Shown here: positions 1-64,000 of the stretch, in pieces | How the letters are laid out: each line of letters begins with the position of its first letter | Position numbering within the stretch: position 1 is the first letter of the stretch | Assembly: GCA_032372955.1 (NCBI GenBank) | Contig: GCA_032372955.1_4725.1 | DNA length: 64,000 nt | Source of the DNA: Escherichia coli | GTDB taxonomy: Bacteria; Pseudomonadota; Gammaproteobacteria; Enterobacterales; Enterobacteriaceae | Strand: one strand, 5' to 3' | Notes under the pieces: model-generated | Database searches by the model: none | What the model was told of the DNA's origin: nothing | Seen by the model: only the letters and a program-made list of their open reading frames with translations | Translations under genes and position numbers: made by a program

Positions 1-219
1 GAGTTGATCGTTATCACCGTGTTGATACGACACGACTTCGCCCACCTTAAACCCATCTTGACATTGCTTGCGGTACGCTTCAAGAAGACCGGGAACACGA
101 TCAGCTGCCTGCTTGGCAAGACCACGTCCCATCACACCGACGGTGTTAACAGGAATAACCCGAACGTCAGCCGGTGTTTCCCAAATATCCAACCCAATCA
201 AACTGGTAAATCTCGCCAT
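1..219 (-). CDS. Macro domain protein, TARG1/DarG-like (partial; C-terminus lies beyond window start)
   Basis: Minus-strand ATG at 219..217; translation MARFTSLIGLDIWETPADVRVIPVNTVGVMGRGLAKQAADRVPGL carries the N-x-x-G-V-M-G-x-G-L-A-K-Q signature of ADP-ribose-binding macro domains. Absent from the ORF track only because it is truncated by the window edge. Confidence 0.5.
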   Translation of the reverse strand, partial: MARFTSLIGLDIWETPADVRVIPVNTVGVMGRGLAKQAADRVPGLLEAYRKQCQDGFKVGEVVSYQHGDNDQL

Positions 220-220
220 T

Positions 221-550
221 TTATTTTCCGTTTCGTAAACGTTCTTCTTCTCGTCGTAACTTGTCCTCATCGTCGTCCAGTACCGCACTACGTTTCCGCA
301 GTTCGTCTTGTGCGATTTTGAGTACCGTTTGCGCGTAAGGATACGGTGCTTTTAAAAACGCATCCAGCGTCATGAACTCTTTAATACCGAATCGGACATA
401 ATCCTCGATTAAGGGTTTAATCCCTAATCTGTCCCAGGGATCTTCAGCGGGATGCTGAGCCACCCATTTCAACGGTGTCCATTCGTTAACACGATCGTAC
501 AAGCCAAACATGGTATCGTACGCAATACCCATTTCGATGTTCAGTTTCAT
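221..550 (-). CDS. Hypothetical protein
   Basis: ORF 221..580; first ATG at 550 (MKLNIEMG), the track start at 580 is TTG. Stop abuts the start of the macro-domain gene. Confidence 0.45.
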   Translation of the reverse strand: MKLNIEMGIAYDTMFGLYDRVNEWTPLKWVAQHPAEDPWDRLGIKPLIEDYVRFGIKEFMTLDAFLKAPYPYAQTVLKIAQDELRKRSAVLDDDEDKLRREEERLRNGK

Positions 551-642
551 GCCACCGTCGCCTTTACGCGCTAACAGCAATTCCCAGATTTTTTCATCAT
601 TACGAACAAGTTGCCCGTCATGTAACCCATATCGCGGATCGA

Positions 643-2328
643 TTAGAATACCGCGTCCATCCCCTCCTGAAGAGATTGGACGGAGTTTAGGGTAAAAAAA
701 AGCTGGGGTACATCCAAAGCAATCAGATCGTAGTATTTCTGGTCACGCAGATTGTCAGCAATATCGGCATTACATTTCGGACATTTCCAGGCAGGCATCG
801 CTGCGAGTGCAATCGTCGAATCACCGATGAATTGCATCAACCCATCGATATAACGTTCACGAAGGTCGCTGTCACGAGACAGCTGTGCTAATACCGTTGC
901 CGTATCTGCATCGCTTACACGACGCATGGTACCGTTTACCGATACATGCATCGATTTGATCCACGCATCATACTGACGCATCCAGCTATAGAACTGACGC
1001 TCACGAATAACACGATCACGTTCTTCTTCGGTCATTGACGGACGCGATAGAATATCACGCAGATCTTCCAACGTATCGCTTAACCAACGTTCACCCATGG
1101 CGATTTGTCGTGAAATCTTCGGTACTTCAAGTTCAATGATAACAGAACCGTTGTCGGACAGATCCAGCGTGCGGGAGTTTGTTTCACCCAGTTCGTTCGC
1201 ATACTCACGCAAAAGTTCATCGGTCATGACCGGACCTTCGGTCATGATCTGTCGCATACGTTTGGTAATTGCGCTGTTGTCAACTTGATAGAGTTTCGCA
1301 AAGCTTACGGTATCTTCAACACGATAGTCGCAGGTTTCTGGATTCTGATAGCAGGTCTGTACGTAAGGATATCCGTACGGGTACATGGTTACCAGCACGT
1401 TCAGCAATAACGCTGGAACATCGGTAACCGGAATAATGTCTTTCAAACGCTGGATATCCAGGTTCGGTACGTTGGCCATGTAACAGCATTCTAATGCTAA
1501 TTCGATTGCGTGCTTCATGGTGATAATCGAGGTTGCCGAAAACAGGAAACCGGTACTATCACGCCCACCCAGGATTTTATCACGTGCGATACGTTCATGC
1601 ATAATTGCAACACGTTCATTTGACGGCGGATTGAACTGCAGCTTAATACCGCTATGCCATAACGGCATTACCGCTGGCGCACCTGATTTTGTATTACGAA
1701 TAGCAAAATAGATCGCATCGGTTCCTGTCAACGGCGCTTCGACGTCGTCAGGGATATGGTTCGGTTGTGGAATGCCAGGAATAACGCGACCAACACCCGA
1801 TGAGTCTACGGGCACGTTAGTCCACTGACTGCCTTTACGTTCCAACGCGCGATCGTGAGCTGGGCCGCGCGGATGATATTGTCCATCAGCAACCGATTGC
1901 ACCACCGCTTTACTGAATTTATCAAACTGTTCGTCTGTCGGTTTACCGCGTTGAGCGACAATGGCTTGCACGGTATCCATTGCTTCGTTGATGTATTCCC
2001 GGTAATACGTTGTCTGTACGCGCGGAGAATATAACGGTAACACCAACGGCTGACGTTTTGTTTTCTTCGGACTCTTAGGACGAATGTCTTCGCATTGGAA
2101 ACGTATCGTTGCCTTCGAGAAATCGACCAGCGGTGGATGTGATGGTTCTTCTTCACGAGTTGCTTCTGGAGCCACTACATCTTCCTTAGTCGTGCTGACT
2201 TCGTCTTTACTTTCCTGCTGTGCGGAACCAACAGGCTCGGAACTTGCCGGAATCGTTGTTTCAACGGACGACTCTGAACGCTCAACGGCTTCCTGATTCG
2301 TCACGACTTCTTTTTCTTGTTCGCTCAT
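643..2328 (-). CDS. Hypothetical protein (561 aa) with acidic S/E-rich N-terminal region and a C-terminal CPKC motif
   Basis: Long ORF; AAGGAG ribosome-binding site upstream of the ATG at 2328; start overlaps the stop of the upstream gene. Confidence 0.6.
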   Translation of the reverse strand: MSEQEKEVVTNQEAVERSESSVETTIPASSEPVGSAQQESKDEVSTTKEDVVAPEATREEEPSHPPLVDFSKATIRFQCEDIRPKSPKKTKRQPLVLPLYSPRVQTTYYREYINEAMDTVQAIVAQRGKPTDEQFDKFSKAVVQSVADGQYHPRGPAHDRALERKGSQWTNVPVDSSGVGRVIPGIPQPNHIPDDVEAPLTGTDAIYFAIRNTKSGAPAVMPLWHSGIKLQFNPPSNERVAIMHERIARDKILGGRDSTGFLFSATSIITMKHAIELALECCYMANVPNLDIQRLKDIIPVTDVPALLLNVLVTMYPYGYPYVQTCYQNPETCDYRVEDTVSFAKLYQVDNSAITKRMRQIMTEGPVMTDELLREYANELGETNSRTLDLSDNGSVIIELEVPKISRQIAMGERWLSDTLEDLRDILSRPSMTEEERDRVIRERQFYSWMRQYDAWIKSMHVSVNGTMRRVSDADTATVLAQLSRDSDLRERYIDGLMQFIGDSTIALAAMPAWKCPKCNADIADNLRDQKYYDLIALDVPQLFFTLNSVQSLQEGMDAVF

Positions 2329-2798
2329 GCTTCGGTGGCTCCTTGAGATTTAACACTGTTAGCGAATCGGATCTGGTTCTCCATCCCTTCAACACGCAGT
2401 TGGCTTAGGCGTGCGACGTCAGGACGTAGAATATCGGATGCGCGTTCCAGGATGTTCATTAACGACATCCCGTAGTTGTACTGTAACAGAATACTTTGTT
2501 CATCAACTTCTTTACCGTACATCGGCGTAATGGAGTTCTTGATCGTCGTCAACTCGGTTTGAAGTTCGGTCAGATCTTTATTCGTGCTCGTTGATAACGC
2601 AACGAACTCATCACGTTTGTTTTGGGTTAATCGTAAACGACAGGGCTGCGTCGCTTGGTAAATAGCCGCACCCAGGGTGCCCAATAACAATTCGCAGTTT
2701 TCGATAGGTTCACGTAACTCGTCCCAACGAATTGCTGTTGTTTCCTGAGCTTTAGGGTTTCCTACGGATTTTTTTCTTGGTTTGGATGAAACTGGCAT
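2325..2798 (-). CDS. Hypothetical protein (157 aa)
   Basis: ORF with AGGAGT ribosome-binding site before the ATG at 2798; 4-bp overlap with the downstream gene. Confidence 0.55.
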   Translation of the reverse strand: MPVSSKPRKKSVGNPKAQETTAIRWDELREPIENCELLLGTLGAAIYQATQPCRLRLTQNKRDEFVALSTSTNKDLTELQTELTTIKNSITPMYGKEVDEQSILLQYNYGMSLMNILERASDILRPDVARLSQLRVEGMENQIRFANSVKSQGATEA

Positions 2799-2894
2799 GG
2801 GATGGTTACTCCTGATTAATCTAAGTTGGCGTAAGCTGGTAGTTTCTTCAATAGATTATGAGAGCTAGTAGACATTTACCGCATCGGAGTGGAT

Positions 2895-3767
2895 ATGATT
2901 GATTCCGTCTTGGCTTTGTTAGAAGGTAAGATCCCTGAAACAAGGCGTACGCTGTTACAGCACTGCATGCATCGTTTATACCAAGATTTTAAATGTGAAC
3001 AACTGGAAACGTTCTGCAGTACGATGTTGTCGGGTGCTGGGGAACAATACGATTTAAACGAATTAGATATCATTTTAACAAACGGATGTATCGAACTTTA
3101 TAAACAACAATTGCTTGCCTTCGGGATCCGAATTAACGAAGGACAGCTATCTCTGGATAGCCTGAAATATCTTCATGCACTGGCATCTACGTTATTAGAC
3201 CTGGAAACACACGACGATACCGCTTTTCTACTCGCTATCGTTGAAGATGAAGACTACACCGCAGCTGAAGCGTTAGCAGAATGTACGCGACACATTTACG
3301 GCGTCGATGCTGCGAATGTAACCCCATTAATCAGTTTCGTGCACTCAAGCTTGCTTCCACGCATTCAGCAGGTGCTGACCAAGAAGCTGGAGAAAGACAG
3401 CGAGAACGTAGTCGACGAGGAAAACGTCCAGATTCCTGATCGCATCCGTCGACGTATTCGTGTCATCAGTGATGCGTTCCCACCGGTGTTCAGCCAGTAT
3501 TTTGATGAAGGGGGTACGATAGCGGTTCCACTGGACCTGCTGATGGCGCAGTGTCGGGATCAGCTTACTGCATTACGTCAGCAACCGTACGCATACACCC
3601 AAGAACTGATCGCATTCGCTTTAGCTTCCGATCTCGAAGATAATGAACTCGTCCCTGTCTTACGAGAACTTATCACCACAAACTTCCCGATGGCTGAAGA
3701 ATCCAAAGAAGCAACCCGAGCGTTATCAGAGTTCGTTTCACGTCACGGTGACCTGACCCACGTTTAA
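2895..3767 (+). CDS. Hypothetical protein (~290 aa)
   Basis: ORF 2889..3767; ATG at 2895 preceded by GGAGTGG; first gene of a + strand block after a divergent intergenic region. Confidence 0.55.
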   Translation: MIDSVLALLEGKIPETRRTLLQHCMHRLYQDFKCEQLETFCSTMLSGAGEQYDLNELDIILTNGCIELYKQQLLAFGIRINEGQLSLDSLKYLHALASTLLDLETHDDTAFLLAIVEDEDYTAAEALAECTRHIYGVDAANVTPLISFVHSSLLPRIQQVLTKKLEKDSENVVDEENVQIPDRIRRRIRVISDAFPPVFSQYFDEGGTIAVPLDLLMAQCRDQLTALRQQPYAYTQELIAFALASDLEDNELVPVLRELITTNFPMAEESKEATRALSEFVSRHGDLTHV

Positions 3768-3780
3768 AAGGAGTTACTAC

Positions 3781-5082
3781 ATGACACCTCGTGAATATTT
3801 CCTTTACGCGATGCGTGAAGGGCACTACCGATATCTTGAATGGATTAACGACGCATTTGCTTTTACGGAAGGTGGCGCTGAAAAATATCAGCCTAAATTA
3901 CGTCGTCAAGGTAACGTCGTTACGGTTACCATCGACGGTGAAGAACACCGATGGGAAACCGAGCCAACAAAACCCTTGTTGAATTTCTGGGATCCGTTGG
4001 AGCTTGCACCTGGCGATTTACCGTCGGTTAAGAACACAACCACCACAACCTTCGGTGAAGCGTTGTTCAATATGTACGTCCTTTATGACGCTTTCGGTAT
4101 TCAGATTGAATATCAGGCAGGACGGTTAACCAGCGGTACACTAGAATCACTGATTGCGCCGCGCGTAGCAGACGATCCCGAAGAGGGAATACCCGATCCT
4201 AACGAACGCCCTATTGGCCCACTGTACGCAAGCGAAGTGAAGAAATTCACCAACAATATCAGTGCATTAACCGCTATCAACCGTTTAATTGTCCCGTCAA
4301 TGAGTGATAAAGCGTTAACGGTCGATGATGATATTATTGCCTATCGTGATAAAGAGTTGGCGCGCTTACAAGAGGAAGGTAAGTTCACGCCTGAAGAACT
4401 GATCAAACTCGAAGCCACGCTAACCAAAATGGATAAGGAATCCTTTAAGGGCGATGAATCGGAAGGGTTCTATATTAACCCAGGCAAGAGTTTCGGTAAT
4501 ACTCGAAAGAAAACACACATCATGATGGGGGTTGAAGCCGACTTCGTTGACCCCGGTAAACGTAACGTTATCACACACAGCCTGGCTGAAGGGATGCGTG
4601 TCGACCATTGGGCGGAGTACAACAACAGTGCGCGTGCGGGTTCGTTCTCACGTGGTGCGTTAACCGCTTTAGCTGGACAGACGGCGAAAGAATCACAACG
4701 TGCAACACAGAACCTTAAAATCACGATGGACGACTGCGGTACCCACGAACATATTCTTTTCACGGTAAACCGCGACCACATCAAAGATAAGCTGCTTGTC
4801 GGCCGTTACATGATCGACGGCGCGGCGCTTAAACTTATTGATGCTGAATTACTTGCTTCTTTGGAAGGACAAACCATCAAGTTACGTGATCCTCAACGTT
4901 GTAAAGCAGGCCCATTGGAATACTGTGCTACCTGTTGCGGTAACGCGATGGCTCCAACCCCAGATGCGATCGGGGCAGAGATCACCGGCGTAAACAACGT
5001 TTTCATGAACACTATGATGAAAGCAATGCATAACGCCAGTGTATCGTTAGCGCCTTACGATCCTGAACTTTATATTAGTTAA
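3781..5082 (+). CDS. Multisubunit RNA polymerase beta-prime-like fragment (bridge helix, zinc-binding segment, start of trigger loop)
   Basis: NSARAGSFSRGALTALAGQ resembles the beta-prime bridge helix; KITMDDCGTHEHI matches the bacterial beta-prime VTEDDCGTHEGI block; a Cys cluster CKAGPLEYCATCCGN and DAIGAEITGVNNVFMNTMMKAMHN (cf. [25 protein letters not shown]) follow, then the ORF ends. Confidence 0.65.
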   Translation: MTPREYFLYAMREGHYRYLEWINDAFAFTEGGAEKYQPKLRRQGNVVTVTIDGEEHRWETEPTKPLLNFWDPLELAPGDLPSVKNTTTTTFGEALFNMYVLYDAFGIQIEYQAGRLTSGTLESLIAPRVADDPEEGIPDPNERPIGPLYASEVKKFTNNISALTAINRLIVPSMSDKALTVDDDIIAYRDKELARLQEEGKFTPEELIKLEATLTKMDKESFKGDESEGFYINPGKSFGNTRKKTHIMMGVEADFVDPGKRNVITHSLAEGMRVDHWAEYNNSARAGSFSRGALTALAGQTAKESQRATQNLKITMDDCGTHEHILFTVNRDHIKDKLLVGRYMIDGAALKLIDAELLASLEGQTIKLRDPQRCKAGPLEYCATCCGNAMAPTPDAIGAEITGVNNVFMNTMMKAMHNASVSLAPYDPELYIS

Positions 5083-5107
5083 CCTTGTTAAACAAAAGGA
5101 AATAAAC

Positions 5108-5734
5108 ATGAGCAAGAATAAAGACCAACGTTCTGCAAAAATGGACGAGGAGATTACTGCGGTAGAAACCACCGTTGCAGATGCTCCGGTTAGTGATGTT
5201 GTAGCACAGCCGGAAACGGTCGCTGTTGAGAAGAAGGAAACCGTTGTTGAAGAAAAGCCTGCGAAACCAGCAGTGAAAGAATCGCCAGCTGTTTCTATCG
5301 TGGCTTCTCGTGCCGCAACCCTGGTTGCTCCGTTCCAGAAATATGCGGAAGAAATGGGTCCGACCATGCCGCAAACACCGCAGTCGTTGATCCGTCATCA
5401 GCGGTCTTTAATGTCTGCTTTCCGCGCGTTACTGGATGTGGATAATCCTGAGGTTTTCCGCACCGCCTTTGCTGATATTCTGAAAATCTGGAAAGATAAC
5501 AGCGAAGGGGCATTTAATGCAAACCGTTATCTGTATCGCGGTATCGATAACATGCCGCTGGACTACCATACCCGCATGGCTTTCCTGACAGTACTGCGTC
5601 TGATGGATGCGATCTATGATGAAAGCCGTCGCCAAGTTGAAATCCGCGCTATCGACCTTAATATCGCAATTCCTGAAATTGCTTACTTCGATACGCGTAA
5701 CTATCTGGCGGGTTACATGCGTCGCTTTGCATAA
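5108..5734 (+). CDS. Hypothetical protein (208 aa) with A/E/V-rich N-terminal region
   Basis: ORF with AAGGAAATAAAC before the ATG; host-like codon usage. Confidence 0.55.
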   Translation: MSKNKDQRSAKMDEEITAVETTVADAPVSDVVAQPETVAVEKKETVVEEKPAKPAVKESPAVSIVASRAATLVAPFQKYAEEMGPTMPQTPQSLIRHQRSLMSAFRALLDVDNPEVFRTAFADILKIWKDNSEGAFNANRYLYRGIDNMPLDYHTRMAFLTVLRLMDAIYDESRRQVEIRAIDLNIAIPEIAYFDTRNYLAGYMRRFA

Positions 5735-5862
5735 CGTCTAAGGCGACGTAACGGGATTGCTGTCGTTACGACGTAGGAGGTGATCCTGATCTCCCTCACT
5801 CGCGGGGTGATGCGATAATCGTCGTGAGCTTGTCGTGAGAGATTCTCATTGCGGTCATAAAC

Positions 5863-5904
5863 TCTTCCCGCCCCATATAAGGGCAGGGAAGGGCTTTATG
5901 CCGT
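5863..5904 (+). terminator. GC-rich hairpin followed by TATGCCG motif (member of repeated hairpin-TATGC family)
   Basis: CTTCCCGCCCC..GGGCAGGGAAG inverted repeat, then TTTATGCCG at 5896..5904. Confidence 0.45.
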
Positions 5905-5947
5905 TGAATTTATCCTGTGCAGAAAATAAAAATAGGACAAGCACTCC

Positions 5948-6349
5948 ATGAACGAAACACTCGAACAACCCGCAATCTATCGTTGGACATCCGTTTGGAA
6001 TTATGTTTCTTTTAGCGTTGACACCGCAATGCAAGCCGTAATGGATTATAAGAATACCGGCAAAACGAACGAATGGTTAGTCATGCCCTGCGGCGACCTT
6101 ATTCGTACTGAAGGAATGTATTTCCCTAATGCCGGGAAAGACCGCCGTATCCAGGACAGGATGCGTACGACGATTCTGACGAATGGTGACGTCATGATCG
6201 AATGTTGGGCTGATTACCCCATTGATCGTGAACACCAGGATGAAATCTACCAGCGTTTACGCGATGAAATGGTTGCTGCAACGAAGCGGTATTCCTGTCG
6301 CGTTAAGCTGTATTGTTGGTTAAACGGCGTTGCCGTCCACGACATTTAA
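5948..6349 (+). CDS. Hypothetical protein (133 aa)
   Basis: ORF bracketed by two hairpin-TATGC elements. Confidence 0.5.
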   Translation: MNETLEQPAIYRWTSVWNYVSFSVDTAMQAVMDYKNTGKTNEWLVMPCGDLIRTEGMYFPNAGKDRRIQDRMRTTILTNGDVMIECWADYPIDREHQDEIYQRLRDEMVAATKRYSCRVKLYCWLNGVAVHDI

Positions 6350-6350
6350 T

Positions 6351-6407
6351 CTCTCCCTCTTCCCACCGTCCTCTTGAAGGATGGGGGGGGGGGAGGTTTC
6401 TATGCTG
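6351..6407 (+). terminator. GC-rich hairpin containing an 11-G homopolymer, followed by TATGCTG
   Basis: Starts immediately after the stop at 6349; G run at 6383..6393; TTTCTATGCTG at 6397..6407. Confidence 0.45.
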
Positions 6408-6428
6408 TTTTTATTTCGTGTTAACGCA

Positions 6429-6452
6429 GTTTATTTCACGACTACATTACCT
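6429..6452 (+). promoter_or_regulatory. Conserved promoter-like box GTTTATTTCACGACTACATTACCT (copy 1 of 3)
   Basis: Near-identical to 45327..45350 and related to 51812..51830; lies upstream of the small-gene block starting at 6569. Confidence 0.5.
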
Positions 6453-6473
6453 TCATGATGTCATGCATCATGA
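6453..6473. promoter_or_regulatory. Inverted repeat TCATGATG-tcatg-CATCATGA directly after the promoter-like box
   Basis: 8-bp arms are exact reverse complements with a 5-nt spacer; operator-like position. Confidence 0.35.
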
Positions 6474-6568
6474 ACGCGACGCGTAAGCGTTACCTTAGTG
6501 ATAAGAGCAAAATATCTTATCATCTATTTAAGACAATTGCAATCAATCCAATATAAAAGGATGTCGAG

Positions 6569-6994
6569 ATGTTACAAGCTATAACCGGGCATATTACCGC
6601 TAACTATATCACCGTTGTAGAATTTCTACGTAAACGAAAATACGAAAAACAAAACCCAATTCTTGAAGATGATACGTACAAAACAAAAATCTTTCGCGTC
6701 AATCGCAATACAACCGTCGCAACATCTGAAACAGGTTACACGGTTTATATCGATTGTGATGGATTAATCCCTAACGTTAAAGCGCGTGCGGCAACACTGT
6801 TAAAAGTCAAAGCGTTGCTAGATAAAAACAGGCCGCGCGTCATGGGTTTTGACGGCAAAGACATTGCTTTTGTTTATCACTTCGACAAACGTTATTCATT
6901 TTTCCAGTATTACAGCCGAGACGGTCTGTTAACCCATAACGGACCGGCGGTTGAGATCTACAGTCGTTATGCCTTATATGCATCACTGAATTAA
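6569..6994 (+). CDS. Hypothetical protein (141 aa)
   Basis: ORF with AAAGGATGTCGAG before the ATG. Confidence 0.5.
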   Translation: MLQAITGHITANYITVVEFLRKRKYEKQNPILEDDTYKTKIFRVNRNTTVATSETGYTVYIDCDGLIPNVKARAATLLKVKALLDKNRPRVMGFDGKDIAFVYHFDKRYSFFQYYSRDGLLTHNGPAVEIYSRYALYASLN

Positions 6995-7029
6995 TTTTCC
7001 TGCGTGTGTCTGACGTTTTGGTGGGGTTC

Positions 7030-7053
7030 GCCCCACCTTTTTTACAGCTTTTC
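7030..7053 (+). terminator. Rho-independent terminator
   Basis: GGTGGGGTTCGCCCCACC perfect hairpin followed by TTTTTT, 36 bp after the stop at 6994. Confidence 0.7.
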
Positions 7054-7091
7054 ATCATTAATTGAACTCAAGAGAATTTAAGGAATTCGAT

Positions 7092-7694
7092 ATGTCAATT
7101 ACCCAATTCGCGAACAGCATTCGTTCCAGTGAAACCACCGTACAGCTCCTTAAAGACGAGCTGCGTAAAGAACATGAAACCGCAGCCAACTATCTGAAAG
7201 AAATCGAAGCGTTAGTTTATCGTGAACTGGATAACGTAGAACGTTTCTTGCAGGCGGGTATGGATGAAAACATGGATCCAAACAAAGAAGTGTTAAAGCC
7301 ACGTGTTGACTTTTACGGTTCAGATATTGATCGTGCGATTATTCGCATGTATCCTAACGATTATGTCAAGGTCGACCTCAACCCAATTGTAACCAACATC
7401 AATATCGACCTGAAAGAAAAGATCGATCTGCCAAAACCCGATGGAGATATCATGCACGCGATGAATGCGATCCCGGTACTGAAAGCATCTATCGTCGACA
7501 CGCTCAAGGAACGCAATGAACGTCGTCTGGTTATCAGCGTGGATTCCGATTCGGTTTCTTTTTCGGTCTACATCGATGCTGACGGTGAAGAAGGAAATCC
7601 AAAAGACGTACACCGTCAACTTGCTGAGTATATCGGTGAGAGACCGAGTTTCGGTATGGGTTCCATGATCGTCAACATGTTAGAAAGCATGTGA
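7092..7694 (+). CDS. Hypothetical protein (~200 aa)
   Basis: ORF 7062..7694; the internal ATG at 7092 has an AAGGAA ribosome-binding site. Confidence 0.5.
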   Translation: MSITQFANSIRSSETTVQLLKDELRKEHETAANYLKEIEALVYRELDNVERFLQAGMDENMDPNKEVLKPRVDFYGSDIDRAIIRMYPNDYVKVDLNPIVTNINIDLKEKIDLPKPDGDIMHAMNAIPVLKASIVDTLKERNERRLVISVDSDSVSFSVYIDADGEEGNPKDVHRQLAEYIGERPSFGMGSMIVNMLESM

Positions 7695-7728
7695 TCGTCC
7701 TATCCCTAACTAACACTTATTTAAAGAG

Positions 7729-8241
7729 GTGAATATGAATAACGAAGTAAATAAGAAAGTTGAAATGCGTGGTATTTGCGGACGTCCTGCAGAGACGTCT
7801 AAAATAAAGGATAGAGTGATCGCCCTTCTCAACTTAGTGCCTGACACCACGCTGGTTACATGTTGGGATATTATCGATACAACGATACTGCGATTCGAGG
7901 CGAATTTAAGAAACAACAGTTGCTGGAGCCCTGCTTTGTCGGCTGATGATAAAGTCTATCTCGTAAACGAGACACCTGCTAAAGATAATAATCGTATCGA
8001 TCGTTGGCGTTTTGCGTTGCACGACAACATTGTTAGTATCGACGTTATACTGAGTATAACAGGTGAGTCGTGTATTGCCGTCAATGAAATAGCGGCATAT
8101 GCCAAACTAAAATTAGCACAGTGTTTTCATACACGCGTCCGTGGATTCGATATGCCTGTTACATTAACAATCAACGGGCACGACGGTTCAGGGCTGTTCG
8201 AATTCCACTACGATCCTGACAATGAAAACACAGAAGAGTAA
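7729..8241 (+). CDS. Small protein, paralog family A (member 1)
   Basis: C-terminal region (MPVTLTINGHDGSGLFEFHYDPDNENTEE) parallels the next two genes (LEYEPDNGTE, MEYSPDEEG). Confidence 0.5.
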   Translation: MNMNNEVNKKVEMRGICGRPAETSKIKDRVIALLNLVPDTTLVTCWDIIDTTILRFEANLRNNSCWSPALSADDKVYLVNETPAKDNNRIDRWRFALHDNIVSIDVILSITGESCIAVNEIAAYAKLKLAQCFHTRVRGFDMPVTLTINGHDGSGLFEFHYDPDNENTEE

Positions 8242-8312
8242 TTAATCAACGATATCGTGTCCCTTGTTAGGTGGGGCACGTATCGGTTAAAAGGTGTCGA
8301 AGGTGTTAAAAA

Positions 8313-8774
8313 ATGACGACATGGGATTCTTACGGTGAGCAGCTGGTAGAATCGATAATTAAAAGCTTTGAAATACTCGAAGTAAGATTGCAGGAGGACG
8401 GGTGCTGGGAATTATTTAACGAGCCCGATTCCGACTCCGAACCTTACTTCTACAACCTATCCGTTCCAACAACACAACACGGCAATGCTACGATTGTAGA
8501 TATCACCGATATCAGAGTTTACAATAATCGTATCGCTGTAATAGCACGACTGCCTTTTAGCGTAAACGGGCTTGCCGCAAAGCAACTTCTAATGTATACA
8601 GCCAACGAGACATTTGGTAAATGCATAAAGTCGCACGGTATCTCGTTCCCCCTAGCGATCGATTATGAATTATCGGATGGCTGCAATCTCGTTACATTGG
8701 AGTATGAACCGGATAATGGAACAGAGATAACAGCACTCTCTGTTCCGATGAAGATGAAGAAAGAGGTAGAATAA
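8313..8774 (+). CDS. Small protein, paralog family A (member 2)
   Basis: Shares RLPFSVNGL / LEYEPDNG blocks with 8774..9232; stop overlaps the next start (TAATGG). Confidence 0.55.
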   Translation: MTTWDSYGEQLVESIIKSFEILEVRLQEDGCWELFNEPDSDSEPYFYNLSVPTTQHGNATIVDITDIRVYNNRIAVIARLPFSVNGLAAKQLLMYTANETFGKCIKSHGISFPLAIDYELSDGCNLVTLEYEPDNGTEITALSVPMKMKKEVE

Positions 8775-9232
8775 TGGCAACAATGTATTCATTCGAATCT
8801 AACGTCAACGAACTTTTCGACTCGCATAGAGACACTTACGTCACGCCTGTTGCTGAGACCGTCACTCGAAGTATCGAATCCCTCAAACAAAATCTACGTA
8901 AATCCGATATTTGGTCGATGGGACATAGCGATAATGACGGGACGTATTTTACCATCGTGGAACGTATCCCAACAATACCGTTTCATAGCGTTTATCTTGA
9001 CAGTACCGTTGTTTTCTATGTTTACAAGCATCGTATCCTTATCAACATACAACTACCATTCAGCGTCAGCGGGGTTGATGCTATACGTCGGTTGGCTGAT
9101 GTTGCTAATAACGCATTTACGAAATCAGCTATGCCGTGCGATTTCCCTATTACATTAACACTCAAGTTTTCCGATGGTTATGAATTCTACACGATGGAAT
9201 ACTCTCCAGACGAAGAAGGAGCTAAGGGATAA
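8774..9232 (+). CDS. Small protein, paralog family A (member 3)
   Basis: QLPFSVSGVDA and MEYSPDEEG blocks collinear with member 2; same length class (152 vs 153 aa). Confidence 0.55.
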   Translation: MATMYSFESNVNELFDSHRDTYVTPVAETVTRSIESLKQNLRKSDIWSMGHSDNDGTYFTIVERIPTIPFHSVYLDSTVVFYVYKHRILINIQLPFSVSGVDAIRRLADVANNAFTKSAMPCDFPITLTLKFSDGYEFYTMEYSPDEEGAKG

Positions 9233-9234
9233 TC

Positions 9235-9999
9235 ATGTCTATCAAAGATAAAGTTCAGCGATTAATCGAATTCAACCAACAGTGCCGTATTGATGAACTC
9301 GTCAATCTCGTAAACCATATATTCGATAAGTTTGAAGAATCGTTAAACGACGATATGTGGGATACCGATATCGTAAACGGTAAAGCGTATCTTCGGAAAA
9401 CCGTAGCGGATACTGATAGGGTACAATTTCTGGAATTCGGTTTAACTGACGATGGTGCCGTTATTCATGCGTTATTACCCCCATGTTTAAATAACGTTGA
9501 TGTATTAACATACAAACAACATCTATCCGAAATTTTCCAAACAAGAACCTCAAAGTACGAATGTCATATTCGTTTAATGATGTGTTTCCCCATGGAATCT
9601 AACGATAGCAAAACAATAACATTCGATACAAAAGAAATCGCAGATGAAATCTACGTCGATAGCGCAAGGGCTCGTGTCGATCGTATCGTCGATATGTTAG
9701 TTGATGTTGCACGTTCATTCAGTTCAACATCAGACTCTAAGAATGGTTACGTATGTGATTACGTGCATGAACCGTTACGGCGCATCGTTGCAACTCAGAC
9801 AGACAAAGGCATCAATGTTATTGGGGTAGTAAGTGATTTGTCTATGACCGACAACGACAATCTTGAGTTGAGAAGGATCTTCGAAACACGATTGCGAAAC
9901 TGCGCATCGAGATACAAAACATCTGTCACCTTCACCCTCTGTTTTCATCCCGCCATCATGTCGTGGGTAACAACTGTTGATAAAGAAAACAGTAAATAA
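9235..9999 (+). CDS. Hypothetical protein (254 aa)
   Basis: ORF tightly packed after 8774..9232, with AGGAGCTAAGGGATAATC before the ATG. Confidence 0.5.
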   Translation: MSIKDKVQRLIEFNQQCRIDELVNLVNHIFDKFEESLNDDMWDTDIVNGKAYLRKTVADTDRVQFLEFGLTDDGAVIHALLPPCLNNVDVLTYKQHLSEIFQTRTSKYECHIRLMMCFPMESNDSKTITFDTKEIADEIYVDSARARVDRIVDMLVDVARSFSSTSDSKNGYVCDYVHEPLRRIVATQTDKGINVIGVVSDLSMTDNDNLELRRIFETRLRNCASRYKTSVTFTLCFHPAIMSWVTTVDKENSK

Positions 10000-10035
10000 G
10001 TAATATTTCCAAATCGATAACATTAAGGATAAAAA

Positions 10036-10431
10036 ATGAGCATTGTAGAATCCATCGTTAAAGCTGTTAACGACAACATCGATCATCCGCGCATTTCTAC
10101 CATGATCGATATTATTAAACAAGAAAAAACACCTGGTTCATACATTCGTTTTACCCGTTTTGATAGCAGCGATTTACTTTTCACTGTGAAAACCGAGGTT
10201 CACGAGCAACGTATCATCGTAGAGGTCCTGGTAAAGGAGAACAAAGAACTAGACTGGCACTCTGTTCGTGGTGACAGAGACGCGAGAAATTTACTTAAAG
10301 AACATCTCTGTAAAGTGGAAGAGAAATACAATATCCCATTTAGCTTAGAGGTCAATCTTTTCCCAGCGTACCTGCTCTGGTACGTCAGTAGTGAGAAGCA
10401 TGTCGAAACGACAACTGACGTCAAAGAGTAA
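10036..10431 (+). CDS. Small protein, paralog family B (member 1)
   Basis: MSIVESIVKAVNDNIDH and EEKYNIPFSLEVN blocks shared with 10468..10866. Confidence 0.55.
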   Translation: MSIVESIVKAVNDNIDHPRISTMIDIIKQEKTPGSYIRFTRFDSSDLLFTVKTEVHEQRIIVEVLVKENKELDWHSVRGDRDARNLLKEHLCKVEEKYNIPFSLEVNLFPAYLLWYVSSEKHVETTTDVKE

Positions 10432-10467
10432 ATATACGTGATCAATAACAAACTAGGGATTAAAAAG

Positions 10468-10866
10468 ATGAACGTTGCTGATTCCGTCGCTAAAGCGGTC
10501 ATCGATAACATCGACCATTCGTATATTCCCGCCATGATCGATCTGGTTAAGCGAGAAAACGTATCTGACTCGTTGATGTGCTTTAGTCGTATGCTCGACC
10601 AAGCTATACTCGAGGCTGTAAACGTCAGCGTACATCGCCAACATGTTCTCTTCGAGGCGTATATAAAGAACGACCAACATCGATTAGGCCACCACGCGTT
10701 ACGACACGACGAGAACGCGCTGGAGCAGCTAACGAAATGTCTTTATGCGCTGGAAGAGAAATATAACATTCCTTGCTCTCTAGAGGTTAACCATTACCCA
10801 GCGTGTCGGATTTGGCGTATCGCTGGTAAGAAAGGCGCGACGCCTTCAGCTGATTGCGAAGCATAA
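10468..10866 (+). CDS. Small protein, paralog family B (member 2)
   Basis: MNVADSVAKAVIDNIDH and EEKYNIPCSLEVN blocks; ATG at 10468 aligns with the paralog N-terminus (track start 10438 is GTG). Confidence 0.55.
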   Translation: MNVADSVAKAVIDNIDHSYIPAMIDLVKRENVSDSLMCFSRMLDQAILEAVNVSVHRQHVLFEAYIKNDQHRLGHHALRHDENALEQLTKCLYALEEKYNIPCSLEVNHYPACRIWRIAGKKGATPSADCEA

Positions 10867-10877
10867 CAACGTAGCAT

Positions 10878-10921
10878 AGCCCCTTCCCTAGCCATCAAGG
10901 CCGGGGAAGGGCTGTATACCG
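10878..10921 (+). terminator. GC-rich hairpin (CCCTTCCC/GGGAAGGG) followed by CTGTATACCG
   Basis: Immediately after the stop at 10866; same architecture as the other hairpin-TATGC elements. Confidence 0.45.
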
Positions 10922-10941
10922 ACTACACAGGAAAAGAAACA

Positions 10942-11394
10942 ATGAACATGAAAACCGACAAATCTATGAAAAAGCGCTTAGATCGTCTATTCAATGGTCC
11001 CACGGCAGCCTCCGTCGTTGAGGATGTTATTACTCAAGCATTCGAATGCATGGACAGAGGTCTTAACAGCATCCTTGGATGGCATCAGAAAGAACGTGAA
11101 GGTAAGCTCGTCCAGTGTTACAACGAACGTCACTTCGATGATAGTGGTATCAGTGGCGATTACTTTATCTATTTATTTCCCGATAAAATCACGATCAACA
11201 TTGAATTCGATAATGCGATGAACGATCAGGAAATAACATCGATGCGTCAAGCCGCGAAACAAGCCTTCGGACGTTGCGTGGAGCAATACGATCCCGATGT
11301 GTTTATCACATGCCGCATTTTCATCGAGCCGCGAAAATTAATTCAGCATATGTCCTACGGCACCACGTACACTGACGAATCCAACAAGGAATAA
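10942..11394 (+). CDS. Hypothetical protein (150 aa)
   Basis: ORF with AGGAAAAGAAACA before the ATG. Confidence 0.5.
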   Translation: MNMKTDKSMKKRLDRLFNGPTAASVVEDVITQAFECMDRGLNSILGWHQKEREGKLVQCYNERHFDDSGISGDYFIYLFPDKITINIEFDNAMNDQEITSMRQAAKQAFGRCVEQYDPDVFITCRIFIEPRKLIQHMSYGTTYTDESNKE

Positions 11395-11504
11395 AGAACT
11401 GAACCATAACAGCAACGCCAAGAGCCTTATTTGTAGTTTCAAGTATACCTCATCAAACATGAATTAACACGTCAATCAATCGACATAACCACTAGGAGCA
11501 TTCA

Positions 11505-11990
11505 ATGAACATCAACTTTACTATCGAATCCGGCGATTACATGAACGATCGTGATATCATCACATTCTACCGCGAGGATTTTCGCAACGCTATTCTTAAA
11601 ACGATTGAGGATGTCTTGGATCTCGCTGAAGATCAACTTAGCAGCATCACCCCTGAAACACACATAAAAGCACGCGACGAAGCTCTGGGTGATTTGTATA
11701 TACCTAAAGCCTGTGATCGCTGCTGCTTCACTGATTTCTTCGTGTCTACGCAAGCGGTCGTTACCGACGATGGGAAGCATCACGTGATCCTTATCTTGGC
11801 TTCTCATGAGCCTATGATCAATCACGCACTTTCTTTTACACCCGGGTACATCTATGCCCTTGCAAACAAACCGATGATCAACGAAATCATTGCTGACATC
11901 CTTAGTCAGATTTGCAAAGAACATGGATTCCTGTCTATTTTCTTAACCGACGCTGACTACAAAGTAACGGCTGGCAACGAACGCGCATAA
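11505..11990 (+). CDS. Hypothetical protein (161 aa)
   Basis: AGGAGCATTCA before the ATG and a hairpin terminator right after the stop; the overlapping minus ORF 11502..11924 lacks these signals. Confidence 0.5.
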   Translation: MNINFTIESGDYMNDRDIITFYREDFRNAILKTIEDVLDLAEDQLSSITPETHIKARDEALGDLYIPKACDRCCFTDFFVSTQAVVTDDGKHHVILILASHEPMINHALSFTPGYIYALANKPMINEIIADILSQICKEHGFLSIFLTDADYKVTAGNERA

Positions 11991-11991
11991 A

Positions 11992-12052
11992 CCCCACCCC
12001 TCCCTCCGGCTTCCGCCAGGGGGAGGGGCTTCGCATGCGTTTTCTTTTTTGT
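11992..12052 (+). terminator. GC-rich hairpin followed by a T-rich tract
   Basis: CCCCTCCCTCC..GGGGGAGGGG stem, then GCATGCGTTTTCTTTTTTG. Confidence 0.55.
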
Positions 12053-12690
12053 TAAACGAGGATCAACATACTTGATTCATTCGATGGTCCGCGCTTCCTC
12101 TTTTGGACGTGTTGCATCGAAATGCTCTAAGAGTTCAAACATCGATGGTGCTTTATAAACGATTCTACAGAAGTCTACAGCGTTCGTTTTACCTCCGGTA
12201 ATAAAGTTGATACCTAACTTCCTGAATTGATAGTCAGAGACGCCCTCAATGCGCGAGAGCTCACGAAAAACACACGCTCTGGATAGATTCAGCAGGATCT
12301 GCCCGTTGGGGTAGGACGAGGAGATGTCAAGCCATTGTCCACATAAGACGCAACTCTTATGCCGGTGTGTGCCACCCGCCTAAGCTTTCACTTAGGAGCA
12401 GACTATATCATGGAATGCTTTCGCACCCCTCCCGTGTTTGAGGACGCTTGTCCCTTACTCCGCGCGACCGGATAGTCGTTGAACGTTCTTCTTAGGTCTT
12501 ATTGCTGATGCATGCCCTTAGAAGCTTCGCTGCTGATTGCCCATTTATCGTTTCCTTACGAACATCCTTTCTGTTTTCTAACCTTGACGTTTTTCTTTTC
12601 AGAATCCGCTGTGGTCGAAAGGCTTTAGGGGGTTCCAGCAATTAACGGGAATCCGGTGGGGGCGTTATCCCCACCGGGACCTAAAATCGG
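12053..12690. other. ~640 bp tract with no ORF of 60 codons or more in any frame (candidate structured RNA, intron remnant or decayed gene)
   Basis: Lies between the terminator at 11992..12052 and the HNH gene stop at 12691; contains a TCTTATGCCGG motif and a hairpin at 12654..12678. Confidence 0.3.
12654..12678 (-). terminator. Hairpin just downstream of the HNH gene stop (no obvious U-tract)
   Basis: CCGGTGGGG-cgttat-CCCCACCGG, 9-bp perfect stem, 13 nt 3' of the minus-strand stop codon. Confidence 0.35.
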
Positions 12691-13797
12691 TTAAGCGTCG
12701 TTAAGACCGACAGGCATCGAACTGACATCTTCAAAATAGCGGAAGATGAATGGAGAACGACCTTCTGTGATCCTATTACGACAGTACTTCGTGATAGTCA
12801 CGTTAGAAACACCCGTCTCTCGTTGTGCGTGAGCAATTGATGCAAACACATAACGTTTACCGGTTTGTTTATCGATAGCCGCGATAGGGTGACCCATATC
12901 GTATTCCTGAAGACGACGATGTTGTCCGATCTGCCAATCTGGCCACGGAGTATCATCGTCAACTTCTTTGAAATACAGATTACAGGCTGGCATGAATTTC
13001 GTTTTACGCGTCATCCAATACCAAACACGTTTACGTTCCAAGCATGGATAAGCAGCACAACACGCGGCAATAGTCGGGAACACCCTAATCTCACCGGTAT
13101 TGTAATCCTTAACCTTAACAGGATGTAAGCCTTCCGTACGAAGACCATTATCAACTGCATGCTTATTGTTCTCAGAATAGGTTGTCCATTCAATGTTGCC
13201 AGGACGGTTATCCCATTTGATGCCGTTCTTGTGATTGATGATCTTTGTCATCACATCGGCACCGTATTCCAGGAACACGTAACCCATCGCTCGATGCTGG
13301 AACATTTGAGCTGTGAAACCGTTGTCATTAACAACTCGTTGAAAGAGATAACCAGCACGTTTATTTCGCGCCGGATCCCCTTTCGACCGTGTCCATGATT
13401 TCTTCTGCCCGGTTAAAAGACTAATAACTTCACCCTGTTCATTCATCACGTAATGCGTGAAGAACGGGACATAGTAATAGCCGGGATAACCTTTATGTTC
13501 CAACTTACCGTTCTTGAAACGATAAAGCAAATTCTCACGTTTGATGTTTTCTGGGTTCCCATCGATATACAACGAATGTGCTTCGTCTAAGAGATCTTCG
13601 TATATGTTAATAGCGTGCAGTTTACGCATTACCACAAGACCTGCGTCATACAGACCAGGACCACGGTACCAGTCAAGTTTGACGTACGATATTCCGTCTT
13701 CCACGATAAGCGGTAACGGCTTCATATCGAGGTCGAAGATACCTTCTTCGGAAACAACACATTCAGTAATCTTTGGATACTCATAACTACTTGACAT
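12691..13797 (-). CDS. HNH homing endonuclease
   Basis: HKNGIKWDNRPGNIEWTTYSENNKH is a canonical HNH block; the likely start is the second ATG at 13797 (MSSSYEYPK), 7 bp after AAGGAG; the track start is at 13824. Confidence 0.8.
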   Translation of the reverse strand: MSSSYEYPKITECVVSEEGIFDLDMKPLPLIVEDGISYVKLDWYRGPGLYDAGLVVMRKLHAINIYEDLLDEAHSLYIDGNPENIKRENLLYRFKNGKLEHKGYPGYYYVPFFTHYVMNEQGEVISLLTGQKKSWTRSKGDPARNKRAGYLFQRVVNDNGFTAQMFQHRAMGYVFLEYGADVMTKIINHKNGIKWDNRPGNIEWTTYSENNKHAVDNGLRTEGLHPVKVKDYNTGEIRVFPTIAACCAAYPCLERKRVWYWMTRKTKFMPACNLYFKEVDDDTPWPDWQIGQHRRLQEYDMGHPIAAIDKQTGKRYVFASIAHAQRETGVSNVTITKYCRNRITEGRSPFIFRYFEDVSSMPVGLNDA

Positions 13798-13864
13798 ATC
13801 AACTCCTTGCTCGCTTAGTATCATACTTATCGAGAAAGGAGGTAAAACTTAACCGATTTATTTC

Positions 13865-15364
13865 TTAATCCGCAACAAATAATCTAATATAACTTCTCAG
13901 GTTCGGCATATCCCAGAAGAGATGGATGCCGTTGTCCGCCATGAGATCGCATGGCAATGTGACGATATGTCCGGTTCGTGAGATAACCCACTTATCTTCT
14001 TCCTGGGTCATGTCGTCGGCGGTGCATCCCATGACTTCCCCACGGTTAAGATACACGAAGAAAAGTTTATCGCAGATACGTTTAGGGTTAGAACTGAAAT
14101 CTTTCAAATCCGACGCCGCCAAACGAATAGGGATGGTCATCGAATAGTCTTTTGTTTTCTGGTCCAACGCCTCGATGCCTTGGTTATCCCAAAGGTTATA
14201 TACACCGTAGTCGATTTGATGGTTCGTTTGCATCTCTTCGTGCCATGCAAGCTCCGTGAACCCTTCTGTACCAGGAATCGCTTTTAATTTCGTATGGCAT
14301 TTATTTCGCTCTAACACCGCATCGAGTGAATAACGTCCTTCATCCGGTCTTCCTAAACGAACGAACTTATAACCACACATCGCATCCATAACCTGATACG
14401 TGGCCATCGTATAAAACATCGGCCATGTTTGCTCAAGGGTAAGGTTGGTTTTACGACCTGAAGCAGATACCTTGTCGGTCTTCGGTGGTACCCAGCGAGC
14501 AATACGATACTTAGGTGGTACACGAGGATCGGAGAAAACATCCTCGGGACGATACCCTTCCTCGTTCAGTGCCTGGAGCATGCGCGGAATATCGAACGCA
14601 ATATTCCAGCCAAGGAGATAATCCGGCTGCCATTCGTGAACCTTCTGCATGCATTGGATGACCGCTTGCGCCGGGCTTTCTACGATTCGCACATCGTACT
14701 GATATTTTTCAAATGCGTGAGGATCTTCTTTGGTGTTCAGACGTTCGGCCAGGTAATATCGAATCTTCTCATGGGTTTTCTCAATCGCATTCGGAATATG
14801 ACCAACGAAGTCCTTGGTATAGCAAAGGATCGCATTGTATCCCATTGTAATAGACATACAGACGATCTTACCGTGTCCATGGACAACGTCGGTTTCGATA
14901 TCGAAACAGGCAATGGAAGCGGGTAATTTATCGACGTATTCCGGCCATTTTGTATTGTATTGGGTTTTTAAATAACAGCTGGCGCTAACGTCCGTGCCGT
15001 AGAGGTAGGGACTCCGTGCAAGTTGTTGTAAACGGGTGTTATCGTCAGCACGTCTTTTATAAAGCACCGAACTGATCTTTTCAACCAGTTCACTTTGACG
15101 GACATCGTAGCGTCGCACATGCGAGAGCTTCTCGCTTTCCTTTTTATATTTGTTCTTGCGTTTACTCTCTACCGTCACCCAAAACGGACGTTTGTAATTC
15201 TCGAAGAAGCGAAGGTTCGTCGCTTGCGTATTATCATCAAAGAACATGATCTCTTTTGCGATCATGAGGTCGTTCTTACTGCCATCGTTCGCTTCGTTAT
15301 AGCTGATGTGTCGACATTGAATACCGAGCAGTTTCTTCTTAGGTTTTCGTTCTTGTTCGCTCAT
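13865..15364 (-). CDS. DEDDy 3'-5' exonuclease domain protein (family-B DNA polymerase proofreading-like); no polymerase motifs in this ORF
   Basis: Exo I FDIET, Exo II WNIAFD, Exo III YNLWD (YxxxD) in canonical order and spacing; the ORF ends about 100 aa after Exo III with no DxxSLYPS or YGDTDS blocks. Confidence 0.65.
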   Translation of the reverse strand: MSEQERKPKKKLLGIQCRHISYNEANDGSKNDLMIAKEIMFFDDNTQATNLRFFENYKRPFWVTVESKRKNKYKKESEKLSHVRRYDVRQSELVEKISSVLYKRRADDNTRLQQLARSPYLYGTDVSASCYLKTQYNTKWPEYVDKLPASIACFDIETDVVHGHGKIVCMSITMGYNAILCYTKDFVGHIPNAIEKTHEKIRYYLAERLNTKEDPHAFEKYQYDVRIVESPAQAVIQCMQKVHEWQPDYLLGWNIAFDIPRMLQALNEEGYRPEDVFSDPRVPPKYRIARWVPPKTDKVSASGRKTNLTLEQTWPMFYTMATYQVMDAMCGYKFVRLGRPDEGRYSLDAVLERNKCHTKLKAIPGTEGFTELAWHEEMQTNHQIDYGVYNLWDNQGIEALDQKTKDYSMTIPIRLAASDLKDFSSNPKRICDKLFFVYLNRGEVMGCTADDMTQEEDKWVISRTGHIVTLPCDLMADNGIHLFWDMPNLRSYIRLFVAD

Positions 15365-15557
15365 GGCTTGATAAACTCGTAATAAGTGTTAAAAAGGTGA
15401 TTTTCTATATCATCCCCACGTTCTGTTGTTTTTAACCGACCACTCTTATTGCTTGGGGTGTGATGGGTGATGTTACCGTCAAAAGGTATTTCTATGAATG
15501 CCGTTGCATAGCAGCGGACACATTGTGATTGGTGCGGCCAGCCGATCCATTAGCCCT

Positions 15558-15575
15558 TAAATTTACGTAAATTTA
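15558..15575. promoter_or_regulatory. Perfect 18-bp palindrome TAAATTTACGTAAATTTA
   Basis: Exact reverse-complement symmetry, 12 bp upstream of the metallopeptidase start codon, inside the divergent region 15365..15586. Confidence 0.5.
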
Positions 15576-15586
15576 GAGAGTGTACA

Positions 15587-16897
15587 ATGTCATTACTACA
15601 ACGCGTGTATGGTCATGACGAATTAACGATGGAGGCCATCAAGTTTCAGGATGGTTCCTTGTTCAAGGAAATGACCGAGTTCTTCAGAAGCAAACAGGGA
15701 CTGGATAAAAAAGATGTTTTAAACGTTTTCAAGGACGGTCGTTTAACCGAGATGGTTAAACGCTATACGGGGTTGAACATCGAATTCTCGGTCGACGTGA
15801 AAATGGGCCAAATGAATGCCTACGTGTACCCACCGGATATTTCGACAAACAACACAATCCTGGCAGACTATCATCGGTTATGGATGCGTGGTGCTGATGG
15901 TGTTACGCTCCTTAAAAAGATTAAAGATACGCCTGTCGGTTACGTCGATTTAGAAAAAGGTCGTGTTTACGGTATCTTTGAAGAATTGAAGATTCGTTCT
16001 GCCATCACGTATGAACTGCTAACCGCGACAGAACCCTTTCTTCCGGAAGAAAAAGCAGCCATAATGCTGCATGAAATCGGGCACGCATTTACCTTCCTTG
16101 AAACATTGTCGGAAACGGTTCGTGTCGAAGCCTCAATCATGACCGTACAGCGTGAACTGTTGGGAACAACCGATAAGGTAAAACGTATCGAACTGGCGAA
16201 AGCGTTAAACAAAACGCTGGATACTAACGTCGACGTAGACAAAATCAGTGATTCAGACGACGGTAGTGTCTGGTACACGGTTTACGTGTCTAACAGAGCG
16301 ATGCAGTTACGAAACGTAAACAACGCTGGACGATATACCGACGTTGCTTCCGAATTCATGGCTGATCAGTTCGCTACGCGTCATGGTGGTGGGGAGTATC
16401 TCGTTAGCGGGCTTGCTAAAATGTATCGGCTTTATAGCAAAGACTCCGTGAAGTCCAAAACGATGTTCTGGCTCTCCTTCATCATGGATGCTACTATAGC
16501 TTCTATGATGGCGATAGGTTTAGCTTCTGTTGGTGCTATCGGCGTGTTGGTTGTTGTCGCTGTAACCGCGCTTTCTGTTTGGTTAGATCCGACATACAGC
16601 ATTTACGATAACGACATGGAACGATTCCGTAAAATCAAACAAGATTTAATTATACGCTTGAAAGATCGTGATATCCCAAGCGATGTTCGTTCCATGACGC
16701 TGGATGCCATCAAAACAATCGATGAAACGCTGAGTGCGATGAACAATAATCGTACCTTTTCGCAGATGGTTACGCTTATCCTTCGTCCTGGGGTTCGTAA
16801 AGCGGTTAAACAGGAAGAAATTCAGCAAGTCCTTTCTTCTACAATGAACAGCGATCTGTTCAAAACCGCAGCGACTCTTGATTCCATTATCGCCTAA
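15587..16897 (+). CDS. M48-like zinc metallopeptidase with C-terminal transmembrane anchor
   Basis: HEIGH (HExxH) followed by EFMADQFATRHG, matching the HtpX-type E-x-x-A-D-x-x-A-x-x-x-G third-ligand block; C-terminal hydrophobic stretch FWLSFIMDATIASMMAIGLASVGAIGVLVVVAVTALSVWL. Confidence 0.55.
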   Translation: MSLLQRVYGHDELTMEAIKFQDGSLFKEMTEFFRSKQGLDKKDVLNVFKDGRLTEMVKRYTGLNIEFSVDVKMGQMNAYVYPPDISTNNTILADYHRLWMRGADGVTLLKKIKDTPVGYVDLEKGRVYGIFEELKIRSAITYELLTATEPFLPEEKAAIMLHEIGHAFTFLETLSETVRVEASIMTVQRELLGTTDKVKRIELAKALNKTLDTNVDVDKISDSDDGSVWYTVYVSNRAMQLRNVNNAGRYTDVASEFMADQFATRHGGGEYLVSGLAKMYRLYSKDSVKSKTMFWLSFIMDATIASMMAIGLASVGAIGVLVVVAVTALSVWLDPTYSIYDNDMERFRKIKQDLIIRLKDRDIPSDVRSMTLDAIKTIDETLSAMNNNRTFSQMVTLILRPGVRKAVKQEEIQQVLSSTMNSDLFKTAATLDSIIA

Positions 16898-16929
16898 TCT
16901 CTTCTATTTTTACTATAAAGGAATTTAAC

Positions 16930-17370
16930 ATGAATATTTCTGATTTCGCCGTTCAGCTGAAAGACCTGGTACGTGATTTCCCAGCCGAACAACAGACCCG
17001 TGCGTTAAGTATTGCCGCAGGTTACATCGCCGGTTACAGCATGCCTGTATTCGCTGAAAAAGAAGATCTGACCGCAGATAGCATTTTCGTTCGCGAACAT
17101 CTCCCTAAAATCCGTGAAGGGTTGGATAAGCTTAACAAGGTGCTGGTTATTGGGCTGGCCGATGCGTTAGACGTTGCTCGCTACTTCTGGTGCCTGCGTT
17201 ACCGCATGGTGCATGAGCCGACCGCACCTGAAACCATGCTGTTATTAGCCTCCGCCGTTCGTGACCAGGAAACCGCAGGGCTGCCTGACGTTATCGAAGG
17301 CGTTGACCCGAAACTGGTTGCACAACTTGCAACGGCTTTCGCTAACGCACTGCAAGGAGAGAATGCATGA
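16930..17370 (+). CDS. Hypothetical protein (146 aa)
   Basis: ORF with AAAGGAATTTAAC before the ATG; stop overlaps the next start (ATGA). Confidence 0.5.
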   Translation: MNISDFAVQLKDLVRDFPAEQQTRALSIAAGYIAGYSMPVFAEKEDLTADSIFVREHLPKIREGLDKLNKVLVIGLADALDVARYFWCLRYRMVHEPTAPETMLLLASAVRDQETAGLPDVIEGVDPKLVAQLATAFANALQGENA

Positions 17371-20165
17371 GTATTCCAGTTATTACTCCCGACCACAACG
17401 AATTCGGCTTAGCAACCGATTACGGAGTGGTTGAAATGCGTCACGGTATGCTGATGGCGTTCCCTGACGAAGACATCCAAACCAGTGATGGTTCAAGCGT
17501 CGTCACCACCGAAGATCAGGAATTGGTTTCGTTCGACGTTAATGAATTCGTGGCTGCCGGTGAAGAAAACGTTCGTCTTCACGAACAATTAGTAACACGC
17601 GGTATTTCTCGTGCTGATGTACCGGAACTGCGTATGCGTCTTGGTGACGCATTCCCGAAACAACTGCCGGATGCTTTCTTCACGGAAATCCCATCGCGTA
17701 ACGGTGTTGAGTTAGTGCAGGAAGGATTCGTTGCCAAGGTCTCTAAACTGTTTGTCGATGGTGCGAAGAAAGTCTGGGAACTCATCAAACGTATCTGGAC
17801 ATTCGTCTTCGAATTCTTTAAGAAGACGCTGCAGAAAATCTGGAAACATTACGGCGGCACAAATAAATTTATCGCCACCACAGACGACATCATCCAAGAA
17901 GTCATCGACGCGTTAGGTGCAGATTATCCACGTTTCAAAGAAATGTTGGATAAAGAGATGACGGTTAACGACGTCTACAACGAACTTGCAGGATACGGCA
18001 GCGCGATTAACCTTAAAGAAATCGCTGACAAAAATCTGAAAGAGAAAGCGAAGTATACTGCAGAATGGCTGATGGACACGATCCCCGAAGTCGTCATTAA
18101 GTTCCAGCAATTCTCGGAAATGGCCTCATCGATGAGCCATAACGGGAACACCTTCTTAAATATTGTTCCACATATAGCCGAGATCAGAGAGTTCTACGAT
18201 TCGGTAAATCGGTTATGGGGTGTCCGACGCGGCACACTTGAAGCCATTGTTCCTCTCGTTGGTAAAAACGTCGGTGTTGTCGCCGCAGCCGATATCGTCG
18301 AAGAATGGGTACAGAAACACCAAACCGAACTTCACGATGGAAGCGTCATCCGCAACAACAAGGAAGCTTGGGTTCGTGAACTCCATGATAAAATGCATGA
18401 GCTCGCTGAACCGTTCACGGCTTTTAACGACATTAAGTTCGAAAAGACGCTGAAAGAAGCAGAGCAGATCTTCAAAGCAACGAAAGAAATGAATCCAACA
18501 GCCGATATCCGGAGCGGCGATATAGAGCTGTACGAGACGCATATGAAACTCTCGTATCAAGCGCTGTTTGCTTTTAGTCGTTTGATTTCAGCGATGTCCC
18601 GTTGGCTAATGGATATCCAACTCGCCCACATTCAGGTGGAACAGCTCGTTGCACGTTACCGTGCTTTCGAACTCAAAAACCATTTCATCATCCTCGAACG
18701 TGACGATGATTGGAAAATCATTTATCAGGCACTGAAAGCAAGAGCAGTGAAGCCCCTGAATGATTACAAAGAGAAATTCGATAAAGCAGCGGCTAAGCAA
18801 AAAGAAGATGCGAAGACACTCGATCCTGCTAAGAAGGAGATGCTTGCCCAGATGGTTGTCGATTTCTTTAAGTTCGAAAGTTTTGAAGACGATGTATCCG
18901 GCTGCGCTTATCTGACCGAAACAGACCGTCAGGCACGCAAAGATCTTGTTGAGATTGACGAAGCCATCTATCGGACTTCGCATCGTGGTGAGGTCAGCAA
19001 ACCAGATGAGCAGATCTATCTGGAACTGCGTGAACGGTATATGCCTGACCAGGCGTTAGAGCCGACCATGGAATCGTTCGGTATCATGAAGATGGCTGTT
19101 ATCGGTGTCATCATCACGACAGCCTATACAGCGATTCGTCGTCTGTTGCTCTGGATTATTGAACTCTTGAAGAAACGTGCTGATAGCGTAGCAGCCACCG
19201 AAAAAGCGGCCAACGACGCCATCAAGCAGGCGAAACGTAACGCGAACGTTTATGTTCCTGATGAGAATGTTCGTAAAGAGGTTGATAAAACCGAGGATAC
19301 CGACGCAATGCGTAACGTTGTTGGTGCGCCCAGCAAGTCGGTCTCTGACGTTCCATTAACTACCGAACAGAAACTTTCGGCTGTTTCTGCGATTGTTGAT
19401 GGTATCCGTAAGGAGATGGTGACCTCACCGGTGTTCGATCGTCTTCAGCAAGCGTGTACGTCTTTAACGTTAGGTTATTTCCAGGAAGGTAAGCTGGATA
19501 CTATTCTTCGTGAGATGCGCCGTCTGCGTCCCGATCGTATCGTGTATCTGAACGACCAGTGTAAAGAACTCGAAGGGGCATTAGAAGACCAGAAACGTGC
19601 TAAAGAAGGCGAGATTGCTCCGCGTCTGGCTAACCTGGCCGGTACCATGAAACAGGGTATGGAAGCGTACCGAATGCTGTATGACAATTCGCTGACTTTC
19701 CGTTTCAACGAGTTAACAACGTCTGCACACTTACCGCCGAAGGACTTTGCCGAATTCGGTGAGAAAGTACTGCAAAGCGGTACTCCTGTGTATCCGGACA
19801 CCAACGTACTTCAGCAGTTAGCAACCGCACTTGACGGCAACAGCTATCTGTTATTTACCCGTTCCGGTGACGAATTCAGCAAACTTGCTGACAGTAAGTT
19901 TAAAGAAATCGAAACACAGTTCCGTCGTTTAAATGACGTTGCTCGCCAGGTGAAAGCCATTCCGCAAGAAAACGCAACCGAGCTTCGCTCAACCGTTGAT
20001 TATATCAACGCACAGATTCGTGAAATCGCTGCGTGGTATAGCTTCGAAGAAGCCTTGCGTTCACGGGTGGACGGGTTAGTCACTGCGTATCGTGATTATG
20101 TTTTCGCGGAAGCAAAACTGATCAACGAGAAACTACAGAAAGCCGGTTTCGGTAAATTAGCGTAA
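17367..20165 (+). CDS. Large virion-associated protein (932 aa) with internal hydrophobic segment
   Basis: VQEGFVAKVSKLFVDGAKKVWELIKRIWTFVFEFFKK resembles the amphipathic motif of the 29973..36554 family; hydrophobic stretch IMKMAVIGVIITTAYTAI. Confidence 0.5.
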   Translation: MSIPVITPDHNEFGLATDYGVVEMRHGMLMAFPDEDIQTSDGSSVVTTEDQELVSFDVNEFVAAGEENVRLHEQLVTRGISRADVPELRMRLGDAFPKQLPDAFFTEIPSRNGVELVQEGFVAKVSKLFVDGAKKVWELIKRIWTFVFEFFKKTLQKIWKHYGGTNKFIATTDDIIQEVIDALGADYPRFKEMLDKEMTVNDVYNELAGYGSAINLKEIADKNLKEKAKYTAEWLMDTIPEVVIKFQQFSEMASSMSHNGNTFLNIVPHIAEIREFYDSVNRLWGVRRGTLEAIVPLVGKNVGVVAAADIVEEWVQKHQTELHDGSVIRNNKEAWVRELHDKMHELAEPFTAFNDIKFEKTLKEAEQIFKATKEMNPTADIRSGDIELYETHMKLSYQALFAFSRLISAMSRWLMDIQLAHIQVEQLVARYRAFELKNHFIILERDDDWKIIYQALKARAVKPLNDYKEKFDKAAAKQKEDAKTLDPAKKEMLAQMVVDFFKFESFEDDVSGCAYLTETDRQARKDLVEIDEAIYRTSHRGEVSKPDEQIYLELRERYMPDQALEPTMESFGIMKMAVIGVIITTAYTAIRRLLLWIIELLKKRADSVAATEKAANDAIKQAKRNANVYVPDENVRKEVDKTEDTDAMRNVVGAPSKSVSDVPLTTEQKLSAVSAIVDGIRKEMVTSPVFDRLQQACTSLTLGYFQEGKLDTILREMRRLRPDRIVYLNDQCKELEGALEDQKRAKEGEIAPRLANLAGTMKQGMEAYRMLYDNSLTFRFNELTTSAHLPPKDFAEFGEKVLQSGTPVYPDTNVLQQLATALDGNSYLLFTRSGDEFSKLADSKFKEIETQFRRLNDVARQVKAIPQENATELRSTVDYINAQIREIAAWYSFEEALRSRVDGLVTAYRDYVFAEAKLINEKLQKAGFGKLA

Positions 20166-20246
20166 TCATGCGTACCGTATAACCGTACGCGTTGTTCAAC
20201 CCTAGGTGGAGGCCAATAACCTCCACCTAGGTCAACGGAGTGTTTT

Positions 20247-23033
20247 ATGAACAAATACCTTAAAGCAGGGTTATCTTCCGCTGAAAATGGTTTATTGGTT
20301 CTTGAGTCATTGACAGAAAATATCAACGCTGTATCACATCCCACGATCCCTAGCAGTGTGGGTCTTGATGAGCTTCTGGCGTTGAAAGAAACGTTACATC
20401 GTGACAAACAGGTATCACGTCAACAACTAGCAATGCTGTCATATTCCCTTCCTGACGCAATGGAAGGTAAGCCGCTGGCATTATGGACCGAGTTACCTTC
20501 AACGACCGGTTTCAATGAAGCCTGCCGTGTTGTCGATAAAGCCATCGCGATTATCGGGGAACAGTTGAGAAACGCATCCGCCACGCAAGTAAAAGATCTT
20601 CTGGAGCAGGAGCTTACGCGTCTTGAAGAAAATGCGTCGTACGTTGACGATTTTACTGCATTGACTCAGGCGCATTCTGAACGTTTTTCTGCCATCCATG
20701 AAACATTGGGTGGTTTGATCGATCATCCAGACGTAAAAGAAGACCTCGCTATCGCTGTACAGAAATACGAAGGTAAGCTCGCACAGCTCTGGTCACCGAT
20801 TGTTGATCTGGTTGCGGTAACGCAAGCTCTGTCAGCGCTTTATGCCGTCGATCGCAAAATCCTTGAGCAAGCACTTGCATTACAGCCGTCTGGCAACGAT
20901 GGTGCGGATGAAGAGTACAACGTAGTTACTGCTGTTCCGTCGACCGATATCAATGTCCTTATGCCGTACTTCGACCAAGCGGGAAATCTCATCCCTACTG
21001 AATCGGTAGCGGCACCGAAAGAATGGGACGGTAAAACACTTCTCACCGTTTTAGGTACCGCGGTTTTCGCATCACGAATCATGCGTGACGTCGTGAACGA
21101 TTACCCAGAAACAGCGGCGTTGGTTAAACAACTGCTAGAACGCGTTGAATCTGCTCAAGCCGATGAAAATCTTGACAACATCGGTTATTTAGCGGTTATC
21201 GCACGTCTGCAAAATGCCCGTATCGTTTACCAGCGCATGTTAGTGCAATGTGTGCGTACCGTACTGACTTACGCTGAAGCTGTTGCTGAGCTTGTTATGT
21301 CGGTATCTGAGACCGCTACTGCTGTCCGTAGTGAAGAGCTTTGGGATAAAACTCAAGAAGAAATCGAAGCGGCTGACGGATACACACGTACCGATCTCGT
21401 GCAGGAAGGGTATGGCATCTATACCGCAGAAAGCGCGTGGGAAACGTTACGGCGGACGATGGAATACACCGTCAACATTCTAAAACGTTTGGTCGATTGG
21501 TTGGTTAAGAGCTGGCGTAATGGAAGTGCGAAAGCGGCGATCCAGCAGGCGGAGGCTAATAACAGTCAGCTTACGCGAGCTAAAGACGCTCTGCTTACCG
21601 AAGGCACGAAGAAACGCTTAGCATCGTTACATACCGTCGGTATTCAGACCATTGCGAAATATGCTGAAGCAGGAACGATCTGGTCGGGAGCGTTCAAAGG
21701 GGTTACCGACAATCTGGGTAACGTTGCGGCATTAATCAGCTCGGAAGTGAAAGAGCTATCGAACGGGCGTGAACTCGATCAGGATAAACTCGCTAAGATT
21801 CGTGAAGGTCTTGCTCTTGCATTCGAGAAAGGTAACTTCAATAAAGTTCTTCTTGGACACGATGGTATCACTATCGATAATCTCGCAAGTGAAATCCATG
21901 ACTACCGTGAAGAATTGAAGGATCAGTTCAAGGAATCCACGAACGAATCTATCGATGTGGATAAACTGATTCGATACAACGACGGTTGCCGTAAATTCCT
22001 GCAAGGACCAGTTACCGATGCACGTAACAAGGTCAGTGGACATGAGTTGGATAATCTGCTTACCATGTTGAACAGCATGATTCGTCAACAAGCCTCTTCG
22101 CCTGAGAATAAAGGTTTAGGGGCGTTGAAGAACGAAATCGTGAACGCACGTGACCTTGCTAAAGCCGCTGTGGATGTTCTCGGTATCGCACAATGGCTGG
22201 AAGTCCGGGCTAAGCGTTACATCAATGCTTTGAGTACAGTTGTCGATAAAGCAAACAGCGAAGCAGCAGCGGTTAGCGGATCGTTGAAACAGGAATCGTT
22301 CGATCTTAACGAAACTGTGCTCTCGTCCACCAATTACGATGTTTGTAGCGTCGCAGCCACGAGTCTCGCGGCAAACAGATTCCGCAACTCGCGTGACGAA
22401 CTTCGTCGTCATTATAACCAAGCCTTGGAGGCTGCGCTTCAAGTCTATAACCGGGCTGTTTATAACCGTGCTGTAATCGGACAACATCTGTTGGGTGTTA
22501 TGCCGCGGTTTACGGGTGTGTTCAGTAACTATCCGTGGACATTAGGCCTTGACCTTCAGGTGTCCAATCCTGTCGCGTTAAATGCGTTCTGTGAAAAGCT
22601 TTCGCGGTCTATCGAGCTCTATGGTGCAGGTACTGCCGACAGCATCACACAGGCGGTTGCTTTGTTAGATTCCACAGAACTCTGTTATGCGGTGGATCCG
22701 AACTATGAAGGCGAATCTGGTAACTCATCAGCTTTAGCAACGCATATGTTCGAATATCGACGTCTGGCAAAAGAAGCGTTGGAACCTCATAGCGACTTTA
22801 CCACTGAAGAACAACGGCGGGGATGGTACGCGACGTTCACGGACAGTTCACCATCATGGGAACCGGATAATACTCTCCAGGTGGTAACGGAAGATGTTGA
22901 TCCTTCGCTGATATGGGCATTCGCGTCTTTGTTCTGTGCTGCGCTGAATGCGTATATCGCATTGAAATACGGTACCGATCTCAAGGTGTACGGTTGGTTC
23001 AGCGAACAGCAGAACAGCAATAACGTAAGATAA
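20247..23033 (+). CDS. Large virion-associated protein (928 aa)
   Basis: Long ORF with ribosome-binding site; contains a W/K-rich amphipathic segment (VNILKRLVDWLVKSWRNG) like the neighbouring family. Confidence 0.5.
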   Translation: MNKYLKAGLSSAENGLLVLESLTENINAVSHPTIPSSVGLDELLALKETLHRDKQVSRQQLAMLSYSLPDAMEGKPLALWTELPSTTGFNEACRVVDKAIAIIGEQLRNASATQVKDLLEQELTRLEENASYVDDFTALTQAHSERFSAIHETLGGLIDHPDVKEDLAIAVQKYEGKLAQLWSPIVDLVAVTQALSALYAVDRKILEQALALQPSGNDGADEEYNVVTAVPSTDINVLMPYFDQAGNLIPTESVAAPKEWDGKTLLTVLGTAVFASRIMRDVVNDYPETAALVKQLLERVESAQADENLDNIGYLAVIARLQNARIVYQRMLVQCVRTVLTYAEAVAELVMSVSETATAVRSEELWDKTQEEIEAADGYTRTDLVQEGYGIYTAESAWETLRRTMEYTVNILKRLVDWLVKSWRNGSAKAAIQQAEANNSQLTRAKDALLTEGTKKRLASLHTVGIQTIAKYAEAGTIWSGAFKGVTDNLGNVAALISSEVKELSNGRELDQDKLAKIREGLALAFEKGNFNKVLLGHDGITIDNLASEIHDYREELKDQFKESTNESIDVDKLIRYNDGCRKFLQGPVTDARNKVSGHELDNLLTMLNSMIRQQASSPENKGLGALKNEIVNARDLAKAAVDVLGIAQWLEVRAKRYINALSTVVDKANSEAAAVSGSLKQESFDLNETVLSSTNYDVCSVAATSLAANRFRNSRDELRRHYNQALEAALQVYNRAVYNRAVIGQHLLGVMPRFTGVFSNYPWTLGLDLQVSNPVALNAFCEKLSRSIELYGAGTADSITQAVALLDSTELCYAVDPNYEGESGNSSALATHMFEYRRLAKEALEPHSDFTTEEQRRGWYATFTDSSPSWEPDNTLQVVTEDVDPSLIWAFASLFCAALNAYIALKYGTDLKVYGWFSEQQNSNNVR

Positions 23034-23043
23034 CAGCATATTC

Positions 23044-23082
23044 CCTCCTCCTTCCCTGACGGGTTGGAGGAGGGTTATGCTC
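23044..23082. terminator. Bidirectional terminator hairpin between convergent genes, with TTATGCTC motif
   Basis: CCCTCCTCC-ttccctgacgggtt-GGAGGAGGG, then TTATGCTCATGCTATTTTGTTTT; lies between 20247..23033 (+) and 23096..26089 (-). Confidence 0.6.
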
Positions 23083-23095
23083 ATGCTATTTTGTT

Positions 23096-26089
23096 TTAAA
23101 CACGAAGGCCTTGTGCTAGCGCTGAACTGTTGCTTTGTGCATGTTTCACAAAACTCACATCAATCGCTTCGCGTACGGACAGGATACCATCCGCTTTCAC
23201 ATAAAGCTCTTTCTTCACCGCACAACGAACACCATCGTTCTTCGCGGTATAAACACTGAGGTTCTTACCTGGTCCAAAATCATCGATTTCAACGTTAAGG
23301 ATGTCGTCACCACCCTCCTCACGAATCATCGCGATCATTTCTGCTTTAGCCACTGTACGGGATGTTAAGCATTCATTGATGACTTTCGATACCATCGCTT
23401 GAAGGACTTGACGTAAATCCAAGTCTGCGTATTGCTTAGCCGGTAAGTAAAGCGTCACGTTGAACGATAGGGCAGCAGGAAGTGTTGTTTCCAATCCGTT
23501 TTCCACAATAACATCCACGTACCCCAGCGATTGCTTAGGATACAGTGAAATCTCTGTTTCCTCATAACAGAAATTCCTGAACGTGCTGATATCGTTCTGA
23601 ATCCACTCAATAAGCTGTGTAGGAATCGTGTTACGATAGTCAATCACGTCTGTATCGTTCGCGAGCAGATACGACGCATCAATAAAGAACATGTCCAGGT
23701 TACGCAGAACCTCGCGTTCATCGACAGGGATCGGATTACCGTAATTATCTTTCATGATGTCGCCTTTCAGATAACGATAGGCTTGGCTTCCATCACTGTT
23801 TAATTTCGGGTCTCCTTTACGATGCAGGTATTTAACCGACAACGTACCATCATCACCTTGCTCGATGATAACCGAACCGGTCTCATCCGTCGCTGGAATG
23901 TCTTCGTCATACACCCACGGAATGTTCTCGGTGTAACGTTTATACGTAATCTCCGAGGCCACCGTACGAGAGCGCATCCAAAGACCGTCCAGATCATAAC
24001 CAAAGGTTGCGGTGAGACGTTCACGGTAGAAACAATACCCATTTTGAAGTGTGAGTTTCTTAACCAGGTAATTATCGGAAGCACTGTGTAAAATACCGTC
24101 GACATCTTCCGGTGCGTAATCCGTCACCACATGGAAGATTTCCAAATACTGCTGCAGCGATGCCCAATAATCCCGCGGTGTTGATTCATACATCGAGAAC
24201 GAAGTCAGTGCGATATACGGTTCATACGCCGTGGAATCATCGGCCAGGATCCGCGTAAAATCATAATTCGTGGTGATATCGAAGGTGAACAAACGACGAC
24301 CTTGTTCATCGGTTGTCGGTGACGCTAACATCGTTGCGTAATCACCCTCACCCCGCGGATTGAACCCCAGCTGTATGTGCACGTTTTTATCGTCGAGCGC
24401 CTTCCATGCGTCGTTACCTTCTACAATGAGGCTTAGACGATACCCTTCAGCGATACGATCCAGACGGTATCCGGTCACCATAGCGGTTAACGGGATTGTC
24501 TCGTTCGCGTCGAGGAATGCTTGTGTGCCGATCTTAGGGGCATCCAGGTAATAAGCATGGATGTCGAAATCGCTTGTCGAATCTAATACGTAATGAAACG
24601 GGCTGTAAAACAACATGGCGTTGTTTACCGCATTCAACTTCGCATCGGAGTTGCCTGCATTAATACGGTCAATTTCATCGTCTGACAACAGCGCGATACT
24701 TCCGTTACTGTCGCGATACAAGCAATCGGGTTTAATCGTAATACGATCGCCGTTATCAGCGACAAACTTACTTTTCACCAGTGCTGCAGCTGACGTATAG
24801 AAAGACCCCATCAACGAACCGGCTTGCGGTACGCTGTCGCTCAATTGCGGTAAATCTCGGGTTGCCAGGAACGAACGATTTGTTACGTTATCGATGGTGG
24901 TCACCATCCCGTAACCCGCATCTTGAAGCACCAGCTCTACCTGCGTTCCTGTGATTGGCACCTTGGTTTTGTTCACGCCTGCCATAACGCGTTCACGTTG
25001 TTCCTCGAACGTTAATGCAGATCGTCCACCCGACAATGCCCCTTCACTATAAATCCCTTTAATGTTGAATGCACTTAGCGGCGCACTGTATTTCTGTTCG
25101 GCTTTTGGTGACAAATCGATGTAATTATCTTTCCAATCGGTCACGTCGTAATCAGACGGGTCGACGCTGATTTTCCCTTTCGTCGTCAACACCTCGAGTC
25201 GAATGGTGCTTTTATCCATCGTACCTTGAGACAAATAAATTTCAGGAACACGCCAGTTAAGTTTGTTCCCTTCTACTTGTAACGCGATAGTTGGTGTTAA
25301 CGGATCGTAGATCTGTTGACTGTGCGTTGTCGCTATCTCCGTCCAGGTATCGTTATCTGACGACATGTACGCACGACAATGGTAAAACTGATCTTCGAAG
25401 GTAATGCTGCTGTTCATCCCGTGAACGCTGTTAAACGGCACATCTTTTACCAGCGTTTTAAACTGGAACAGCGGGATACGCATCACCAACACTTTACCCG
25501 CTTTTACACGAACAACCCCATACTCAACTTGGTTACTCTCCAAGGTTTGCAGCGGGCTGATGTTATCAGTGTTATAAACGACACGGATCTGGTCGTGCGC
25601 TTGTACTTGGATTTCGATGGGATAATGCAATCCGAAATCCATTCCGGCTACCGTAAACGCCGTCGTACGTGGTATCACTAACTTACGGCTGTAAGAACGG
25701 CTTAAATCATCGGAGGCGGCGGTGTTTGGAATCTCTACAGCGCGATCGAGGATTTCCTGATACCCTAACGAATAAATGATTTCCGTTTTACCCGGCATTG
25801 CGAAACGTCCGACGTACGACTCGTCATACATCCAACGATAGAGCTGGCTCCAGTTGGTTGCAAGCTTCGGATACAGTTCGCGAACACGGGACTCATCTCG
25901 CGCGTTCTGGTTCGCAGCCGTTGCTGTTGCAACCTCCAGCAGATAAACAAACGGACAGCTGGGGTCAACCAGGGTTAACTCGCCATCAGAGGCCAAACGG
26001 ATCATATCGCTTGCAACAGCCTGCATTTCAATAGGTGAAAGCATGTAGCGATTGAGCTGTTCAGCAAGATCTTTGTTGGTTACGCTCAT
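23096..26089 (-). CDS. Hypothetical large protein (997 aa), probably structural
   Basis: Long ORF with GAGGG ribosome-binding site; no enzymatic motif recognised. Confidence 0.55.
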   Translation of the reverse strand: MSVTNKDLAEQLNRYMLSPIEMQAVASDMIRLASDGELTLVDPSCPFVYLLEVATATAANQNARDESRVRELYPKLATNWSQLYRWMYDESYVGRFAMPGKTEIIYSLGYQEILDRAVEIPNTAASDDLSRSYSRKLVIPRTTAFTVAGMDFGLHYPIEIQVQAHDQIRVVYNTDNISPLQTLESNQVEYGVVRVKAGKVLVMRIPLFQFKTLVKDVPFNSVHGMNSSITFEDQFYHCRAYMSSDNDTWTEIATTHSQQIYDPLTPTIALQVEGNKLNWRVPEIYLSQGTMDKSTIRLEVLTTKGKISVDPSDYDVTDWKDNYIDLSPKAEQKYSAPLSAFNIKGIYSEGALSGGRSALTFEEQRERVMAGVNKTKVPITGTQVELVLQDAGYGMVTTIDNVTNRSFLATRDLPQLSDSVPQAGSLMGSFYTSAAALVKSKFVADNGDRITIKPDCLYRDSNGSIALLSDDEIDRINAGNSDAKLNAVNNAMLFYSPFHYVLDSTSDFDIHAYYLDAPKIGTQAFLDANETIPLTAMVTGYRLDRIAEGYRLSLIVEGNDAWKALDDKNVHIQLGFNPRGEGDYATMLASPTTDEQGRRLFTFDITTNYDFTRILADDSTAYEPYIALTSFSMYESTPRDYWASLQQYLEIFHVVTDYAPEDVDGILHSASDNYLVKKLTLQNGYCFYRERLTATFGYDLDGLWMRSRTVASEITYKRYTENIPWVYDEDIPATDETGSVIIEQGDDGTLSVKYLHRKGDPKLNSDGSQAYRYLKGDIMKDNYGNPIPVDEREVLRNLDMFFIDASYLLANDTDVIDYRNTIPTQLIEWIQNDISTFRNFCYEETEISLYPKQSLGYVDVIVENGLETTLPAALSFNVTLYLPAKQYADLDLRQVLQAMVSKVINECLTSRTVAKAEMIAMIREEGGDDILNVEIDDFGPGKNLSVYTAKNDGVRCAVKKELYVKADGILSVREAIDVSFVKHAQSNSSALAQGLRV

Positions 26090-26092
26090 TTA

Positions 26093-27298
26093 TTATCCCT
26101 CGTAATTTTGCGGAATGGTGGTTCGGACAAGATCGCGACTGAACGTATCCGGTGGTAACGCTGACGGCTCAAGATCCAGATAGAATTCGTTGTAATCATC
26201 GGCGGGTACGAACCAAAGAAGCTCTGAGGTCAACGGATGAATAAATGGATACATATCGACACGATACGACATGATTCGACGCTCGTAGGGTGAGATAGGT
26301 ACCAGCTCCTCATCTTCAAGGAACGTACGGGTATCGTTCTCACCGTAATAGAACATCAGGACAAGGCGATTGAATTCATCCTTCAGAATTTCATCGAATG
26401 CGTTGTTACCAACCGCTTGGTATGGGATAGTGATACGTTCGTTATCTTGCGTGAAGGGTTTATCGATGCTGTAGTTAGCCATATTACCAATCGGTAACCC
26501 GACAGGAAACATCGCGGTCGGTGCGAAGATATAACGAACATACATCCCAGTTGGATCCAGGATGATGCGATAACATCTTGTCCAATAATCCATTTCATTG
26601 TCGATGATGGCCTGAGGGCTTGGCGTCAGTTCGCCATTATGCACGCCTGCGATGTAAATCAACCAAATATAATGAAGGAACATGATAGGGTTACCCATGA
26701 TGTTCTTGAACGTCGCGTTCAGGTTATAGGGCTGGAACATATCCACTGAACCGTCAGCCATCACAACGGTTTCTTGACGTAATCCCGGTTTACCCTGGTA
26801 AACCTGCATTTCCATGTCATTGAAACCGCTGATATCCGTTAGGTTGTCCGTCAGTATACTTATGAATGGATTGCGCTCATCGACGATGGCACGTCCTCGA
26901 TGATTCCGCTTTCTGGCACCCACAGGGTCCAAGTAGTCGCGGACAACAGCCTGAATACTGTTAGGGTTATCCGTACGTAACGACCACAAACGTCGATCTC
27001 GTTTTAAGTTCGCGTCGGTAAGATGTAAATTAGGTCGTGTAAAGAAGGTAATACCGGCATGATCGCGGTTAATCGGGATCGGACTGTTACCCGGAATAGG
27101 TGACACATTCCGATACCGTCTGGCGATACTGTCCTCGTATGTCCCTTGACCGACACTGGTACGAATATTCTTCCGCGCTATTGCCCAATCCGAATCAGTG
27201 AATAACACCGCATTGCCCGCTGCCTCCACAGCTTCGGGTGTTAACGACGCATTATTCTCCTGAATGGTTTGAATAGCTTGGTCGTAGTAATTAGACAT
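26093..27298 (-). CDS. Hypothetical protein (~401 aa)
   Basis: ORF 26093..27331; first ATG at 27298 is preceded by AAGGAAAG; the track start is TTG. Confidence 0.55.
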   Translation of the reverse strand: MSNYYDQAIQTIQENNASLTPEAVEAAGNAVLFTDSDWAIARKNIRTSVGQGTYEDSIARRYRNVSPIPGNSPIPINRDHAGITFFTRPNLHLTDANLKRDRRLWSLRTDNPNSIQAVVRDYLDPVGARKRNHRGRAIVDERNPFISILTDNLTDISGFNDMEMQVYQGKPGLRQETVVMADGSVDMFQPYNLNATFKNIMGNPIMFLHYIWLIYIAGVHNGELTPSPQAIIDNEMDYWTRCYRIILDPTGMYVRYIFAPTAMFPVGLPIGNMANYSIDKPFTQDNERITIPYQAVGNNAFDEILKDEFNRLVLMFYYGENDTRTFLEDEELVPISPYERRIMSYRVDMYPFIHPLTSELLWFVPADDYNEFYLDLEPSALPPDTFSRDLVRTTIPQNYEG

Positions 27299-27332
27299 TT
27301 TCTTTCCTTTATTTGTAAATAAGGATTTCAAT

Positions 27333-28439
27333 ATGGTAGCATCAGAAATTGCCGACGCTGTTAACGTTGTTGCGTCCGGTATCGCTAAAGTCTACGAAGT
27401 TAATAAACTTATCCAGCCAGGTTCGCTGGTTGAACTCTCACAACCTTCACGCGTTATCGCGCCGTTGATCTTTGAACGTGAGTTGTATTATAGCGACGCA
27501 CGCAATGCGTTAGGCAACTGCATGCGCACCGCTGAAAACATGTATACCGGGTTCTATTTACTGGCGTTGAATACCATCATGCAGGTGGGTAATATCAGTG
27601 TCGATAAAACGCTGGGTCGTGTGAATCCAAACCGTAACGCTAACCTGACGGATAAGGCTATTAAATTAGCGCTGGAAAGTGCGGATAGCAAAAGCCTTGT
27701 TTTCCTTGATGACAAAGGATTCAACCTGCAGGGGAAACAAAAAAATAGCCTCGATGTTGGAGCCAGCGACGCGGCGATCGAACTGCTGAACAAAGATGCG
27801 AACGCGGTCACCGGTAAGTTCTTAACCGTGACGCTGACCGATGGTCAGGCAACGATGAAAATGCCGTTGAACATCAGCATGCGTATCGCAAGTTCCCCAG
27901 CGGAAGTGCTTGCATCTATCTTAGCGATCGGTGGTCCACAGAACACCTGGCGAGCACGTTGGCATCGCATGATGGCGGGTGAGCTGTCTTTCTGGAGCGA
28001 TATGATCCTGCTTAGCGATCTGGTTCGTGAACACAAACGAATCTCACGCATGGATAAAGAGGGTATCCGTAAAGCTGTTAATGCTGCGCGCATCAATGCC
28101 GCAAAAGCTGCAGCGAGCACAAAGATCCCTTCTTCTGGAGCCATCGCCTCCACCTATATCATCTCTAAGGCTAACCAGGAAGCCATCGAGCGTAAGATCG
28201 GACGTCGTTTATCTGACTATACCACACGTCAGAAAGTCATGGCTGAAGCCCTCGCAATGCAGTTGATCATCATCGACGAAGCTGAAGAGATGGTGACCTT
28301 CTATTTCCACAGCTTGGATCAAGGAACCACCGTAAGCTTCAAGCAACTGGAAAAATCCAACAGTTCGTCAACCTCGGGTTCCGATCTTCTGACGATCCTC
28401 CAGGCGCTCCGTACCGGAAACGTCCCACAGATTCGTTAA
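27333..28439 (+). CDS. Hypothetical protein (368 aa)
   Basis: ORF with AAGGATTTCAAT before the ATG; divergent from 26093..27298. Confidence 0.55.
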   Translation: MVASEIADAVNVVASGIAKVYEVNKLIQPGSLVELSQPSRVIAPLIFERELYYSDARNALGNCMRTAENMYTGFYLLALNTIMQVGNISVDKTLGRVNPNRNANLTDKAIKLALESADSKSLVFLDDKGFNLQGKQKNSLDVGASDAAIELLNKDANAVTGKFLTVTLTDGQATMKMPLNISMRIASSPAEVLASILAIGGPQNTWRARWHRMMAGELSFWSDMILLSDLVREHKRISRMDKEGIRKAVNAARINAAKAAASTKIPSSGAIASTYIISKANQEAIERKIGRRLSDYTTRQKVMAEALAMQLIIIDEAEEMVTFYFHSLDQGTTVSFKQLEKSNSSSTSGSDLLTILQALRTGNVPQIR

Positions 28440-28478
28440 TACACGCAACCTGTTTCGAAATAGCATAGGTGCTCACTC

Positions 28479-29381
28479 ATGGCAATCGATTTTAAAGAAT
28501 TCATTCGCGGTTTGAAGCCGCTTTTTAAACGCACCGGTGTTGCTGACGCACTCGAATCAATCCGTGACGAAATCAACAACACCGCGATTCCTTACTACGA
28601 GACATCCGCTTCGCTTCTCCAAAAGGGAGAAAGCGCCTTATGGAAACTTGCTGATAAGGATCTGCACCAGCGTTTAACCCGCGTTCGCTCTGGAAGCTGG
28701 GTAGAAAACGTTCACTTAGCGCTACGTAATGCTGTTGACCTGATTCCGGAAATTGTTAAACGTGTTAACAAAAACCTGGAAATCGATGTTGCTGCTGACG
28801 GCCTAAGTTTCAAAGAAGCCGCTCTGGTACGTCTTGTTGAGTCCCTGGGCTTCTACGTTAGCTACGCTCGTACGCTGCTTCGTGCGACGGTCATCTGCGA
28901 AAGCATGCCAGGTGGTGATAAAGCACTTGGTGAGTTCTTCACCAAAAACGAGATTGCTTACCTGACCGCCAACATGTACGGTTTCGCCATTGCCACCGAA
29001 GTGCTGTGCGGACAGAAACAACAGATCCTTGCTGGGTTGGATAAAATCCCGGATGTTGTGGTTTCTGATGAAGACGGTGTTGGTAATGGCTTATACAACG
29101 CGGGTAATACTGACCCGATGCGTATGGGATCATGGTCCGACACTCAAATGACCAACACGCTTATTTACCGTTATCGCATCTGGCGCAGCGAACGTGAAGA
29201 AGCGTCGTTACAAGCAGCCAAAGAAGAAGCCCAAGCGTTGGAGTATTGGATTTTGTCACTGAAGCAAAAGCAACAGAATGCGGGCAACGATCCAAAAATC
29301 CAGCAGCAGATCGAATATCACGAAGAGCGACTGAAGAAACTTCGTTATGATATTAAACGAAAAGAAGAGGCGGCCGTATGA
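28479..29381 (+). CDS. Hypothetical protein (300 aa)
   Basis: ORF; stop overlaps the next start. Confidence 0.55.
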   Translation: MAIDFKEFIRGLKPLFKRTGVADALESIRDEINNTAIPYYETSASLLQKGESALWKLADKDLHQRLTRVRSGSWVENVHLALRNAVDLIPEIVKRVNKNLEIDVAADGLSFKEAALVRLVESLGFYVSYARTLLRATVICESMPGGDKALGEFFTKNEIAYLTANMYGFAIATEVLCGQKQQILAGLDKIPDVVVSDEDGVGNGLYNAGNTDPMRMGSWSDTQMTNTLIYRYRIWRSEREEASLQAAKEEAQALEYWILSLKQKQQNAGNDPKIQQQIEYHEERLKKLRYDIKRKEEAAV

Positions 29382-29908
29382 ATGCACTTCGTGACGTCCC
29401 TTTAACGTTATACGGTACCGGGTTCTTTGGATTTCCGGTTAACGGTGTAAAACGCCAGGAGAACTACGATCGTGACGTTGTTAGTTTGTATCAGCGTCTG
29501 GTCGACGGTACTCCTCTCGATGACTGGAAATATGAGCGTCAGGTTCTTTCTACCCTTTATCGTTTGATGTACCCCATCACCGATTGGGTGGAAATGAACA
29601 GCCATAACCCAAATCTGAACTTCACCAGTCTGGAGTTTATCCGTGATACACTGCGGTTCATTCACACGGGTAGACGAGACACGAACGTTCAGATTGCGGG
29701 TCAATTGATTGATAACTGGTCGGATCGTCAGTCATTAAGTTCACACCAACGTCTGGAAAGCAGCGGTAAACTTATGAGTTATATCACGTTGTCAGACGAA
29801 GAGATGGTGCGTACTTGGCTCCATTGGGACAATGGCATCCAGGACATCATATGTACTTTGAATGCGGTGTTTGGGCAACCTATGGCACCGGGTTTTAAGG
29901 GCTTTTAA
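29378..29908 (+). CDS. Hypothetical protein (176 aa)
   Basis: ATGA overlap with the upstream gene; an 8-bp hairpin spans its stop codon. Confidence 0.5.
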   Translation: MNALRDVPLTLYGTGFFGFPVNGVKRQENYDRDVVSLYQRLVDGTPLDDWKYERQVLSTLYRLMYPITDWVEMNSHNPNLNFTSLEFIRDTLRFIHTGRRDTNVQIAGQLIDNWSDRQSLSSHQRLESSGKLMSYITLSDEEMVRTWLHWDNGIQDIICTLNAVFGQPMAPGFKGF

Positions 29909-29972
29909 GTGAGCTGACGGTTCACTTAAGCCGCATTAGCTAATGTGCAATTTATTGTAAAGGAAACAAATT

Positions 29973-31295
29973 ATGCCTTCTATTTTTGATCGTCTTGTCG
30001 CAAATCCATCTAACGCACAGCTGGTTCAACTGGCTGCTGAGATCGACCCGGATGCAGCGGCAACCGTTGAAGCAGAACCGGCAGCTGATGCTGCAGCAGC
30101 GGATGAAAACGCTGTAGCTGAACTGACCGAACGTGCTGAAATCGCTGAAGATACCGCAGCTGAAACCGAACTGGCTATCGAAGTTCGTGGTGATATCGAG
30201 CAGGTTGACGCTGTTGTTATCGAAATTGCAAAAGACGACGAAACCGCAGAAGCCATGGATGATGCCATGGATGAACTGACGGAAACCGTTGTCGCAACCG
30301 AAAGCTACCTGAAAGACGGTGGTATGTCTGCACAAACCGCTCAGGAACACATGCGTAATCTGAAACGTCTGTGTGGTACTATCGGTTTCAAAATGCCGGA
30401 AACCATGCCGTCCTTCGAAAGCTTCGGTGGTTCCGCTTCCCGTTACGATGCAACCAACATGATCTTCCTGGAAGAACAAAAATGGTGGCAGAAACTGTGG
30501 GCAACCATCAAGAACTTCCTGAAAACTTCCTGGGAAACCTTCGTGAAGTTCATGGATCGCATCTTCGACGGCGCGACCAAACTGAAAGCACGTGCTGCTA
30601 AACTGAAAGAAATGATCGCCAAGCGTAAAGGCGTTGCTAAAAATACCAAAGTTAAACTGGGTAGCGGCGTTTCTGGCTACATCGGTGGCGACGATCTGGT
30701 TACCGGCGCGACCAAAATCGCTGACACCTTCGAGAAAGCAATGAAGGCTGCTGACGATCGTGCTGATAAATTCGTTGGTACCGTTGTCGCTAAATCTCAC
30801 ACCGAGTACGCTGATAAACTGAACGCTCCGGCGATTGCTGACGTTGCTGGCCCGGCAGGTTGGGGCTTCAAAGCCAACGATGGTAAAGTAACCTGGGAAC
30901 GCTCTGGCGAAGCAAAAGAAGTTGAAGCTACCGTCCTGTCCCTGAACCAGCTGGCTGCTGCGGTTAGCGGTGTTGAAGTACTGGCTGACAAACTGCTGGC
31001 GCTGAAAGGCAACATCGGTAAGAAATCCCAGGGCTTCAAAGACGCTGTTAAATTCGGTGACGATATGGAAGCCGATCTGTCTAAGAAAGGCGAAGTTTCC
31101 GCTCAGGAAAAACAGCGTGTTCAAGCTGTACTGTCTGCACTGAAAGACGCACGTTCCTGCTACGTGAACCCGCAGACTGGTCTGATGAAATACGGTGTTC
31201 AGGCAGGTAACGCTGTCCTGGATGGCGTTGCTAAAATGCTGAAAGAGTACGGCGGCCAGGCGGCTGAGAAACCGGCCGACGCAGCACAGCAGTAA
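29973..31295 (+). CDS. Abundant virion protein, paralog family member 1 (acidic Ala/Glu-rich N-terminal region)
   Basis: Strongly host-optimised codons (CTG, CGT, GGT, AAC, GAA) produce a full-length mirror ORF on the minus strand; N-terminal 100 aa rich in A-x-E motifs; W/K-rich amphipathic segment WWQKLWATIKNFLKTSWETFVKFM. Confidence 0.6.
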   Translation: MPSIFDRLVANPSNAQLVQLAAEIDPDAAATVEAEPAADAAAADENAVAELTERAEIAEDTAAETELAIEVRGDIEQVDAVVIEIAKDDETAEAMDDAMDELTETVVATESYLKDGGMSAQTAQEHMRNLKRLCGTIGFKMPETMPSFESFGGSASRYDATNMIFLEEQKWWQKLWATIKNFLKTSWETFVKFMDRIFDGATKLKARAAKLKEMIAKRKGVAKNTKVKLGSGVSGYIGGDDLVTGATKIADTFEKAMKAADDRADKFVGTVVAKSHTEYADKLNAPAIADVAGPAGWGFKANDGKVTWERSGEAKEVEATVLSLNQLAAAVSGVEVLADKLLALKGNIGKKSQGFKDAVKFGDDMEADLSKKGEVSAQEKQRVQAVLSALKDARSCYVNPQTGLMKYGVQAGNAVLDGVAKMLKEYGGQAAEKPADAAQQ

Positions 31296-31316
31296 TCAGT
31301 TAATAAACTGACATAT

Positions 31317-31360
31317 CCCCCTCTCCCAACCCGTAAGGGAAGGGAGAGGGTTCTATGCCG
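31317..31360 (+). terminator. GC-rich hairpin followed by TTCTATGCCG
   Basis: CCCTCTCCC-aacccgtaagggaa-GGGAGAGGG, then TTCTATGCCG; lies between paralog genes. Confidence 0.5.
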
Positions 31361-31398
31361 CTCAGGTTTATCTTTTGAATCATTACTGGAGACAACAC

Positions 31399-32715
31399 AT
31401 GGTACACATACCGCTATTTGCGACCCAGGGCGATATCAGCCTTGAGGCGTTTGAAAAAGATCCTATTGTTGCTGAGGCGCTTGCTGTGGAGCCTACAGCC
31501 GATGTCATCGATGCCGATGGCGTTGAATTACGTTTAGCGACAATCGACGAACATGAAGATGCACTTGATCGTGCTTTCCCTGCTGTTGCTGCATTACGGG
31601 AAATCAGTTTTGATGTTGCTCCGACTATCGAATCGGCTAACTACAGTGACGTTGCATTAGTTCGTAACGTGCAAGAATCCGCATCGATTGCTCTGGGTCT
31701 ACCCTCCGAAGCATTGCTGACTCCAACCGATCGTGTTGAGGTTGGAGAAGCTTTGGTTGTTGAAGGGTTTAAGGACACCGTTGTAAAAGCCATGAAAAAG
31801 ATCTGGGATATCATCGTTGATATTGCCCTGACCCTGGCAGCAGCCTTCGAGAAGCTTACCCGTCTTGTTTACGACGAGACACGCAATTTTCAGAAAGCCG
31901 TTGCAGACCTCGAACAAATGCCTAAAGGTAAATACGAGGAAAATAAAGAAGTTGCGTTTAAAGCGGAGTGGCGGACACTTTTCCCTAACCGTAACAACGT
32001 TGGTGGCGTAGACACGCTGAAAAGCAACATCGATACCTTCAATCAGATGTTCCTTAAATCAGATGGTTATTCGGTTATTGATGGTTTAGGATTAAACATC
32101 ATCGACTTCCATTTAGATATGGTTGAAAAACTTCCCGTTGATTATCTGTCTTTCTTGCACGCTGTCAAATCGACACTGGAAAATCGCGGTTCCGTGGAAG
32201 GTGCTGACGTTATCACCCCGACGGTTTCCGGAAAACGTATCCGCTACATCAACGGCGCAGTCTTCTTGAAAGAATTCGACGCATCAAAAGACAATATCAT
32301 CGATGCGGTTAAACGTTACCTCGACTTGGATATTGTCGTTGACGATGTTGAATGGGATAACGATCCAGAAACGTACGTCCTACCGACACCTGACGATTTG
32401 CGTAGCGTTCGACAACTGACGTTCGCGAAAGATCTGTTGATGGTAACAAAACGCGGACGCGCTTTCTCTGAGATATTCTCTCGCAATAAAATCCGTACCA
32501 TGGAGCGCATCCAGGAAATCACCATGAAACGCTTCAACGAGCAGAATTTTGATGCGAGCTACCAACAGTACATCGAGATCTATCCTAAGCTCGTTAAGCG
32601 TGCGATTCTGCTTTGCGGTAAAGAGAACCGTATTGAAAACCAATTCGCTTACCAATATCTTCGTGCATTGACCTCATTTATCAACACTCTCGTTAAAGCT
32701 TATACCAAAGGTTAA
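31399..32715 (+). CDS. Virion protein, paralog family member 2
   Basis: VALVRNVQESASIALGL ... VVEGFKDTVVKAMKKIWDIIVDIA collinear with member 3; ATG at 31399 follows GGAGA (track start 31375 is TTG). Confidence 0.6.
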   Translation: MVHIPLFATQGDISLEAFEKDPIVAEALAVEPTADVIDADGVELRLATIDEHEDALDRAFPAVAALREISFDVAPTIESANYSDVALVRNVQESASIALGLPSEALLTPTDRVEVGEALVVEGFKDTVVKAMKKIWDIIVDIALTLAAAFEKLTRLVYDETRNFQKAVADLEQMPKGKYEENKEVAFKAEWRTLFPNRNNVGGVDTLKSNIDTFNQMFLKSDGYSVIDGLGLNIIDFHLDMVEKLPVDYLSFLHAVKSTLENRGSVEGADVITPTVSGKRIRYINGAVFLKEFDASKDNIIDAVKRYLDLDIVVDDVEWDNDPETYVLPTPDDLRSVRQLTFAKDLLMVTKRGRAFSEIFSRNKIRTMERIQEITMKRFNEQNFDASYQQYIEIYPKLVKRAILLCGKENRIENQFAYQYLRALTSFINTLVKAYTKG

Positions 32716-32724
32716 GGAACTAAC

Positions 32725-34014
32725 ATGGCCCGCATCTCTCTTTTTGATAACGTCAATAAAAACGCATTCGAACTCGCTTTGCTGAGCGCCGAAGATCTTC
32801 TTGCGACAATTCCAGCGGAGCAAAATGATCCCAACGCAGAAATCGAAGAGGACGAAGTTGAGTTGGTGATTCGACGCACCGACGAGACGATCGATGAATC
32901 CAGCGAACTGGCTGAAATTGCAGTGCGTACTTCAGCAACGCTGGAAGATACCGCATACATGATCGCACCTACGATCCCTGAAGCACGTGCGAGCGACATC
33001 GCCCTTATCCGTCAGATTGCTTCGACGTCAGCAGCTAACCTGGGGATGTCTGATGAAGACATGTTCCAAGCTGACGATCGTTTGGTGGAAGGGCAAGCTA
33101 TTGTGCTGGAAGGCTTTAAAGAACGCGCCGCGCAAGCGTTATACGCAGTTTGGGTAATCATTGCGAACATGGCTGAACAGTTATGTAAGCTGATTCAGCT
33201 GCTTTTCAAAAACCTTGCGGTAGCGTATAAAAAAATTACCGATGTTGCAACCGCTGTAAATAAAGGCGAGCGTCACATCAAACAACTAAATAAACCGACC
33301 GGGAATATGATTAGCATGTTCCCTAACGCAAAAACGGTTAACGCGTTGGAGATTCGTAAACATATTGAGCAGTTGGCGGCATCCACACAAGCATCCTCTT
33401 TTTTACTACTCCAAACCGACGACATTAACAAGAAAGTTAATAAACTAACTGATTTGACGACACTTGCCGATATTCTGGACGATTATATTTACGCTATCAA
33501 GCCTGCGTTAAAAGGACTCAAAATACCAGAAAGCGGTGGGAAACGTTACGTCGTTAAAGGTCTCGACGCTCTTATGGCTGAGAAAGATACCATTAAGGCC
33601 TGCGCGCTCGTGAAGAATATTCAGATCGAAGTGGAAGAAACCGCGACTGGTAGTATCGAAAACGCGAACATTTTCAATAACGACGACGAATTGAAAGCCG
33701 CACTGACCTCGTATCTTAACGTATTTCGTATTGTTGACCCTGCATATTTCCGCCAGACCGAAAGTTTAACGAGTACTGTCGAACGTACTGCTAAACTAAA
33801 CGGTATGAAAATTAAAACTAAATGGGACGGTATGCTCGACAATCTGCCGGAAGCAGATCGTGAAACCGTTCGTCCTTATATAAGCGCCATCTCAGAAATG
33901 GCGCGCTTGAGCGCGGTATTAGCAGCTAAGATCCTCCGTGTTGCTAACCGTCAATATGCGGATGCTGTATTTGCTGCTGCGAAATACTTCGATGCCGTAA
34001 CCGAAAAAGCATAA
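32725..34014 (+). CDS. Virion protein, paralog family member 3
   Basis: IALIRQIASTSAANLGM ... VLEGFKERAAQALYAVWVIIANMA collinear with members 2 and 4. Confidence 0.6.
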   Translation: MARISLFDNVNKNAFELALLSAEDLLATIPAEQNDPNAEIEEDEVELVIRRTDETIDESSELAEIAVRTSATLEDTAYMIAPTIPEARASDIALIRQIASTSAANLGMSDEDMFQADDRLVEGQAIVLEGFKERAAQALYAVWVIIANMAEQLCKLIQLLFKNLAVAYKKITDVATAVNKGERHIKQLNKPTGNMISMFPNAKTVNALEIRKHIEQLAASTQASSFLLLQTDDINKKVNKLTDLTTLADILDDYIYAIKPALKGLKIPESGGKRYVVKGLDALMAEKDTIKACALVKNIQIEVEETATGSIENANIFNNDDELKAALTSYLNVFRIVDPAYFRQTESLTSTVERTAKLNGMKIKTKWDGMLDNLPEADRETVRPYISAISEMARLSAVLAAKILRVANRQYADAVFAAAKYFDAVTEKA

Positions 34015-34023
34015 CCACCATGT

Positions 34024-34065
34024 CCCTTCCTCCAACCCAACAGGGAAGGAGGAAGGTTTATGGCG
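34024..34065 (+). terminator. GC-rich hairpin followed by TTTATGGCG
   Basis: CCTTCCTCC-aacccaacagggaa-GGAGGAAGG, then TTTATGGCG. Confidence 0.5.
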
Positions 34066-34162
34066 TTGGTATCCGGTTATCTTTTGACTTCTGAATCAAC
34101 GGTTCAGAAGGTAAATGGCGGACATGATCACCCGCCAAGATTTTCCTACGTAGGAGTTCCAA

Positions 34163-35464
34163 ATGGAAAACGTGTTACAACAACCCATGACATCGTTGTT
34201 TCAAGGGATTGATGATGAACCTGTAGAATCGTTCGGTATCGCTGGCAACGTTCTCGATGCCAGTAATATTGAGAATCAGTTTCACTCAATCGACGAAACA
34301 AACACGGTGATGAAAGAAGGTGAACAACACCTTCAAACATTAAATAAACTCAGGCTGGATATTGTCCCAAACATGGCTGAAGTTGAAGAACGCGATATCA
34401 GCACCATCAAACATATCGCATCGACCGCAGCAGCCGGAATGGGAATGGACCCAAACCACATCATCGAGGGCCTGGAAGAGGAAACTTCCAGCGGGATGAG
34501 CTTGAACATGGAAAGTTTTGACAAGACCGCAAAAGAAGCAACCCGAGCATTATGGCTTTACATGAACGAATTGTACCGCTACGCGATCGATATCTGCAAT
34601 CGTTGTTATCGTCGATTCGTTCGTCAGGTGAAGCCGTTATTAAAGAAAGCGGCTGCGTTGAAAACTATTTCCGAATACGATGTTAATGAAGATAACGCAT
34701 TCTGGGAGAACTTTCCTTACAACTGGCGATATCTTCATCCGAAAGGCGGTGCGGTAAACAGTATTGCTGATCTACGGCAAACCGCAGAAAACATCGTAAT
34801 GAACACAGGAATCCTCGCAGCATGGCATCGTCAACTCGATCCGTTATTAATGCAGCTACTAAAAGCACCGTCAGTGGATAACAAAGAAGGTATCGCTGCA
34901 GAAAACGAAGCCTGTTGGGAGAATATTCTCGAGGTCATCAACGATGCGTTATGCGAGAAGCCGTTAAAGCCTACCGGAACAGACGATATCGTCGTTGACG
35001 TACCTGTTGGTGCTTCCTATCTTAAAGTACACAACATCGAAGACGCAACAGGAACGCAATTCAGCGTTGTGTGGGAAGCCGTATCTTTCCAATCGGCAAA
35101 AGATGGATTCCGTTTCTTACCGTTAAACGATGTTATCGACGGAACCAACGCGATCATCAACGCATTAAGTACGTTATGGTCTACGCTACGACAGTTGGAA
35201 TTTAAACGTTGTCTTGAAGCAAGCCTTGCCGACCAGGACGAATGGATTCAACCTTACGAGCGTTTGCTACAACAGATGGACAACAACGATACCGCATCAT
35301 CCGCTATCGTTCAACGTGTGGGTATCGCGCGTAACGTCGTCGGCTTCCAGGCGGTTGCTTTTGCCCGATTCCTGTTAACTGTCTGCGACGTCATCGACGG
35401 TCTTAACGATTATCTTGACGCGCATCTCGAACTTGAGGAAACCAGCAATGCTGCAGACCTATGA
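34163..35464 (+). CDS. Virion protein, paralog family member 4
   Basis: ISTIKHIASTAAAGMGM ... AKEATRALWLYMNELYRYAIDI collinear with members 2 and 3; AGGAG ribosome-binding site. Confidence 0.6.
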   Translation: MENVLQQPMTSLFQGIDDEPVESFGIAGNVLDASNIENQFHSIDETNTVMKEGEQHLQTLNKLRLDIVPNMAEVEERDISTIKHIASTAAAGMGMDPNHIIEGLEEETSSGMSLNMESFDKTAKEATRALWLYMNELYRYAIDICNRCYRRFVRQVKPLLKKAAALKTISEYDVNEDNAFWENFPYNWRYLHPKGGAVNSIADLRQTAENIVMNTGILAAWHRQLDPLLMQLLKAPSVDNKEGIAAENEACWENILEVINDALCEKPLKPTGTDDIVVDVPVGASYLKVHNIEDATGTQFSVVWEAVSFQSAKDGFRFLPLNDVIDGTNAIINALSTLWSTLRQLEFKRCLEASLADQDEWIQPYERLLQQMDNNDTASSAIVQRVGIARNVVGFQAVAFARFLLTVCDVIDGLNDYLDAHLELEETSNAADL

Positions 35465-36554
35465 TGGACAGATTCAAGCGTTAAGCTTGTTAAAAACATT
35501 ACCTGTGCCAGAGACAGCAACGCAACGACAAATTCACCAGCTTATTTATCAGCAGGCGGGCGGTATGCTGCCGACCAGTTATACCACAGAAAGTGCTGAT
35601 CTCCTCACGATGGAATCGTACAATCAGCTTGCGATGAAAATTATCAAAGCTATCATCGATGCGATCTGGACAACGTTGCGGAACATTACTGCGTTTATCG
35701 CCAGGTTTATCGATCGTAGTCGCGCACTACAGCTCGAACTCAGCAATATCCGTCGTCACTACACAAAAGCCGTTGGTCGTAAACCCATCGCGCAAAGCTT
35801 CGAAGCTTCGACGACGCTGGCCCCACACTTACGGTATGGGAACAGTTTTGGGTTCGATTTCACAACCGGGAATACGCTATACAAACAGAATTTAGCAATC
35901 GCTGAATATCTCTTGTCTTCGTCGTTCCGTGATGATTTCAAGCAGTTCGCTAATACGTTAGATAGAGCGCTCGACATTATCTTAAAACAGACGGATACCG
36001 CATTAATCGATGTGATTAACCGTGATGCGTACACGTTATTGCATAAAGTCTACAGTACGCTGAACGAATCGAGACTTGTCAATGTAACGTTACTGGGCAA
36101 CCGTACGCTACGACTCGATCAGGTTACCGCCTCAGGTTCCGGATCAATTCAACAGTCCCTCGCCATTCAATCTGCACGGTTTGAAGTCCAGGATGTACCG
36201 TCCATTGAACGGGATATGGTGGTTACAACGCCAACATTAGAACAAGTTGGTGTGCTACTCGAGTCTGTAAATACGGGTGTTGATTTGCTGGTTAGTTACC
36301 ATCGTAAAAAGTACGCCAACGAGTTACTCGAAATCGCAGGGAATCTACAAGCAAAACTTAACGACGTTTATCGTCAACAAGGTCAGTTGTCAGTTGCTAC
36401 TGCTTCTGATGATGCTATGGTAGCCCTTTCTCGATACCTTACAGCGTATACCGCGTGGATCAAGGTGCCGCTTGTGGGCTATGCCGAGTTCTTTACGAAT
36501 TCAACAGCGGCTATGCTTGATGTCTCTCGCGAGGCGCTGAAATATTACTTTTAA
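35448..36554 (+). CDS. Virion protein, probable divergent paralog family member 5
   Basis: AMKIIKAIIDAIWTTLRNITAFIARF amphipathic block; ATG at 35448 follows GAGGAA and overlaps the upstream stop by 17 bp. Confidence 0.5.
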   Translation: MLQTYDGQIQALSLLKTLPVPETATQRQIHQLIYQQAGGMLPTSYTTESADLLTMESYNQLAMKIIKAIIDAIWTTLRNITAFIARFIDRSRALQLELSNIRRHYTKAVGRKPIAQSFEASTTLAPHLRYGNSFGFDFTTGNTLYKQNLAIAEYLLSSSFRDDFKQFANTLDRALDIILKQTDTALIDVINRDAYTLLHKVYSTLNESRLVNVTLLGNRTLRLDQVTASGSGSIQQSLAIQSARFEVQDVPSIERDMVVTTPTLEQVGVLLESVNTGVDLLVSYHRKKYANELLEIAGNLQAKLNDVYRQQGQLSVATASDDAMVALSRYLTAYTAWIKVPLVGYAEFFTNSTAAMLDVSREALKYYF

Positions 36555-36569
36555 GAGGAATAACGCTTT

Positions 36570-39500
36570 ATGAAAAAATCGTTAGCTGATCTGATGCGTA
36601 AGTCGCATCTTAACCTGGAAAGCGGCGATACACCTATCGAAGTCAAAGCAACGCTTTCTACCGATAAAGAAGAGCAAGTGATCGCATTACCTACAGCGGC
36701 ACGGCCAGACAGCATCGAAGCGACGATCGAATCAGATACGCTCGAGGAAGGGGCTACCGTTGATGACGCCGTTCGTGTGATTCGTAGCACGGATGAGAAC
36801 GGTGAGGATGTCGTACGTGCTGTTATTGTGACCCGTCCTATTGATGGTAGTTTACGAATTCGTTTCACACCGAGCAGCGGTGGTGTGACCATGGAAGACG
36901 GTAACGATGTTCAACCGTTCGTTCTGATCGCGGTACCGACCGCACCTGGCGAAGAGCCGAAGAACCCATATCCGGCAAACGCGCCAACCGAAACACCGGC
37001 ACCGAAAGTGACCAATGATCCGACCGTTAACGCTGACCGTGACAACCTGAAGAACAAGATTCAGGATGCGGCTAACGCCATCGACCCGACCAACCCAGCA
37101 CAAATCGAACAGGCAGCACAACCTGCGGAAACCACCGAAGGTGTTAAAGGTAACGTCGTCGAACCGGAAAAAGCAGAACCTGTTGCTGAAACAGCGGCTG
37201 CGGCAGCCGAGGTGACGCCAGAAACCAAAACAACGGAAGAACCCATCAAAGTCACCGTGATTAAACGTGTCGTGGAGAAAGTAGAAAAGGTTGAAGATAA
37301 CGTCGCTGACGAACAACCTGTTGTCGACGCTAATGACGGTAATACCGGTGAGCAGAAAGCCGAAGCAGTTGCCCAGGAAACAGAACTGCAAGGCGATGTT
37401 GAGGTCGATAACGCTGACGAAACACCCACCGAGGACAGCACCACCGAACCTGCGTCCGAAGAACCTGCTAACACCGACGCTGACGCTGGTACCACCGACG
37501 ACACAACCACCAAGGGTGATGAAAACACCAAAGGTGACGATGATGAAGACGACGAAAACGAAGAAGATGAAGATCTGAAACAAGAGTCGTTCGAAATTCA
37601 TCAAGAGCTGGAAGCCCGTGGTGTATTAGATGTTCCTGTTGTTGAACAGCGCGCATCGGTTATTCTCGGTGAAGGTGAAACAGATGTAACCGTCATTGAA
37701 ACAGAACAACCGTACATTCCTGGCACCATGGTGGTACGTCGTCTTGATGGGGATAAGAGTGTTATTGTTCGCCGTACTCGTTACGCTGAACGCTTTAACG
37801 CTGATGGTCAGGGTGAAGCGATCGCCATTGTCGACCCTACTCTGCAAGGCGAACTGAAAATGGAATTCCGTCCGGCTGAAGGTCCGATGGAAAGCTTCGA
37901 GATTCGTCCTGAAATCAAAGACGAATACATCATGGAATCGTACAAACAGCTTGATATCGCACTGAATAGCGATCTCAATCTGGAAGACGGGGAAAAGCAA
38001 CCAGGTCGCTTTAAACAGATTCTGAAATCGGTTTACGAAGCGGTCGCGAAGTTCTTAAAAGCCCTCGTGGCACGTTTGAAAAATCTCTTTGGTGTTAATA
38101 AGAAAAAAATCGAAGGGAAGGCCAACAAGCTGACCAAAGAACAACGCACAGCACCGGTGATGAAACTGCTTCCTCCGCCGAGTAATACTTCGGATGAAAA
38201 GAAAGTCAACGTCGAATGGAACAAACTCGATACGCTGCTTGCGAACGACGCTAAATCCGTCGATAAAATCGTAAACGCGGTAAAAGACAGCAAACGTATC
38301 GCTGAAGCATCCCGTAAGTTCTTCGACCAGCTGAAGGATCTTAAAGAAGGCGAAAGTCCAAACGCTGATACGGACATGCTGACAGCAACAACAATGTCTG
38401 GCGTGGCCGCGTTCGGACATAGCGCCGACGCCGCTTTAGACGGTATTCGTAAGTTCCGTGACGAACTTAGCGCCATGAAACAGCAGGATGATGCTGTACC
38501 GTCTAACGTTAGCGTTGATATGCTGATCGATGCGTCAACGAAACTGTTTAACGAAGACCTTCTGAAAGCAGCTACACAACTTCAGGAGACAGCTGAACGG
38601 CTAATCCGTGACCTCGATAAGAGCGGTAGCGATTATGATGTTGGCTACATCGTTAAACGCACGCGCACACTGATGAACTTTGCGACAACAGCATGCACCG
38701 TCTACGGATTCGCTGCGAAAGAACTCGGCGATGTTACCGTTCGTATACTCACCGCTGTTGCAGCGGCTGATAACGGCGATCTCAAACAGGAAGAGTACCA
38801 GGATGTTGCTGGTGAAAACGATCCGGTTGTAACCGTCGAGACATTGGAAGGCGATGCTGGTACTCGTGTTGTTGCTGAGGCGGAAATCGTTGACGATCCT
38901 GCGGTGGTGGAATTCGTTGAGCGTGCTGAAGAAGCGCAGCGAAATCTGGCTATCGGTCGCCATGCGGTGAGCGCGGTGGAAGGTATTCTGGTAGCGGCAC
39001 GCGAGATCGGTCCTGATAACTTCCAGGGTAACGTCGAAGCTACCGAAATTGCGATGGAAGGATTCATGGATACCGTTAAGAGTGCGGTCAACCGTATCGG
39101 TAACTGGATTGAAACCAACCACCGTTACTATACCGCCGCTACGGCTCCATGGGATAAGCTGTTCGCCGAAACGCAGCAAGCGCTGGCCAAAGCGCGTCGC
39201 GGTAACCCAGCAGCGGAACGGATTATTCTGAAACGTTTCATCCGTCATCTTACCATCGGTGGTGAACCTGTTACCGATGTGAAGAAGCTCATCGCTGCGT
39301 TGGGTGAAATCAAAATGCTTGGTAACATGACGCGTGAATTAATCGTTGCTATCGATCGTGAACTCAGCGAAGTGCGGAAGAGCAACCAGTCCGAAACATC
39401 CGCTGGATCGGTTGTTGGTCTGAAGCGTATTCCTATTCAGAAATGGGATAAGCTTATGGTCGCTACCGTACAGCCGTGGAAAGACAGCGATCGTAAAGGC

Positions 39501-39956
39501 GTTGGGTCTAAAGCGTATCTTGGTGAAACGCACATCGTGAAGGTGAGCGCGACCTATGCGACAACGCGTAACAACCCGAACGAGGAAGCAGCGAAACTGA
39601 TGCAGTGGATCTACACCGGTATCAATCGCCAGTTTACGGTTTCTGACGACCTCACCAGTGAGGAATTACCGGTAGCCACTATCAGTGAACTGGAGGCAGT
39701 GCTGCGTGCGGCTCGTGAAGCGCATGAAGCTTGGCTTATTGCTGACAACGCCATGCAGACCCTGCGTTCAATCGATAAATTCCTGGATAGCGAACTCAAC
39801 GTTGAGAACGATGTTAATAATGTCGTTAACTACGGTATTGTTCTCGGCCTGGAAGATTGGTTGTTCCATCCGGCATTGACGTTATGGCAACAGTTCAATA
39901 AACCGATGCAAGCGGTGCTTTTCCTTATCAAAGCCCATTGCGGTGCCTACAAGTAA
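36570..39956 (+). CDS. Large protein (1128 aa) with ~200-aa acidic low-complexity region
   Basis: Long ORF with AAGAGGAATAAC before the ATG; acidic T/E/D/P/A-rich tract around aa 130-335 ending in DDDEDDENEEDED; amphipathic block QILKSVYEAVAKFLKALVARLKNLFG. Confidence 0.6.
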   Translation: MKKSLADLMRKSHLNLESGDTPIEVKATLSTDKEEQVIALPTAARPDSIEATIESDTLEEGATVDDAVRVIRSTDENGEDVVRAVIVTRPIDGSLRIRFTPSSGGVTMEDGNDVQPFVLIAVPTAPGEEPKNPYPANAPTETPAPKVTNDPTVNADRDNLKNKIQDAANAIDPTNPAQIEQAAQPAETTEGVKGNVVEPEKAEPVAETAAAAAEVTPETKTTEEPIKVTVIKRVVEKVEKVEDNVADEQPVVDANDGNTGEQKAEAVAQETELQGDVEVDNADETPTEDSTTEPASEEPANTDADAGTTDDTTTKGDENTKGDDDEDDENEEDEDLKQESFEIHQELEARGVLDVPVVEQRASVILGEGETDVTVIETEQPYIPGTMVVRRLDGDKSVIVRRTRYAERFNADGQGEAIAIVDPTLQGELKMEFRPAEGPMESFEIRPEIKDEYIMESYKQLDIALNSDLNLEDGEKQPGRFKQILKSVYEAVAKFLKALVARLKNLFGVNKKKIEGKANKLTKEQRTAPVMKLLPPPSNTSDEKKVNVEWNKLDTLLANDAKSVDKIVNAVKDSKRIAEASRKFFDQLKDLKEGESPNADTDMLTATTMSGVAAFGHSADAALDGIRKFRDELSAMKQQDDAVPSNVSVDMLIDASTKLFNEDLLKAATQLQETAERLIRDLDKSGSDYDVGYIVKRTRTLMNFATTACTVYGFAAKELGDVTVRILTAVAAADNGDLKQEEYQDVAGENDPVVTVETLEGDAGTRVVAEAEIVDDPAVVEFVERAEEAQRNLAIGRHAVSAVEGILVAAREIGPDNFQGNVEATEIAMEGFMDTVKSAVNRIGNWIETNHRYYTAATAPWDKLFAETQQALAKARRGNPAAERIILKRFIRHLTIGGEPVTDVKKLIAALGEIKMLGNMTRELIVAIDRELSEVRKSNQSETSAGSVVGLKRIPIQKWDKLMVATVQPWKDSDRKGVGSKAYLGETHIVKVSATYATTRNNPNEEAAKLMQWIYTGINRQFTVSDDLTSEELPVATISELEAVLRAAREAHEAWLIADNAMQTLRSIDKFLDSELNVENDVNNVVNYGIVLGLEDWLFHPALTLWQQFNKPMQAVLFLIKAHCGAYK

Positions 39957-39971
39957 TCCGTGCACATAAAC

Positions 39972-40001
39972 AGCCCGCCCTTCGGGGTGGGCTTTATGCT
40001 G
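39972..40001 (+). terminator. GC-rich hairpin with TTCG loop followed by TTATGCTG
   Basis: AGCCCGCCC-ttcg-GGGTGGGCT, then TTTATGCTG, 16 bp after the stop at 39956. Confidence 0.55.
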
Positions 40002-40044
40002 TCGACCATCATGTGATATCTTATCTTTCAAACAGGAATCTGCG

Positions 40045-40428
40045 ATGACACGTGAAGCAAAATTTCTTTCACTCGCACTTAACGGTGCGCAGCAACAGAC
40101 ATGCTTGGTAGCGGCGTGCCCGCGACATTCAGTACCCGGTATGTATATTTGCCGTATTAACCCACATACCGCACACGAAACCGTCGTGCAGATTCCTGTT
40201 GCGGCACTACCGGAAGGTACCATCAAACCAATCATCCAAGGATTGCCGTTAGAAGCGCTATACGCTGTTTTAAACAACGAAATAGAAACATTAATGGAAA
40301 CGTCCAATGAAACAGATAAAACGCGTCTAGGGCTTGTTAGAGAGCTTCTACATAGCAGTCTGATTCATTATACCGGATATCGACAACAAGGAGGTGAGGA
40401 AATTAGCGAGGACGACACCGATGCCTAA
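40045..40428 (+). CDS. Hypothetical protein (127 aa)
   Basis: ORF with CAGGAA before the ATG; stop overlaps the next start (ATGCCTAA). Confidence 0.45.
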   Translation: MTREAKFLSLALNGAQQQTCLVAACPRHSVPGMYICRINPHTAHETVVQIPVAALPEGTIKPIIQGLPLEALYAVLNNEIETLMETSNETDKTRLGLVRELLHSSLIHYTGYRQQGGEEISEDDTDA

Positions 40429-41986
40429 ACTTGATCGAAAAATCAATGACGTATACGCGACGGTAACACGTCCGGTTGCAATCGCGGTGTTACGGCAGAT
40501 CAGCGAGCTTTGCGGATGGGATTATAATCGGGAGAACATTCTTTTTCGAGGGGAAGCGCTTCACGCTAAAATGAGCGCTGCGAACGAGCAACCGCCGCAA
40601 GTTGTTGATCAGGATGTAAAAGGGCCTGCTGACGGGTTTATCCAAATTGAGCTTAATATTGTCCCTGAAGAACAGGCGTCTATGTACGATACCGTTTACA
40701 AACGAAACAGTCTTCCCGTATTCGAAGACCGTAACCTTGGCGTATCGTTAGTACCTGTTTACAGTACAATGGTTGCGACCATGCAGATCACCAAACGGTT
40801 CGAGGATCAGGTCACCGCCGAACGTTGGTGGTACGACATGAAACGTTTGCTGACAAGCCAGCACGTCGCTGCCTTTCTTAGCGCTGAATACAGCTATGCG
40901 ATCCCAACACAGTTTCTCATGCTGTTAAAAGTTATCCACACACACCGAGAAGCAATAGCGGGTTACGGGGATAAGTTCAGCGAATACCTTAGAGACGGGT
41001 TCGACAACCGTGCAACCACCATGACGACAGTTGCCGGTGACGGTAAGAGCGTTAAATTGGTTATCAGGGAAATGCAAGAAGAGATCTCTGGCCAATTTGA
41101 TTTCACCGACGCACCAAAACCCGAGAAGAATGAGAACAGTTCTTCGTACAACGCAACCTTCTCTTACCGTTACACGTACGACACACCAACACACATCGTA
41201 GCACGGTATCCTGTTCAAGTACACCAACAGATACTCCCCGAAGAGTACCTTTACAAACCGAGCCTCTCGGTGCGTGATAAATCCCGTGCGCGTCGTGGTG
41301 GTATGGTGGTGCAGTATCAGGACATTCTTCGTGATTCGTTCTTGCCGGAGCAGGGTGCGTCGATTCAAGCGTATCGGTATCCTGATCTGGATGAATGGCT
41401 ACCGCCATCGAGCGTGGAAACCGAGCTTCCATCATGTACGCTTTTCACCGCACTGCTTGCTATCGATCCCGAACAACCTAACCTGTTGGTGACGTTGGAC
41501 TCGTTAGCCGAAGAAGGTGAATTCCATCCCGATCTTGTTCGGTGGTTCCGCGAGTACCCGGAATGGTCAAAATGCCATTACCAATCTCCTTTTTTCCTTG
41601 AGGTTTGGAAGGGTAAATACCGCTACGCAAGAGACGCGTGGACATTAACCGACGTTGGCGATCTTGAAGCGAAAGATCCGTTAGACTTACGGAGTGATTA
41701 CCACGTTCGTCTGGCGATACTGTTAGATTTAAGTCAGTTACAGGTTGAAACACTTGAAGCGTTGTGTTGTTATCCCAATCTGGTGGATGAACTGTTTGCG
41801 GTATTAGGTTTAGATAAAAAGTACTGGCCTAAGAAGAACAGTCGGGGATGCTATACGCTAATCGGGCTTATCGAAGCCATCAAACGTATCCCAACAACCG
41901 CTTCGTGGTTCAAACATCGTAGTTTATTCGTGCCGAGAATTCTTGTCGGTACCATCGTAGGAGTGAAACGCTATGGCGCTCGCTAA
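40421..41986 (+). CDS. Hypothetical protein (~521 aa)
   Basis: ATG at 40421 preceded by GGAGGTGAGGAA; the track start at 40394 would overlap the upstream gene by 35 bp. Confidence 0.55.
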   Translation: MPKLDRKINDVYATVTRPVAIAVLRQISELCGWDYNRENILFRGEALHAKMSAANEQPPQVVDQDVKGPADGFIQIELNIVPEEQASMYDTVYKRNSLPVFEDRNLGVSLVPVYSTMVATMQITKRFEDQVTAERWWYDMKRLLTSQHVAAFLSAEYSYAIPTQFLMLLKVIHTHREAIAGYGDKFSEYLRDGFDNRATTMTTVAGDGKSVKLVIREMQEEISGQFDFTDAPKPEKNENSSSYNATFSYRYTYDTPTHIVARYPVQVHQQILPEEYLYKPSLSVRDKSRARRGGMVVQYQDILRDSFLPEQGASIQAYRYPDLDEWLPPSSVETELPSCTLFTALLAIDPEQPNLLVTLDSLAEEGEFHPDLVRWFREYPEWSKCHYQSPFFLEVWKGKYRYARDAWTLTDVGDLEAKDPLDLRSDYHVRLAILLDLSQLQVETLEALCCYPNLVDELFAVLGLDKKYWPKKNSRGCYTLIGLIEAIKRIPTTASWFKHRSLFVPRILVGTIVGVKRYGAR

Positions 41987-43289
41987 GAAGCCCGCGAAAC
42001 CCATCATCAACCCCCAACAACCCGCGAAGGCTCGCGACGATGTTTATCGTTCTGCGGTGGTGGATGAGCAATACAATAGTCAAATCGGGTTAGTGAATTA
42101 CGCATCCGGTTATTCCGTAGAATGTGATTATTACGAACAGATTCTCGGTCGCGATGATGAACAAAGCAGTTTTCAAGCTAACCGTGATATCGCTGAACAG
42201 CAGTACCGTCGCATCAGACATTACCCTATCAAGTTAATGTCGTCATTGACGCCGTCGTACGACAACGGTACCGCACGTTTTCAATCCGAGGGTACGTGTA
42301 TACTTCCGGCGGTATCGGTTCCTCTTTTAGGTAACATGCTGTTAATCTCCGGTCTCGATCATCGTATCGCGGTGTACACAATCACCCGAATCACGCCGAA
42401 GAACATCAGCTTAGCACCGGCTTACGAATGCGATATTTCCTTCCAACGTATTCTTGACGAAAAACAGCTTATCGAACTGGAAGCGAAAATCGTTGAAGAT
42501 ACGCTATACGACCAAGACCAGTTAAAGCACGGAAAACATCCCGTAATGGCAACGGAGAAATACAATCGTAAGTATGATTATCTCCGTCGTGCACTGGGAC
42601 TTTGTCACGCGTATTACCACGAATTTTACAGCCGTGAACTCAACACACTGCTTGTTCCTGGTCAGGATGCGGCAACCTACGATCCCTGGTGTGTTAACGC
42701 GTTTACGAAATTATGGTCGTCGCTTGAAGGAAAGCCATCATGGAACTTCGGACGTCTTAACGTAGACGACAGCCAGGAAGCGAATGCGATTTCTGTCTTT
42801 GAATGGGTCATGGACGGACGTCGGGAAGACGAAGCACGGTTGACGGTGAAATTCACACTGTTGTCAACAAAGCGTTTCTATCAATACCCGGCTGCAGGTG
42901 GGATTCGTTTTAGCGGGGCGCGGTTCTGTATGTGGCCTGCGACCACGTCGCTCGGTGATGACGTCGGTAAAGAGTTAGCCGTGCCTGAAAACACACCACC
43001 GACAAACCCGTTGGTGACCAACCTTACATCGATGGAGTATGATGGCGTTCCGTTGTTTCCATCGGTAGCGGACGATCCGTACTATGTTTTCACAGAGGCT
43101 TTCTATCGCAACCAAGCCCCGATGACGATCATTGAGAGTATGGTGCGTGATATGGTCGATGAGAAAGCAATCAGCCATCCAGCACTAAAACAGATGGTTG
43201 ATGCAATACCGTTGCTTTCTCCGCTAGATCGTTATTATTTCACACCGTTCGTTATTATGCTGTTACGAGCAGGAGCTATTGAACCATGA
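41973..43289 (+). CDS. Hypothetical protein (438 aa)
   Basis: AGGAGTGAAACGCT before the ATG; 14-bp overlap with the upstream gene. Confidence 0.55.
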   Translation: MALAKKPAKPIINPQQPAKARDDVYRSAVVDEQYNSQIGLVNYASGYSVECDYYEQILGRDDEQSSFQANRDIAEQQYRRIRHYPIKLMSSLTPSYDNGTARFQSEGTCILPAVSVPLLGNMLLISGLDHRIAVYTITRITPKNISLAPAYECDISFQRILDEKQLIELEAKIVEDTLYDQDQLKHGKHPVMATEKYNRKYDYLRRALGLCHAYYHEFYSRELNTLLVPGQDAATYDPWCVNAFTKLWSSLEGKPSWNFGRLNVDDSQEANAISVFEWVMDGRREDEARLTVKFTLLSTKRFYQYPAAGGIRFSGARFCMWPATTSLGDDVGKELAVPENTPPTNPLVTNLTSMEYDGVPLFPSVADDPYYVFTEAFYRNQAPMTIIESMVRDMVDEKAISHPALKQMVDAIPLLSPLDRYYFTPFVIMLLRAGAIEP

Positions 43290-43891
43290 GTCTACAACAC
43301 GTTAAAGATACCCCAACCAAACGTCTATTTGAACGTAAATTCGAATTCTGGATTCCCCGTAAATTCATGGTGGATAACTACACCAACGAGGTCAGCGGCG
43401 TCTACTCTTCAGGGGTTGCAGAAATCGACGATATGGCCATGAACGAAGAGGTGCCCGCACAGCTCACCGTACCGCAGGCTGCTGAAAAACATTCTCGTGG
43501 TGTCCCTATGCGTATTGCAAATCCTGACGTGAACGCCATGAAGATGTTCATGCTTCTTCTGGAACACACGGAATACGTTAAATACAATCTCGAAAACGAT
43601 CCTAACGCGCGCGTACCGTCTCTCGAAGCCAGTCGTATCCTCGAAGAGTTCATGGGTGGTCTGTGGAACGTTGCACGCGGTCGCATTAAAGACCCAACCG
43701 AAATGAGCGGATTATCTTCACGTTTACGTGAAATCGGTCAGCGTCGTAAAATCGGCATCAACCGCGCACGTCGCGGTGGTCTCAATGCAGGCCCAACCGT
43801 TGAAGAGCAACTGCAGGCGGTTCGTCACAGTGAATTCCGTGGTACGAAGATCGAAGAATTCATCATCCAACAACAACAACGGGGTCGTTAA
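43286..43891 (+). CDS. Hypothetical protein (201 aa)
   Basis: ATGA start/stop overlap with the upstream gene. Confidence 0.5.
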   Translation: MSLQHVKDTPTKRLFERKFEFWIPRKFMVDNYTNEVSGVYSSGVAEIDDMAMNEEVPAQLTVPQAAEKHSRGVPMRIANPDVNAMKMFMLLLEHTEYVKYNLENDPNARVPSLEASRILEEFMGGLWNVARGRIKDPTEMSGLSSRLREIGQRRKIGINRARRGGLNAGPTVEEQLQAVRHSEFRGTKIEEFIIQQQQRGR

Positions 43892-43893
43892 AC

Positions 43894-45261
43894 ATGGATT
43901 ACAAACAGACGCCGTTAGGACGGTATATCGGTACATTTGCGCAGGAAGCAGTTGCTGTTGCGTATAAAGTCACCGCGGAATTAATCACGCCGTCAATGAC
44001 GGTGTCTGTTCCTTTAGTGACTCAAGTCCACACGTATCGAGACTATGAACGTAACGCAGGAGATGAACTTTATATCTCTGTAAAGTTCCCGCCTGGCAGT
44101 TACGGAAAATACATCTTACCGTACCAACAACAACTTAAAATGCGTATCATCGTGCAGGCATACAGCCTGATGCGTGGACAACGCCAAACCGTAGACGATG
44201 CCGCACAAGCTTACGTCTACCGAGCGGTTTGTTTAACAACCGTAGACAGTCGTATGTCTGCTACCGACGAACGTACCGCAACAGATTCTTCGAAGAAAGA
44301 CTACGAACAAATGGTCGATCTTCAATTTCAACTGTTCGATCCTGTTCTTGAAAGCTTCATGCAATCAGAAACCGGTGAAAACTATACTGGGTCGAAAGTG
44401 TTGGATGTGTTGCGCCTTGAATTCAGCAAGATACTTTCTGCGGTTGAAGCCGACACCGGATTCAAAATGCAGGGCGTGGACATTGTTGCGCCGAATAACG
44501 ACAATCTGTTCAAGTTGCTTATTCTTCCGCACGGTACCAACGCAATGGATCTCGTAGACAAAATCCAGAACCAGGTCGGTATTTATTCAGCGGACGTAGG
44601 TTGTTATTATCAATCCCCGTATCTGTATATTTATCCTCTCTACGACGAAACCCGTTTCTCTGACGGTCGTCGCACGGCTATCTTTTACAACTACCCTGCC
44701 GATATGTTTCCAGGCATGGACAAGACCTGGATCAATCGTGACAAATACGTGGAAATTGCATGTACGAGAGGGGCGTCGGTAAGCGACATCAATAACGCGG
44801 CTTCGTTGTTAGGTAATGCGGGTGGGCGTTTTGTTTCGGCAAGTCAGATGAGTCAGGGAATGACATTATCAAAAGGAGGCGATACGATAATCAGTCGTAC
44901 TGTAAACGTTAGCGAGTACGTAACTGAAGAACGTAGCGATAACGTGAAGGTGGCGAAAGGGATGGGACGCGTAACCGATAACCGATGGCGTGAATTAAGT
45001 AATACTGCTGGATTACGCGGCAGGACAATGCAGTTGGTGTGGGAATACGCAAACATGGATATGTTGTATCCCGGCATGCCTGCTAAAGTTGTGTGGATGC
45101 AGGATAACAATCTCTGCGAAGCATACGGGGTTATCATGCGTACCGATTGTGCTGTTACGATGGCAGGTTCTTCTGTACGTGAACCACAGTGGACATGCCA
45201 TGGTACGGTCACGTTATGGCTTGCACCAGAAAAAGACAACACCGTTCGTCCAACCGTTTAA
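43894..45261 (+). CDS. Hypothetical protein (455 aa)
   Basis: Starts 3 bp after the upstream stop; last gene of a five-gene translationally coupled block. Confidence 0.55.
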   Translation: MDYKQTPLGRYIGTFAQEAVAVAYKVTAELITPSMTVSVPLVTQVHTYRDYERNAGDELYISVKFPPGSYGKYILPYQQQLKMRIIVQAYSLMRGQRQTVDDAAQAYVYRAVCLTTVDSRMSATDERTATDSSKKDYEQMVDLQFQLFDPVLESFMQSETGENYTGSKVLDVLRLEFSKILSAVEADTGFKMQGVDIVAPNNDNLFKLLILPHGTNAMDLVDKIQNQVGIYSADVGCYYQSPYLYIYPLYDETRFSDGRRTAIFYNYPADMFPGMDKTWINRDKYVEIACTRGASVSDINNAASLLGNAGGRFVSASQMSQGMTLSKGGDTIISRTVNVSEYVTEERSDNVKVAKGMGRVTDNRWRELSNTAGLRGRTMQLVWEYANMDMLYPGMPAKVVWMQDNNLCEAYGVIMRTDCAVTMAGSSVREPQWTCHGTVTLWLAPEKDNTVRPTV

Positions 45262-45265
45262 TATT

Positions 45266-45306
45266 CCCTCTCCCTTCCCTTACGGGTTGGGAGAGGGCTT
45301 ATGCTG
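45266..45306 (+). terminator. GC-rich hairpin followed by CTTATGCTG
   Basis: CCCTCTCCC-ttcccttacgggtt-GGGAGAGGG, then CTTATGCTG, 5 bp after the stop at 45261. Confidence 0.55.
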
Positions 45307-45326
45307 TCTTATTTCGCATTACTCCA

Positions 45327-45350
45327 GTTTATTTCGCGACTACATTACCT
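45327..45350 (+). promoter_or_regulatory. Conserved promoter-like box GTTTATTTCGCGACTACATTACCT (copy 2 of 3)
   Basis: 23 of 24 nt identical to 6429..6452; followed by AGGTGATAAG as in copy 3; ~200 bp upstream of 45559. Confidence 0.5.
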
Positions 45351-45558
45351 AGGTGATAAGAGCGGTTACTGTTGTCGCTGTAAATTTCTCTTAATAATCG
45401 AGGATACAGTCATGGCCTTATTAATACGCGACCCGTCAGCATACGAAAACACGCGTTATAACCATAACCAGTTCGGCAATAATTTCTAACAAAGAACGAT
45501 CAATCTATGCATTGATTCTTCTATCCGCAATCCACCTAACATAGAAAGGTAAAATACG

Positions 45559-46128
45559 ATGTTTAATCCAGAAATCATGATTCTTGATCCTTGGTACCTC
45601 AACAAACTTCCAGGAATCAAAATGCCAGGCGATCCTCACGCATTCGATTTGATGGTCGTTGCCGAAGTTACCAGCAATACGGTTAACACCATCGACGATG
45701 ATGAGGTTCCTGTTGAAGAGGTGTTCTCTGTTACGACGACATTACTGGAAAGTCGAGAGCTGACCGAAAACGGCAGCGCCGATGAAATCATTCCTATCGA
45801 TGGTGAGATGGAGATCATGTTAACACAGGTCGAGTTGCACCATCGTGTCGCACCAACAAAAGACACGCCTTATGACAATGAACCTGCAGAACAACCTGAT
45901 GAAAACGGTCGAGTGAAACTTGCTGACATCGACGACGATGCTCTTGAAGATATCGACGAAAACGAAGAAACGAACTTCTACCAAGCTGAAGCGAAAGAAG
46001 CGTTTGATAAAGCGGTTCAGCATGATCGACGTATCACCGAGAAGATGATCCAACAACAACTTATCGGTAAACGTCTTAAGCTCGAATTCGCAAGCGGGGT
46101 GCTTACTACCTGGTCACTCATCGTCTAA
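45559..46128 (+). CDS. Hypothetical acidic protein (189 aa)
   Basis: ORF with AAAGGTAAAATACG before the ATG. Confidence 0.5.
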   Translation: MFNPEIMILDPWYLNKLPGIKMPGDPHAFDLMVVAEVTSNTVNTIDDDEVPVEEVFSVTTTLLESRELTENGSADEIIPIDGEMEIMLTQVELHHRVAPTKDTPYDNEPAEQPDENGRVKLADIDDDALEDIDENEETNFYQAEAKEAFDKAVQHDRRITEKMIQQQLIGKRLKLEFASGVLTTWSLIV

Positions 46129-46197
46129 AACCGAAACAACGTTTTCATTTCCAATCACATACTCAACAATCTAAATCCAATTAAGAGGACAACATTT

Positions 46198-46599
46198 ATG
46201 TTTAATATTCTTAGTGTACCGCGTTCCCCTGTCAGTTCTTACTTCGGTATTATGACCAGTAAAGAACACAACGTGGAATATACTGTTATCGCTAAAGATC
46301 CATCACCGATCAACGTAACGTTTGCTGAAGGTACTACCGAACTCGTTCCGTTAAATGGTGAATTCAGTAAACCTGTTAACGGCGTCTACGAACTTATCAC
46401 TCGCGATCCGAATAACAACGCGACCTACCGTGTGGTGTGTGCGTTCAACAATAACAAATTGGTTATTGTTGCGGATAGCCGTGGGTTATCGTGGATGGCT
46501 GAGGAAGGCACACATCGTTACTACGAAGAATGCTTACGAACCGCAGGCATCTACGATCTGGTAATGGACGCCCGTGCTAAAAACGACCGGATGTTTTAA
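46198..46599 (+). CDS. Hypothetical protein (133 aa)
   Basis: ORF with AAGAGGACAACATTT before the ATG. Confidence 0.5.
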   Translation: MFNILSVPRSPVSSYFGIMTSKEHNVEYTVIAKDPSPINVTFAEGTTELVPLNGEFSKPVNGVYELITRDPNNNATYRVVCAFNNNKLVIVADSRGLSWMAEEGTHRYYEECLRTAGIYDLVMDARAKNDRMF

Positions 46600-46605
46600 A
46601 TTATC

Positions 46606-46932
46606 ATGATTACTCGAGAAATCATTTACGACGCTATTATCGAATGCCGCCATCGCGTCATGCGTGGAACGGTGTATAACTACCACTTAAACAACATTAT
46701 CAGTGAATGTACGGCGGTGATGACTAGCGCGCTGGGTAAACCTAGCGCTATCGCACTCTATCCAAACATCACTGAACAGGAGCAAATCAATATCGAAAAC
46801 CAACGTCGAGTGAATCGCCAATACGATGTAACAGCCATGCACGCATGGCTTATCGTTGCAGCGAAACTCAACACGCTTCTCACTGAGAACGGCTGGAAAT
46901 TTTCACCTAATGAATTCATGACAATAAGTTAA
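46606..46932 (+). CDS. Hypothetical protein (108 aa)
   Basis: ORF followed by a bidirectional terminator. Confidence 0.45.
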   Translation: MITREIIYDAIIECRHRVMRGTVYNYHLNNIISECTAVMTSALGKPSAIALYPNITEQEQINIENQRRVNRQYDVTAMHAWLIVAAKLNTLLTENGWKFSPNEFMTIS

Positions 46933-46947
46933 TCAAAGCGGTCATAA

Positions 46948-47002
46948 CCCCTCCTCCTTCCCTTACGGGTTGGAGGAGGGAACCGCACAATCTTTTTTTT
47001 TT
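46948..47002. terminator. Bidirectional terminator between convergent genes
   Basis: CCCTCCTCC-ttcccttacgggtt-GGAGGAGGG hairpin, then a T10 run at 46993..47002. Confidence 0.65.
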
Positions 47003-47006
47003 GCGT

Positions 47007-48614
47007 TTAAAATTCTAAATCAAATTGTAATTCATTACTCGGTGCTGCGTTTTCATCGAACTTGTTCCACGGACCTTTACCTCCCTCGGAGACAGGTTGT
47101 CCGCCAACCTTGCGGCAATATACTGCTTTCTTACCGTAATCATCAGGAAGCATCCCGATGGTTTGGAATGGCATCGCGAAATGTTTGTCTTCAGGTTTCG
47201 TTGAACCGTTATCCGGTTGACGGTCTTTCCCTAATGCAAAGACCTGCCAGCTTTGACGTTTGCCGGGTTCCTTAACGATATCAACAATCACTTCAAGGTC
47301 AATCTCGCGGTCAATCCCTTTACAACCATCCCAGTAACTTAAACCTGCGACCTGGTCAACGAACTCTTCATCGTTACCATCACGTGCACGCATCTTCGCA
47401 TCGGATGACAGCTGGTGTACGGTCATGCCTAAAATACGTTTAACGCTGCAGAGGTTACGGACTTTGTTAAAGAGTTCTTGGAGCCATGCGCCGGTCGGCC
47501 CATTTCTATCCAGCCCTTCCGATGAGAACATTTTCAGATAGTCAATGAACAACGCCATGACTTCATAACCCATGCGTTCGAAATGGTCGATGAGATTAGC
47601 GAGTTGTTTATAACTCATCCCATCAACACGACGCATACAAACAGAGAAACCCGCATCATTGAACACCTTCAACACATAACGTGATGCCTCGCGAGGGTCA
47701 ATCTTACGAATATCGACATATTCGCCCGTTTCCTGTTCTCGCATGTTCTTGTATATTTGAAGCGTGTTTTCTTCCACTTCGTTTTCTGTCGACAAATGAA
47801 TCAGTAATGCTTTCTTTGCTCGCTCCGGAAAAAAGAAATGGGGTTTATTGTACAGTGCCAGATGCGTGAACAGTTTTAACAACACACCTGACTTGTTCCG
47901 GTGCTGCATCGCACCAATCAGTCCTAAGGTACCGCGACGTAAAACACCGACCGACCCCAACATTTTATTAAAACCTTGCCAGCCGGTTACAAACCCACCT
48001 TCAGGACTGTTACGTTCCATCGCTTTGACGAACATACGTTCAACTTTCTCGATATCGTCTTCACTGTCAGCGATAAAGCCGTCAATCATACACGACATCT
48101 CTTCGGGATTTTCGGTATCCATTTCGATACTGTCTAGCGATAATTTCAAATTCGCCATCGCATCGAAAAATTCTTTATCCCCAAGTCGCCCGTTACTGAT
48201 ATCCATGTACGTGTTTCTAAAGGTTTCGAAAACACGACGACGGGTAATCAGATTACGTAATTCGTTGTAATAGAGTGAACAGACCTTACTGATATGAGCG
48301 TCGTCTTCGATATCGTACAGTCCGTCGGCGAGAATCTCGTAAAGATTGCTTTGCTCAAGGCAATCTAAACGTATCCTTTGTAACAACTGTTGTTTATCGA
48401 AAGGTTCCGATAATGGTTGTTCCAACATCCAATGAATGGTATTCATCAGGTTGTTGAAAACCTCTCTATCTACGTCTGTAGCGAGATGGTTTTTCGGGGG
48501 TTCGACTTTATCTAAGACGGATTTAACATGTTCGATCGTACTGGGATCGGGATGGTTCAATTGTGCATTACGAAACAGTAACGTAATAATCTTAATGGCT
48601 ATCTGTTTTGGGTC
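47007..48614 (-). CDS. DnaB-like replicative helicase with degenerate Walker A
   Basis: RRGTLGLIGAMQHRNKSGVLLKL aligns to the DnaB Walker A block (GDLIIVAARPSMGKTTFAMNL) but has NKS in place of GKT; MALFIDYLKMF matches Walker B (LIMIDYLQLM); ILGMTVHQLSSD matches H3 (VVALSQLNR); start taken at ATG 48614 (AAAGGA site), track start is 48701. Confidence 0.55.
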   Translation of the reverse strand, partial: DPKQIAIKIITLLFRNAQLNHPDPSTIEHVKSVLDKVEPPKNHLATDVDREVFNNLMNTIHWMLEQPLSEPFDKQQLLQRIRLDCLEQSNLYEILADGLYDIEDDAHISKVCSLYYNELRNLITRRRVFETFRNTYMDISNGRLGDKEFFDAMANLKLSLDSIEMDTENPEEMSCMIDGFIADSEDDIEKVERMFVKAMERNSPEGGFVTGWQGFNKMLGSVGVLRRGTLGLIGAMQHRNKSGVLLKLFTHLALYNKPHFFFPERAKKALLIHLSTENEVEENTLQIYKNMREQETGEYVDIRKIDPREASRYVLKVFNDAGFSVCMRRVDGMSYKQLANLIDHFERMGYEVMALFIDYLKMFSSEGLDRNGPTGAWLQELFNKVRNLCSVKRILGMTVHQLSSDAKMRARDGNDEEFVDQVAGLSYWDGCKGIDREIDLEVIVDIVKEPGKRQSWQVFALGKDRQPDNGSTKPEDKHFAMPFQTIGMLPDDYGKKAVYCRKVGGQPVSEGGKGPWNKFDENAAPSNELQFDLEF

Positions 48615-48656
48615 CATCGACTCAATCCTTTCGATACTTGCAAAGAGGTAATCATA

Positions 48657-49277
48657 ATGAAGGAACTCCGATATCTCGTCGTTCCGAATTGGGTAGAACA
48701 CGCGATTATTCGAAATGCGCGTGATGACTTACAGGTGTTATTAGATCCTAAAAGTCTTTTCGGCATACTATCGCCCAATGATGTAGGTTTTTATTTCGCA
48801 GCCCAGAACGTGCCTTTCTTCATCACGAAAGAACACGAACAAGCGAACCCTGCGGTTCATCTTAACAACCTGCTTGGTGGTATGTTTGCGTATCACTATG
48901 ACGAAACAGGTTTGCCGCCAGAGAAGAATGTTGATGTGCTGTGTGAGTACATCAATCGTTATGACAATGGTTATTACCATTTACTGACGAGCTATCCGCG
49001 TGATATTGAACGTCGTTTGGCGGATCCAACTTACAGCCCAGACAAACGTCCGTTGAGTGTTCGGGTGCGTTATGTTAATGAGGATGTGATCGCGATTGTT
49101 GTCGATTGTCTTCCTTTATTGGCAGAAGAGTTATTGAGCGATCGTATTGCTGATAACTACAGCGCCGTTATTGAACACCTGCGAATTAATATGAGTCTTG
49201 CGGAAGTTGCGCAATTGCCGCTGTTCCGTTCATATTGCACCAATCGTTCCATCCATTATCGCCTGCGTCGTTTGTGA
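48657..49277 (+). CDS. Hypothetical protein (206 aa)
   Basis: ORF with AAGAGG before the ATG; divergent from the helicase gene. Confidence 0.5.
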   Translation: MKELRYLVVPNWVEHAIIRNARDDLQVLLDPKSLFGILSPNDVGFYFAAQNVPFFITKEHEQANPAVHLNNLLGGMFAYHYDETGLPPEKNVDVLCEYINRYDNGYYHLLTSYPRDIERRLADPTYSPDKRPLSVRVRYVNEDVIAIVVDCLPLLAEELLSDRIADNYSAVIEHLRINMSLAEVAQLPLFRSYCTNRSIHYRLRRL

Positions 49278-49426
49278 CGTAGGGAAAAGTTATGCGGCAT
49301 TTTTAGTGTTGTATCACGACCTCAATAACGGTAAGTGTTTACTGATACTATAGTGGCGCATGCACGCGTGTACGCTATGGTCTATCGACCGACTTATATA
49401 AGTTAATTCTGTAAAGGATACTTTCA

Positions 49427-51649
49427 ATGAATGATAAAACCCTTCTTAGCCAACAGGTCGCGGCCACTCGCCAGTTCCTGACCGCTAATGGTAGCAAACC
49501 AGCAGACAAAGGTCTGGAGAACACCTTCCTGTCTATGGAATCTGCTTCTAAGGTTGATTTCAAATCCATGGACAAACTGGTTAACGAAATGGATGTTAAG
49601 AGCTTCAGCAGCGACATCCGTAAAGCAGAAGAACCGGTTCTGTCCATGCTGGGCTTCGAAACCACCACTCCGGAAGAGAAGCAGCGTATTGAAGAACAGC
49701 TGTTCACCATGAACGCACAGCAGGCTCGTGCAGCAGCACTGATCATGCTGGCTCATGGCAACCCGGTGGAATATGCTAAACAAGCACGTTCCATGAACAT
49801 CAGCACCACTCCGTCTGGCCGTGAAGTTGACAGCTCTAACTTCGTCATGATGGCCGCCGATTCCTGCGGTTGCGAATCTGAAGAACTGGTTCAGCTGTCC
49901 TACGACCAGAAAGAACTGCGTGACATGATGCCGTACTCCGTTGTGTTCAACGTGAAGGCTTCTCGTCTGAGCCGCATGGGTAACGAACTGTACAACACCA
50001 TCGTTCTGGCTCCGAACCAGATCGGTTACGACGTATCTTTCCGTCGTCCGCTGGTGTTCAACCACCTGCGTCGTAACGCTGACGGTACTCCGGCTGATTG
50101 GGTACGTCGTCCGCTGCTGGATGCGTTCATGTACAACGACGTTCTGTCCAACGACGTGACCGATCTGCATCCGATCTATCGTGCTGACGATGCTAACGCG
50201 CAGTACTTCGTTGACAAAACTATCGTTGCTCCGCGTGACATCGAAATTAAAGGCGTAACTTACAAAACGTCTTACCTGGCCGTTGATAAACTGATCGACA
50301 TGATCGGTATTGCTGAAGACGATAGCATCCTGGCTAACGGTTACAGCGACAACACCGACGCGCTGGACGCTCAGATCACGCTGACCAAAATCCTGGTGGA
50401 AATCAAATCCACCAAACACAGCAAAACCTCTTACGTACCGTTCGACGTATCTGGTCTGATCACCAACGGTTTCCAGAAATCCCTGGAAGGCGACTTCCGC
50501 AAAATGACCCTGGCGTTCGACACCCACTCCATCTTCGTTGATGAGAACACCGTTGACGTTAAAGGTGCACGAGCTGAAGCGCTGCAGGACATCATCGATT
50601 CGAAATCCGCTGCTCAGCTGGCAATCGAAGTTTACGGTTCTTCCAACGTAGAGAAAGCCGGTCTGCGTGTTAACGGCGCTAACGCTGAACTGTATCGTCT
50701 GGTCGATCGTGACAACATCGAACAACCGCGTAAGGGCGAAGAGTTCAAACAGCTGGCTGAAGACCTGAGCTTCAAACTGGTTGGTTACGAACTGCGTATC
50801 CGCCGTAACAACAGCAACCGTCGTGAGCGTGGTAAGCACCTTGACTTCAACATGAAGCAAGAACGTTACGCAATCGGCCTGCTGGCTCCGTTCTCCATTC
50901 CTCGTCCGCTGGATTGGGAAGAAAACGCTGCTGACCTGGACGTTCTGATCCAAGCTGCTAACGCACGTTTCGACAACCTGATGGTTGAGAAACTGTTCAG
51001 CTACAAAGACGCACTGAAAGCGGTTGCGACCTCTCGCTTCCGTCAGTTCGGCGACATCCAGATCGAAGGTTTCGGTCGTTACCTGATCCGTCCGTGGTTC
51101 GAAGAAATCAATCTGGACCTGGAGAAATCTGTTCAGGGTACCACCACTGCAGAACGTCGTGCTGAAGTGTCCGCTGCGATCATGAACGTGATTCGTGAGA
51201 TGGCATACCGCATGTACTCCGAGTCTGGTTATCAGCCAGCTCTGCAGCTGCTGTCTTCCAACGCTGATGAGAAACCGCGTTGCGTAGTAGCAACTGACAA
51301 CTACATCCCGCAGTTCCTGCAGACCGATGGCGATTTCCGTACCGTTGGTGTGAGCTTCAACTTCGTGGTTGTAGATAACCCGAACGTCATGCTGCGCGAT
51401 AAGATCTTCGTGACCCTGTCTCGTGGTATCCAGGGTTCTCCGGATCCGCTGACCTTCGGTATGTTCCTGTATGTACCGGAACTGGTATCTGTTGCTCAGG
51501 TTACCCGTAACGGTCAGGTTTCTAAAGAAACCATGGTTCAGCCGCGCTGCCGCTTCGTTAACAACTGCCCGCTGCTGGGTCTGATTAACGTTGTGAACCT
51601 GCGTAAGGTCTACACTGAAAACATCAAGCTGCCTGTTCAGACTAACTGA
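49427..51649 (+). CDS. Highly expressed virion structural protein (740 aa), major capsid protein candidate
   Basis: Strongest host-optimised codon usage in the window, producing a 766-aa mirror ORF on the minus strand; size fits jumbo-phage major capsid proteins; followed by a hairpin-TATGC element. Confidence 0.5.
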   Translation: MNDKTLLSQQVAATRQFLTANGSKPADKGLENTFLSMESASKVDFKSMDKLVNEMDVKSFSSDIRKAEEPVLSMLGFETTTPEEKQRIEEQLFTMNAQQARAAALIMLAHGNPVEYAKQARSMNISTTPSGREVDSSNFVMMAADSCGCESEELVQLSYDQKELRDMMPYSVVFNVKASRLSRMGNELYNTIVLAPNQIGYDVSFRRPLVFNHLRRNADGTPADWVRRPLLDAFMYNDVLSNDVTDLHPIYRADDANAQYFVDKTIVAPRDIEIKGVTYKTSYLAVDKLIDMIGIAEDDSILANGYSDNTDALDAQITLTKILVEIKSTKHSKTSYVPFDVSGLITNGFQKSLEGDFRKMTLAFDTHSIFVDENTVDVKGARAEALQDIIDSKSAAQLAIEVYGSSNVEKAGLRVNGANAELYRLVDRDNIEQPRKGEEFKQLAEDLSFKLVGYELRIRRNNSNRRERGKHLDFNMKQERYAIGLLAPFSIPRPLDWEENAADLDVLIQAANARFDNLMVEKLFSYKDALKAVATSRFRQFGDIQIEGFGRYLIRPWFEEINLDLEKSVQGTTTAERRAEVSAAIMNVIREMAYRMYSESGYQPALQLLSSNADEKPRCVVATDNYIPQFLQTDGDFRTVGVSFNFVVVDNPNVMLRDKIFVTLSRGIQGSPDPLTFGMFLYVPELVSVAQVTRNGQVSKETMVQPRCRFVNNCPLLGLINVVNLRKVYTENIKLPVQTN

Positions 51650-51747
51650 ACTACCGTAGCTGCTTCGTTGGACGATATTCTTGACGACAACGTTGCGGAT
51701 GGTTTCATTGCACCGGACATTCATCCGGCACCGTGATACATAAGTCA

Positions 51748-51789
51748 GCCTCCCTCAGCCCGTAAGGGTTGGGGGAGGTTTCTATGCCG
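51748..51789 (+). terminator. GC-rich hairpin followed by TTTCTATGCCG
   Basis: CCTCCC-tcagcccgtaagggttg-GGGAGG, then TTTCTATGCCG; ~100 bp after the stop at 51649. Confidence 0.5.
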
Positions 51790-51811
51790 TTTACGTTGTG
51801 AATAGAAAAAA

Positions 51812-51830
51812 TTTGACGCTTACATTACCT
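51812..51830 (+). promoter_or_regulatory. Conserved promoter-like box TTTGACGCTTACATTACCT (copy 3 of 3)
   Basis: Shares the ACATTACCT core and the downstream AGGTGACAGA with copies 1 and 2; ~155 bp upstream of the start at 51986. Confidence 0.45.
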
Positions 51831-51985
51831 AGGTGACAGACGCCTGCGATGAATAAGGCATAGACAACACGTAAGGTCGTTCTCGCGCTAGGAACGATGC
51901 TGAAACCGTCGGCTGTCGGCTCGATAAGAACAAGAAAAGGGAAATGCGTTATGCGTGATAGTTTTCAATCAGATGGAGGTTGACG

Positions 51986-53422
51986 ATGCCCTCCATGCCA
52001 ATATGTGATACCGCGTTCGAACCGTGGGATGGTACGCACGCTTATCGCATTGACGGTTATGCTGAACCGTTATATGACCTGGAATTAGGATGGGCATGTA
52101 TTAATGAATCTGGCCATACCGTGTTGGTGATCACCTCCGACAATATGTTCCAGTACATTCCTGGTAGGGTTGAGGACGGCAATACATTCAGGATCGTACG
52201 ACGTTCAAAATTTCGTAGTCCTGTAATAGTTGACAGCCATGACGTATCTAATGCGAATGGTGCATTCAGAAACTTCGTCTACGCGGGTAGACGTCGGGAT
52301 ATACTCCGTGTTAAAAACGGCACAGGTTACGCGATAAGGAAACCGCATATCCGTCGTATTGTTAACACAGAGAAAATGCCGCGTCTACTAGACCAGCAAG
52401 ACTGGTACGATACGCTGGATGAAATATGTCAAATTGACCTCAACACGTTGAACTTTAATCAACCCGCATATGTCGCGCAAATCAACGTGGCAATCGTAAA
52501 AGTTAAAGGAGAATACAAAAGCGCAGACCACGTTACGAAAGGGATTGATCACCCCTACATCGCAACGTGCGCGCGGAGCTTGACGGGAAAAACAGAGGGT
52601 TTCCGAATTCTCGGAACGCAACTCACTATCCATTGGACGCCACCCGACTTTCATAATCCGTATAGCTTATGGGTTAACGTGTTAGGGAAAGCGTTCGAAA
52701 TAAAACCAACGAATGGAGCAGGCGCGCCAGGTATGTTGGTTACCTTCGGGAATAATGACTCCATCTTCGTACCGGTCGAAGATTTGGAAAAAGAGATGTG
52801 GAAGTACAATGTTTTTCCGACACGTGAATCGGCATTGCATTGGCGCGACCCCGTCCAAAAAGAAGCCTACAAAAATGATTTCGACCAACGTAGCTACGAA
52901 CGTAAGGCATCGGAAGAAACCCTTAAAGGGGTGATGGCTGAAATGCGACGTATGGCGGATGAACACAAGGCAGTTATCGCACAGATGCATGAGGCGCATC
53001 GCGCCGACGCAAAGCTGCGCGATGAACAACATAAAGCCGAACTCGATCAGCTTAAAGACGAACAAAAACGTAGGATGGAACAACACCAAGCCGAAATGAA
53101 ACGTCAAGATGATCTACGTAAACAAATACACGAAGATTATCAAGCTGATTTAAAACGTCGTGATGATGAGGCTAAACGCAAACATGAAGAATTCGTCGCT
53201 GAACTTCGTCGTCGAGATGAAGAATCCAAACGTAAGCACGACGAGTTTGCTGCTGAGATACGCCGACGTGATGAAGAGGCAAAAAGACAACGTGAAGCGG
53301 AAGAAGCGCGACGTCAACGTAACGTCGATGTTTGGAAAGCCGCTGCGAGTATAACTGCGGCCGTTGTCGGTATAGGTATGACCTTTTTCAAGATTCTTGA
53401 GAAGGCGTCATCGAAAAAGTAA
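51986..53422 (+). CDS. Tail-anchored protein with E/R/K-rich repeat helix and C-terminal transmembrane segment
   Basis: ATG at 51986 follows GGAGG (track start 51980 is TTG); three tandem 18-aa repeats KRRDDEAKRKHEEFVAE / LRRRDEESKRKHDEFAAE / IRRRDEEAKRQREAEEAR; C-terminal AAASITAAVVGIGMTFFKIL. Confidence 0.55.
   Translation: MPSMPICDTAFEPWDGTHAYRIDGYAEPLYDLELGWACINESGHTVLVITSDNMFQYIPGRVEDGNTFRIVRRSKFRSPVIVDSHDVSNANGAFRNFVYAGRRRDILRVKNGTGYAIRKPHIRRIVNTEKMPRLLDQQDWYDTLDEICQIDLNTLNFNQPAYVAQINVAIVKVKGEYKSADHVTKGIDHPYIATCARSLTGKTEGFRILGTQLTIHWTPPDFHNPYSLWVNVLGKAFEIKPTNGAGAPGMLVTFGNNDSIFVPVEDLEKEMWKYNVFPTRESALHWRDPVQKEAYKNDFDQRSYERKASEETLKGVMAEMRRMADEHKAVIAQMHEAHRADAKLRDEQHKAELDQLKDEQKRRMEQHQAEMKRQDDLRKQIHEDYQADLKRRDDEAKRKHEEFVAELRRRDEESKRKHDEFAAEIRRRDEEAKRQREAEEARRQRNVDVWKAAASITAAVVGIGMTFFKILEKASSKK
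53149..53316 (+). repeat. Intragenic tandem repeat (3 x ~54 nt) encoding the E/R/K-rich helix
   Basis: Repeated cgtcgtgatgatgag / cgtcgtcgagatgaagaa / cgccgacgtgatgaagag units in frame. Confidence 0.5.
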
Positions 53423-53461
53423 CTTTAATCTGCTTAAGCAACTTTCTGAAAGGAGTGTGTG

Positions 53462-55258
53462 ATGGATCCTAGATTCTGCAAAGCTGTCGCTGAGCTTGCA
53501 CCGAAGATGAACGAGAAGATAGCACGCAACATCGTCGTCGATAAGATGCAAGATGTTGAGTCCTATGTTGATCGTCTTTGGCGGAACAGCAAAGATAGTT
53601 TACCTAAGGATCTGGTGTATCATGGCCTGCGTCGCTGCATGGCCCGCGAACAGTTCCACTACTTAAGCGGAGGAAAGAAAACCAAAGGGAAGGATAGCGG
53701 TAAGCTGACCTTCGACCTTGCGCCTTCCGATGTGTTTATGGTGATGCTGGAATTCCGCTGGTACGGCGCAATGGAATCAGGTGACCGTCGTGAACCAGGA
53801 AAGGACTACTGCATTATCCGACACCCTCTCCTATTGCCCGCGGTAGGTCAGGGTGGTAAAATGCGTCTACGTGGTGCGAACTTCATTCTCAGTGCGGTGC
53901 TCGCTGACCCTGTAATCAGTTACACGAAAGACATGGCGTTCATCATGCTTCCGCGTGACAAAATCACGGTTAAACGTACACCGTATCAGTTCCTGAGCAA
54001 TGATACACCGACCGGTATCGATTATCGTCATTACCTATCATTACCCTGGTCGCAAATCTATCATCTTACCAAACAAAGTAAAGTGAACGGTGACAACATC
54101 AACCACACCAGCGTAACCACACTGGGTCACTATCTCTTTGCGAAGTATGGGGTGGGTGAGTGTTTCCGACGTTTTGCAGGCGTCGAAGCCGTAACCGGAC
54201 GGAACCTTGCTGAACGTGATTTTCCGCGCGACCAATGGGTAATCTATCGCACCATGGGGGTTATTCCTAAAGGCTTTAGTATCAGCAAAAGCGGTAAAAG
54301 CCGTAGCGCTAGCGCTGTACGTTACAAGCATCCTGATATTCAAATTGCCGTAAGACGTGGAGGCACGGAACGTATTGTTCTTGGCCTTGTCGGCGCATTC
54401 TTGTATCTCATCGACCGTTATTACGATCGTTTTCCGGAAGACTATCCGGTTGAAGAGTTCGCGAATGCGCCAGACCATTGGCGTACATTACTCGGTTTGA
54501 TTATCTTTAATAACAACAATGCAGATGCGCGTTTGTTGCGTGATGTAAACCACCACATCGACAGTCTCGATCTTTACGTTGACGAGATTCAGCAGAAGAA
54601 GTTCAAACAGGAAAATATTCCTTGCGATGACTTCTACGAATTTATGGCGTATCTGATTGACAATGTTACTATCGAAATGAGTCGTGTTGATACCACGACG
54701 ATGTTCGGTAAGGAATTGATGGTGTTGGAATATGTCATGGAGGATGTGCGTAAGAGCATCTTTAAACTGGGGTTCCATCTTAAAACCACAGAACGTGGTA
54801 AACGACAGAACAACCGTAAAGAGATGACCAATCGCGATGTACAGAAGGCGTTGCGAAATCAAGTTGCGACGGAAGCGATTCTCAATATCCAGAGCAATCG
54901 TGATAAGCGTGAGAAAGTGGCAACATCGATTCAGTCACCTGGTGATTGCATGCTGTTCAAAGTGAGCACGCATGTTGTTCTCCAGAGCCAAAATGCAGGC
55001 GGTGCTGCATTGGCTGACGAGAGTCGTTTGGTTAGTGGTTCCATCCCGTTCTGTGCAAGCTATCTGAATCTTCCACACTCCGAACCAACCGGACGTCAGA
55101 AGTTCAGTATGTACGCACCTATCGACGAACGTGGTCGGTTAATCATTACCCCACAAATTGCAAATGACGTTGCAGCAACCAATGCAGGCTTGAAGAAAGA
55201 CGTCGGTCGATTCGATGAAGAAATTGTAGAAATTAACGATCACGACATAATCGATTGA
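53462..55258 (+). CDS. Hypothetical protein (~598 aa)
   Basis: ORF with AAAGGAGTGTGTG before the ATG. Confidence 0.55.
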   Translation: MDPRFCKAVAELAPKMNEKIARNIVVDKMQDVESYVDRLWRNSKDSLPKDLVYHGLRRCMAREQFHYLSGGKKTKGKDSGKLTFDLAPSDVFMVMLEFRWYGAMESGDRREPGKDYCIIRHPLLLPAVGQGGKMRLRGANFILSAVLADPVISYTKDMAFIMLPRDKITVKRTPYQFLSNDTPTGIDYRHYLSLPWSQIYHLTKQSKVNGDNINHTSVTTLGHYLFAKYGVGECFRRFAGVEAVTGRNLAERDFPRDQWVIYRTMGVIPKGFSISKSGKSRSASAVRYKHPDIQIAVRRGGTERIVLGLVGAFLYLIDRYYDRFPEDYPVEEFANAPDHWRTLLGLIIFNNNNADARLLRDVNHHIDSLDLYVDEIQQKKFKQENIPCDDFYEFMAYLIDNVTIEMSRVDTTTMFGKELMVLEYVMEDVRKSIFKLGFHLKTTERGKRQNNRKEMTNRDVQKALRNQVATEAILNIQSNRDKREKVATSIQSPGDCMLFKVSTHVVLQSQNAGGAALADESRLVSGSIPFCASYLNLPHSEPTGRQKFSMYAPIDERGRLIITPQIANDVAATNAGLKKDVGRFDEEIVEINDHDIID

Positions 55259-55292
55259 CACATAACCGAATAAATAAAAAGGATCGTAAGAA

Positions 55293-57851
55293 ATGTATAA
55301 TGGCAGTAACAACATGTATCAACAAATGGGCTATAGCGAAAACCCTTATACGAGCACGGTTAATTATGCGGCTGAACAGGTTCGTCAGCAACAGTATCAG
55401 CAATCACCGTACGGCGCATATCCGAATAACGCCTATCAACCACCACAATACCAACAACCCTCATATCAGCAGAACTATAACTTCATCACCCAAGAAGCAA
55501 CGATCGTCAAAATCCGTCAAGCTATCTTTAATGTCCTGAAAGACTTCGCTCAGCAAGACAAAATACAAACCGAGTTCGTCGCACGTTATACCAATAACGA
55601 TATGATGATGGAATCGCTTGTTGAAGACTGTTGTTGGAACGTGTTCTCTTACATCAACCCGATGCCGCAGAACGCGTCCGACGACCAGATCGTCTCTGCT
55701 GCCGTGAGCACAGTTGCGCTGTATCATCTTGTAACGTGGCTCTTTGAACCGAATCAGTACCCGGAATATTATCGCGCGATTGAATTATCACGCATTAACC
55801 CGGAAGCCGCGAATAAGTACACGCAGCTGAATAAAAGCGGGAGCCTGGCACAAATCGCGCAGAAGTCACGTGGTTTGAAGCAGCAGGTGATGCAGATGGG
55901 GATGACTTATCGTGGCCCGCAAGCAAGCGCGATGGTTAGTGGCGGGTACGGTCAACCACAACAGCCAGCGTACGCCATGTATGGTGGAACCTATCCGCAA
56001 CCGCAATACCAGCCTAATCCGGCAGTTATGCGTGGTATGGCTCCAACAACGCCAGGATACGGCGCACAACCTCGGCCGACGGTTGTTCAACCACAAGCGC
56101 CATCGTACATCGATTCGAAGGATTGTGCGTTCAACCGTTTGTATGATGTTGGTGATGACGATCCTATCGTTGATGATGCACCTGCTGCTACAGCGCCGCG
56201 TTACGAGGCACCACAACCACGGATTTACTCGACAAATCCTGAAGGAGATATTGGTGGTATCAACGATATCTTTGCAGCGGCTGAACAGTTTGCTGAACAG
56301 TACGAAGAGCCAGAATGGCATGTTAAGGCTGGGCAGCAGAAACCCGTTCAACCTGAACCTGCGCAGGTGAAACCGGAACCCGTTCGTACGGCTCGTTCTG
56401 CTACGGTAACAAAGACCGTTAATCCAATTGATGCGACCGAAGATGCTAAGCGTTACGGTCGTGTTGTTCAACATGAAGAATTTATGCAGATGCGTCTGAA
56501 AGCCAAAGACTTTGCACCTAATAGTCGTTGGCCGACGTTGTATGACTTCAGACACTTCGCTCGTCGGGCACGTATCGACGAAAACGGAATTCTTCATGAA
56601 ACCATTGTTGACATTACATCCCTCACGGAGGAAGAAGTGGAATACATCGAACTTGAATCAGATCCAACCGCTCGTCGTATGGCAGAGCAGGAAATGGCAA
56701 AACTGGATCGTATCGCGCAAGCAGAAGTTGTTCGTGTTAGCCTTAACAAACCGGTTCAGCGTGAGCCAATCGTTGTCGGTGAGCAGCGCGAAATGAAACT
56801 GTTTACCGTCACCGACGCGATCGCAGCGTCAAGCGTTGAGGATGCTGAAACCAAAGCTGCGGTAGCGATCATCCAGCAGACCAACACCGACGTCAACCAA
56901 AACGACGCATTAGCATTCCTGGCTACCGTCAATTCCTATCTGGGAACCTATACCGACAAAGAGCTAGATGCAATCCATGAATTCCTGGATGCGTTGTCTA
57001 TTGATAAGGGTCGTAGCGACGATATCAAAGCTTATCGTCAGATCATGCAACAGTATCGTGATGTCATTCCTCTGCGTATTTGGCATTTCCTGAACGATAG
57101 CATGACCAAAGACGTTAACAAGCTGATCAAACGTATCGTACCGAAGAACTTCTCTGAAACCACCATCTCTAGCTTCGTTGATGATATCGGAGAACTGTCC
57201 GGTTGGCTGATTCACGATCTTAAAATGGACCAGAAGTTCATTGAAGATGAATTCTCCAATTGCTACTACACCTGGGTCAACATGCTGAAGTGTCTCTACT
57301 GCAATCGCGATGGCGAAGGTCAGTGGAACATTCGTCTTTCCATGGCTGAACTGTACAACATGCATGACTACCTGAAAGCCGCTCACGAAAAATCTGCAGC
57401 GAATCGTGAACGTCATCTGGTTGCCATGAGTGAGTATCGTGCAGAACTGGAGAAAGATGGCTCTCTGGATGCTGACGAAATCGAACGTCGTTTGGCGGAT
57501 GCGGCTATCGAGGATATGCGTGTTAATCCAGACATCGTTACCGACGAAGATAGCAACGATGCTTACTGGTTCAATCACAGCGTATTCGCGATGCGTCCGC
57601 ATGTTGTTGTTCGCGTACCGACCAACGCCAAGATTCTGAAGCTGAACCAGAGCGGTTACACTCACGCATCGGCTGCAACCAACCCAAGCATTGCTCGTAT
57701 GCTGGATCAGGTGTTCAAGACCTTCGAAACCAAAGTAAAAGGTCTGCAATCTGTTACTGTAATTCTGAGCGATGATACTCGTCTGAAAGCAGTACGTACG
57801 GTAAACGGTATTACCGCTTCCGAGTATCTGCTGGAACGTGAAGAGCAGTAA
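55293..57851 (+). CDS. Large protein (852 aa) with Q/Y/P-rich low-complexity N-terminal regions
   Basis: AAAAAGGATCGTAAGAA before the ATG; aa 1-60 (YQQMGYSENPYTS...QYQQSPYGAYPNNAYQPPQYQQPSYQQNY) and aa ~215-300 (GGYGQPQQPAYAMYGGTYPQPQYQPNP...) are Q/Y/P/G-rich. Confidence 0.6.
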   Translation: MYNGSNNMYQQMGYSENPYTSTVNYAAEQVRQQQYQQSPYGAYPNNAYQPPQYQQPSYQQNYNFITQEATIVKIRQAIFNVLKDFAQQDKIQTEFVARYTNNDMMMESLVEDCCWNVFSYINPMPQNASDDQIVSAAVSTVALYHLVTWLFEPNQYPEYYRAIELSRINPEAANKYTQLNKSGSLAQIAQKSRGLKQQVMQMGMTYRGPQASAMVSGGYGQPQQPAYAMYGGTYPQPQYQPNPAVMRGMAPTTPGYGAQPRPTVVQPQAPSYIDSKDCAFNRLYDVGDDDPIVDDAPAATAPRYEAPQPRIYSTNPEGDIGGINDIFAAAEQFAEQYEEPEWHVKAGQQKPVQPEPAQVKPEPVRTARSATVTKTVNPIDATEDAKRYGRVVQHEEFMQMRLKAKDFAPNSRWPTLYDFRHFARRARIDENGILHETIVDITSLTEEEVEYIELESDPTARRMAEQEMAKLDRIAQAEVVRVSLNKPVQREPIVVGEQREMKLFTVTDAIAASSVEDAETKAAVAIIQQTNTDVNQNDALAFLATVNSYLGTYTDKELDAIHEFLDALSIDKGRSDDIKAYRQIMQQYRDVIPLRIWHFLNDSMTKDVNKLIKRIVPKNFSETTISSFVDDIGELSGWLIHDLKMDQKFIEDEFSNCYYTWVNMLKCLYCNRDGEGQWNIRLSMAELYNMHDYLKAAHEKSAANRERHLVAMSEYRAELEKDGSLDADEIERRLADAAIEDMRVNPDIVTDEDSNDAYWFNHSVFAMRPHVVVRVPTNAKILKLNQSGYTHASAATNPSIARMLDQVFKTFETKVKGLQSVTVILSDDTRLKAVRTVNGITASEYLLEREEQ

Positions 57852-57912
57852 TTAACTTATCGTCCGACGGCGGGTATTGTATTTGCAATACCCTAGTTGA
57901 TAAGGAAACCGT

Positions 57913-58185
57913 ATGAGTCAATATAAACTCATTACCGTCTCTGTGGATGCAAAGGACTTACGCGAAATTACGTTAGCAGCCAACGCAGTTCAACAGGACA
58001 GTGAACTGACGGCATATGAACGTTACCAGCTTTTCCTCTCGATAAGCGACACGGTAGCACGTATGCAACAGAAGTACCAGGTTCAGCTAACCGTAATCGA
58101 CAAAGGCGCTGTGATCCCACCACACCCTAGTTGGCGCGTACTGAGAAGCAAACTCACCACAATTGAATCGTGGTTAACCTCGTAA
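57913..58185 (+). CDS. Hypothetical small protein (90 aa)
   Basis: ORF with AAGGAAACCGT before the ATG; followed by a bidirectional terminator. Confidence 0.45.
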   Translation: MSQYKLITVSVDAKDLREITLAANAVQQDSELTAYERYQLFLSISDTVARMQQKYQVQLTVIDKGAVIPPHPSWRVLRSKLTTIESWLTS

Positions 58186-58204
58186 TAAATTAAATAGCGC
58201 ATAG

Positions 58205-58264
58205 CCCTTCTCCCCTTCCCTCATCGGGTTGGGGAGAAGGTTAACTATGTGTTATTTTTTTTTT
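58205..58264. terminator. Bidirectional terminator between convergent genes
   Basis: CCTTCTCCCC-ttccctcatcgggtt-GGGGAGAAGG hairpin, TTAACTATGTG, then a T10 run at 58255..58264. Confidence 0.65.
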
Positions 58265-58272
58265 ACGTCCGT

Positions 58273-61182
58273 TTAGACAATGTCACCTGAAGTATCGTCT
58301 TCTGACGTTGTGTCGGTCGTCGTATCCTCAGATGTGGTTGTTTCTTCTGTTGAGGTTTCCTCCATCGTTTCGGTATCGAAATCGGTATCTCCGAAATCGT
58401 CACCGCCACCGAAGTCATCAGAAGAACCGGTATCGCTACTTGAATCGGATGACCAAGAACCATCAGATGAAACGCTGCCGTCCTGTGCTTGAGCTCCCAT
58501 CTTCTCTTCAATCTTCTTCGTCAGATTCTGAATATACAATGCAAAATCACCCATGCATTTACCCATGACTTCAATATGTTCCATGGACATACGTTTCCAA
58601 TCTTGCACGGCATTCTTCTTATCGTCAAGACTGAAGAGATCAGCCAACTCCTGATTGAAGTTGTTCTCTTTTGCCCACGTACGCATTGCGGTACCAATAA
58701 TGCATGCGCGGATCATCTGCAGTGTTGTTTCATCAACACCGCCCAGACCCATGACGTAATCAGGTGTTAAATAATCATCAAGTTGCGCAGTAATCGCTTC
58801 CTTGTACTGATTATATTCACGTACCTGATCTTCAAGGCGACGAGCATTGCTATCCGGTAAATGCACACTCAGGCTGTTTAAGAACATGGATACATAAGCA
58901 TCGGCAATAACTTCCTGGACTTCTGGTTTAGTGTAATCCAGATCCATTGTTGCTGATTGGTCGTCAATCTCCTGATAAGCGTTAACGTTACGGATAACAC
59001 CGTTTTCGAAATCGCTACCAAAAAGCTGCTGCAATTGTGCCTGGGAGAGCTTAGACATGTTCGCACGAACCGTGTTTCGTAACGACGTCAACAACACGGG
59101 ACTGTATGCCGTGTATTTCTTGATGTGGTCCGATAACCCATTCGTGATCACCTCGCGACAAACCGTGAACTGTTTCTCTTGCATCGCGTTAGCTGTAATC
59201 ACAGAAGCTGCGAATTCAGATTGGTAGGAAGTATCGATAATCTCCGGAGAAACGCCCAAGCCCATGAAATGGTCACGACGGTAACGATCCATCAGCTCAT
59301 TATCAGGAGACTGATAGTTACGCTGCTCAACACTGACGTCTGTATTCAATTTTGGGAAGCGTGGGTTATTCCCCTCAACCTTCAATCGAATCGAGCTTCG
59401 TTCATACGCGTTGATGATATCCATCGGGTTAGTTTCACCCAACGGGAAACCAGACTGGTAGACACGAGCGAAACTATGCAGTGCTTGTTCGACGGTATCG
59501 ACCGGGTTTCTGTCGGTGTCTTCAAGCATTACGCTTAGCGTCGTATAGTTCAACGAACTTTTGATTTTTGCCATCAGTTCTTGAACCATGAGCATGGCTC
59601 GTTGCGACGAGATCATCTTCGTACTTTCAAGCAGCGAACGACCGATACCGTATTTGTTGTATTCATAGGCGATGTAAGTCACCATTTCACGAGGAATAAA
59701 CAAAACACGGGTCTGTTTATGGGCCAAGCTACGAGCAAGCATCGACAGATAAAACGATGATGTCGCACCGATCTCCACCGCACTGCCAAGATAACCGTTG
59801 ACAATACGTTCAACGATGTAGCGTTGCATCAGCGATTCGTACGATGATACGAAGGCCGACATGTCTACCTGATTACATGACGTACCTTGGATCATGTTCT
59901 TGGCTGCACCAATCATCTCGCTCGCCATGCCGTTGCTTGAAGTCCCTGCGATATCTGCAGTGATCTTCGACAACCGACCTTCCAACTGCTTGTAATACGC
60001 CGCATCTTCAACCAAACGTACTGGATAACCAAACTCATCCAACTGAACCAAATACCCGATATGGTTCTCCGGATCACCTGGTGCGTGTACGGGTTCTAAT
60101 GCCTCAGGTGGTACGTGCATCACACCAGGATGACCGACACTTTGACGATCGAGCGTATCTGGGGTTGCCAACGCGTAAACCGGCGATACCTTGGTGTGAC
60201 GCTGGATGTTGAGTTTATTCCAGATCTCGTTAACCTGTTCTTGCGTCAGCTCACGTCGGTTAGCGGTTAGGGTTGGGTCACCTGACAGTGTTACCAAACC
60301 ACTACCACCTAACGTGTTCGCACGTAACGCACGTTGTACCGCGGTCGCTGCTCGACGTTGATGTAGAATAGGCATGCGGAGGATGTCTGGGTTATCGACA
60401 ACCGTAACCATATCCGGAATATCGATCTTCGCTTCAATGAATTTACCGTCCTTATCACGAAGCAGGGTATTGGTAAACTTAATGCTGTCTATGCGAACAA
60501 CAGGATCGTACGGTATGGTTTCATTAACGCCTGAGAAATAATCTTCCATCGAAACCGTCGCAGGTAATTGATTTTCGTGGCGTTTGCGACTGTCGTTACC
60601 TAGAAGCCCCCAACTTGCAAAATGGTTGTCTTTAAATCCGTATTCTTCAAGTTTCAGTTGACCGTTACCATTAATGGCGCGGTCGAGCGTGCTTTCTGGC
60701 AGAACAACGAAGTTATAACTGCCCTTGATAAAGAAGACGTCTTCGATGATACGAGGGATAAGCGTCTTTATTTTATAGATATTCTTAAAATGCGTGTCGA
60801 TGGTATCGATCATCGGCTGAACGATTTCTGCGACTCTGCCGGGGAAATCTTCGCTGTCGATAAACATCTCGACCGTCTTAAGATCGTTAGGGTTCGTCAA
60901 CGCGGCAACATAGATCTGCATCACGCGTTTAAGTTCAGGGAACAACTCGAGGATGTTTTTATTATCCTCGATGTTTGTCGCGGTCGCACGCGTAACCGTG
61001 TTCATCGTCATTTGGTCGGGAACAACTAACCCGAAACGACCGCTCGCTCCTTCCGCATCACGTGTATTATAAAGACGTGACTGCGGAGCAGGAGCGACAA
61101 ATTTGTTCATGAGTGCCTTCGCAACGTCATTATTACTCATTTGACGTTCGAGGGCGACGCGCCCTTTATTTATATCGTTCAT
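58273..61182 (-). CDS. Large protein (969 aa) with S/D/T-rich acidic C-terminal tail; portal protein candidate
   Basis: Long ORF; AAGGAG 9 bp before the ATG; C-terminal ~65 aa are SDGSWSSDSSSDTGSSDDFGGGDDFGDTDFDTETMEETSTEETTTSEDTTTDTTSEDDTSGDIV. The portal assignment is a guess from size and acidic tail only. Confidence 0.55.
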   Translation of the reverse strand: MNDINKGRVALERQMSNNDVAKALMNKFVAPAPQSRLYNTRDAEGASGRFGLVVPDQMTMNTVTRATATNIEDNKNILELFPELKRVMQIYVAALTNPNDLKTVEMFIDSEDFPGRVAEIVQPMIDTIDTHFKNIYKIKTLIPRIIEDVFFIKGSYNFVVLPESTLDRAINGNGQLKLEEYGFKDNHFASWGLLGNDSRKRHENQLPATVSMEDYFSGVNETIPYDPVVRIDSIKFTNTLLRDKDGKFIEAKIDIPDMVTVVDNPDILRMPILHQRRAATAVQRALRANTLGGSGLVTLSGDPTLTANRRELTQEQVNEIWNKLNIQRHTKVSPVYALATPDTLDRQSVGHPGVMHVPPEALEPVHAPGDPENHIGYLVQLDEFGYPVRLVEDAAYYKQLEGRLSKITADIAGTSSNGMASEMIGAAKNMIQGTSCNQVDMSAFVSSYESLMQRYIVERIVNGYLGSAVEIGATSSFYLSMLARSLAHKQTRVLFIPREMVTYIAYEYNKYGIGRSLLESTKMISSQRAMLMVQELMAKIKSSLNYTTLSVMLEDTDRNPVDTVEQALHSFARVYQSGFPLGETNPMDIINAYERSSIRLKVEGNNPRFPKLNTDVSVEQRNYQSPDNELMDRYRRDHFMGLGVSPEIIDTSYQSEFAASVITANAMQEKQFTVCREVITNGLSDHIKKYTAYSPVLLTSLRNTVRANMSKLSQAQLQQLFGSDFENGVIRNVNAYQEIDDQSATMDLDYTKPEVQEVIADAYVSMFLNSLSVHLPDSNARRLEDQVREYNQYKEAITAQLDDYLTPDYVMGLGGVDETTLQMIRACIIGTAMRTWAKENNFNQELADLFSLDDKKNAVQDWKRMSMEHIEVMGKCMGDFALYIQNLTKKIEEKMGAQAQDGSVSSDGSWSSDSSSDTGSSDDFGGGDDFGDTDFDTETMEETSTEETTTSEDTTTDTTSEDDTSGDIV

Positions 61183-61209
61183 TTACACTGGCTCCTTGGA
61201 GGACCGATC

Positions 61210-63621
61210 GTGTCCAACACTGACTATCAGCTTTATTCGGAAAGCGTGCAGCGTCTAACGGACACCCTGATTATTAAAAGCGACATCACGGCAGAACGGT
61301 TAAACCTCAAGGTTTCCGAAGTCTACCAGATGGCCGTCGGGGACGACCCACGCACGTGGTTATACTACATGAATCTCGCTGGCGAGTATCATCCTTGTCA
61401 GACAATGATGACCGTAAATTCCCTGGATACGCTCGAAGAGATCGAGTTCACCAAGGAAAACATGTTACGGCATCGCATGACAGCAAGGGAATACGCGTAT
61501 GGTGGAGATTATTTCAATCGTTTAATTGCGCGGTACCCGGAACAACGTATGTTGATCTTGGGTATCCTTAACCCCATCGATATCGAGAAAGCAATTGCGG
61601 CACGCAATCATGAGATTCTCTGGTACGATACACAAGAGGTTGAGTCGCGCGAGGCCAATCTTATTCCACGTTTACAGCAAGAAATCGACGATTACTTCAG
61701 ACGCTGGGAACATCCGGCATATGAGAGCGTCGATATGCTTCATTGGCCTGCGCTATACGCCATCCTATTCACACAAATACCTGAGATGATAAAAGGTATT
61801 CGTTGGGAAAACTGTCATACCCATTATGCCCATAGCTTCCATATCTGGAGTTATCTGGCAAGCCATCAAGGTCTTGATCGATTCAAGCGATACATGACCG
61901 AATCCCAAATGCTCTGGTTCTATCGTAACATCGCTTACATTGAAAGAAACATGGGCAGAACGGAAAACTACGATAAGCTCATTCAAAAGGTATTAACCGA
62001 TCGTGGGATTCCAATCGGTGCGTTCTCGATCAAACAAGACGCTTCCGAGATACCTCAGACGTTAAAACCCACAGTTTACATGGAGCGTAAACCGCTTAAC
62101 CTTCAAGAGATCGTCGGTAATGGCACGGTAAGACGTAAGGTCACTACCGTGATGCAACAACAGTTCCCTCTAGCGCGGGATAACGAAGCGGAGTATTATA
62201 CCGAGCTTAACCGCACGATAGAGAAGATGTCGATGCACGACAACAATACCTTAACGACCAAGGTGTTGGAAAGTGAAGCCGAAGACCTTACAGACAGTGA
62301 ACTGTATCCTAAGTATGATTTCCTACTGAACGAATGGATTCATCTTAGCGCGATAGGCATGTATCAGTCACGGTTGACAACAACCAACCCGGTGACGGGT
62401 GATACCATGACGATGTCGATGAAAGATGCATACAAGCTGTTCTTGTATTTGCTGAACTATTCGATGGGCATGACGCTGATTGAAGTACCTAAGATCCATG
62501 CTAACCACGTCAGGGTATTAACGCTACCGACATTCGACCATCTCCGTAGCATTACCGATCCTGCTATCATTCCCGATAAACTGATCTGGTGGTGTTTGGA
62601 TAAGCAAGTGACGCTGCGTGCGGTCGTCAGTACTGAAGAGTTTCTGAGCGCCGTTACCGAGATTTACCAGGGTTGGCGTCGCCATCAGTTCATGTATCAG
62701 CTCCAGGAACATTATCAAGCTCGAGGCATGGCTGAAGCAATCGTTGAAAACTTCTACATGGATGTTGGTGTCGACTTCGGTATTGGGCAGCTTTACAAGG
62801 AATGGTTCTTATCGATGGATTGGGAGCTTGACGCAATCAGTCAAGAAGAGGCGGGAATTCTGGCTCTCGATATCTTCACAAAGGCCACCGGTCAAGATTT
62901 GGAAGATGTCACCAGTCTTAAGGATATTCAATACGGAATGCTGCAGCTGCTTAAGACATTGAGCAGTTACACCATCCATTTTATCCAGACAATCAACAGC
63001 GATCCAATCAAACCGCTAAACAAAATTGCCATCCGTCTCGGCTCGAGTTTAGTAAGCGGTAGTGAAGAACTGTGGGAAGACTGGGCGCAAGCAAACGTTC
63101 ATGATACGGATAACCAGGCTACGGAAGTTATCAAATTCGTACATGATAACAACCCGATGACGAACTGGCGTGAATCGGCAGTTGAAAGTTTGGAAGCGCC
63201 TCCGAAACCAACCTGGTGTGATTGTAGTGGTTACGAGAACACCCAAACCGTTCGATTCAGTACGCAATATTGGGCACAAGTCATTAGCGATCCTGTCTCG
63301 TTGCGTTTCCGTAAAAATCCGCTCGACGGTTTGTGGCTTGCGCCGTTCCCAGGTCGGGCACCACGCGACCTTCGTGAACGTCTGCCGTCAGAGTCGTTGC
63401 GTGGGTTAACCGTAACCCCAATCAAACCGTTCGAACAACGTTTCCGTAAACGTGATCTTCGAGGTCTCTGGATAGAACCGATTTACAAACAGTTGAACGG
63501 TCGTTTCAGATCAGTGGCTCTAAGTGAGACGAATCATGTTGCGTATAAGCCTATCAGTATGCGTCTATCGAATCCGCTCAATCGTTTGATTGTTAAACCT
63601 TTGCCTATCGAGGACGTTTAA
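61210..63621 (+). CDS. Hypothetical large protein (~804 aa) with short C-terminal RFRK...GLW repeats
   Basis: GTG at 61210 follows TTGGAGGA (track start 61141 is TTG and overlaps the divergent gene); no Walker A found, so not called terminase. Confidence 0.55.
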   Translation: MSNTDYQLYSESVQRLTDTLIIKSDITAERLNLKVSEVYQMAVGDDPRTWLYYMNLAGEYHPCQTMMTVNSLDTLEEIEFTKENMLRHRMTAREYAYGGDYFNRLIARYPEQRMLILGILNPIDIEKAIAARNHEILWYDTQEVESREANLIPRLQQEIDDYFRRWEHPAYESVDMLHWPALYAILFTQIPEMIKGIRWENCHTHYAHSFHIWSYLASHQGLDRFKRYMTESQMLWFYRNIAYIERNMGRTENYDKLIQKVLTDRGIPIGAFSIKQDASEIPQTLKPTVYMERKPLNLQEIVGNGTVRRKVTTVMQQQFPLARDNEAEYYTELNRTIEKMSMHDNNTLTTKVLESEAEDLTDSELYPKYDFLLNEWIHLSAIGMYQSRLTTTNPVTGDTMTMSMKDAYKLFLYLLNYSMGMTLIEVPKIHANHVRVLTLPTFDHLRSITDPAIIPDKLIWWCLDKQVTLRAVVSTEEFLSAVTEIYQGWRRHQFMYQLQEHYQARGMAEAIVENFYMDVGVDFGIGQLYKEWFLSMDWELDAISQEEAGILALDIFTKATGQDLEDVTSLKDIQYGMLQLLKTLSSYTIHFIQTINSDPIKPLNKIAIRLGSSLVSGSEELWEDWAQANVHDTDNQATEVIKFVHDNNPMTNWRESAVESLEAPPKPTWCDCSGYENTQTVRFSTQYWAQVISDPVSLRFRKNPLDGLWLAPFPGRAPRDLRERLPSESLRGLTVTPIKPFEQRFRKRDLRGLWIEPIYKQLNGRFRSVALSETNHVAYKPISMRLSNPLNRLIVKPLPIEDV

Positions 63622-63680
63622 CGTGATAGCGCAGCAAATCGTAAAGTCTTTTTTATCTAATTCCCGGCGAGGAGGTCACC

Positions 63681-64000
63681 GTGAGTGATACGGTAACAAC
63701 TATTGACGACACCGAACTTTACCCGGTCGACGTCTCTTTACCCTCATCCGATCTCGTGTATGGTCTTATCAACCACGATAACCCACCTCAGAACGGAGAG
63801 CATGTTCTAACCCCTGAATTATTGGTTTTAGGAACACCAACCACCAACCAAAGCGCCTACGAGCGCGACACCCAGATTACGGCGACAGCAACCGCTAAGC
63901 TTACCGAGTTGGACGATTATGAAGGTTCGACGACGCTGTATTACGATCGTATTAACATCGGTGCGTATCTGCGTAACGTAGCGCCTATTCTTATCGATGC
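63681..64000 (+). CDS. Hypothetical protein (partial; continues beyond window end)
   Basis: GTG at 63681 preceded by GAGGAGG; open frame with no stop to the window edge. Confidence 0.45.
   Translation, partial: MSDTVTTIDDTELYPVDVSLPSSDLVYGLINHDNPPQNGEHVLTPELLVLGTPTTNQSAYERDTQITATATAKLTELDDYEGSTTLYYDRINIGAYLRNVAPILID

What the first reader, a model, noticed from the sequence alone, without database searches (positions are those of the whole stretch)
1..219. Phage-encoded TARG1/DarG-type macro domain at the window edge
The visible N-terminal 73 aa contain the VNxxGVMGRGLAKQ glycine-rich loop typical of ADP-ribose-binding and ADP-ribosylhydrolase macro domains. In a phage this could reverse host ADP-ribosylation-based immunity such as DarT-type DNA ADP-ribosylation, or process ADP-ribose-derived signals. 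The gene is absent from the ORF track only because it is cut by the window start.
Basis: partly seen in the sequence, partly recalled or inferred. Interest (0 to 1): 0.55.

Follow-up and report, generated by a model that had tools for sequence, protein, structure and literature searches.

The report
Known phage anti-DarT macrodomain (AdfM)
The window's left edge holds the first 73 codons of a jumbo-phage enzyme gene whose relatives strip ADP-ribose marks from phage DNA to defeat the bacterial DarTG2 defence.

Summary
Confirmed and ordinary. Window 1-219 (minus strand) encodes the N-terminal 73 aa of a macrodomain protein, and the motif VNTVGVMGRGLAKQ is present at aa 24-37. The fragment alone matches DarG antitoxin models (E 4e-10 and 9e-10).

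The window is 95% identical in DNA to the nucleus-forming E. coli jumbo phage Goslar. The gene is the orthologue of Goslar gp083, which RefSeq calls "macro domain-containing protein" (69 of 73 aa identical).

A metagenome contig 98% identical to the window runs past the edge. It shows an intact 169-aa ORF whose first 73 aa are identical to the window's. That ORF carries both DarG catalytic residues, Asn25 and Lys81, and the second glycine loop.

A profile built from the phage proteins hits solved DarG macrodomains at 2e-29. It hits TARG1 at only 3e-4 and Appr-1''-p phosphatases at 0.3.

Morgan et al. (Cell Rep 2026, PMC13309987) named this family AdfM. For PhiKZ gp104 they showed removal of DarT2-made thymidine ADP-ribose from DNA, import into the phage nucleus and protection from DarTG2. 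Goslar gp83 appears in their alignment.

For this phage, activity, localisation and the unseen C-terminus remain inferred.

The parts
1..219 (-). First 73 codons of about 169 of the adfM-like macrodomain gene, orthologue of Goslar gp083. The gene is cut by the window start, and about 96 codons plus the stop lie outside the window.
   Evidence: Translation. 95% DNA identity to Goslar and 69 of 73 aa identical. DarG HMM hits for the fragment alone. The full ORF is seen in the 98%-identical contig L007 at 416-925.
217..219 (-). Most likely start codon (ATG, giving MARF...). It lies 1 nt after the stop codon of the upstream gene, a spacing typical of translationally coupled genes.
   Evidence: The PhiKZ, PhiPA3 and Psa21 AdfM proteins start MAEF... 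at the aligned position. The upstream ORF ends at 221. An in-frame ATG at 268-270, the start RefSeq uses for Goslar gp083, adds 17 residues that have no counterpart in any homologue.
109..150 (-). First glycine-rich loop, VNTVGVMGRGLAKQ (aa 24-37). By homology this is the ADP-ribose-binding loop of the macrodomain.
   Evidence: V24, N25, G28, V29, M30, G31, G33 and A35 are invariant across the phage AdfM proteins and the T. aquaticus and M. tuberculosis DarG macrodomains.
145..147 (-). Codon AAC for Asn25. It is equivalent to T. aquaticus DarG N22 and PhiKZ AdfM N23.
   Evidence: Alignment. The PhiKZ N23A mutation reduces de-ADP-ribosylation of DNA (PMC13309987).
221..580 (-). Upstream neighbour on the same strand: a 119-aa ORF, orthologue of Goslar gp082, function unknown. 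It is listed as context only. No functional link is shown, and it is not a darT gene.
   Evidence: ORF list. Goslar annotation. PHROG 12109, function unknown. No Pfam hit.

Best explanation
The fragment is the 5' end of the adfM gene (anti-DarT factor, macro) of a Goslar-like, nucleus-forming E. coli jumbo phage.

The protein is a stand-alone macrodomain of about 169 aa, homologous to the N-terminal catalytic domain of the bacterial antitoxin DarG2. It lacks DarG's C-terminal DarT-binding domain and has no partner toxin gene.

By homology it binds ADP-ribose through the VNTVGVMGRG loop. It uses Asn25 and a downstream Lys (Lys81 in close relatives, outside the window) to hydrolyse the ADP-ribose that host DarT2 attaches to thymidine in single-stranded phage DNA (TNTC motifs). 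This would restore DNA replication and packaging in hosts that carry DarTG2. In other chimalliviruses the protein is imported into the phage nucleus by PicA and acts there.

Shown here: gene identity, orthology, family membership by sequence, conservation of Asn25 in the window, and conservation of Lys81 and the second loop in near-identical relatives.

Shown by others for PhiKZ and PhiPA3: enzymatic activity, anti-DarTG2 function and nuclear localisation.

Inferred for this phage: an intact C-terminus, activity, nuclear import, and E. coli DarTG2 as the relevant target.
For: - The fragment alone matches DarG models at E 4e-10 and 9.4e-10, aligned to positions 7-66 of profiles 329 and 338 positions long.
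- The full Goslar orthologue matches at 3.4e-22 and 7.5e-23, covering only positions 7-146 of those profiles, which is the macrodomain.
- PDB by sequence: the T. aquaticus DarG macrodomain 5m31 at 7e-15 and the M. tuberculosis DarG 5m3i at 1e-12.
- A phage-only profile hits DarG at 2e-29, TARG1 at 2.6e-4 and Appr-1''-p phosphatase 6lfu at 0.32.
- Goslar gp83 matches PhiKZ gp104 at 33% identity over 96% of its length (E 2e-15) and PhiPA3 gp108 at 1e-14.
- The catalytic Asn is conserved in the window (N25). FPSK Lys81 and the PPVGSGCG loop are present in Goslar gp83 and in L007. L007 is 98.3% identical to the window in DNA and 100% identical over the 73 aa.
- Substitutions against Goslar are 13 synonymous to 4 non-synonymous.
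- PMC13309987 shows that PhiKZ AdfM removes DarT2-made ADP-ribose from DNA, that N23A reduces this, that it rescues DarT2 toxicity, that deletion mutants of PhiKZ and PhiPA3 are restricted by DarTG2, and that AdfM localises to the phage nucleus. Goslar gp83 (YP_009820768.1) is in their Figure 1B alignment.
- E. coli does carry DarTG systems that ADP-ribosylate ssDNA, for example in EPEC (PMC7003065 abstract).
Against: - Only 73 of about 169 codons are in the window. The catalytic Lys and the second phosphate-binding loop of this phage's own copy are unseen.
- A Logan contig from a third Goslar-like phage carries a 1-nt deletion that frameshifts the gene after DWRE. The gene may therefore be dispensable or decaying in some relatives, or the deletion may be an assembly error.
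- The Goslar-type protein is only about 33% identical to the tested PhiKZ and PhiPA3 proteins. It has an 8-residue insertion after the second Gly loop and a different C-terminal tail.
- No Goslar-group protein has been assayed for activity, localisation or DarTG2 protection. Goslar is mentioned only in the alignment legend of the paper.
Confidence: 0.82

Rival explanations
1. The protein is a broader or different nucleic-acid or protein de-ADP-ribosylase of the TARG1 kind. For example, it might remove uracil-linked ADP-ribose from RNA, or counter RNA-targeting ADP-ribosyltransferases such as CmdT. DNA thymidine de-ADP-ribosylation would then be secondary or absent.
For: TARG1 and TARG1-like macrodomains, including bacterial homologues, hydrolyse U-ADPr on RNA (PMC13036486 abstract). 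An mRNA ADP-ribosyltransferase defence system, CmdTAC, exists in E. coli (PMC11618068 abstract). The phage profile does detect TARG1 at 2.6e-4. The Goslar-type protein is diverged from the assayed PhiKZ type.
Against: The protein is about 25 orders of magnitude closer to DarG macrodomains than to TARG1. The tested orthologues act on DarT2-modified DNA, and their loss sensitises phage specifically to DarTG2. There is no evidence of an RNA substrate for any AdfM.
Confidence: 0.08
2. The protein is a Poa1p-like ADP-ribose-1''-phosphate phosphatase. It would clear a by-product of 2'-phosphotransferase-dependent RNA ligation and repair. This is what the older annotations imply: CDD Macro_Poa1p_like in the RefSeq note, 'phosphatase' in PHROG 335, and 'Appr-1-p processing' in several phage records.
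For: The RefSeq note on Goslar gp083 cites cd02901, Macro_Poa1p_like. PHROG 335 is labelled phosphatase. Several homologues are annotated as Appr-1-p processing proteins.
Against: These are legacy name transfers. Solved Appr-1''-p phosphatases (6lfu and others) score only E 0.3-0.8 against the phage profile, compared with 2e-29 for DarG. PhiKZ AdfM has demonstrated DNA ADP-ribosylglycohydrolase activity.
Confidence: 0.04
3. The protein is a non-catalytic ADP-ribose binder or sponge. It would sequester ADP-ribose-derived immune signals rather than hydrolyse a modification. This corresponds to the reader's second suggestion.
For: Macrodomains bind ADP-ribose in general. The visible fragment contains the binding loop only.
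Against: Both catalytic residues of DarG are conserved: Asn in the window, and Lys in the near-identical relatives. The orthologue is an enzyme. No signal-binding macrodomain family appeared in any search.
Confidence: 0.03
4. In this particular phage the gene is a pseudogene or is truncated beyond the window edge, so the fragment has no function.
For: The C-terminal 96 codons cannot be seen. One related Logan contig has a frameshift.
Against: The closest relative, L007 (98.3% DNA identity), and Goslar both have intact 169-aa ORFs. All 4 differences from L007 and 13 of 17 from Goslar within the fragment are synonymous. The Logan frameshift is a 1-nt deletion in an A-rich stretch (GAAAGAAC to GAAAAAC) of a 981-bp short-read contig.
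Confidence: 0.03

Closest known systems
AdfM (anti-DarT factor macro) of chimalliviruses: PhiKZ gp104, PhiPA3 gp108, Asesino gp217, Goslar gp83 (Morgan et al., Cell Rep 2026, PMC13309987)
   Same: It is the orthologue of Goslar gp83, with 69 of 73 aa identical, in the same genomic position of a colinear genome. It is a stand-alone DarG2-like macrodomain of about 165 aa with the same MA(E/R)F N-terminus. The VN(T/V)VGVMG loop with the catalytic Asn is conserved, and close relatives have the FP(T/S)K Lys and the PPxG loop.
   Different: It is only about 33-36% identical to the experimentally tested PhiKZ and PhiPA3 proteins. Relatives of the window gene have an 8-residue insertion after the second Gly loop and lack the VVVYPPW tail. 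The host is E. coli rather than Pseudomonas or Erwinia. Activity, nuclear import and DarTG2 protection have not been tested for any Goslar-group protein.
DarG (DarG2) antitoxin macrodomain of the DarTG2 toxin-antitoxin system (T. aquaticus 5m31/5m3e, M. tuberculosis 5m3i)
   Same: It has the same macrodomain subfamily and the best sequence match of any solved structure. The catalytic Asn22 and Lys80 equivalents are conserved. The predicted chemistry is the same: hydrolysis of thymidine-linked ADP-ribose on ssDNA.
   Different: It has no C-terminal DarT-binding domain: 169 aa aligned only to positions 7-146 of 338, scoring 81 bits against the equivalog cutoff of 250. There is no adjacent darT gene. 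It is phage-encoded and is used as a counter-defence rather than as a self-antidote.
Human TARG1 / OARD1 (C6orf130; 4j5q-s, 2eee)
   Same: It belongs to the same broad macrodomain clade, and the phage profile detects TARG1 at E 2.6e-4 over the whole domain. TARG1 also removes thymidine-linked ADP-ribose from DNA (PMC8501950 abstract).
   Different: The relationship is much more distant than to DarG. A single-sequence search did not detect TARG1 at all. TARG1 is a eukaryotic enzyme with protein, RNA and DNA substrates.
AdfN (phage orphan DarG1-like NADAR protein; PMC11825919), and other anti-DarT factors: AdfA and ICP1 Gp145 (PMC10760071)
   Same: The strategy is the same. The phage carries an orphan copy or mimic of the antitoxin in order to undo or block DarT.
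   Different: AdfN has a different fold (NADAR, not macro) and a different target (guanine ADP-ribosylation by DarT1). ICP1 Gp145 appears to act by direct interaction with DarT (abstracts).

Membership tests
AdfM (chimallivirus anti-DarT macrodomain) | Encoded by a chimallivirus (nucleus-forming jumbo phage) | tested here: met
   Window 1-6000 is 95.2% identical to Escherichia phage Goslar. The whole window is colinear with Goslar at 88-97% identity. Goslar is a ChmA-dependent, nucleus-forming phage (PMC12571901 text; title of reference 4).
AdfM (chimallivirus anti-DarT macrodomain) | Sequence homology to PhiKZ gp104 / PhiPA3 gp108 across the whole protein | tested here: met
   The Goslar orthologue against PhiKZ gp104 gives 32.9% identity over 96% of the query, E 2e-15. 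Against PhiPA3 gp108 it gives E 1e-14. The window fragment is 43-45% identical to these proteins over its 73 aa. Goslar gp83 is listed as an AdfM in PMC13309987 Figure 1B.
AdfM (chimallivirus anti-DarT macrodomain) | Catalytic Asn (PhiKZ N23 / T. aquaticus DarG N22) in the VNxVGVMG loop | tested here: met
   Asn25, window 145-147 on the minus strand, sits in an invariant column of the alignment.
AdfM (chimallivirus anti-DarT macrodomain) | Catalytic Lys (PhiKZ K78 / T. aquaticus DarG K80) in the FPTK motif, and the second Gly-rich loop | tested here: inconclusive
   Both lie beyond the window edge. They are present as FPSK (K81) and PPVGSGCG (starting at aa 128) in Goslar gp83 and in contig L007. 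L007's first 73 aa are identical to the window's.
AdfM (chimallivirus anti-DarT macrodomain) | Hydrolyses DarT2-made thymidine-ADP-ribose on DNA and protects the phage from DarTG2 | not testable with these tools
   This has been shown only for PhiKZ (enzyme assay, toxicity rescue, deletion mutants) and for PhiPA3 (deletion mutant) in PMC13309987.
AdfM (chimallivirus anti-DarT macrodomain) | PicA-dependent import into the phage nucleus | not testable with these tools
   Nuclear localisation has been shown for the Asesino, PhiKZ and PhiPA3 proteins only. Import signals are surface patches specific to the cognate phage.
Macrodomain fold (Pfam PF01661, Macro) | Score above Pfam's gathering threshold across the domain | tested here: met
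   The full-length Goslar orthologue scores 24.5 bits against a cutoff of 22, covering profile positions 3-113 of 118. The 73-aa fragment alone scores 15.8 bits, below the cutoff as expected for a partial domain.
DarG antitoxin (NCBIfam NF048014 equivalog; PADLOC DarG) | Two-domain architecture: N-terminal macrodomain plus C-terminal DarT-binding domain | tested here: not met
   The relatives are 169 aa long and align only to positions 7-146 of 338. They score 81 bits against the equivalog cutoff of 250.
DarG antitoxin (NCBIfam NF048014 equivalog; PADLOC DarG) | Encoded next to a darT toxin gene | tested here: not met
   The upstream neighbour is a phage ORF of unknown function, the orthologue of gp082. 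Downstream in Goslar and in L007 there is a terminator and then a convergent phage gene.
TARG1 / OARD1 | Close sequence relationship to TARG1 orthologues | tested here: not met
   TARG1 is detected only by the profile, at E 2.6e-4 (24 bits), against 2e-29 for DarG. The single-sequence search did not detect it. The protein belongs to the same clade but is not a TARG1 orthologue.
Poa1p-like ADP-ribose-1''-phosphate phosphatase | Sequence relationship to characterised Appr-1''-p phosphatases | tested here: not met
   Solved Appr-1''-p phosphatases (6lfq-6lfu) score E 0.3-0.8 with no significant stretch. The label comes from CDD and PHROG name transfer.

The most novel reading that the evidence does not exclude
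The Goslar-group AdfM may have a shifted specificity or site of action relative to PhiKZ AdfM. It is about 33% identical to the tested proteins, has an extra 8-residue segment next to the second phosphate-binding loop, and has a different C-terminal tail. It might, for example, also reverse uracil-linked ADP-ribosylation of phage RNA, or work in the cytoplasm rather than in the phage nucleus. That would extend phage counter-defence to RNA ADP-ribosylation.
Probability: 0.08. Interest if true: 0.5.

Novelty: already known. Interest (0 to 1): 0.12.

Why it matters
The biology is of interest: even a phage that walls off its DNA in a protein nucleus needs an enzyme to erase the ADP-ribose marks made by DarT2. 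That point has already been made and published for this gene family.

This window adds only another near-identical allele from a Goslar-like E. coli phage, and the allele is truncated by the window edge. Its practical value is for annotation. The gene should be called adfM or DarG-like DNA ADP-ribosylglycohydrolase rather than "phosphatase" or "hypothetical protein". The RefSeq start of Goslar gp083 is probably 17 codons too long.

Tried and rejected
- An exact-match scan of IMG/VR viral contigs with window 1-60 found nothing. The same scan of GTDB genome contigs with window 1-46 also found nothing.
- The metagenome scan found one 2.9-kb contig, L007. It is a 98% relative, not the same genome.
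- The large protein-database search with the 73-aa fragment returned a single protein, P0001. This is a 116-aa frameshifted product from a 981-bp Logan contig, so it could not supply a trustworthy C-terminus.
- The sequence evidence (2e-29 to solved DarG macrodomains) is already decisive, and a published AlphaFold 3 model of PhiKZ AdfM exists (Cα RMSD 0.72 Å to 5M3E).
- I did not fold the 73-aa fragment alone, because a partial macrodomain would be uninformative.
- The C-terminal part of the gene is not elsewhere in the window (tblastn). This rules out a permuted or split copy.
- The sub-threshold Pfam DUF7242 hit (20.5 bits against a cutoff of 27) was not pursued.
- The Poa1p/phosphatase label was rejected as a legacy name transfer.

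Full report
**Observation.** Read on the minus strand, window 1-219 is an open frame of 73 codons. It starts at the ATG at 217-219 and runs off the window start: MARFTSLIGLDIWETPADVRVIPVNTVGVMGRGLAKQAADRVPGLLEAYRKQCQDGFKVGEVVSYQHGDNDQL. The ORF lister omits it because ORFs that run off an end are not listed. The upstream same-strand ORF (221-580) stops one base before the ATG.

**Is it more than chance?** Yes. The 73 residues alone match the PADLOC DarG model at E 4e-10. They match the NCBIfam DarG antitoxin equivalog model at 9.4e-10 and PHROG 335 at 3.6e-11. On Pfam Macro the fragment is below threshold (15.8 bits against 22), as expected for under half a domain.

**Where the window comes from.** Window 1-6000 is 95.2% identical to Escherichia phage vB_EcoM_Goslar. 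The whole 64 kb is colinear with Goslar at 88-97% identity, apart from a few indels. Goslar is a chimallivirus, a jumbo phage that builds a ChmA protein nucleus.

The gene is the orthologue of Goslar gp083 (YP_009820768.1), which RefSeq annotates as [quoted passage not shown]. Over the 73 visible residues, 69 are identical. Of the 17 codons that differ, 13 are synonymous.

**Recovering the rest of the gene.**
- The window's own genome was not found in IMG/VR or in GTDB genomes.
- A JGI metagenome contig, Ga0079226_10049480 (L007), matches window 1-634 at 98.3% and continues past the edge. It carries an intact 169-aa ORF. Its first 73 aa are identical to the window's, with only four synonymous differences. 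Overall it is 97% identical to Goslar gp83.
- The large protein database gave only a 116-aa product from a 981-bp Logan contig. A 1-nt deletion in an A-rich stretch (GAAAGAAC to GAAAAAC) frameshifts that gene, and the downstream sequence is otherwise conserved in the original frame. I treat this as a probable assembly error, but a real pseudogene in that relative is possible.
- The missing C-terminal part is not elsewhere in the window.

**What it is.**
- The full-length Goslar orthologue passes Pfam Macro (24.5 bits).
- It matches the DarG models at 3.4e-22 and 7.5e-23, but only over profile positions 7-146 of about 335. That region is the N-terminal macrodomain and excludes DarG's C-terminal DarT-binding domain.
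- Against all solved structures by sequence, the best hits are the DarG macrodomains of T. aquaticus (5m31/5m3e, 7e-15) and M. tuberculosis (5m3i, 1e-12).
- A profile built only from phage sequences (Goslar, window, PhiKZ gp104, PhiPA3 gp108, Psa21) hits those two at 2e-29 and 4e-29 and a third macro protein, 7omu, at 9e-22. Human TARG1/OARD1 comes in at 2.6e-4, and Appr-1''-p phosphatases only at 0.3-0.8.

"TARG1/DarG-type" is therefore correct, and "DarG-type" is the precise statement. The "Poa1p-like" and "phosphatase" labels in CDD and PHROGs are legacy names.

**Catalytic residues.**
- In the alignment with the DarG macrodomains and the phage homologues, V24, N25, G28, V29, M30, G31, G33 and A35 are invariant.
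- Asn25 (window 145-147) corresponds to T. aquaticus DarG N22 and PhiKZ N23. The chain numbering of 5m31 is offset by 10, which places N22 and K80 at VNTVG and FPTK respectively.
- The catalytic Lys lies outside the window. It is conserved as FPSK (K81) in Goslar gp83 and in L007, as is the second glycine loop PPVGSGCG.

**Start codon.** RefSeq starts Goslar gp083 17 codons further upstream (MRTSYDEKKNVYETENK-MARF...), overlapping gp082 by 50 nt. The same in-frame ATG exists in the window at 268-270. PhiKZ, PhiPA3 and Psa21 AdfM all begin MAEF at the position aligned with MARF, and nothing aligns with the 17-residue extension. I therefore take 217-219 as the start.

**How it most likely works.** The decisive information comes from the literature. 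[quoted passage not shown] They report the following.
- About half of chimalliviruses encode it.
- PhiKZ gp104 removes ADP-ribose from a DarT2-modified TNTC oligonucleotide, and the N23A mutation reduces this.
- It fully rescues E. coli from DarT2 toxicity.
- The Asesino, PhiKZ and PhiPA3 proteins localise to the phage nucleus. Import of PhiKZ gp104 is PicA-dependent.
- PhiKZ and PhiPA3 deletion mutants are restricted by DarTG2, with ADP-ribosylated phage DNA, reduced replication and blocked packaging.

Goslar gp83 is one of the five sequences in their Figure 1B alignment.

By orthology, the window's gene encodes a DarG2-like DNA ADP-ribosylglycohydrolase that undoes DarT2 modification of thymidines in phage ssDNA. 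E. coli strains do carry such systems, for example EPEC DarTG (PMC7003065 abstract).

Three things are inferred rather than shown for this phage:
- that its C-terminus is intact;
- that the Goslar-type protein has the same activity and nuclear import. It is about 33-36% identical to the tested proteins, has an 8-residue insertion after the second Gly loop and has a different tail;
- that E. coli DarTG2 is its natural target.

**Rivals.**
1. A broader or RNA-directed de-ADP-ribosylase. TARG1-like macrodomains, including bacterial ones, cleave U-ADPr (PMC13036486), and an mRNA ADP-ribosyltransferase defence exists (PMC11618068). This is possible as an additional activity, but nothing supports it as the main one.
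2. An Appr-1''-p phosphatase. This is rejected on the profile scores.
3. A non-catalytic ADP-ribose binder. This is unlikely, because the catalytic Asn and Lys are conserved.
4. A truncated pseudogene in this genome. This is unlikely given the intact ORFs in the two closest relatives and the synonymous-dominated divergence.

**Comparison with known families.** The protein works like a DarG2 macrodomain and belongs to the same macrodomain subfamily. It is not a DarG antitoxin in the strict sense: it has no C-terminal domain, scores 81 bits against the equivalog cutoff of 250, and has no adjacent darT gene.

It is a member of the AdfM family by orthology. It parallels AdfN, the orphan NADAR protein that T4-like phages use against DarTG1 (PMC11825919), and other anti-DarT factors such as ICP1 Gp145.

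Homologues of the Goslar protein occur in 187 phage records. Most are chimalliviruses of Pseudomonas, Erwinia, Salmonella and Escherichia. Others are roughly 77-kb E. coli and Shigella phages and some actinophages.

**Verdict.** Its Goslar orthologue is annotated as a macrodomain protein, and the family's function as an anti-DarTG2 enzyme was published in 2026. Interest is low. The remaining open points are the unseen C-terminus and the untested properties of the Goslar-type variant.

Noticed in passing
window 217-270 (-); L001 5219-5270: RefSeq starts Goslar gp083 17 codons upstream of the MARF start, overlapping gp082 by 50 nt. The extension aligns with nothing in the PhiKZ, PhiPA3 or Psa21 AdfM proteins or in DarG, so the annotated start is probably too long. 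The same upstream ATG exists in the window at 268-270.
   Followed up: partly
L002 (Logan SRR22550193 contig, 981 bp), about 690 in locus coordinates: A third Goslar-like phage variant, 97.4% identical to window 1-662, has a 1-nt deletion (GAAAGAAC to GAAAAAC) that frameshifts the macrodomain gene after ...SDWRE. The called product is 116 aa. This is either a real pseudogene or a short-read assembly error.
   Followed up: partly
window 9218-10858 (within the small-ORF cluster 7729-11394): The window has about 1.6 kb that Goslar lacks, between the gp072 and gp071 orthologues. It holds three extra ORFs (9235-9999, 10036-10431, 10438-10866) with no Pfam hit. By eye, some adjacent ORFs here resemble each other (8313-8774 with 8774-9232, and 10036-10431 with 10438-10866). 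This looks like copy-number variation in a local paralogue array.
   Followed up: partly
window 12691-13824 (-): A 377-aa HNH_3 plus NUMOD1 homing-endonuclease-like ORF lies next to a 499-aa ORF (13865-15364), the counterpart of Goslar gp068 (annotated 'DNA polymerase'). It occupies the same slot as Goslar gp069 (NUMOD1/HNH_3) but shows no megablast-level DNA similarity to it. The mobile endonuclease has probably been replaced or has diverged rapidly.
   Followed up: partly
window 18074-18283 and 20545-21404: These are short stretches with no megablast match to Goslar, inside otherwise 88-97% identical colinear sequence. They fall roughly opposite Goslar gp064-gp065, which are large hypothetical proteins. 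They are local hypervariable segments.
   Followed up: no
L007 about 2284 (metagenome contig Ga0079226_10049480): Relative to Goslar, this contig lacks about 2.3 kb, including the gp086 gene (a 2.6-kb ORF 'weakly similar to capsid protein'). Goslar positions L001 1041 and 3352 are adjacent in L007. This is either a real deletion in that relative or an assembly join.
   Followed up: no
window 643-2328 (-): A 561-aa ORF, the orthologue of Goslar gp081, belongs to PHROG 4585 (function unknown, E 2e-67) and has no Pfam hit. Near its C-terminus it has a CxxC motif (WKCPKCN). It is conserved in PhiKZ-like phages but uncharacterised.
   Followed up: no
window 1-219 (-), aa 4-56: The N-terminal half of the macrodomain gives a sub-threshold hit to Pfam DUF7242 (20.5 bits against a cutoff of 27, profile positions 177-229 of 248). 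That family of unknown function may contain a macro-like C-terminal module.
   Followed up: no
phage records (e.g. PP445229, OR983334, PQ818763, MN045231): DarG-like macrodomain homologues, about 30-37% identical to Goslar gp83, also occur in E. coli and Shigella phages with genomes of about 60-80 kb and in Rhodococcus and Microbacterium phages. These are not chimalliviruses, so orphan DarG-like macrodomains are not restricted to nucleus-forming phages.
   Followed up: no

Follow-up and report, generated by a model that had tools for sequence, protein, structure and literature searches.

The β′ middle subunit of the virion RNA polymerase in a Goslar-like jumbo phage ends inside the trigger loop

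The open reading frame (ORF) at 3781-5082 on the plus strand of the window, by which we mean the whole 64-kb stretch of DNA analysed here, is the gene for β′M, the middle of three polypeptides into which β′ of the virion RNA polymerase (vRNAP) is divided. We propose that it represents β′M of the vRNAP in Goslar-like Chimalliviridae, that its chain ends by design at the tip of the trigger loop and that a partner polypeptide completes β′. We assign this reading a probability of about 0.85. The identity of the ORF, the motif map, the fixed end of the chain and its coincidence with known insertion sites come from the present analysis; virion membership and the five-piece composition of the enzyme are taken from the literature. 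The features of the gene are as follows.

3781..5082, plus strand: complete vRNAP β′ middle subunit gene (β′M), 433 amino acids (aa) plus TAA stop, ortholog of Goslar gp078.
3781..4530, plus strand: N-terminal region, residues ~1-250, homologous to the N-terminal part of the non-virion RNA polymerase (nvRNAP) β′C and confidently folded in AF2.
4567..4725, plus strand: F-loop and bridge helix, residues ~263-315, from alignment to E. coli β′ and a profile match.
4729..4749, plus strand: DDCGTHE block, residues 317-323, with C319 as first zinc-site ligand (E. coli C814).
4900..4938, plus strand: Cys cluster C374, C382 and C385 (plus C386), from profile alignments (E. coli C888, C895, C898).
4966..5031, plus strand: trigger helix 1, residues 396-417, from an AF2 helix of low confidence, BLASTP to gp165 and manual alignment to E. 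coli.
5032..5082, plus strand: C-terminal tail of 16 residues (418-433) and stop codon, the chain break in the trigger loop and a family-wide end point.

Over 3 kb around the ORF, which runs from ATG to TAA, the window is 94.4% identical in nucleotide sequence to Escherichia phage vB_EcoM_Goslar (in reverse orientation), and the encoded protein is 99% identical to Goslar gp078. To judge by this identity, the phage is a close relative of Goslar, a nucleus-forming chimallivirus and thus one of the φKZ-like jumbo phages. A 431-aa CDS of phage SPN3US, consistent with gp42, aligns across residues 1-433. PHROG 2962 ('RNA polymerase beta subunit', 433 positions) matches residues 1-432 of 433 (E = 1e-105), and an exhaustive search with a family profile returned 935 β′M representatives at E <= 1e-30, with a typical length of 431-439 aa. 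Compared with the vRNAP β′M proteins Goslar gp78, SPN3US gp42 and φKZ gp80 (PHROG 2962), the ORF belongs to the same family and has the same length, motifs and end point, and we see no difference of substance.

Homology to cellular β′ is supported at several levels. In a single-sequence phmmer search against PDB, residues 263-329 align ungapped to E. coli β′ 758-824 (E = 0.003), a stretch comprising the F-loop, the bridge helix and DDCGTHE; the same search also matches the AR9 non-virion β′C chain 7s00_D. With a profile of eight family members the PDB match extends over residues 261-395 and β′ ~750-903, through the CxxC zinc ligands (E = 4e-7). Comparison of the ORF family with the nvRNAP β′C family by hhalign gives a probability of 96.6% (E = 5e-10), spanning 189-431 on the β′M side and 138-382 on the nvRNAP side. 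When the AF2 model was compared to PDB with Foldseek, the top 29 matches were all β′ or phage β′C chains; the best was AR9 7s00_D (E = 1e-4), and the alignments to the AR9 β′C chains 7s00_D and 7s01_D cover 435-476 columns. PHROG 3015, a profile of 653 positions, matches only residues 261-389, at profile positions 212-343. Pfam-A revealed nothing relevant for the ORF and four neighbours, and no family at E <= 1 for the ORF itself, including RNA_pol_Rpb1_3/4/5. This reflects the sensitivity limit of the Pfam models: PF04998 detects only one out of eight nvRNAP β′C proteins.

Concerning the predicted fold, overall pLDDT of the AF2 model is 63.8. It lies at about 66-92, mostly >75, across residues 1-160 and below 50 over the bridge helix and the trigger helix. 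AF2 does place helices at 274-293 and 299-315 in the bridge-helix region (pLDDT <50) and a helix at 396-417, likewise of low confidence, which ends at H417. Because of these low values, the bridge-helix and trigger-helix assignments rest on sequence alignment.

Alignment to E. coli rpoC and profile comparisons both pair C319, C374, C382 and C385 with the zinc ligands C814, C888, C895 and C898 of E. coli β′. These four cysteines and H417 are invariant in 155/155 diverse family members, and a matching Cys cluster is found in the nvRNAP paralogs (C341, C350 and C353 in φKZ gp74). Trigger helix 1 follows. In a manual alignment to rpoC with a one-residue gap, AIG (396-398) and M413-K-A-M-H417 correspond to AIG (914-916) and M932-R-T-F-H936 of E. 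coli. BLASTP to the nvRNAP β′C gp165 supports this mapping, through 'STKHH', with hhalign and BLASTP differing by ~10 residues in where they place the last helix on the nvRNAP paralog. In E. coli, trigger helix 1a holds all side chains that contact the NTP, namely M932, R933 and H936 (Windgassen et al., PMC4227799). The alignment puts all three equivalent positions, M413, K414 and H417, inside the ORF. The position of M413 is occupied by M or L in 155/155 family members. K414 (nt 5020-5022), at the position of E. coli R933, is variable, with K in 82, A in 28, S in 27 and G in 13 of 155.

The chain ends 16 residues past H417 (His+16). Among the 155 aligned family members, 148 end exactly at His+16 and all end at 15-19 residues past the histidine, even though the tail itself (418-433) is poorly conserved in the β′M family. 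For the best 150 of the 935 representatives, the match leaves no more than a few residues uncovered at the end of the profile and at the end of the protein; none of these 150 carries a C-terminal extension, and some carry N-terminal extensions. We also noted four proteins of 573-604 aa (P0139, P0152, P0158, P0219) with an N-terminal extension of ~145-157 aa before an otherwise full-length match. Fusions of an HD nuclease to a vRNAP subunit are described for Bacillus jumbo phages (2020 review, PMC7598289). Within the tail, the residues A-P-Y-D-P-E-L-Y-I-S were considered as a possible start of trigger helix 2 (compare L-P-R-V-x-E-L-F) and rejected, the positions not being conserved in the family.

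The end of the chain coincides with a place where other polymerases carry additional domains. By alignment to rpoC, the inserted domain SI3 of E. coli begins at His+7. In φKZ gp74, helix 1 comprises T365-V383 and the trigger-loop insertion domain residues 396-533; our own alignment identifies H388 as the conserved histidine of gp74, so that the insertion starts at His+8. Since SI3 starts at His+7 and the gp74 insertion at His+8, the vRNAP break is placed at an insertion-tolerant site of the trigger loop: as aligned, it falls in the loop tip, no more than ~8-9 residues from the sites where other lineages carry insertions. The paralogous nvRNAP β′C chains (φKZ gp74, AR9 β′C, Goslar gp165) share the core from the N-terminal region to trigger helix 1 with its histidine, and then run on for ~275-290 residues, through the insertion domain (396-533 in gp74, 400-508 in AR9) and helix 2 to the C-terminal tail. 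The end of the vRNAP chain is at the start of the nvRNAP insertion, within about 8 residues on either side. In BLASTP, residues 248-429 of the ORF align to 205-394 of the 668 residues of Goslar gp165, which continues for a further 274 aa. Expressed in β′ regions, the ORF ends after a16, that is after trigger helix 1, and lacks a17-a20. A tblastn search with Goslar gp165 (L013:1366-3372:-) returned SPN3US-type, OBP, Aeromonas, Bacillus and Staphylococcus jumbo phages as subjects, and similarity stops at query residues 379-385, at the trigger-loop histidine; conservation in the nvRNAP paralog thus also collapses at the trigger-loop tip.

These results bear on an earlier note on this DNA, made from the sequence alone. 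The bridge-helix-like block, DDCGTHE, the Cys cluster and the partial trigger loop that it had described are all present and align to the expected β′ elements. Its claim that the ORF stops inside the trigger loop is borne out by paralog, hhalign, rpoC and family alignments, which place the end between trigger helix 1 and trigger helix 2, and its suggestion of a split polymerase from a φKZ-like jumbo phage agrees with the identity to Goslar and with the literature, in which the other β′ pieces are separate. It had further stated that the remaining catalytic elements must be supplied by another polypeptide. This holds for one part: the DxDGD motif is absent from the ORF, which is homologous to one fragment of β′ rather than to the whole, and the NADFDGD/DPBB part, upstream in β′, is expected on a separate β′N (Goslar gp205). 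It does not hold for the trigger loop, where the positions of M413, K414 and H417 all lie in the ORF.

According to the 2020 review (PMC7598289) and later φKZ papers, the vRNAP consists of five pieces, namely N-, M- and C-terminal β′ and N- and C-terminal β. Apart from β′M, the Goslar pieces are β′N gp205, β′C gp210, βN gp207 and βC gp196. Thomas et al. 2016 noted that β′ regions a17-a20, which directly follow a16 with its lineage-specific insert β′In6, were unaccounted for in the vRNAP, and on the basis of genetics and proteomics nominated a 240-aa virion protein, gp244 of SPN3US (φKZ gp176, 201φ2-1 gp269), with weak HHpred support for gp244 as β′C (E = 0.05). In the same study, gp42 (431 aa) is the SPN3US vRNAP β′M and is present in heads, and an amber mutation in the βN gene gp241 removes both gp42 and gp244 from the particles. 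Goslar gp210 (236 aa, PHROG 2926) belongs to the SPN3US gp244 family and is a homolog of 201φ2-1 gp269 and φKZ gp176. We found this family in 275 phage records. In Goslar, gp210 is three genes from βN gp207 and ~115 kb from the β′M gene, and Goslar and SPN3US agree in its synteny with the βN and β′N genes. Within the 64-kb window, profiles of β′M, the gp210 family and nvRNAP β′C detected no other β′-like ORF and no partner, and none of the other four vRNAP pieces (β′N, β′C, βN, βC) is located there. The partner fragment that the earlier note expected elsewhere in the genome would, by way of Goslar, correspond to gp205 for β′N and to the putative β′C gp210, and its presence in this phage is inferred from that relative.

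Homology tests of the partner gave marginal values. The gp210-family profile returned only noise from PDB sequences, and Pfam recognised no RNA polymerase family in 120 gp210-family members. Against the nvRNAP tail, hhalign gave a marginal E = 0.03-0.06 on a collinear 'N-[IL]...R-[DS]-P...Y-R' motif; the score of 19.8 compares with 14.4 ± 2.0 for column-shuffled controls, of which 0/60 reached it. Comparisons of the gp210 family with the single gp165 sequence, the nvRNAP family and 81 bacterial β′ tails were marginal or null. As a positive control, the structurally proven nvRNAP tail was compared with the same 81 bacterial β′ tails and yielded E = 0.19, with the right motifs aligned. As this control is itself non-significant, the C-terminal β′ region is too divergent for such tests, and the assignment of gp210 as β′C is plausible and, given the insensitivity of the tests, unproven by homology. 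It rests mainly on genetics and proteomics and not on demonstrable homology.

In the arrangement that we propose, β′M would carry the F-loop and bridge helix, the second zinc site of β′ and, with its three NTP-contacting positions, trigger helix 1. The polypeptide would end 16 residues past the catalytic histidine, where cellular and non-virion phage polymerases tolerate large insertions. A virion protein of ~236-240 aa, of the gp210/gp244/gp176 type, would provide trigger helix 2 and β′ regions a17-a20 in trans, and the catalytically competent trigger helices would then be a hairpin made of two chains that lies against the bridge helix. In this hairpin the catalytic side chains would not be those of the partner, whose share would be the matching helix and, beyond it, the clamp/jaw region at the C-terminus. 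Its N-terminus may be helix 2 directly, or an insertion-type β domain followed by helix 2; either way the break would lie between helices 1 and 2.

For the first of these two forms, the gp210-family N-terminus contains a conserved helix of the pattern L-x-R-[DN]-P-x-x-V-x-A-x-L-x-E-L (L in 115, R in 116, V in 108, L in 111 and E in 107 of 120), which could be trigger helix 2, with a jaw-like β domain after it. The second form, which we regard as possible and hold only tentatively, is that the break joins trigger helix 1 to an insertion domain. The β-rich part of the partner (~14-105) would then be of the insertion type, like the nvRNAP trigger-loop insertion or SI3, and helix 2 would be the internal helix ~110-124 (I-Y-D-E-I-I-x-K-G). 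An extended hhalign alignment (144 columns, E = 0.06) pairs gp210 30-104 with the nvRNAP insertion domain and gp210 105-125 with the nvRNAP helix-2 motif 'LP..H..M.E..K'. The lengths agree as well, AR9 β′C 400-631 (TLID 400-508 plus tail) comprising 232 aa and gp210 236 aa, and the nvRNAP insertion start at His+8 is near the vRNAP chain end. All of these alignment scores are, however, non-significant. Moreover, the extreme N-terminus of gp210 is strongly conserved and by eye fits the bacterial helix-2 pattern L-P-R-x4-F-x-A (rpoC), and the following β domain with 'G-x-x-V-x-x-[SG]-x-x-L' resembles, again by eye only, the bacterial jaw region after helix 2.

It could also be that the vRNAP truly works with half a trigger loop, without trigger helix 2 and the β′ C-terminal region, and that the gp210/gp244 type is an unrelated co-packaged protein. 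We consider this improbable. That homology of the partner to β′ is not detected is uninformative here, the proven nvRNAP tail in the control being undetectable as well, and gp210 outscores 60/60 shuffles against that tail on a collinear motif. The loss of SPN3US gp244 from particles along with other vRNAP subunits and the conserved synteny with βN and β′N genes likewise speak for a subunit, as does the partner length of 236 aa, which is near that of E. coli β′ 1131-1375.

With respect to the question left by the earlier note, whether the polymerase is of the virion or the non-virion type, it is very unlikely that the ORF belongs to the non-virion (late) enzyme. The RefSeq label of Goslar gp078 is only 'RNA polymerase beta subunit', and the ORF and nvRNAP β′C have the core from bridge helix to trigger helix in common. 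The nvRNAP β′C of Goslar is, however, a different gene, gp165, which matches PHROG 3015 over its full length (E = 5e-170) and, as in RAY and φKZ, adjoins the non-virion helicase. The ORF matches that family over the core only, without the trigger-loop insertion and the C-terminal tail. Furthermore, virion mass spectrometry (LC-MS/MS) of Goslar lists gp78, gp196, gp205, gp207 and gp210 as vRNAP subunits. As its orthologs Goslar gp78 and SPN3US gp42 are virion components in published proteomics, packaging in the virion may be attributed to the product of the ORF by analogy. The literature searched yielded neither a structure nor biochemical work on the vRNAP of any jumbo phage.

We regard it as hardly credible that the ORF ends early by artefact or local mishap (through a frameshift, in a pseudogene, or in a gene interrupted by an intron with its second exon nearby), since, although group I introns occur in Goslar-type RNA polymerase genes and the window has one elsewhere, the same end point is found in 148/155 diverse family members and in Goslar, Rfam gives no intron near 5082, and the next ORF (5108-5734), which was tried as a continuation and rejected, lies in another frame, has its own ribosome-binding site, matches an unrelated PHROG and shows no match to the β′M, β′C or nvRNAP profiles.

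Two further regions of the window are worth recording. The sole Rfam match in the window is a complete group I intron at 12379-12704 on the minus strand (RF00028, 70 bits, E = 9e-16). It lies directly after a 377-aa ORF (12691-13824, minus strand), at the position of the Goslar NUMOD1/HNH homing endonuclease gp069, and a 499-aa DNA-polymerase ORF (13865-15364, minus strand); after the intron, the minus strand has a possible continuation reading frame of ~90 aa. Identity to Goslar is 95-96% in the flanks, but the intron-plus-endonuclease cassette of ~1.5 kb shows no nucleotide match to the one that Goslar has at the same site, a Goslar region for which Rfam finds no intron and none is annotated. 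Judged from this comparison, it looks like a swapped mobile intron cassette between otherwise near-identical phages. At ~6569-11990 on the plus strand, about eight small co-oriented ORFs (131-254 aa) correspond to Goslar gp070-gp076, all annotated as hypothetical. By eye, several of them share the motifs '...Y(D/E/S)PD(N/E)...', C-terminal, and '...NIP(F/C)SLEVN...', which suggests a possible tandem paralog family.

The discontinuity in β′M lies in the same place as that created by SI3 in E. coli β′, and the NTP-contacting positions are on helix 1 in both proteins. The E. coli polypeptide is continuous, with a domain inserted into its loop, whereas in the phage the main chain itself is broken; furthermore, the E. 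coli R933 position is not conserved in the phage β′M family. Distribution of the largest subunit over separate polypeptides that form one active centre is likewise known from cyanobacteria and plastids (γ/β′, β′/β″) and from archaea (A′/A″). In archaea, the boundary of A′ and A″ falls between bridge helix and trigger loop. The β′M/β′C split is the second, more C-terminal one in the jumbo phages and falls inside the trigger loop, a position that we did not find for cellular enzymes in the papers searched, which were not a systematic survey. As to the first β′ split of the jumbo phages, which comes after the DPBB, its position is that of the cyanobacterial and not of the archaeal split (PMC7598289).

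The object itself and the three-piece split of β′ are already known for Goslar-like phages and across the family. The β′M gp42/β′C gp244 split was described in 2016 and reviewed in 2020, and the three-way division has already been published in 2016, 2020 and 2026. Thus the split whose break point the earlier note had found interesting is not new. The word 'trigger' occurs 0 times in either key paper (2016; 2020 review), and we found no explicit statement of such a break in the papers searched; the published a16/a17 (β′In6) boundary implies it. Added here are the mapping of the chain end to His+16 in the trigger loop and the near-invariance of this end over 155 members. On the practical side, the annotation is confirmed, exact landmark residues are provided (C319, C374, C382, C385, M413, K414, H417 and His+16) and the basis of the partner assignment is made explicit.

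Cellular RNA polymerases all possess a trigger loop, a mobile element that closes over every nucleotide as it enters. As SI3, the phage insertion domains and the chain break all map to the loop tip, this tip appears as a general weak point of β′. It is conceivable, though improbable, that the vRNAP uses a trigger loop built in trans, with its chain end fixed to the residue (His+16), and that the break is functional: a cut at the most mobile element, together with the division into five small pieces, could keep the packed enzyme inactive or partly disassembled, let the pieces pass the tail and switch the enzyme on at re-association in the host. A trigger loop whose helices derive from different proteins would represent a natural experiment on how much covalent continuity the trigger loop needs.

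Follow-up and report, generated by a model that had tools for sequence, protein, structure and literature searches.

What is the function of a short sequence box that recurs, with conserved flanks, ahead of three different genes in one stretch of phage DNA? The 64,000-nucleotide stretch that we analyzed (hereafter, the window) contains TACATTACCT exactly at positions 6443–6452, 45341–45350 and 51821–51830 (sites 1, 2 and 3), in each case on the + strand and between genes. The first-pass annotation had interpreted these as promoter-like boxes with a shared regulatory function, an idea supported by their intergenic confinement, their co-orientation with the genes downstream, and their match to the early promoters of phiKZ-like phages. 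We conclude that the boxes are real and in all likelihood functional, and that they belong to a known promoter class. Each is very probably the core of an early promoter read by the virion RNA polymerase (vRNAP) of a Goslar-like chimallivirus. The case is built on the motif itself, its genome-wide confinement to correctly oriented intergenic sites, its match to the promoters of relatives, and the identity of the genes downstream, each of which we observed directly.

A Goslar-like jumbo phage genome

A 3-kb piece around site 2 was 96.5% identical to Escherichia phage vB_EcoM_Goslar (237,307 bp), and no other organism in the phage collection matched this piece. The entire window aligned, in reverse orientation, to Goslar positions 93,137 to 31,087, with a few segments replaced. 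Segments 8219–8773, 9218–10858, 12314–13865 and 20545–21404 of the window lacked a megablast-level match in Goslar, and the remaining window was 88–97% identical; 8219–8773 and 9218–10858 fall within the block of small ORFs 3′ of promoter 1, in what looks like a variable cassette region.

Goslar is a jumbo phage of the family Chimalliviridae that forms a nucleus, and it serves as the main E. coli model for the biology of the phage nucleus. Nucleus-forming phages carry a multisubunit vRNAP in the virion, which transcribes their early genes, and a second polymerase (nvRNAP), made later, transcribes later genes. The Goslar vRNAP has been reported to be active in early transcription inside the EPI vesicle, the early-infection vesicle that encloses the injected genome. 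The genome does encode a multisubunit RNA polymerase: RefSeq annotation names seven subunit genes, to which a PHIKZ123 homolog described below adds an eighth.

Two further features of the window can be noted here. The ORF at 3781–5082 (+), a homolog of Goslar_00078, encodes an RNA polymerase β′-like fragment that matched cellular β′ weakly (E = 0.003, residues 263–329) and matched none of the solved phiKZ nvRNAP chains; its product may be a virion-polymerase subunit. A full-length group I intron (Rfam RF00028, 70 bits) lies at 12379–12704 (−), where it adjoins an HNH/NUMOD-type ORF (12691–13824, −) and a DNA polymerase fragment (13865–15364, −). Two other introns are annotated in Goslar, and the Goslar stretch equivalent to the window intron (82470–83288) carries no annotation.

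Three boxes without a sigma-70 pair

The particulars given for the three copies by the first-pass annotation were accurate. Copies 1 and 2 (GTTTATTTCACGACTACATTACCT at 6429–6452 and GTTTATTTCGCGACTACATTACCT at 45327–45350) are identical at 23 of 24 positions, and can be written together as GTTTATTTC(A/G)CGACTACATTACCT; copy 3 is TTTGACGCTTACATTACCT at 51812–51830. A hairpin followed by TATGC precedes each of them, with TATGC starting at 6401, 45300 and 51783, which is 22–24 bp ahead of the conserved stretch as first described and places the element ~35 bp from the 10-mer. The next start codons, at 6569, 45559 and 51986, are about 115–210 bp downstream of the boxes.

The degree to which the motif stands out depended on how it was written. 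With one mismatch allowed, ACATTACCT matched the window 18 times, barely above the background expectation of 11.6. TAYATTACYT matched exactly three times, at the three boxes, compared to an expectation of 0.48, and three matches were reached in one of 100 shuffles.

Because TACATT and TATATT agree with TATAAT at four to five of six positions, and because TTGACG occurs near site 3, TAYATT might be regarded as the −10 hexamer of a host sigma-70 promoter. However, a consensus scan found no −35/−10 pair with 16–18-bp spacing at any of the three boxes, in line with the earlier judgment that the box does not resemble such a pair, and the TTGACG of site 3 is only 2 bp from TACATT. Moreover, conservation extends 3′ of the hexamer, through ACYT and then TGA, which sigma-70 does not require, and phiKZ-like infection has been reported to be independent of the host RNAP. 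We regard a sigma-70 promoter as very improbable at these sites.

Promoters of SP6-type single-subunit RNA polymerases read ATTTAGGTGACACTATAG, to which site 3, and site 3 only, has a 9-nt match (TAGGTGACA). We rejected an SP6-like promoter because the conserved positions of the box lie upstream of this match and because no single-subunit RNAP is annotated in Goslar.

A genome-wide census of the box

The genome-wide search for further copies that the first-pass annotation had recommended was made in the Goslar genome, which we assembled whole and entered with its 247 annotated CDSs, all of which passed a start/stop check. TAYATTACYT occurs 13 times in this genome, compared to 2.8 times expected from shuffled genomes, and the looser pattern TA.ATTAC[CT]T also occurs 13 times, with all 13 fitting the stricter form. 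Non-coding DNA, which makes up 7.06% of the genome, contains 12 of the 13 copies (binomial P = 1.9e-13 for at least 12 of 13), and the remaining copy is inside Goslar_00047, a doubtful 62-aa ORF whose initiating ATG is part of a terminator tail. Each of the 13 boxes shares the strand of the next gene, whose start codon is 39–219 bp from the beginning of the box.

Iterating a weight matrix under a loose cut-off pulled in noise from coding DNA; in its place we used a strict regular expression, and the 13 Goslar sites that it found served to build a 44-nt matrix. On the 44-nt matrix the 13 Goslar sites scored 29–53 bits, one further site (TACATAACCT, which precedes the RNA polymerase subunit gene Goslar_00165 by 103 bp) scored 22 bits, and the next best scored 14.9. 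In the window, the three reported sites were the only ones to exceed 6 bits, scoring 44–49 bits. A fourth ACATTACCT, at 35496, is intragenic, is missing the leading T and stays under 6 bits, and TATATAACCT at 14202 is within the DNA polymerase gene and scores low; we dismissed both as chance matches.

Sites 1, 2 and 3 are orthologous to the Goslar sites at 86705, 49732 and 43266, respectively, and the orthologous sites have been kept in two further Goslar-like IMG/VR genomes, in which the flanks have diverged. The 22-nt pattern is also matched by two other IMG/VR contigs, 3300009285_007817 and 3300025073_000817, but with no flanks in common, and these were set aside as chance; by a rough estimate, a few chance matches to this pattern are expected in a collection as large as IMG/VR.

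Likeness to the early promoters of phiKZ-type phages

For every RNAP-encoding jumbo phage, early genes have been described to carry a conserved motif, AT-rich and ~10 nt long, whose centre is near −10 (PMC7598289). In AR9 the early promoters read AAATATATATTAT-(6N)-G(+1), with starts in phiKZ and phiR1-37 likewise falling 6 nt after the element (PMC5312081), and in phiKZ an extended −10 box is accompanied by a T-rich motif upstream of −19 (PMC8244752). Reading phiKZ promoters directly from a 41-kb stretch of phiKZ DNA, we found five intergenic occurrences of TATATTAC; a G follows 6 nt later in all five, and an A-tract lies upstream in three. The gene for phiKZ chimallin, gp54, which has a mapped early start, is preceded at 80 bp by the promoter GAAAAAAATTTGAGATTTATATTACtaaattG, and the promoter of Goslar chmA (chimallin) reads GAAAAAAATTTCAGGGTTATATTACctaggtG, which can be compared with GAAAAAATTTGACGCTTACATTACctaggtG at site 3 of the window. 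The same TATATTAC-(N6)-G stands before the chimallin gene in Erwinia phage RAY, Klebsiella phage Eowyn and Ralstonia phage RSL2, and TATATCAC-(N6)-G is found upstream of that of PhiPA3.

The chimallins of the compared phages are only ~22–25% identical to that of Goslar. With TATATTAC-(N6)-G upstream of chimallin in phages this distant, the box would thus be the form that an early promoter core common to the whole family takes in the Goslar clade. That this core has been kept in chimalliviruses of Escherichia, Klebsiella, Erwinia, Ralstonia and Pseudomonas, despite chimallin identities of ~23%, argues for an old, conserved reading of promoters by the virion polymerase, and its conservation over such distances goes slightly beyond what is in print. 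In the literature that we covered, which was incomplete, we found no promoter consensus for Goslar-like phages.

The Goslar-group sites share with the early promoters of phiKZ, 201phi2-1, AR9 and phiR1-37 a highly conserved AT-rich element near −10, which is repeated, as TAYATTACYT, 13 times in Goslar and three times in the window and whose core is the TATATTAC of phiKZ, RAY, Eowyn and RSL2, and a G 6 nt later. They also share an A/T-rich upstream element and a position before chimallin, nvRNAP subunit genes and blocks of small ORFs. They differ from those of phiKZ in that position 3 is C or T (the three window copies being TACATTAC), the core is always followed by YT, and TGA marks the predicted start. 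In addition, 8 of the 13 Goslar copies have TTAAY...TTTCACGRC in place of the A-tract, an element of which we saw none in the phiKZ stretch examined, and Goslar has 13–14 copies per genome, whereas 28–32 early promoters have been reported for phiKZ.

Layout of the proposed promoter unit and predicted starts

Aligning the sites revealed a unit of ~44 bp in which an upstream A-tract or TTTCACGRC is followed by TAYATTACYT and then by nnnTGA. The box that was first described is thus real but too short, as it captures only part of the functional unit. Promoter 1 (6417–6460, +; 48.7 bits), of the TTTCACGRC type, contains the box at 6443–6452 and lies upstream of the Goslar_00075 orthologue. Promoter 2 (45315–45358, +; 48.2 bits) is of the same type, with the element here reading TTTCGCGAC, contains the box at 45341–45350, and is conserved in Goslar and in IMG/VR genome 3300011560. 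Promoter 3 (51795–51838, +; 44.1 bits), with the box at 51821–51830, is of the A-tract type (GAAAAAATTTGACGCT-TACATTACCT-AGGTG); its sequence is identical in the window and Goslar, and its layout is almost the same as that of the chimallin promoters of Goslar and phiKZ.

Judged by sequence, a G is found 6 nt after TAYATTAC at all 13 Goslar sites, all three window sites and all six chimallin promoters compared. In Goslar, TG occupies the predicted −1/+1 (positions 6–7 after TAYATTAC) at 13 of 13 sites, and TGA is present at 12 of 13. Because of the 6-nt rule known from related phages, transcription is predicted to start at G 6457, G 45355 and G 51835, 5 nt after the respective 10-mers; for Goslar chmA the predicted position is 172964. 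The AGGTGA(T/C)A that had been seen after copies 2 and 3 is indeed there (AGGTGATA and AGGTGACA), but nnnTGA is conserved after the copies, and the octamer is therefore no separate element, comprising instead the spacer and the conserved TGA with its predicted +1 G. These assignments provide a map of early transcription units for Goslar-like phages, with three in the window and 13–14 per genome, and starts predicted to the nucleotide.

Palindromes at some of the sites (ACCTAGGT at sites 2 and 3, and ACTTAAGT at the Goslar copy at 2567), together with an inverted repeat over the start region of some copies, might indicate that the box is not a promoter but the binding site of a phage regulator or an element of an RNA leader. 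Such palindromes are confined to a minority of copies, however, and the window leaders downstream of the predicted starts fold no better than shuffled sequences (z −0.07 to −1.3), with no Rfam family found in the three regions. Furthermore, a promoter accounts for the strict orientation, for the position 39–219 bp before the gene and for the match to mapped phiKZ-type promoters, which leaves an operator or leader element with little to recommend it.

Putative terminators upstream of the boxes

The hairpin-TATGC elements precede each window copy, as the first-pass annotation had stated, but they belong to putative terminators of the upstream genes rather than to the promoters. Long-read RNA sequencing of phiKZ has defined a terminator motif, BCCYCCCCHWWDGGGRRGGBYTTATKYYGT (Putzeys et al. 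2024, PMC10914365), the 3′ half of which (GGGRRGGBYTTATKYYGT) is matched in the window at 6391, 45290 and 51773, as in GGAGAGGGCTTATGCTGT. The putative terminator of the gene at 5948–6349 (6352–6408, +) consists of a hairpin at 6352–6396 (−30.8 kcal/mol, z −2.7) and the tail TTTCTATGCTGT (TATGCTGT at 6401–6408), with two mismatches to this half-motif. That of the structural gene at 43894–45261 (45266–45307, +) has a hairpin at 45266–45297 (−25.8 kcal/mol, z −5.6), the tail CTTATGCTGT and one mismatch, and that following the major head protein gene at 49427–51649 (51747–51790, +) has a hairpin at 51747–51780 (−29.7 kcal/mol, z −5.7), the tail TTTCTATGCCGT and two mismatches. A scan for classical T-run terminators called none at the three sites, missing these hairpins because they have no T-run.

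Throughout Goslar, a hairpin of −15 kcal/mol or stronger lies just upstream of 21 of the 25 intergenic copies of TATGYYGT, compared to 2 of 33 intragenic copies. In most cases the copy with a hairpin follows a co-oriented gene, 32–56 nt past its stop codon; convergent gene ends account for at least six copies, and the right genome end for one. From their sequence and placement, the hairpin-TATGYYGT elements are evidently phiKZ-type terminators, with which they share a CCYCCC/GGGRGG stem-loop followed by (T)TATGYYGT at 30–60 nt after stop codons. The Goslar-group elements differ from those of phiKZ in having longer stems (13–18 pairs) that are often imperfect, and in that the tail TCTATG is commoner than TTTATG.

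The TATG of the tail also occurs in the late promoters of phiKZ (T(−3)ATG(+1), read by the nvRNAP). We regard a late promoter of this style in the tail as no more than a remote possibility, because copies at convergent gene ends have no gene to drive; such copies instead assign the tail to the terminator. The tail motif is also longer than that of the late promoters (TATGYYGT) and is tied to a hairpin, such that the resemblance is only that. A close upstream terminator is present at only three of the 13 Goslar promoters, those at 43266, 49732 and 86705. This terminator-then-promoter arrangement is known in phiKZ-like phages, and had not previously been recorded for the Goslar group. The two elements provide defined promoter and terminator parts for engineering Goslar-like phages.

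Long hairpins of nearly identical sequence (ACCCTCCTCCAACCCGTAAGGGAAGGAGGAGGG) are found at convergent gene ends, at position 23040 (−) of the window and at 27780, 72024, 93479 and 134620 of Goslar. They have CATAA at one flank and TATGCTGT at the opposite one, such that TTATG or TATG follows on either strand, and look like bidirectional terminators. Both ends of the Goslar record (1–45 and 237253–237307) carry an identical hairpin-TATGCCGT-CAAGCAAAAAAAAAA, which looks like either a short terminal repeat or an assembly overlap.

Genes downstream of the boxes

Promoter 1 is followed by a gene of 141 aa (6569–6994, +), a homolog of Goslar_00075 that heads a run of small + strand ORFs extending to ~11990 and whose product had no PHROG or Pfam match. 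Promoter 2 is followed by three small genes (45559–46932, +; 189, 133 and 108 aa), homologs of Goslar_00046 to Goslar_00044, for the products of which no family match was found. Small ORFs of this sort would be typical of early genes by analogy with AR9, in which 76% of early gene products have no predicted function (PMC5312081).

Promoter 3 precedes an operon of ORFs of 478, 599, 852 and 90 aa (51986–58185, +). A sequence search of the PDB identified the product of the second ORF (53459–55258, +) as a homolog of PHIKZ123, a subunit of the phiKZ nvRNAP (phmmer against PDB 7OGP chain E, E = 5.8e-41, residues 1–560), and the same product matches phrog_2943, 'polymerase' (E = 7e-120). Pairwise BLASTP found no similarity between the proteins of this operon and phiKZ gp68 or gp69. 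The Goslar counterpart of the second ORF, Goslar_00039, is annotated in GenBank only as a hypothetical protein. Other copies of the box in Goslar, likewise intergenic and co-oriented, precede chimallin and then an nvRNAP β′ gene, a long block of small ORFs and nucleotide-metabolism genes (genes 159 down to ~94), and other runs of small ORFs. Because the genes of the second polymerase must be read by the first, nvRNAP genes downstream of early promoters are the expected pattern.

Might the box instead belong to another temporal class, and be read by the nvRNAP as a middle or late promoter? Site 3 is surrounded by structural genes and immediately follows that of the major head protein, which is an unusual neighbourhood for an early promoter and counts against our reading, and some nvRNAP subunit genes of 201phi2-1 have reported middle or late promoters. 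However, phiKZ late promoters consist only of TATG at the start and its middle promoters of TACT at −22 after an A-repeat (PMC7598289, PMC8244752), neither of which is like the box, whereas the phiKZ early element matches it and is at the same distance from the G. The box also precedes chimallin and nvRNAP genes, which are needed before any nvRNAP exists. We consider a middle or late promoter improbable, and return to the early promoter.

Our analysis corrects the annotation in two respects, with a probably spurious ORF across promoter 2 and an unnamed nvRNAP subunit gene after promoter 3. The former, the window equivalent of Goslar_00047 (45301–45489), is a 62-aa ORF that runs from the ATG in the terminator tail TATGCTGT across promoter 2, and is probably a mis-call. 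In the same frame, a possible 25-aa ORF at 45412–45489, within the predicted 204-nt leader, has GAGGA 7 nt before its ATG.

A model for early transcription at the three sites

In our model, transcription arriving from the upstream gene would be stopped by the phiKZ-type hairpin-TTATGYYGT terminator. The vRNAP would then read the ~44-bp unit, with the upstream element (GAAAAAAWTT or TTAAY...TTTCACGRC) centred ~20–35 bp before the start. TAYATTAC would occupy about −14 to −7, with YT directly after it, and the transcript would begin 6 nt after TAYATTAC at the G of TGA. The new transcript would cover a block of early genes, which encodes small proteins at sites 1 and 2 and comprises the operon with the nvRNAP subunit gene at site 3. 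Of the elements of this model, we infer the exact start site and the early timing as well as the enzyme, the vRNAP being assigned by analogy to related phages.

In the literature that we covered, which was partial, we found no published 5′-end map for any Goslar-like phage. The one remark in print on where Goslar chmA transcription starts, which derives from RNA-seq coverage and is imprecise at the 5′ end, has the sequence beginning 91 nt before the ATG and 11 nt upstream of the box; our model predicts a start 14 nt downstream of the first base of the box, with which this remark is compatible without lending it precise support. Some tension with early promoters arises from their number, as 13–14 sites are few for the 175 of 249 Goslar genes reported to be on at 5 minutes. 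Either read-through and long operons account for this difference, or there are further early promoters that the motif misses.

Two upstream flavours and exchange between promoters

The two upstream elements divide the promoters into two flavours. At four Goslar sites, 43266 (equivalent to window site 3), 172978, 201944 and 226695, GAAAAAAWTT lies ~7 nt before the box, forming the A/T-rich element at about −20 to −30 that is also seen in phiKZ. At 8 of the 13 Goslar copies (2567, 15067, 49732, 86705, 113797, 142800, 160791 and 166069) the A-tract is replaced by TTAAY...TTTCACGRC abutting the box. This second flavour covers window sites 1 and 2 (the equivalents of Goslar 86705 and 49732), and these sites and the six other Goslar copies have TTTATTTC or TTAAY in addition to TTTCACGRC.

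The flavours sort with gene sets, which is a second respect in which the results go slightly beyond print: the A-tract type precedes the chimallin and nvRNAP operons, and the TTAAY...TTTCACGRC type precedes blocks of small ORFs. It is conceivable, although we think it rather unlikely, that early promoters of the Goslar group come in two functionally distinct kinds built on one shared core. If so, the A-tract kind may be the pan-family, phiKZ-like one and the TTAAY...TTTCACGRC kind a clade-specific one serving small accessory ORFs. The two could then differ in timing, strength or a co-injected specificity factor, which would mean that vRNAP transcription is divided into an immediate-early and a delayed-early part.

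An alignment of the window, Goslar and IMG/VR genome 3300011560 revealed a 43-bp segment of the window (6453–6495, +) that is absent from Goslar. The segment separates the box from a second TTACCT, with the nnnTGA start region retained, and has almost the same sequence as the leader that follows another early promoter in 3300011560. This raises the question of whether shared ancestry is all that the boxes reflect, with functionless intergenic cassettes having been copied by recombination. Sites 1 and 2 share the 24-mer and most of the ~50-nt spacer from TATGCTGT to the box, and the indel at site 1 is flanked by TTACCT repeats and has a sequence that recurs at another promoter. Paralogy explains this extra similarity of sites 1 and 2, but not site 3 or the occurrence of the core in distant phages: what site 3 and most Goslar copies have in common is the motif positions only, without the flanks, and the same core is found in phages with chimallins only ~23% identical. 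Recombination of promoters is also compatible with their function, and does not replace it as an explanation. We find it hard to credit that the boxes are functionless copies, and retain the early promoter as the preferred reading.

The region directly 3′ of promoter 1 is a hot spot for indels. The 43 bp of the window are bounded there by the TTACCT repeats, and a relative (L023; IMGVR_UViG_3300011560_000001, ~4382–4437) carries a different insert of ~56 bp at the same place, with a predicted fold of −21 kcal/mol (z −6.2). The indels after promoter 1 suggest that recombination may occur between early promoters and their leaders.

Follow-up and report, generated by a model that had tools for sequence, protein, structure and literature searches.

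Seven consecutive genes in a close relative of the Escherichia coli chimallivirus Goslar, a nucleus-forming jumbo phage, are probably diverged copies that belong to one superfamily, including two genes that we place in a subfamily B. The genes occupy positions 7735-11394 of the window, the 64,000-nucleotide stretch of DNA that was analysed, and form a previously undescribed protein family and a candidate host-interaction locus in Goslar-like phages. The most likely role of the encoded proteins would be to bind host proteins non-enzymatically at an early stage of infection, in counter-defence or takeover.

The array and its surroundings

The genes and elements of the block that carries the array are as follows.

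6430..6450, + strand: candidate early (virion RNA polymerase) promoter element TTTATTTCACGACTACATTAC, heading the gp75-to-gp70 block
6569..6994, + strand: gp75 homologue of 141 aa that opens the early block, 96.5% identity to Goslar gp75
7020..7045, + strand: intrinsic terminator-like hairpin and T-run between the gp75 and gp74 homologues, -14.2 kcal/mol
7092..7694, + strand: gp74 homologue, 200 aa, pI 4.7, conserved left border, 95% identity to Goslar gp74
7735..8241, + strand: member 1 (g7735), 168 aa, orthologue of Goslar gp73, 75% identity
8250..8285, + strand: stable intergenic hairpin between members 1 and 2, -19.9 kcal/mol, z = -4.45
8313..8774, + strand: member 2 (g8313), 153 aa, pI 4.4, absent from Goslar, 29% identity to g8774
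8774..9232, + strand: member 3 (g8774), 152 aa, orthologue of Goslar gp72, 86% identity, modelled
9235..9999, + strand: member 4 (g9235), 254 aa in two halves, the N-terminal ~125 aa being the family domain
10036..10431, + strand: member 5 (g10036), 131 aa, subfamily B, 39% identity to g10468, modelled
10468..10866, + strand: member 6 (g10468), 132 aa, subfamily B (hhalign between the two B groups 100%)
10876..10921, + strand: hairpin followed by TGTATACCG, between members 6 and 7, -26.4 kcal/mol, z = -3.9
10942..11394, + strand: member 7 (g10942), 150 aa, orthologue of Goslar gp71, 72% identity
11505..11990, + strand: gp70 homologue, 161 aa, pI 4.6, usual right border, 97.5% identity to Goslar gp70
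11997..12049, + strand: terminator hairpin and T-run closing the block, -27.7 kcal/mol

The family proteins are mostly 130-170 aa long and acidic (pI 4.4-6.0). Member 1 has orthologues in 60 database clusters, and g8313 is represented in only 5. The stop codon of g8313 overlaps the start codon of g8774 (TAATG), and g9235 begins 2 nt past the g8774 stop. A first-pass annotation of this DNA had begun the first gene at GTG 7729; we moved the start to ATG 7735, the most likely initiation codon, because it is preceded, at a distance of 5 nt, by an AAAGAGG ribosome-binding site and the database orthologues are 168 aa long. A homing-endonuclease intron directly adjoins the block, and the terminator at 11997..12049 faces the end of the DNA polymerase gene on the opposite strand.

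Sequence evidence for paralogy

The first-pass annotation named five open reading frames, all of which are present on the + strand, and described them as tandem paralogues with diverged middles. This description is borne out by pairwise alignment against shuffled sequences, the very comparison by which that annotation proposed to refute it. Smith-Waterman scores were compared with those of 500 shuffles for each pair, and no shuffle equalled any observed score. The shuffle z values were 46.2 for 10036/10468, 24.8 for 8313/8774, 14.6 for 7735/8774 and 10.5 for 7735/8313, with BLASTP bit scores for the same pairs of 97, 63, 38.5 and 31. The shared blocks proposed for g10036 and g10468 were found as described (VKAVNDNIDH/AKAVIDNIDH and EEKYNIPFSLEVN/EEKYNIPCSLEVN). 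Those proposed for the first three genes hold for two of them: LPFSV.G appears in g8313 (LPFSVNG) and g8774 (LPFSVSG), with ILSITGE at that place in g7735, and EY.PD appears as EYEPD and EYSPD in the same two genes, where g7735 has HYDPD.

The earlier division into two separate families of three and two genes is, by our analysis, an undercount, as the array also takes in g10942 and the g9235 N-terminal half, and the two families share one predicted fold. By profile, g7735, g8313, g8774, the g9235 N-half and g10942 resemble the gp72/gp73 core and constitute family A, within which profile-profile comparisons gave 86-99%. Specifically, the g7735 group aligned by hhalign with the g8313 group at 97.4% and with the gp72 group at 94.9%. 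The g9235 N-half matched the n2, n5 and gp73 groups at 96.8%, 91.8% and 86.3%, respectively, and g9235 scored z = 7.1 against g7735 in the Smith-Waterman shuffles. Among the open reading frames of the window, g10942 was matched by the family-A HMM at E 4.8e-4, and merged A aligned with the gp71+n1 family at 96.4% (E 1.4e-9, 119 columns). Subfamily B (g10036 and g10468) reached an hhalign value of only 19.5% against family A.

By the same method, with neighbouring genes serving as negative controls, gp70, gp74, gp75, gp76, the g9235 C-half and the n3 and n4 proteins of related phages showed no link to the family (<3%; probability <1% for the gp75 and gp70 homologues against family A), and a visual impression that the family and its neighbours share a 'strand-helix-strand' ending was dropped on these values. 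Self-comparison of g9235 gave no signal of an internal repeat, and a search of the rest of the 64 kb window turned up no further copies of the family. Of DNA-level repeats that might point to recent duplication there is only a remnant of 27 nt, at the D[MF]P[VI]TLT motif, which is conserved, and the duplications are therefore old.

Only L41, W47 and P125 are invariant columns of family A, and no invariant set of acidic, basic or histidine residues runs across it. As this leaves no residue set of catalytic type, and there is no match to a known family or PDB entry, we read the proteins as not being enzymes. A junction motif is common to the two groups, appearing as DFPITLTL in A and NIPFSLEV in B.

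Predicted fold

AlphaFold models of two of the seven members, g8774 (pLDDT 80.7, pTM 0.73) and g10036 (pLDDT 84.3, pTM 0.79), have the same topology, H-H-E-E-E-E-H-E-E, in which a helical hairpin is followed by a 3-4-stranded antiparallel sheet, a long helix and a C-terminal hairpin. In Foldseek searches the best BFVD match to g8774 was Goslar gp73 (TM 0.73), and the best match to g10036 among all BFVD viral models was again Goslar gp73 (E 4.9e-6, probability 1.0), the only genuine match that these BFVD searches gave. The link between A and B comes from predicted structures, with one Foldseek match at TM 0.53, and the models support a single predicted fold for both families.

Several known folds were considered and rejected. 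Matches to PD-(D/E)XK nucleases (herpesvirus UL24/ORF20 and YqaJ) reached TM values of only 0.25-0.33 and the catalytic residues are not conserved; in family B, E63 and K67 lie four residues apart, which is not an ExK motif. An EEP-nuclease reading likewise gave TM <=0.33 with the conserved catalytic residues absent. The alpha-beta3-alpha-beta2 order of the models brought type III secretion class I chaperones (CesT/SycE-like) into consideration, and no structural match to a solved chaperone was obtained. The T3S4 substrate-specificity-switch domain (PscP 5cuk; FliK-C 2rrl) was considered among the closest known systems, and neither a homology-level structural match nor the family sequence signature of this domain (YscP/PscP/FliK C-terminal) was found.

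Distribution

The claim that these proteins lack a recognisable domain holds against Pfam, PHROGs, PADLOC, NCBIfam and PDB sequences. A Pfam scan of all ten block proteins at E<=1 returned neither PF12699 nor DUF7941, and the family libraries gave nothing over chance; precomputed Pfam annotation is able to detect the DUF7941 module in these genomes, as large neighbouring genes of related loci show. There was no match for the block proteins in PHROGs, none above cut-off in NCBIfam, chance-level matches only in PADLOC (E >= 0.014), and no relative among PDB sequence profiles (best E 0.11 for A and 0.95 for B). Described anti-defence and takeover families showed no sequence or structural similarity in the PHROGs, PADLOC, NCBIfam and fold searches.

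A profile HMM search of 1.84 billion proteins (representatives) yielded 11 matches, 10 of them Goslar-like; the eleventh, a repetitive 1,905-aa protein, was taken as spurious. In tblastn searches of GenBank phages, family A found Goslar only and subfamily B had no match. By these sequence searches, the family occurs only in Goslar-like phages that infect Enterobacteriaceae. Goslar gp73, gp72 and gp71 (QBO63866.1, QBO63865.1 and QBO63864.1) are annotated as hypothetical proteins, and in the papers searched we found no discussion of Goslar gp70-74 by name, gp71-73 being neither characterised nor described there as a family.

Transcription of the block

Under ChmA knock-down, Goslar gp070-075 change by log2FC +1.0 to +1.3 (gp075 by ~+1.1), whereas gp064-069 and gp076-081 on either side change by -3.2 to -6 (bioRxiv 10.1101/2023.09.20.558163). 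Goslar gp70-75 is thus a nucleus-independent (early) block, whose transcription goes on in cells where no phage nucleus can form. This class is broad, 146/249 Goslar genes being left unchanged by the knock-down, and membership of it is a weak pointer to a specialised early role. Subfamily B and g8313 are without Goslar orthologues, and both the expression and the virion data are extrapolated to them.

Eight related phages conserve the TTTATTTCACGACTACATTAC element, which they carry 100-150 nt ahead of the gp75 homologue. The 64 kb window has only two copies of it, where 0.01 would be expected, and both lie at places where Goslar switches from nucleus-dependent to nucleus-independent genes (gp76/gp75 and gp48/gp47). 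We regard it as a candidate early promoter, and its ...TATATTAC ending resembles what we take to be the phiKZ early-promoter consensus. A scan for sigma-70 promoters found fewer sites than shuffled sequences contain, as would suit transcription that is independent of the host. At the gp75/gp74 junction the Goslar annotation also places a terminator. The hairpin and TGTATACCG at 10876..10921 resemble the phiKZ-type terminator motif, a hairpin followed by YTTATKYYGT (PMC10914365), and may have the same function.

Variation between relatives and selection

Ten related loci were compared. The array ranges from 3 genes in Goslar, which has only gp73, gp72 and gp71 between gp74 and gp70, to 9 in locus L004, so that the comparison of copy number suggested earlier does reveal variation among close relatives. 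Relative to Goslar the window has the additional genes g8313, g9235, g10036 and g10468. In four independent contigs (L006-L009) an 8313-type and a gp72-type gene are naturally fused in frame into a 305-aa product. Locus L010 is without subfamily B and gp71 and carries a 143-aa form of g9235 that comprises the N-half only, and L004 has a 79-aa fragment of n4. A gp74 homologue is kept in 10/10 loci, and the gp70 homologue is missing in L014 and L015.

The rapid divergence noted in the first-pass annotation is evident in the members common with Goslar, which are 72-86% identical in amino acid sequence to their Goslar counterparts, compared with 95-98% for the flanks. Pairwise dN/dS values are 0.13-0.57 for the array and 0.02-0.24 for flanking genes, all <1, and array frames stay open at dS values as high as 1.4. 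The array genes are under purifying but relaxed selection, and they conserve their ribosome-binding sites and translational coupling. Values of dS are also discordant, that of g10468 against L004 being 0.087 where the flanks give 0.6-1.0, and from this we conclude that the array is a mosaic produced by recombinational exchange. Members have been gained, lost, fused and exchanged between otherwise near-identical phages.

Proposed role

We propose that the array encodes a lineage-specific superfamily of small alpha/beta proteins that act as non-enzymatic early binders of host proteins, an explanation that, taken as a whole, we consider to have an even chance of being correct. The superfamily arose by repeated tandem duplication within the one transcription block from gp75 to gp70. 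Its small single-domain products would be synthesised in the cytoplasm of the host, starting in the first minutes of infection, and would serve as stoichiometric binders of host proteins rather than as enzymes. Their likeliest targets would be host factors that vary from strain to strain, such as those of defence. A common scaffold or oligomer interface may be provided by the conserved helical hairpin at the N terminus together with the 'hydrophobic-P-x-[ST]-L' junction from helix to strand, with specificity carried by the divergent beta-sheet and loops. Neighbouring paralogues probably form hetero-oligomers, which we propose because of the stop/start overlap, the 2-nt gap, the 8313-8774 fusion and the two-part g9235. 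The repertoire of each phage strain would then tune the phage to the hosts that it meets. A host-interaction or anti-defence reading is consistent with membership of the nucleus-independent class and with acidic proteins that lack a catalytic motif.

A narrower version, which we put forward as a tentative and rather unlikely possibility, is that the proteins are a hitherto unrecognised fold family of modular, hetero-oligomerising inhibitors of protein-sensing immunity (for example of the STAND/Avs type, or of other sensors active at the early infection vesicle) that act in the cytoplasm at the vesicle stage, before the nucleus, with one paralogue or fused pair for each host variant. Once formed, the nucleus shields jumbo phages from DNA-targeting immunity, and the class to which the array belongs is active before it forms. 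If these inhibitors exist, the 3-to-9-gene repertoire would directly determine host range at the level of strains, as well as the persistent-infection lifestyle of these phages.

Alternative explanations

Mass spectrometry bears on whether the proteins could instead be packaged at low copy and injected, to act right after ejection in the manner of T4 internal proteins or the phiKZ PF12699 paralogues. In Goslar virions analysed by LC-MS/MS, gp72 and gp73 are present at ~0.5 and ~0.4 copy (Table S4 of bioRxiv 10.64898/2026.04.21.720040), each represented by one peptide and at the level of non-virion nvRNAP subunits and helicase, which are contaminants. These two proteins are therefore not structural, and the finding that the first-pass annotation had said would count against it, stoichiometric presence in the virion, was not obtained for them. 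The neighbouring gp70 is present at ~166 copies per virion, gp74 at ~8 and gp71 at about 3.7-4, the last two near the vRNAP subunits (~7-8) and no scarcer than genuine virion proteins of low copy number can be, so that some members may be packaged. Chimalliviruses also already own two packaged paralogue families. PF12699 (phiKZ gp92-97, 162 and 163; Goslar gp53-58) is, like the array, a Chimalliviridae-only paralogous multigene family that is partly tandem, and DUF7941 (PF25613; Goslar gp22, gp23 and others) is likewise confined to Chimalliviridae and has no assigned molecular function. Proteins of both are abundant in virions and some are injected, whereas gp72 and gp73 occur only at trace level; PF12699 proteins reach about 50-2,150 copies in Goslar virions, and gp71, gp72 and gp73 lie outside the range of tens to thousands of copies that would mark them as such. 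The block proteins gave no Pfam signal for either family, and the array genes are nucleus-independent, unlike the structural genes around them and unlike the genes of PF12699 and DUF7941, which are nucleus-dependent (gp022/gp023, log2FC ~-3.5 to -5.4). Packaging and injection as the general role is accordingly very unlikely in our estimation.

The partners of the array proteins could also lie in phages rather than in the host. Superinfection exclusion or incompatibility directed at co-infecting or resident related chimalliviruses, with conflict between phages as the motor of diversification, would suit phages that are mostly found as persistent infections in bacterial isolates and whose relatives probably meet often (bioRxiv 10.1101/2024.12.31.630880). 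The mosaic dS values attest to recombination between these phages in the array region, and homing-endonuclease introns such as the adjoining one are a known tool of inter-phage competition, but nothing ties this intron to the array in function, no member resembles a known exclusion protein, and there is neither a membrane segment nor a nuclease motif; we consider such competition unlikely. Much the same low probability attaches to phage-internal adaptors or chaperones that bind and co-evolve with vesicle cargo or with nuclear-shell or import components. Small two-layer alpha/beta sandwiches are common in adaptor and chaperone domains, the block is transcribed early, and the tight translational coupling and fusions point to complexes. 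However, with flanks so nearly identical and a clade wGRR >0.7, no comparably variable phage partner is evident, and a core process is a poor fit to genes of which three suffice in Goslar and several are dispensed with in L010. That the array consists of decaying, functionless duplicates turning over neutrally in a permissive region seems to us extremely improbable: variable content, the truncated g9235 form, the n4 fragment and dN/dS raised relative to the flanks would be expected, but dN/dS well under 1, long-maintained frames, conserved ribosome-binding sites and coupling, two confidently folded models and the detection of peptides of gp71, gp72 and gp73 all argue against it.

Comparison with known systems

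The T4-like hyperplastic regions and the IPI-III locus are clusters of fast-evolving small accessory genes, with a content that differs between close relatives. T4 internal proteins are packaged by means of an N-terminal capsid-targeting sequence and then injected, and at least one of them, IPI*, is an anti-restriction protein; the virion data for gp72 and gp73 speak against packaging of this kind, and there is no sequence or fold relationship. T7 Ocr and ArdA, which are made at the start of infection and bind host defence proteins, are small, acidic and non-enzymatic. They are helical DNA mimics, however, unlike the alpha/beta sandwich predicted for the array, and no similarity was detected in Pfam, PHROGs, PDB or fold searches.

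In a clade of phages that is very uniform elsewhere, the array stands out as the most variable stretch found, and its family is without a known relative. Even if its members are ordinary accessory genes, the analysis provides a new defined family, a corrected annotation of the locus and a candidate early promoter for the genus. Goslar is a tractable model for the host-binding reading, as RNA-targeting knock-down, GFP localisation and virion proteomics exist for this phage.

Paralogy and reach of the tandem genes

All five ORFs reported by the first-pass annotation are present in the window, and their paralogy, proposed for three genes and then for two, lies above the shuffled background, as no shuffle matched any observed score.

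Local alignment of paralogous pairs (named by gene start, plus strand) against 500 shuffles
10036/10468 pair: z = 46
8313/8774 pair: z = 25
7735/8774 pair: z = 14.6
7735/8313 pair: z = 10.5

The first gene most likely starts at the ATG at 7735 (168 aa) rather than at the GTG at 7729 that had been assigned to it. Two C-terminal blocks described as common to the first three genes hold in part: LPFSV.G is found in two of the three, and g7735 (genes are designated by start coordinate) has HYDPD in place of EY.PD. The description of the proteins as having no recognisable domain was borne out, as those of the block gave no above-chance match in Pfam, PHROGs, PADLOC, NCBIfam or PDB sequences.

When all of the window's 316 six-frame ORFs were searched with an HMM of the first family (family A: g7735, g8313 and g8774), only two more ORFs were found, and both are inside the array: the N-terminal part of g9235 (E = 4e-3) and g10942 (E = 4.8e-4). 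Profile-profile comparison, with alignments enriched with database matches and related loci, joined the types of g7735 (Goslar gp73), g8313 and g8774 (gp72), the N-half of g9235, and the n2 and n5 types of relatives at 86-99.8% probability. This merged family matched the g10942 (gp71) type together with n1, a type of 166-169 aa, at 96.4% (E = 1.4e-9, 119 columns), whereas the negative controls (gp70, gp74, gp75, gp76, the n3 and n4 types and the C-half of g9235) all scored below 3%. Between family A and family B (g10036 and g10468) the sequence link is weak, with hhalign giving 19.5% in a co-linear match over 67 columns.

Structure models of two array members, g8774 (pLDDT 80.7, pTM 0.73) and g10036 (pLDDT 84.3, pTM 0.79), predict with good confidence that these proteins fold, in the orders H-H-E-E-E-E-H-E-E and H-H-E-E-E-(h)-H-E-E, respectively. 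In Foldseek searches of BFVD, the only significant match of the g8774 model is Goslar gp73 (E = 4e-11, TM 0.73), and the top match of the g10036 model among all BFVD viral models is A0A482GHL3 (E = 4.9e-6, probability 1.0, TM 0.53), which is again Goslar gp73 and so belongs to family A. A shared motif lies where the long helix meets the next strand: family A has DFPITLTL, DMPVTLTI or SFPLAIDY there, and family B has NIPFSLEV. The matching order of the models, the gp73 match and the junction motif argue for kinship of A and B, and the seven genes from 7735 to 11394 probably constitute one superfamily, in which the step from A to B rests on predictions. Column entropy is 0.04-0.6 in the helical hairpin at the N-terminus and in the strand that follows the long helix, and 1.0-1.6 between the B paralogues in the sheet and loops.

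A nuclease reading was rejected, as Foldseek matches to UL24, YqaJ and EEP nuclease reach TM values of at most 0.33 and the alignments contain no conserved catalytic set.

Searched with the family profile, 1.84 billion representative proteins gave 11 matches, all from Goslar-like phages except a repetitive 1,905-aa protein that was taken as spurious. Word-indexed searches of 5.8 billion clusters found proteins only in assemblies of E. coli, Salmonella and Shigella or in metagenome contigs of ~236-260 kb. The superfamily is clade-restricted and tandem-expanded, and the array represents a new family at a kind of locus already known, with a fold, modelled for two members, that has no detectable relative. 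Hyperplastic accessory-gene arrays of large phages behave similarly. The array also recalls PF12699 and DUF7941, paralogue families known in chimalliviruses, but belongs to neither, since it has no Pfam match and the opposite transcription class, and its proteins appear not to be packaged. The acidic early anti-restriction proteins are alike only in size, charge and timing.

A variable array in a Goslar-like phage

Escherichia phage vB_EcoM_Goslar is a nucleus-forming jumbo phage of the Chimalliviridae. Bases 7000-12000 of the window match it at 89.5% nucleotide identity with only 56% of the length covered; proteins encoded on either side of the array share 95-98% identity with Goslar gp77, gp76, gp75, gp74 and gp70, which identifies the window as DNA of a Goslar-like phage. 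The product of g8774 is identical to a protein annotated on a 238.6-kb contig of an E. coli assembly (P0003), in agreement with the report that persistent infections of Enterobacteriaceae isolates are the main source of Goslar-like phages (bioRxiv 10.1101/2024.12.31.630880). G+C content is 41.7-43.9% across 6001-12000 versus 47.0% in the whole window, and is lowest in g9235 (39.6%) and the gp75 homologue (40.4%). The ORF at 5108-5734 is a homologue of Goslar gp77 (about 95-97% identity); the 2026 virion structure assigns gp77 to capsid decoration and models it in 60 copies (bioRxiv 10.64898/2026.04.21.720040).

In a comparison of ten loci (Goslar, the window and relatives), gp77-gp76-gp75-gp74 and gp70 form a conserved frame around the array.

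Array gene order in Goslar, the window and related phage loci (L numbers); n1 to n5 are extra gene types of relatives
Goslar: gp73, gp72, gp71
Window: gp73, 8313, gp72, 9235, B, B, gp71
L002: gp73, 8313, gp72, 9235, B, gp71, n1, n2
L004/L005: n3, gp73, gp72, 9235, n4, B, gp71, n1, n5
L006-L009: gp73, 305-aa in-frame fusion of 8313 and gp72 types, 9235, n4, B, gp71, n1, n5
L010: n3, gp73, gp72, 143-aa 9235 with N-half only, n2
L014: gp73, gp72, 9235, B, gp71, n1, n5; without gp70
L015: gp73, 8313, gp72, 9235, B, gp71, n1, n5; without gp70

Among the ten loci, two B genes occur only in the window. The fusion (L006 10500-11417; also L007-L009) joins neighbours of the g8313 and gp72 types in four independent contigs, through loss of the stop codon of their TAATG overlap. 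Shared array members are 72-86% identical to Goslar, versus 95-98% for the flanks, and dN/dS is 0.13-0.57 versus 0.02-0.24; selection on the array is purifying but relaxed. Synonymous divergence is discordant: dS between g10468 and its L004 counterpart is 0.087 whereas flanking genes give 0.6-1.0, and against Goslar dS is 0.51 for gp73 and 0.80 for gp71 whereas the flanks give 0.06-0.23. The array is therefore a mosaic produced by recombination, beyond mere fast evolution, and close relatives exchange and remodel it. DNA-level repeats within it are negligible, which indicates that the duplications are old.

The n3 type is a basic gene of 122-124 aa (pI 9.5) that stands first in the array (L004 9027-9401). 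L010 has a 151-aa gene between its gp76 and gp75 homologues (6067-6522), and a 300-nt gap after its shortened g9235-type gene (9698-10001) may hold a remnant of the C-half.

Expression and virion content in Goslar

Published Goslar data cover the orthologues only, as Goslar has no g8313, g9235, g10036 or g10468. When the nuclear-shell protein ChmA was knocked down, RNA-seq at 30 min (bioRxiv 10.1101/2023.09.20.558163) showed gp070-gp075 changed by +1.0 to +1.3 on the log2 scale relative to infection without knock-down, which indicates transcription without a nucleus, and gp064-069 and gp076-081 changed by -3.2 to -6. The nucleus-independent class comprises 146 of the 249 Goslar genes, gp044-047 included and gp048 excluded; membership excludes a late structural role and is by itself no sign of special function. 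By LC-MS/MS on purified Goslar virions (bioRxiv 10.64898/2026.04.21.720040), copies per virion are estimated at ~166 for gp70, ~8 for gp74 and ~3.7 for gp71. The values for gp72 (~0.5) and gp73 (~0.4), from a single peptide each, rank beside nvRNAP subunits and a helicase. That the proteins are not stoichiometric virion components holds for the members with Goslar orthologues, and the Goslar array is non-structural, with transcription that does not depend on the nucleus.

The gp70 homologue lies at 11505-11990. With ~166 copies gp70 is nevertheless in the nucleus-independent class, and since it is missing from L014 and L015, this abundant virion-associated protein appears dispensable in the clade.

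Proposed role of the array proteins

There is, in our estimate, about an even chance that the array proteins are early non-enzymatic binders of host proteins that vary between strains, chiefly those of defence systems. Production would take place in the cytoplasm at an early stage of infection, and binding would involve no enzyme activity; the low-entropy hairpin and strand would provide a scaffold or an interface between paralogues, and the sheet and loops would confer specificity. Joint action of neighbouring paralogues is suggested by the overlap of a stop with a start codon, by the two-part build of g9235 and by a fusion that four independent contigs carry naturally. Defence systems would be the most economical choice of target, as the phage is otherwise uniform and the defence repertoires of Enterobacteriaceae hosts differ greatly.

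Competition between phages is an unlikely purpose, and a role as phage-internal adaptors is unlikely to the same degree. Injection as low-copy proteins is less probable still. Functionless remnants, in genes under purifying selection, would be a very improbable explanation.

Local anatomy, hairpins and a candidate promoter

The seven array genes are spaced by 2-75 nt or overlap; the g8774 start overlaps the g8313 end (TAATG), and 2 nt separate the g8774 stop from the g9235 start. Stable hairpins follow gp76, gp75 and gp70 and also lie between g7735 and g8313 and between g10468 and g10942. In two of these five, a tail with TATG/TATA comes next and resembles the terminator consensus of phiKZ (PMC10914365).

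G+C-rich hairpins with a TTATG/TCTATG/TGTATA tail, resembling the phiKZ terminator motif (PMC10914365)
5790-5850
6352-6412
10876-10921

The stems of these tailed hairpins vary in sequence between relatives, with pairing kept. Conserved in eight phages, a 21-nt element precedes the gp75 homologue; it has a purine at position 12 and a pyrimidine at position 16, and only two copies in the window, versus 0.01 expected.

Copies of the 21-nt element TTTATTTC(A/G)CGACTACATTAC
6430-6450, plus strand: upstream of the gp75 homologue
45328-45348, plus strand: between the gp48 and gp47 homologues

Both copies stand where the nucleus-dependent class gives way to the independent class in Goslar RNA-seq (gp76/gp75 and gp48/gp47). 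From these two occurrences and class boundaries, we infer that the element is a candidate for an early promoter used by the injected virion RNA polymerase in this genus.

Directly after the promoter-like element at 6430 is a 44-nt insertion (6451-6494) with TTACC(T) at both ends, which the window shares with L004 and L006 and which Goslar, L002, L010, L013 and L014 lack.

Downstream of the array, a group I intron with an HNH/NUMOD1 homing endonuclease interrupts the DNA polymerase gene (12080-15364, minus strand). The polymerase genes of L002 and L014 have no intron, and the Goslar record annotates the 499-aa ORF and the endonuclease only.

Parts of the split DNA polymerase gene
15364-13865, minus strand: exon 1, 499-aa ORF
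13824-12691, minus strand: homing endonuclease ORF
12704-12379, minus strand: Rfam Intron_gpI match (70.1 bits, E = 1.6e-16)
12331-12080, minus strand: exon 2, 100% identical to residues 500-583 of the uninterrupted 583-aa L014 polymerase
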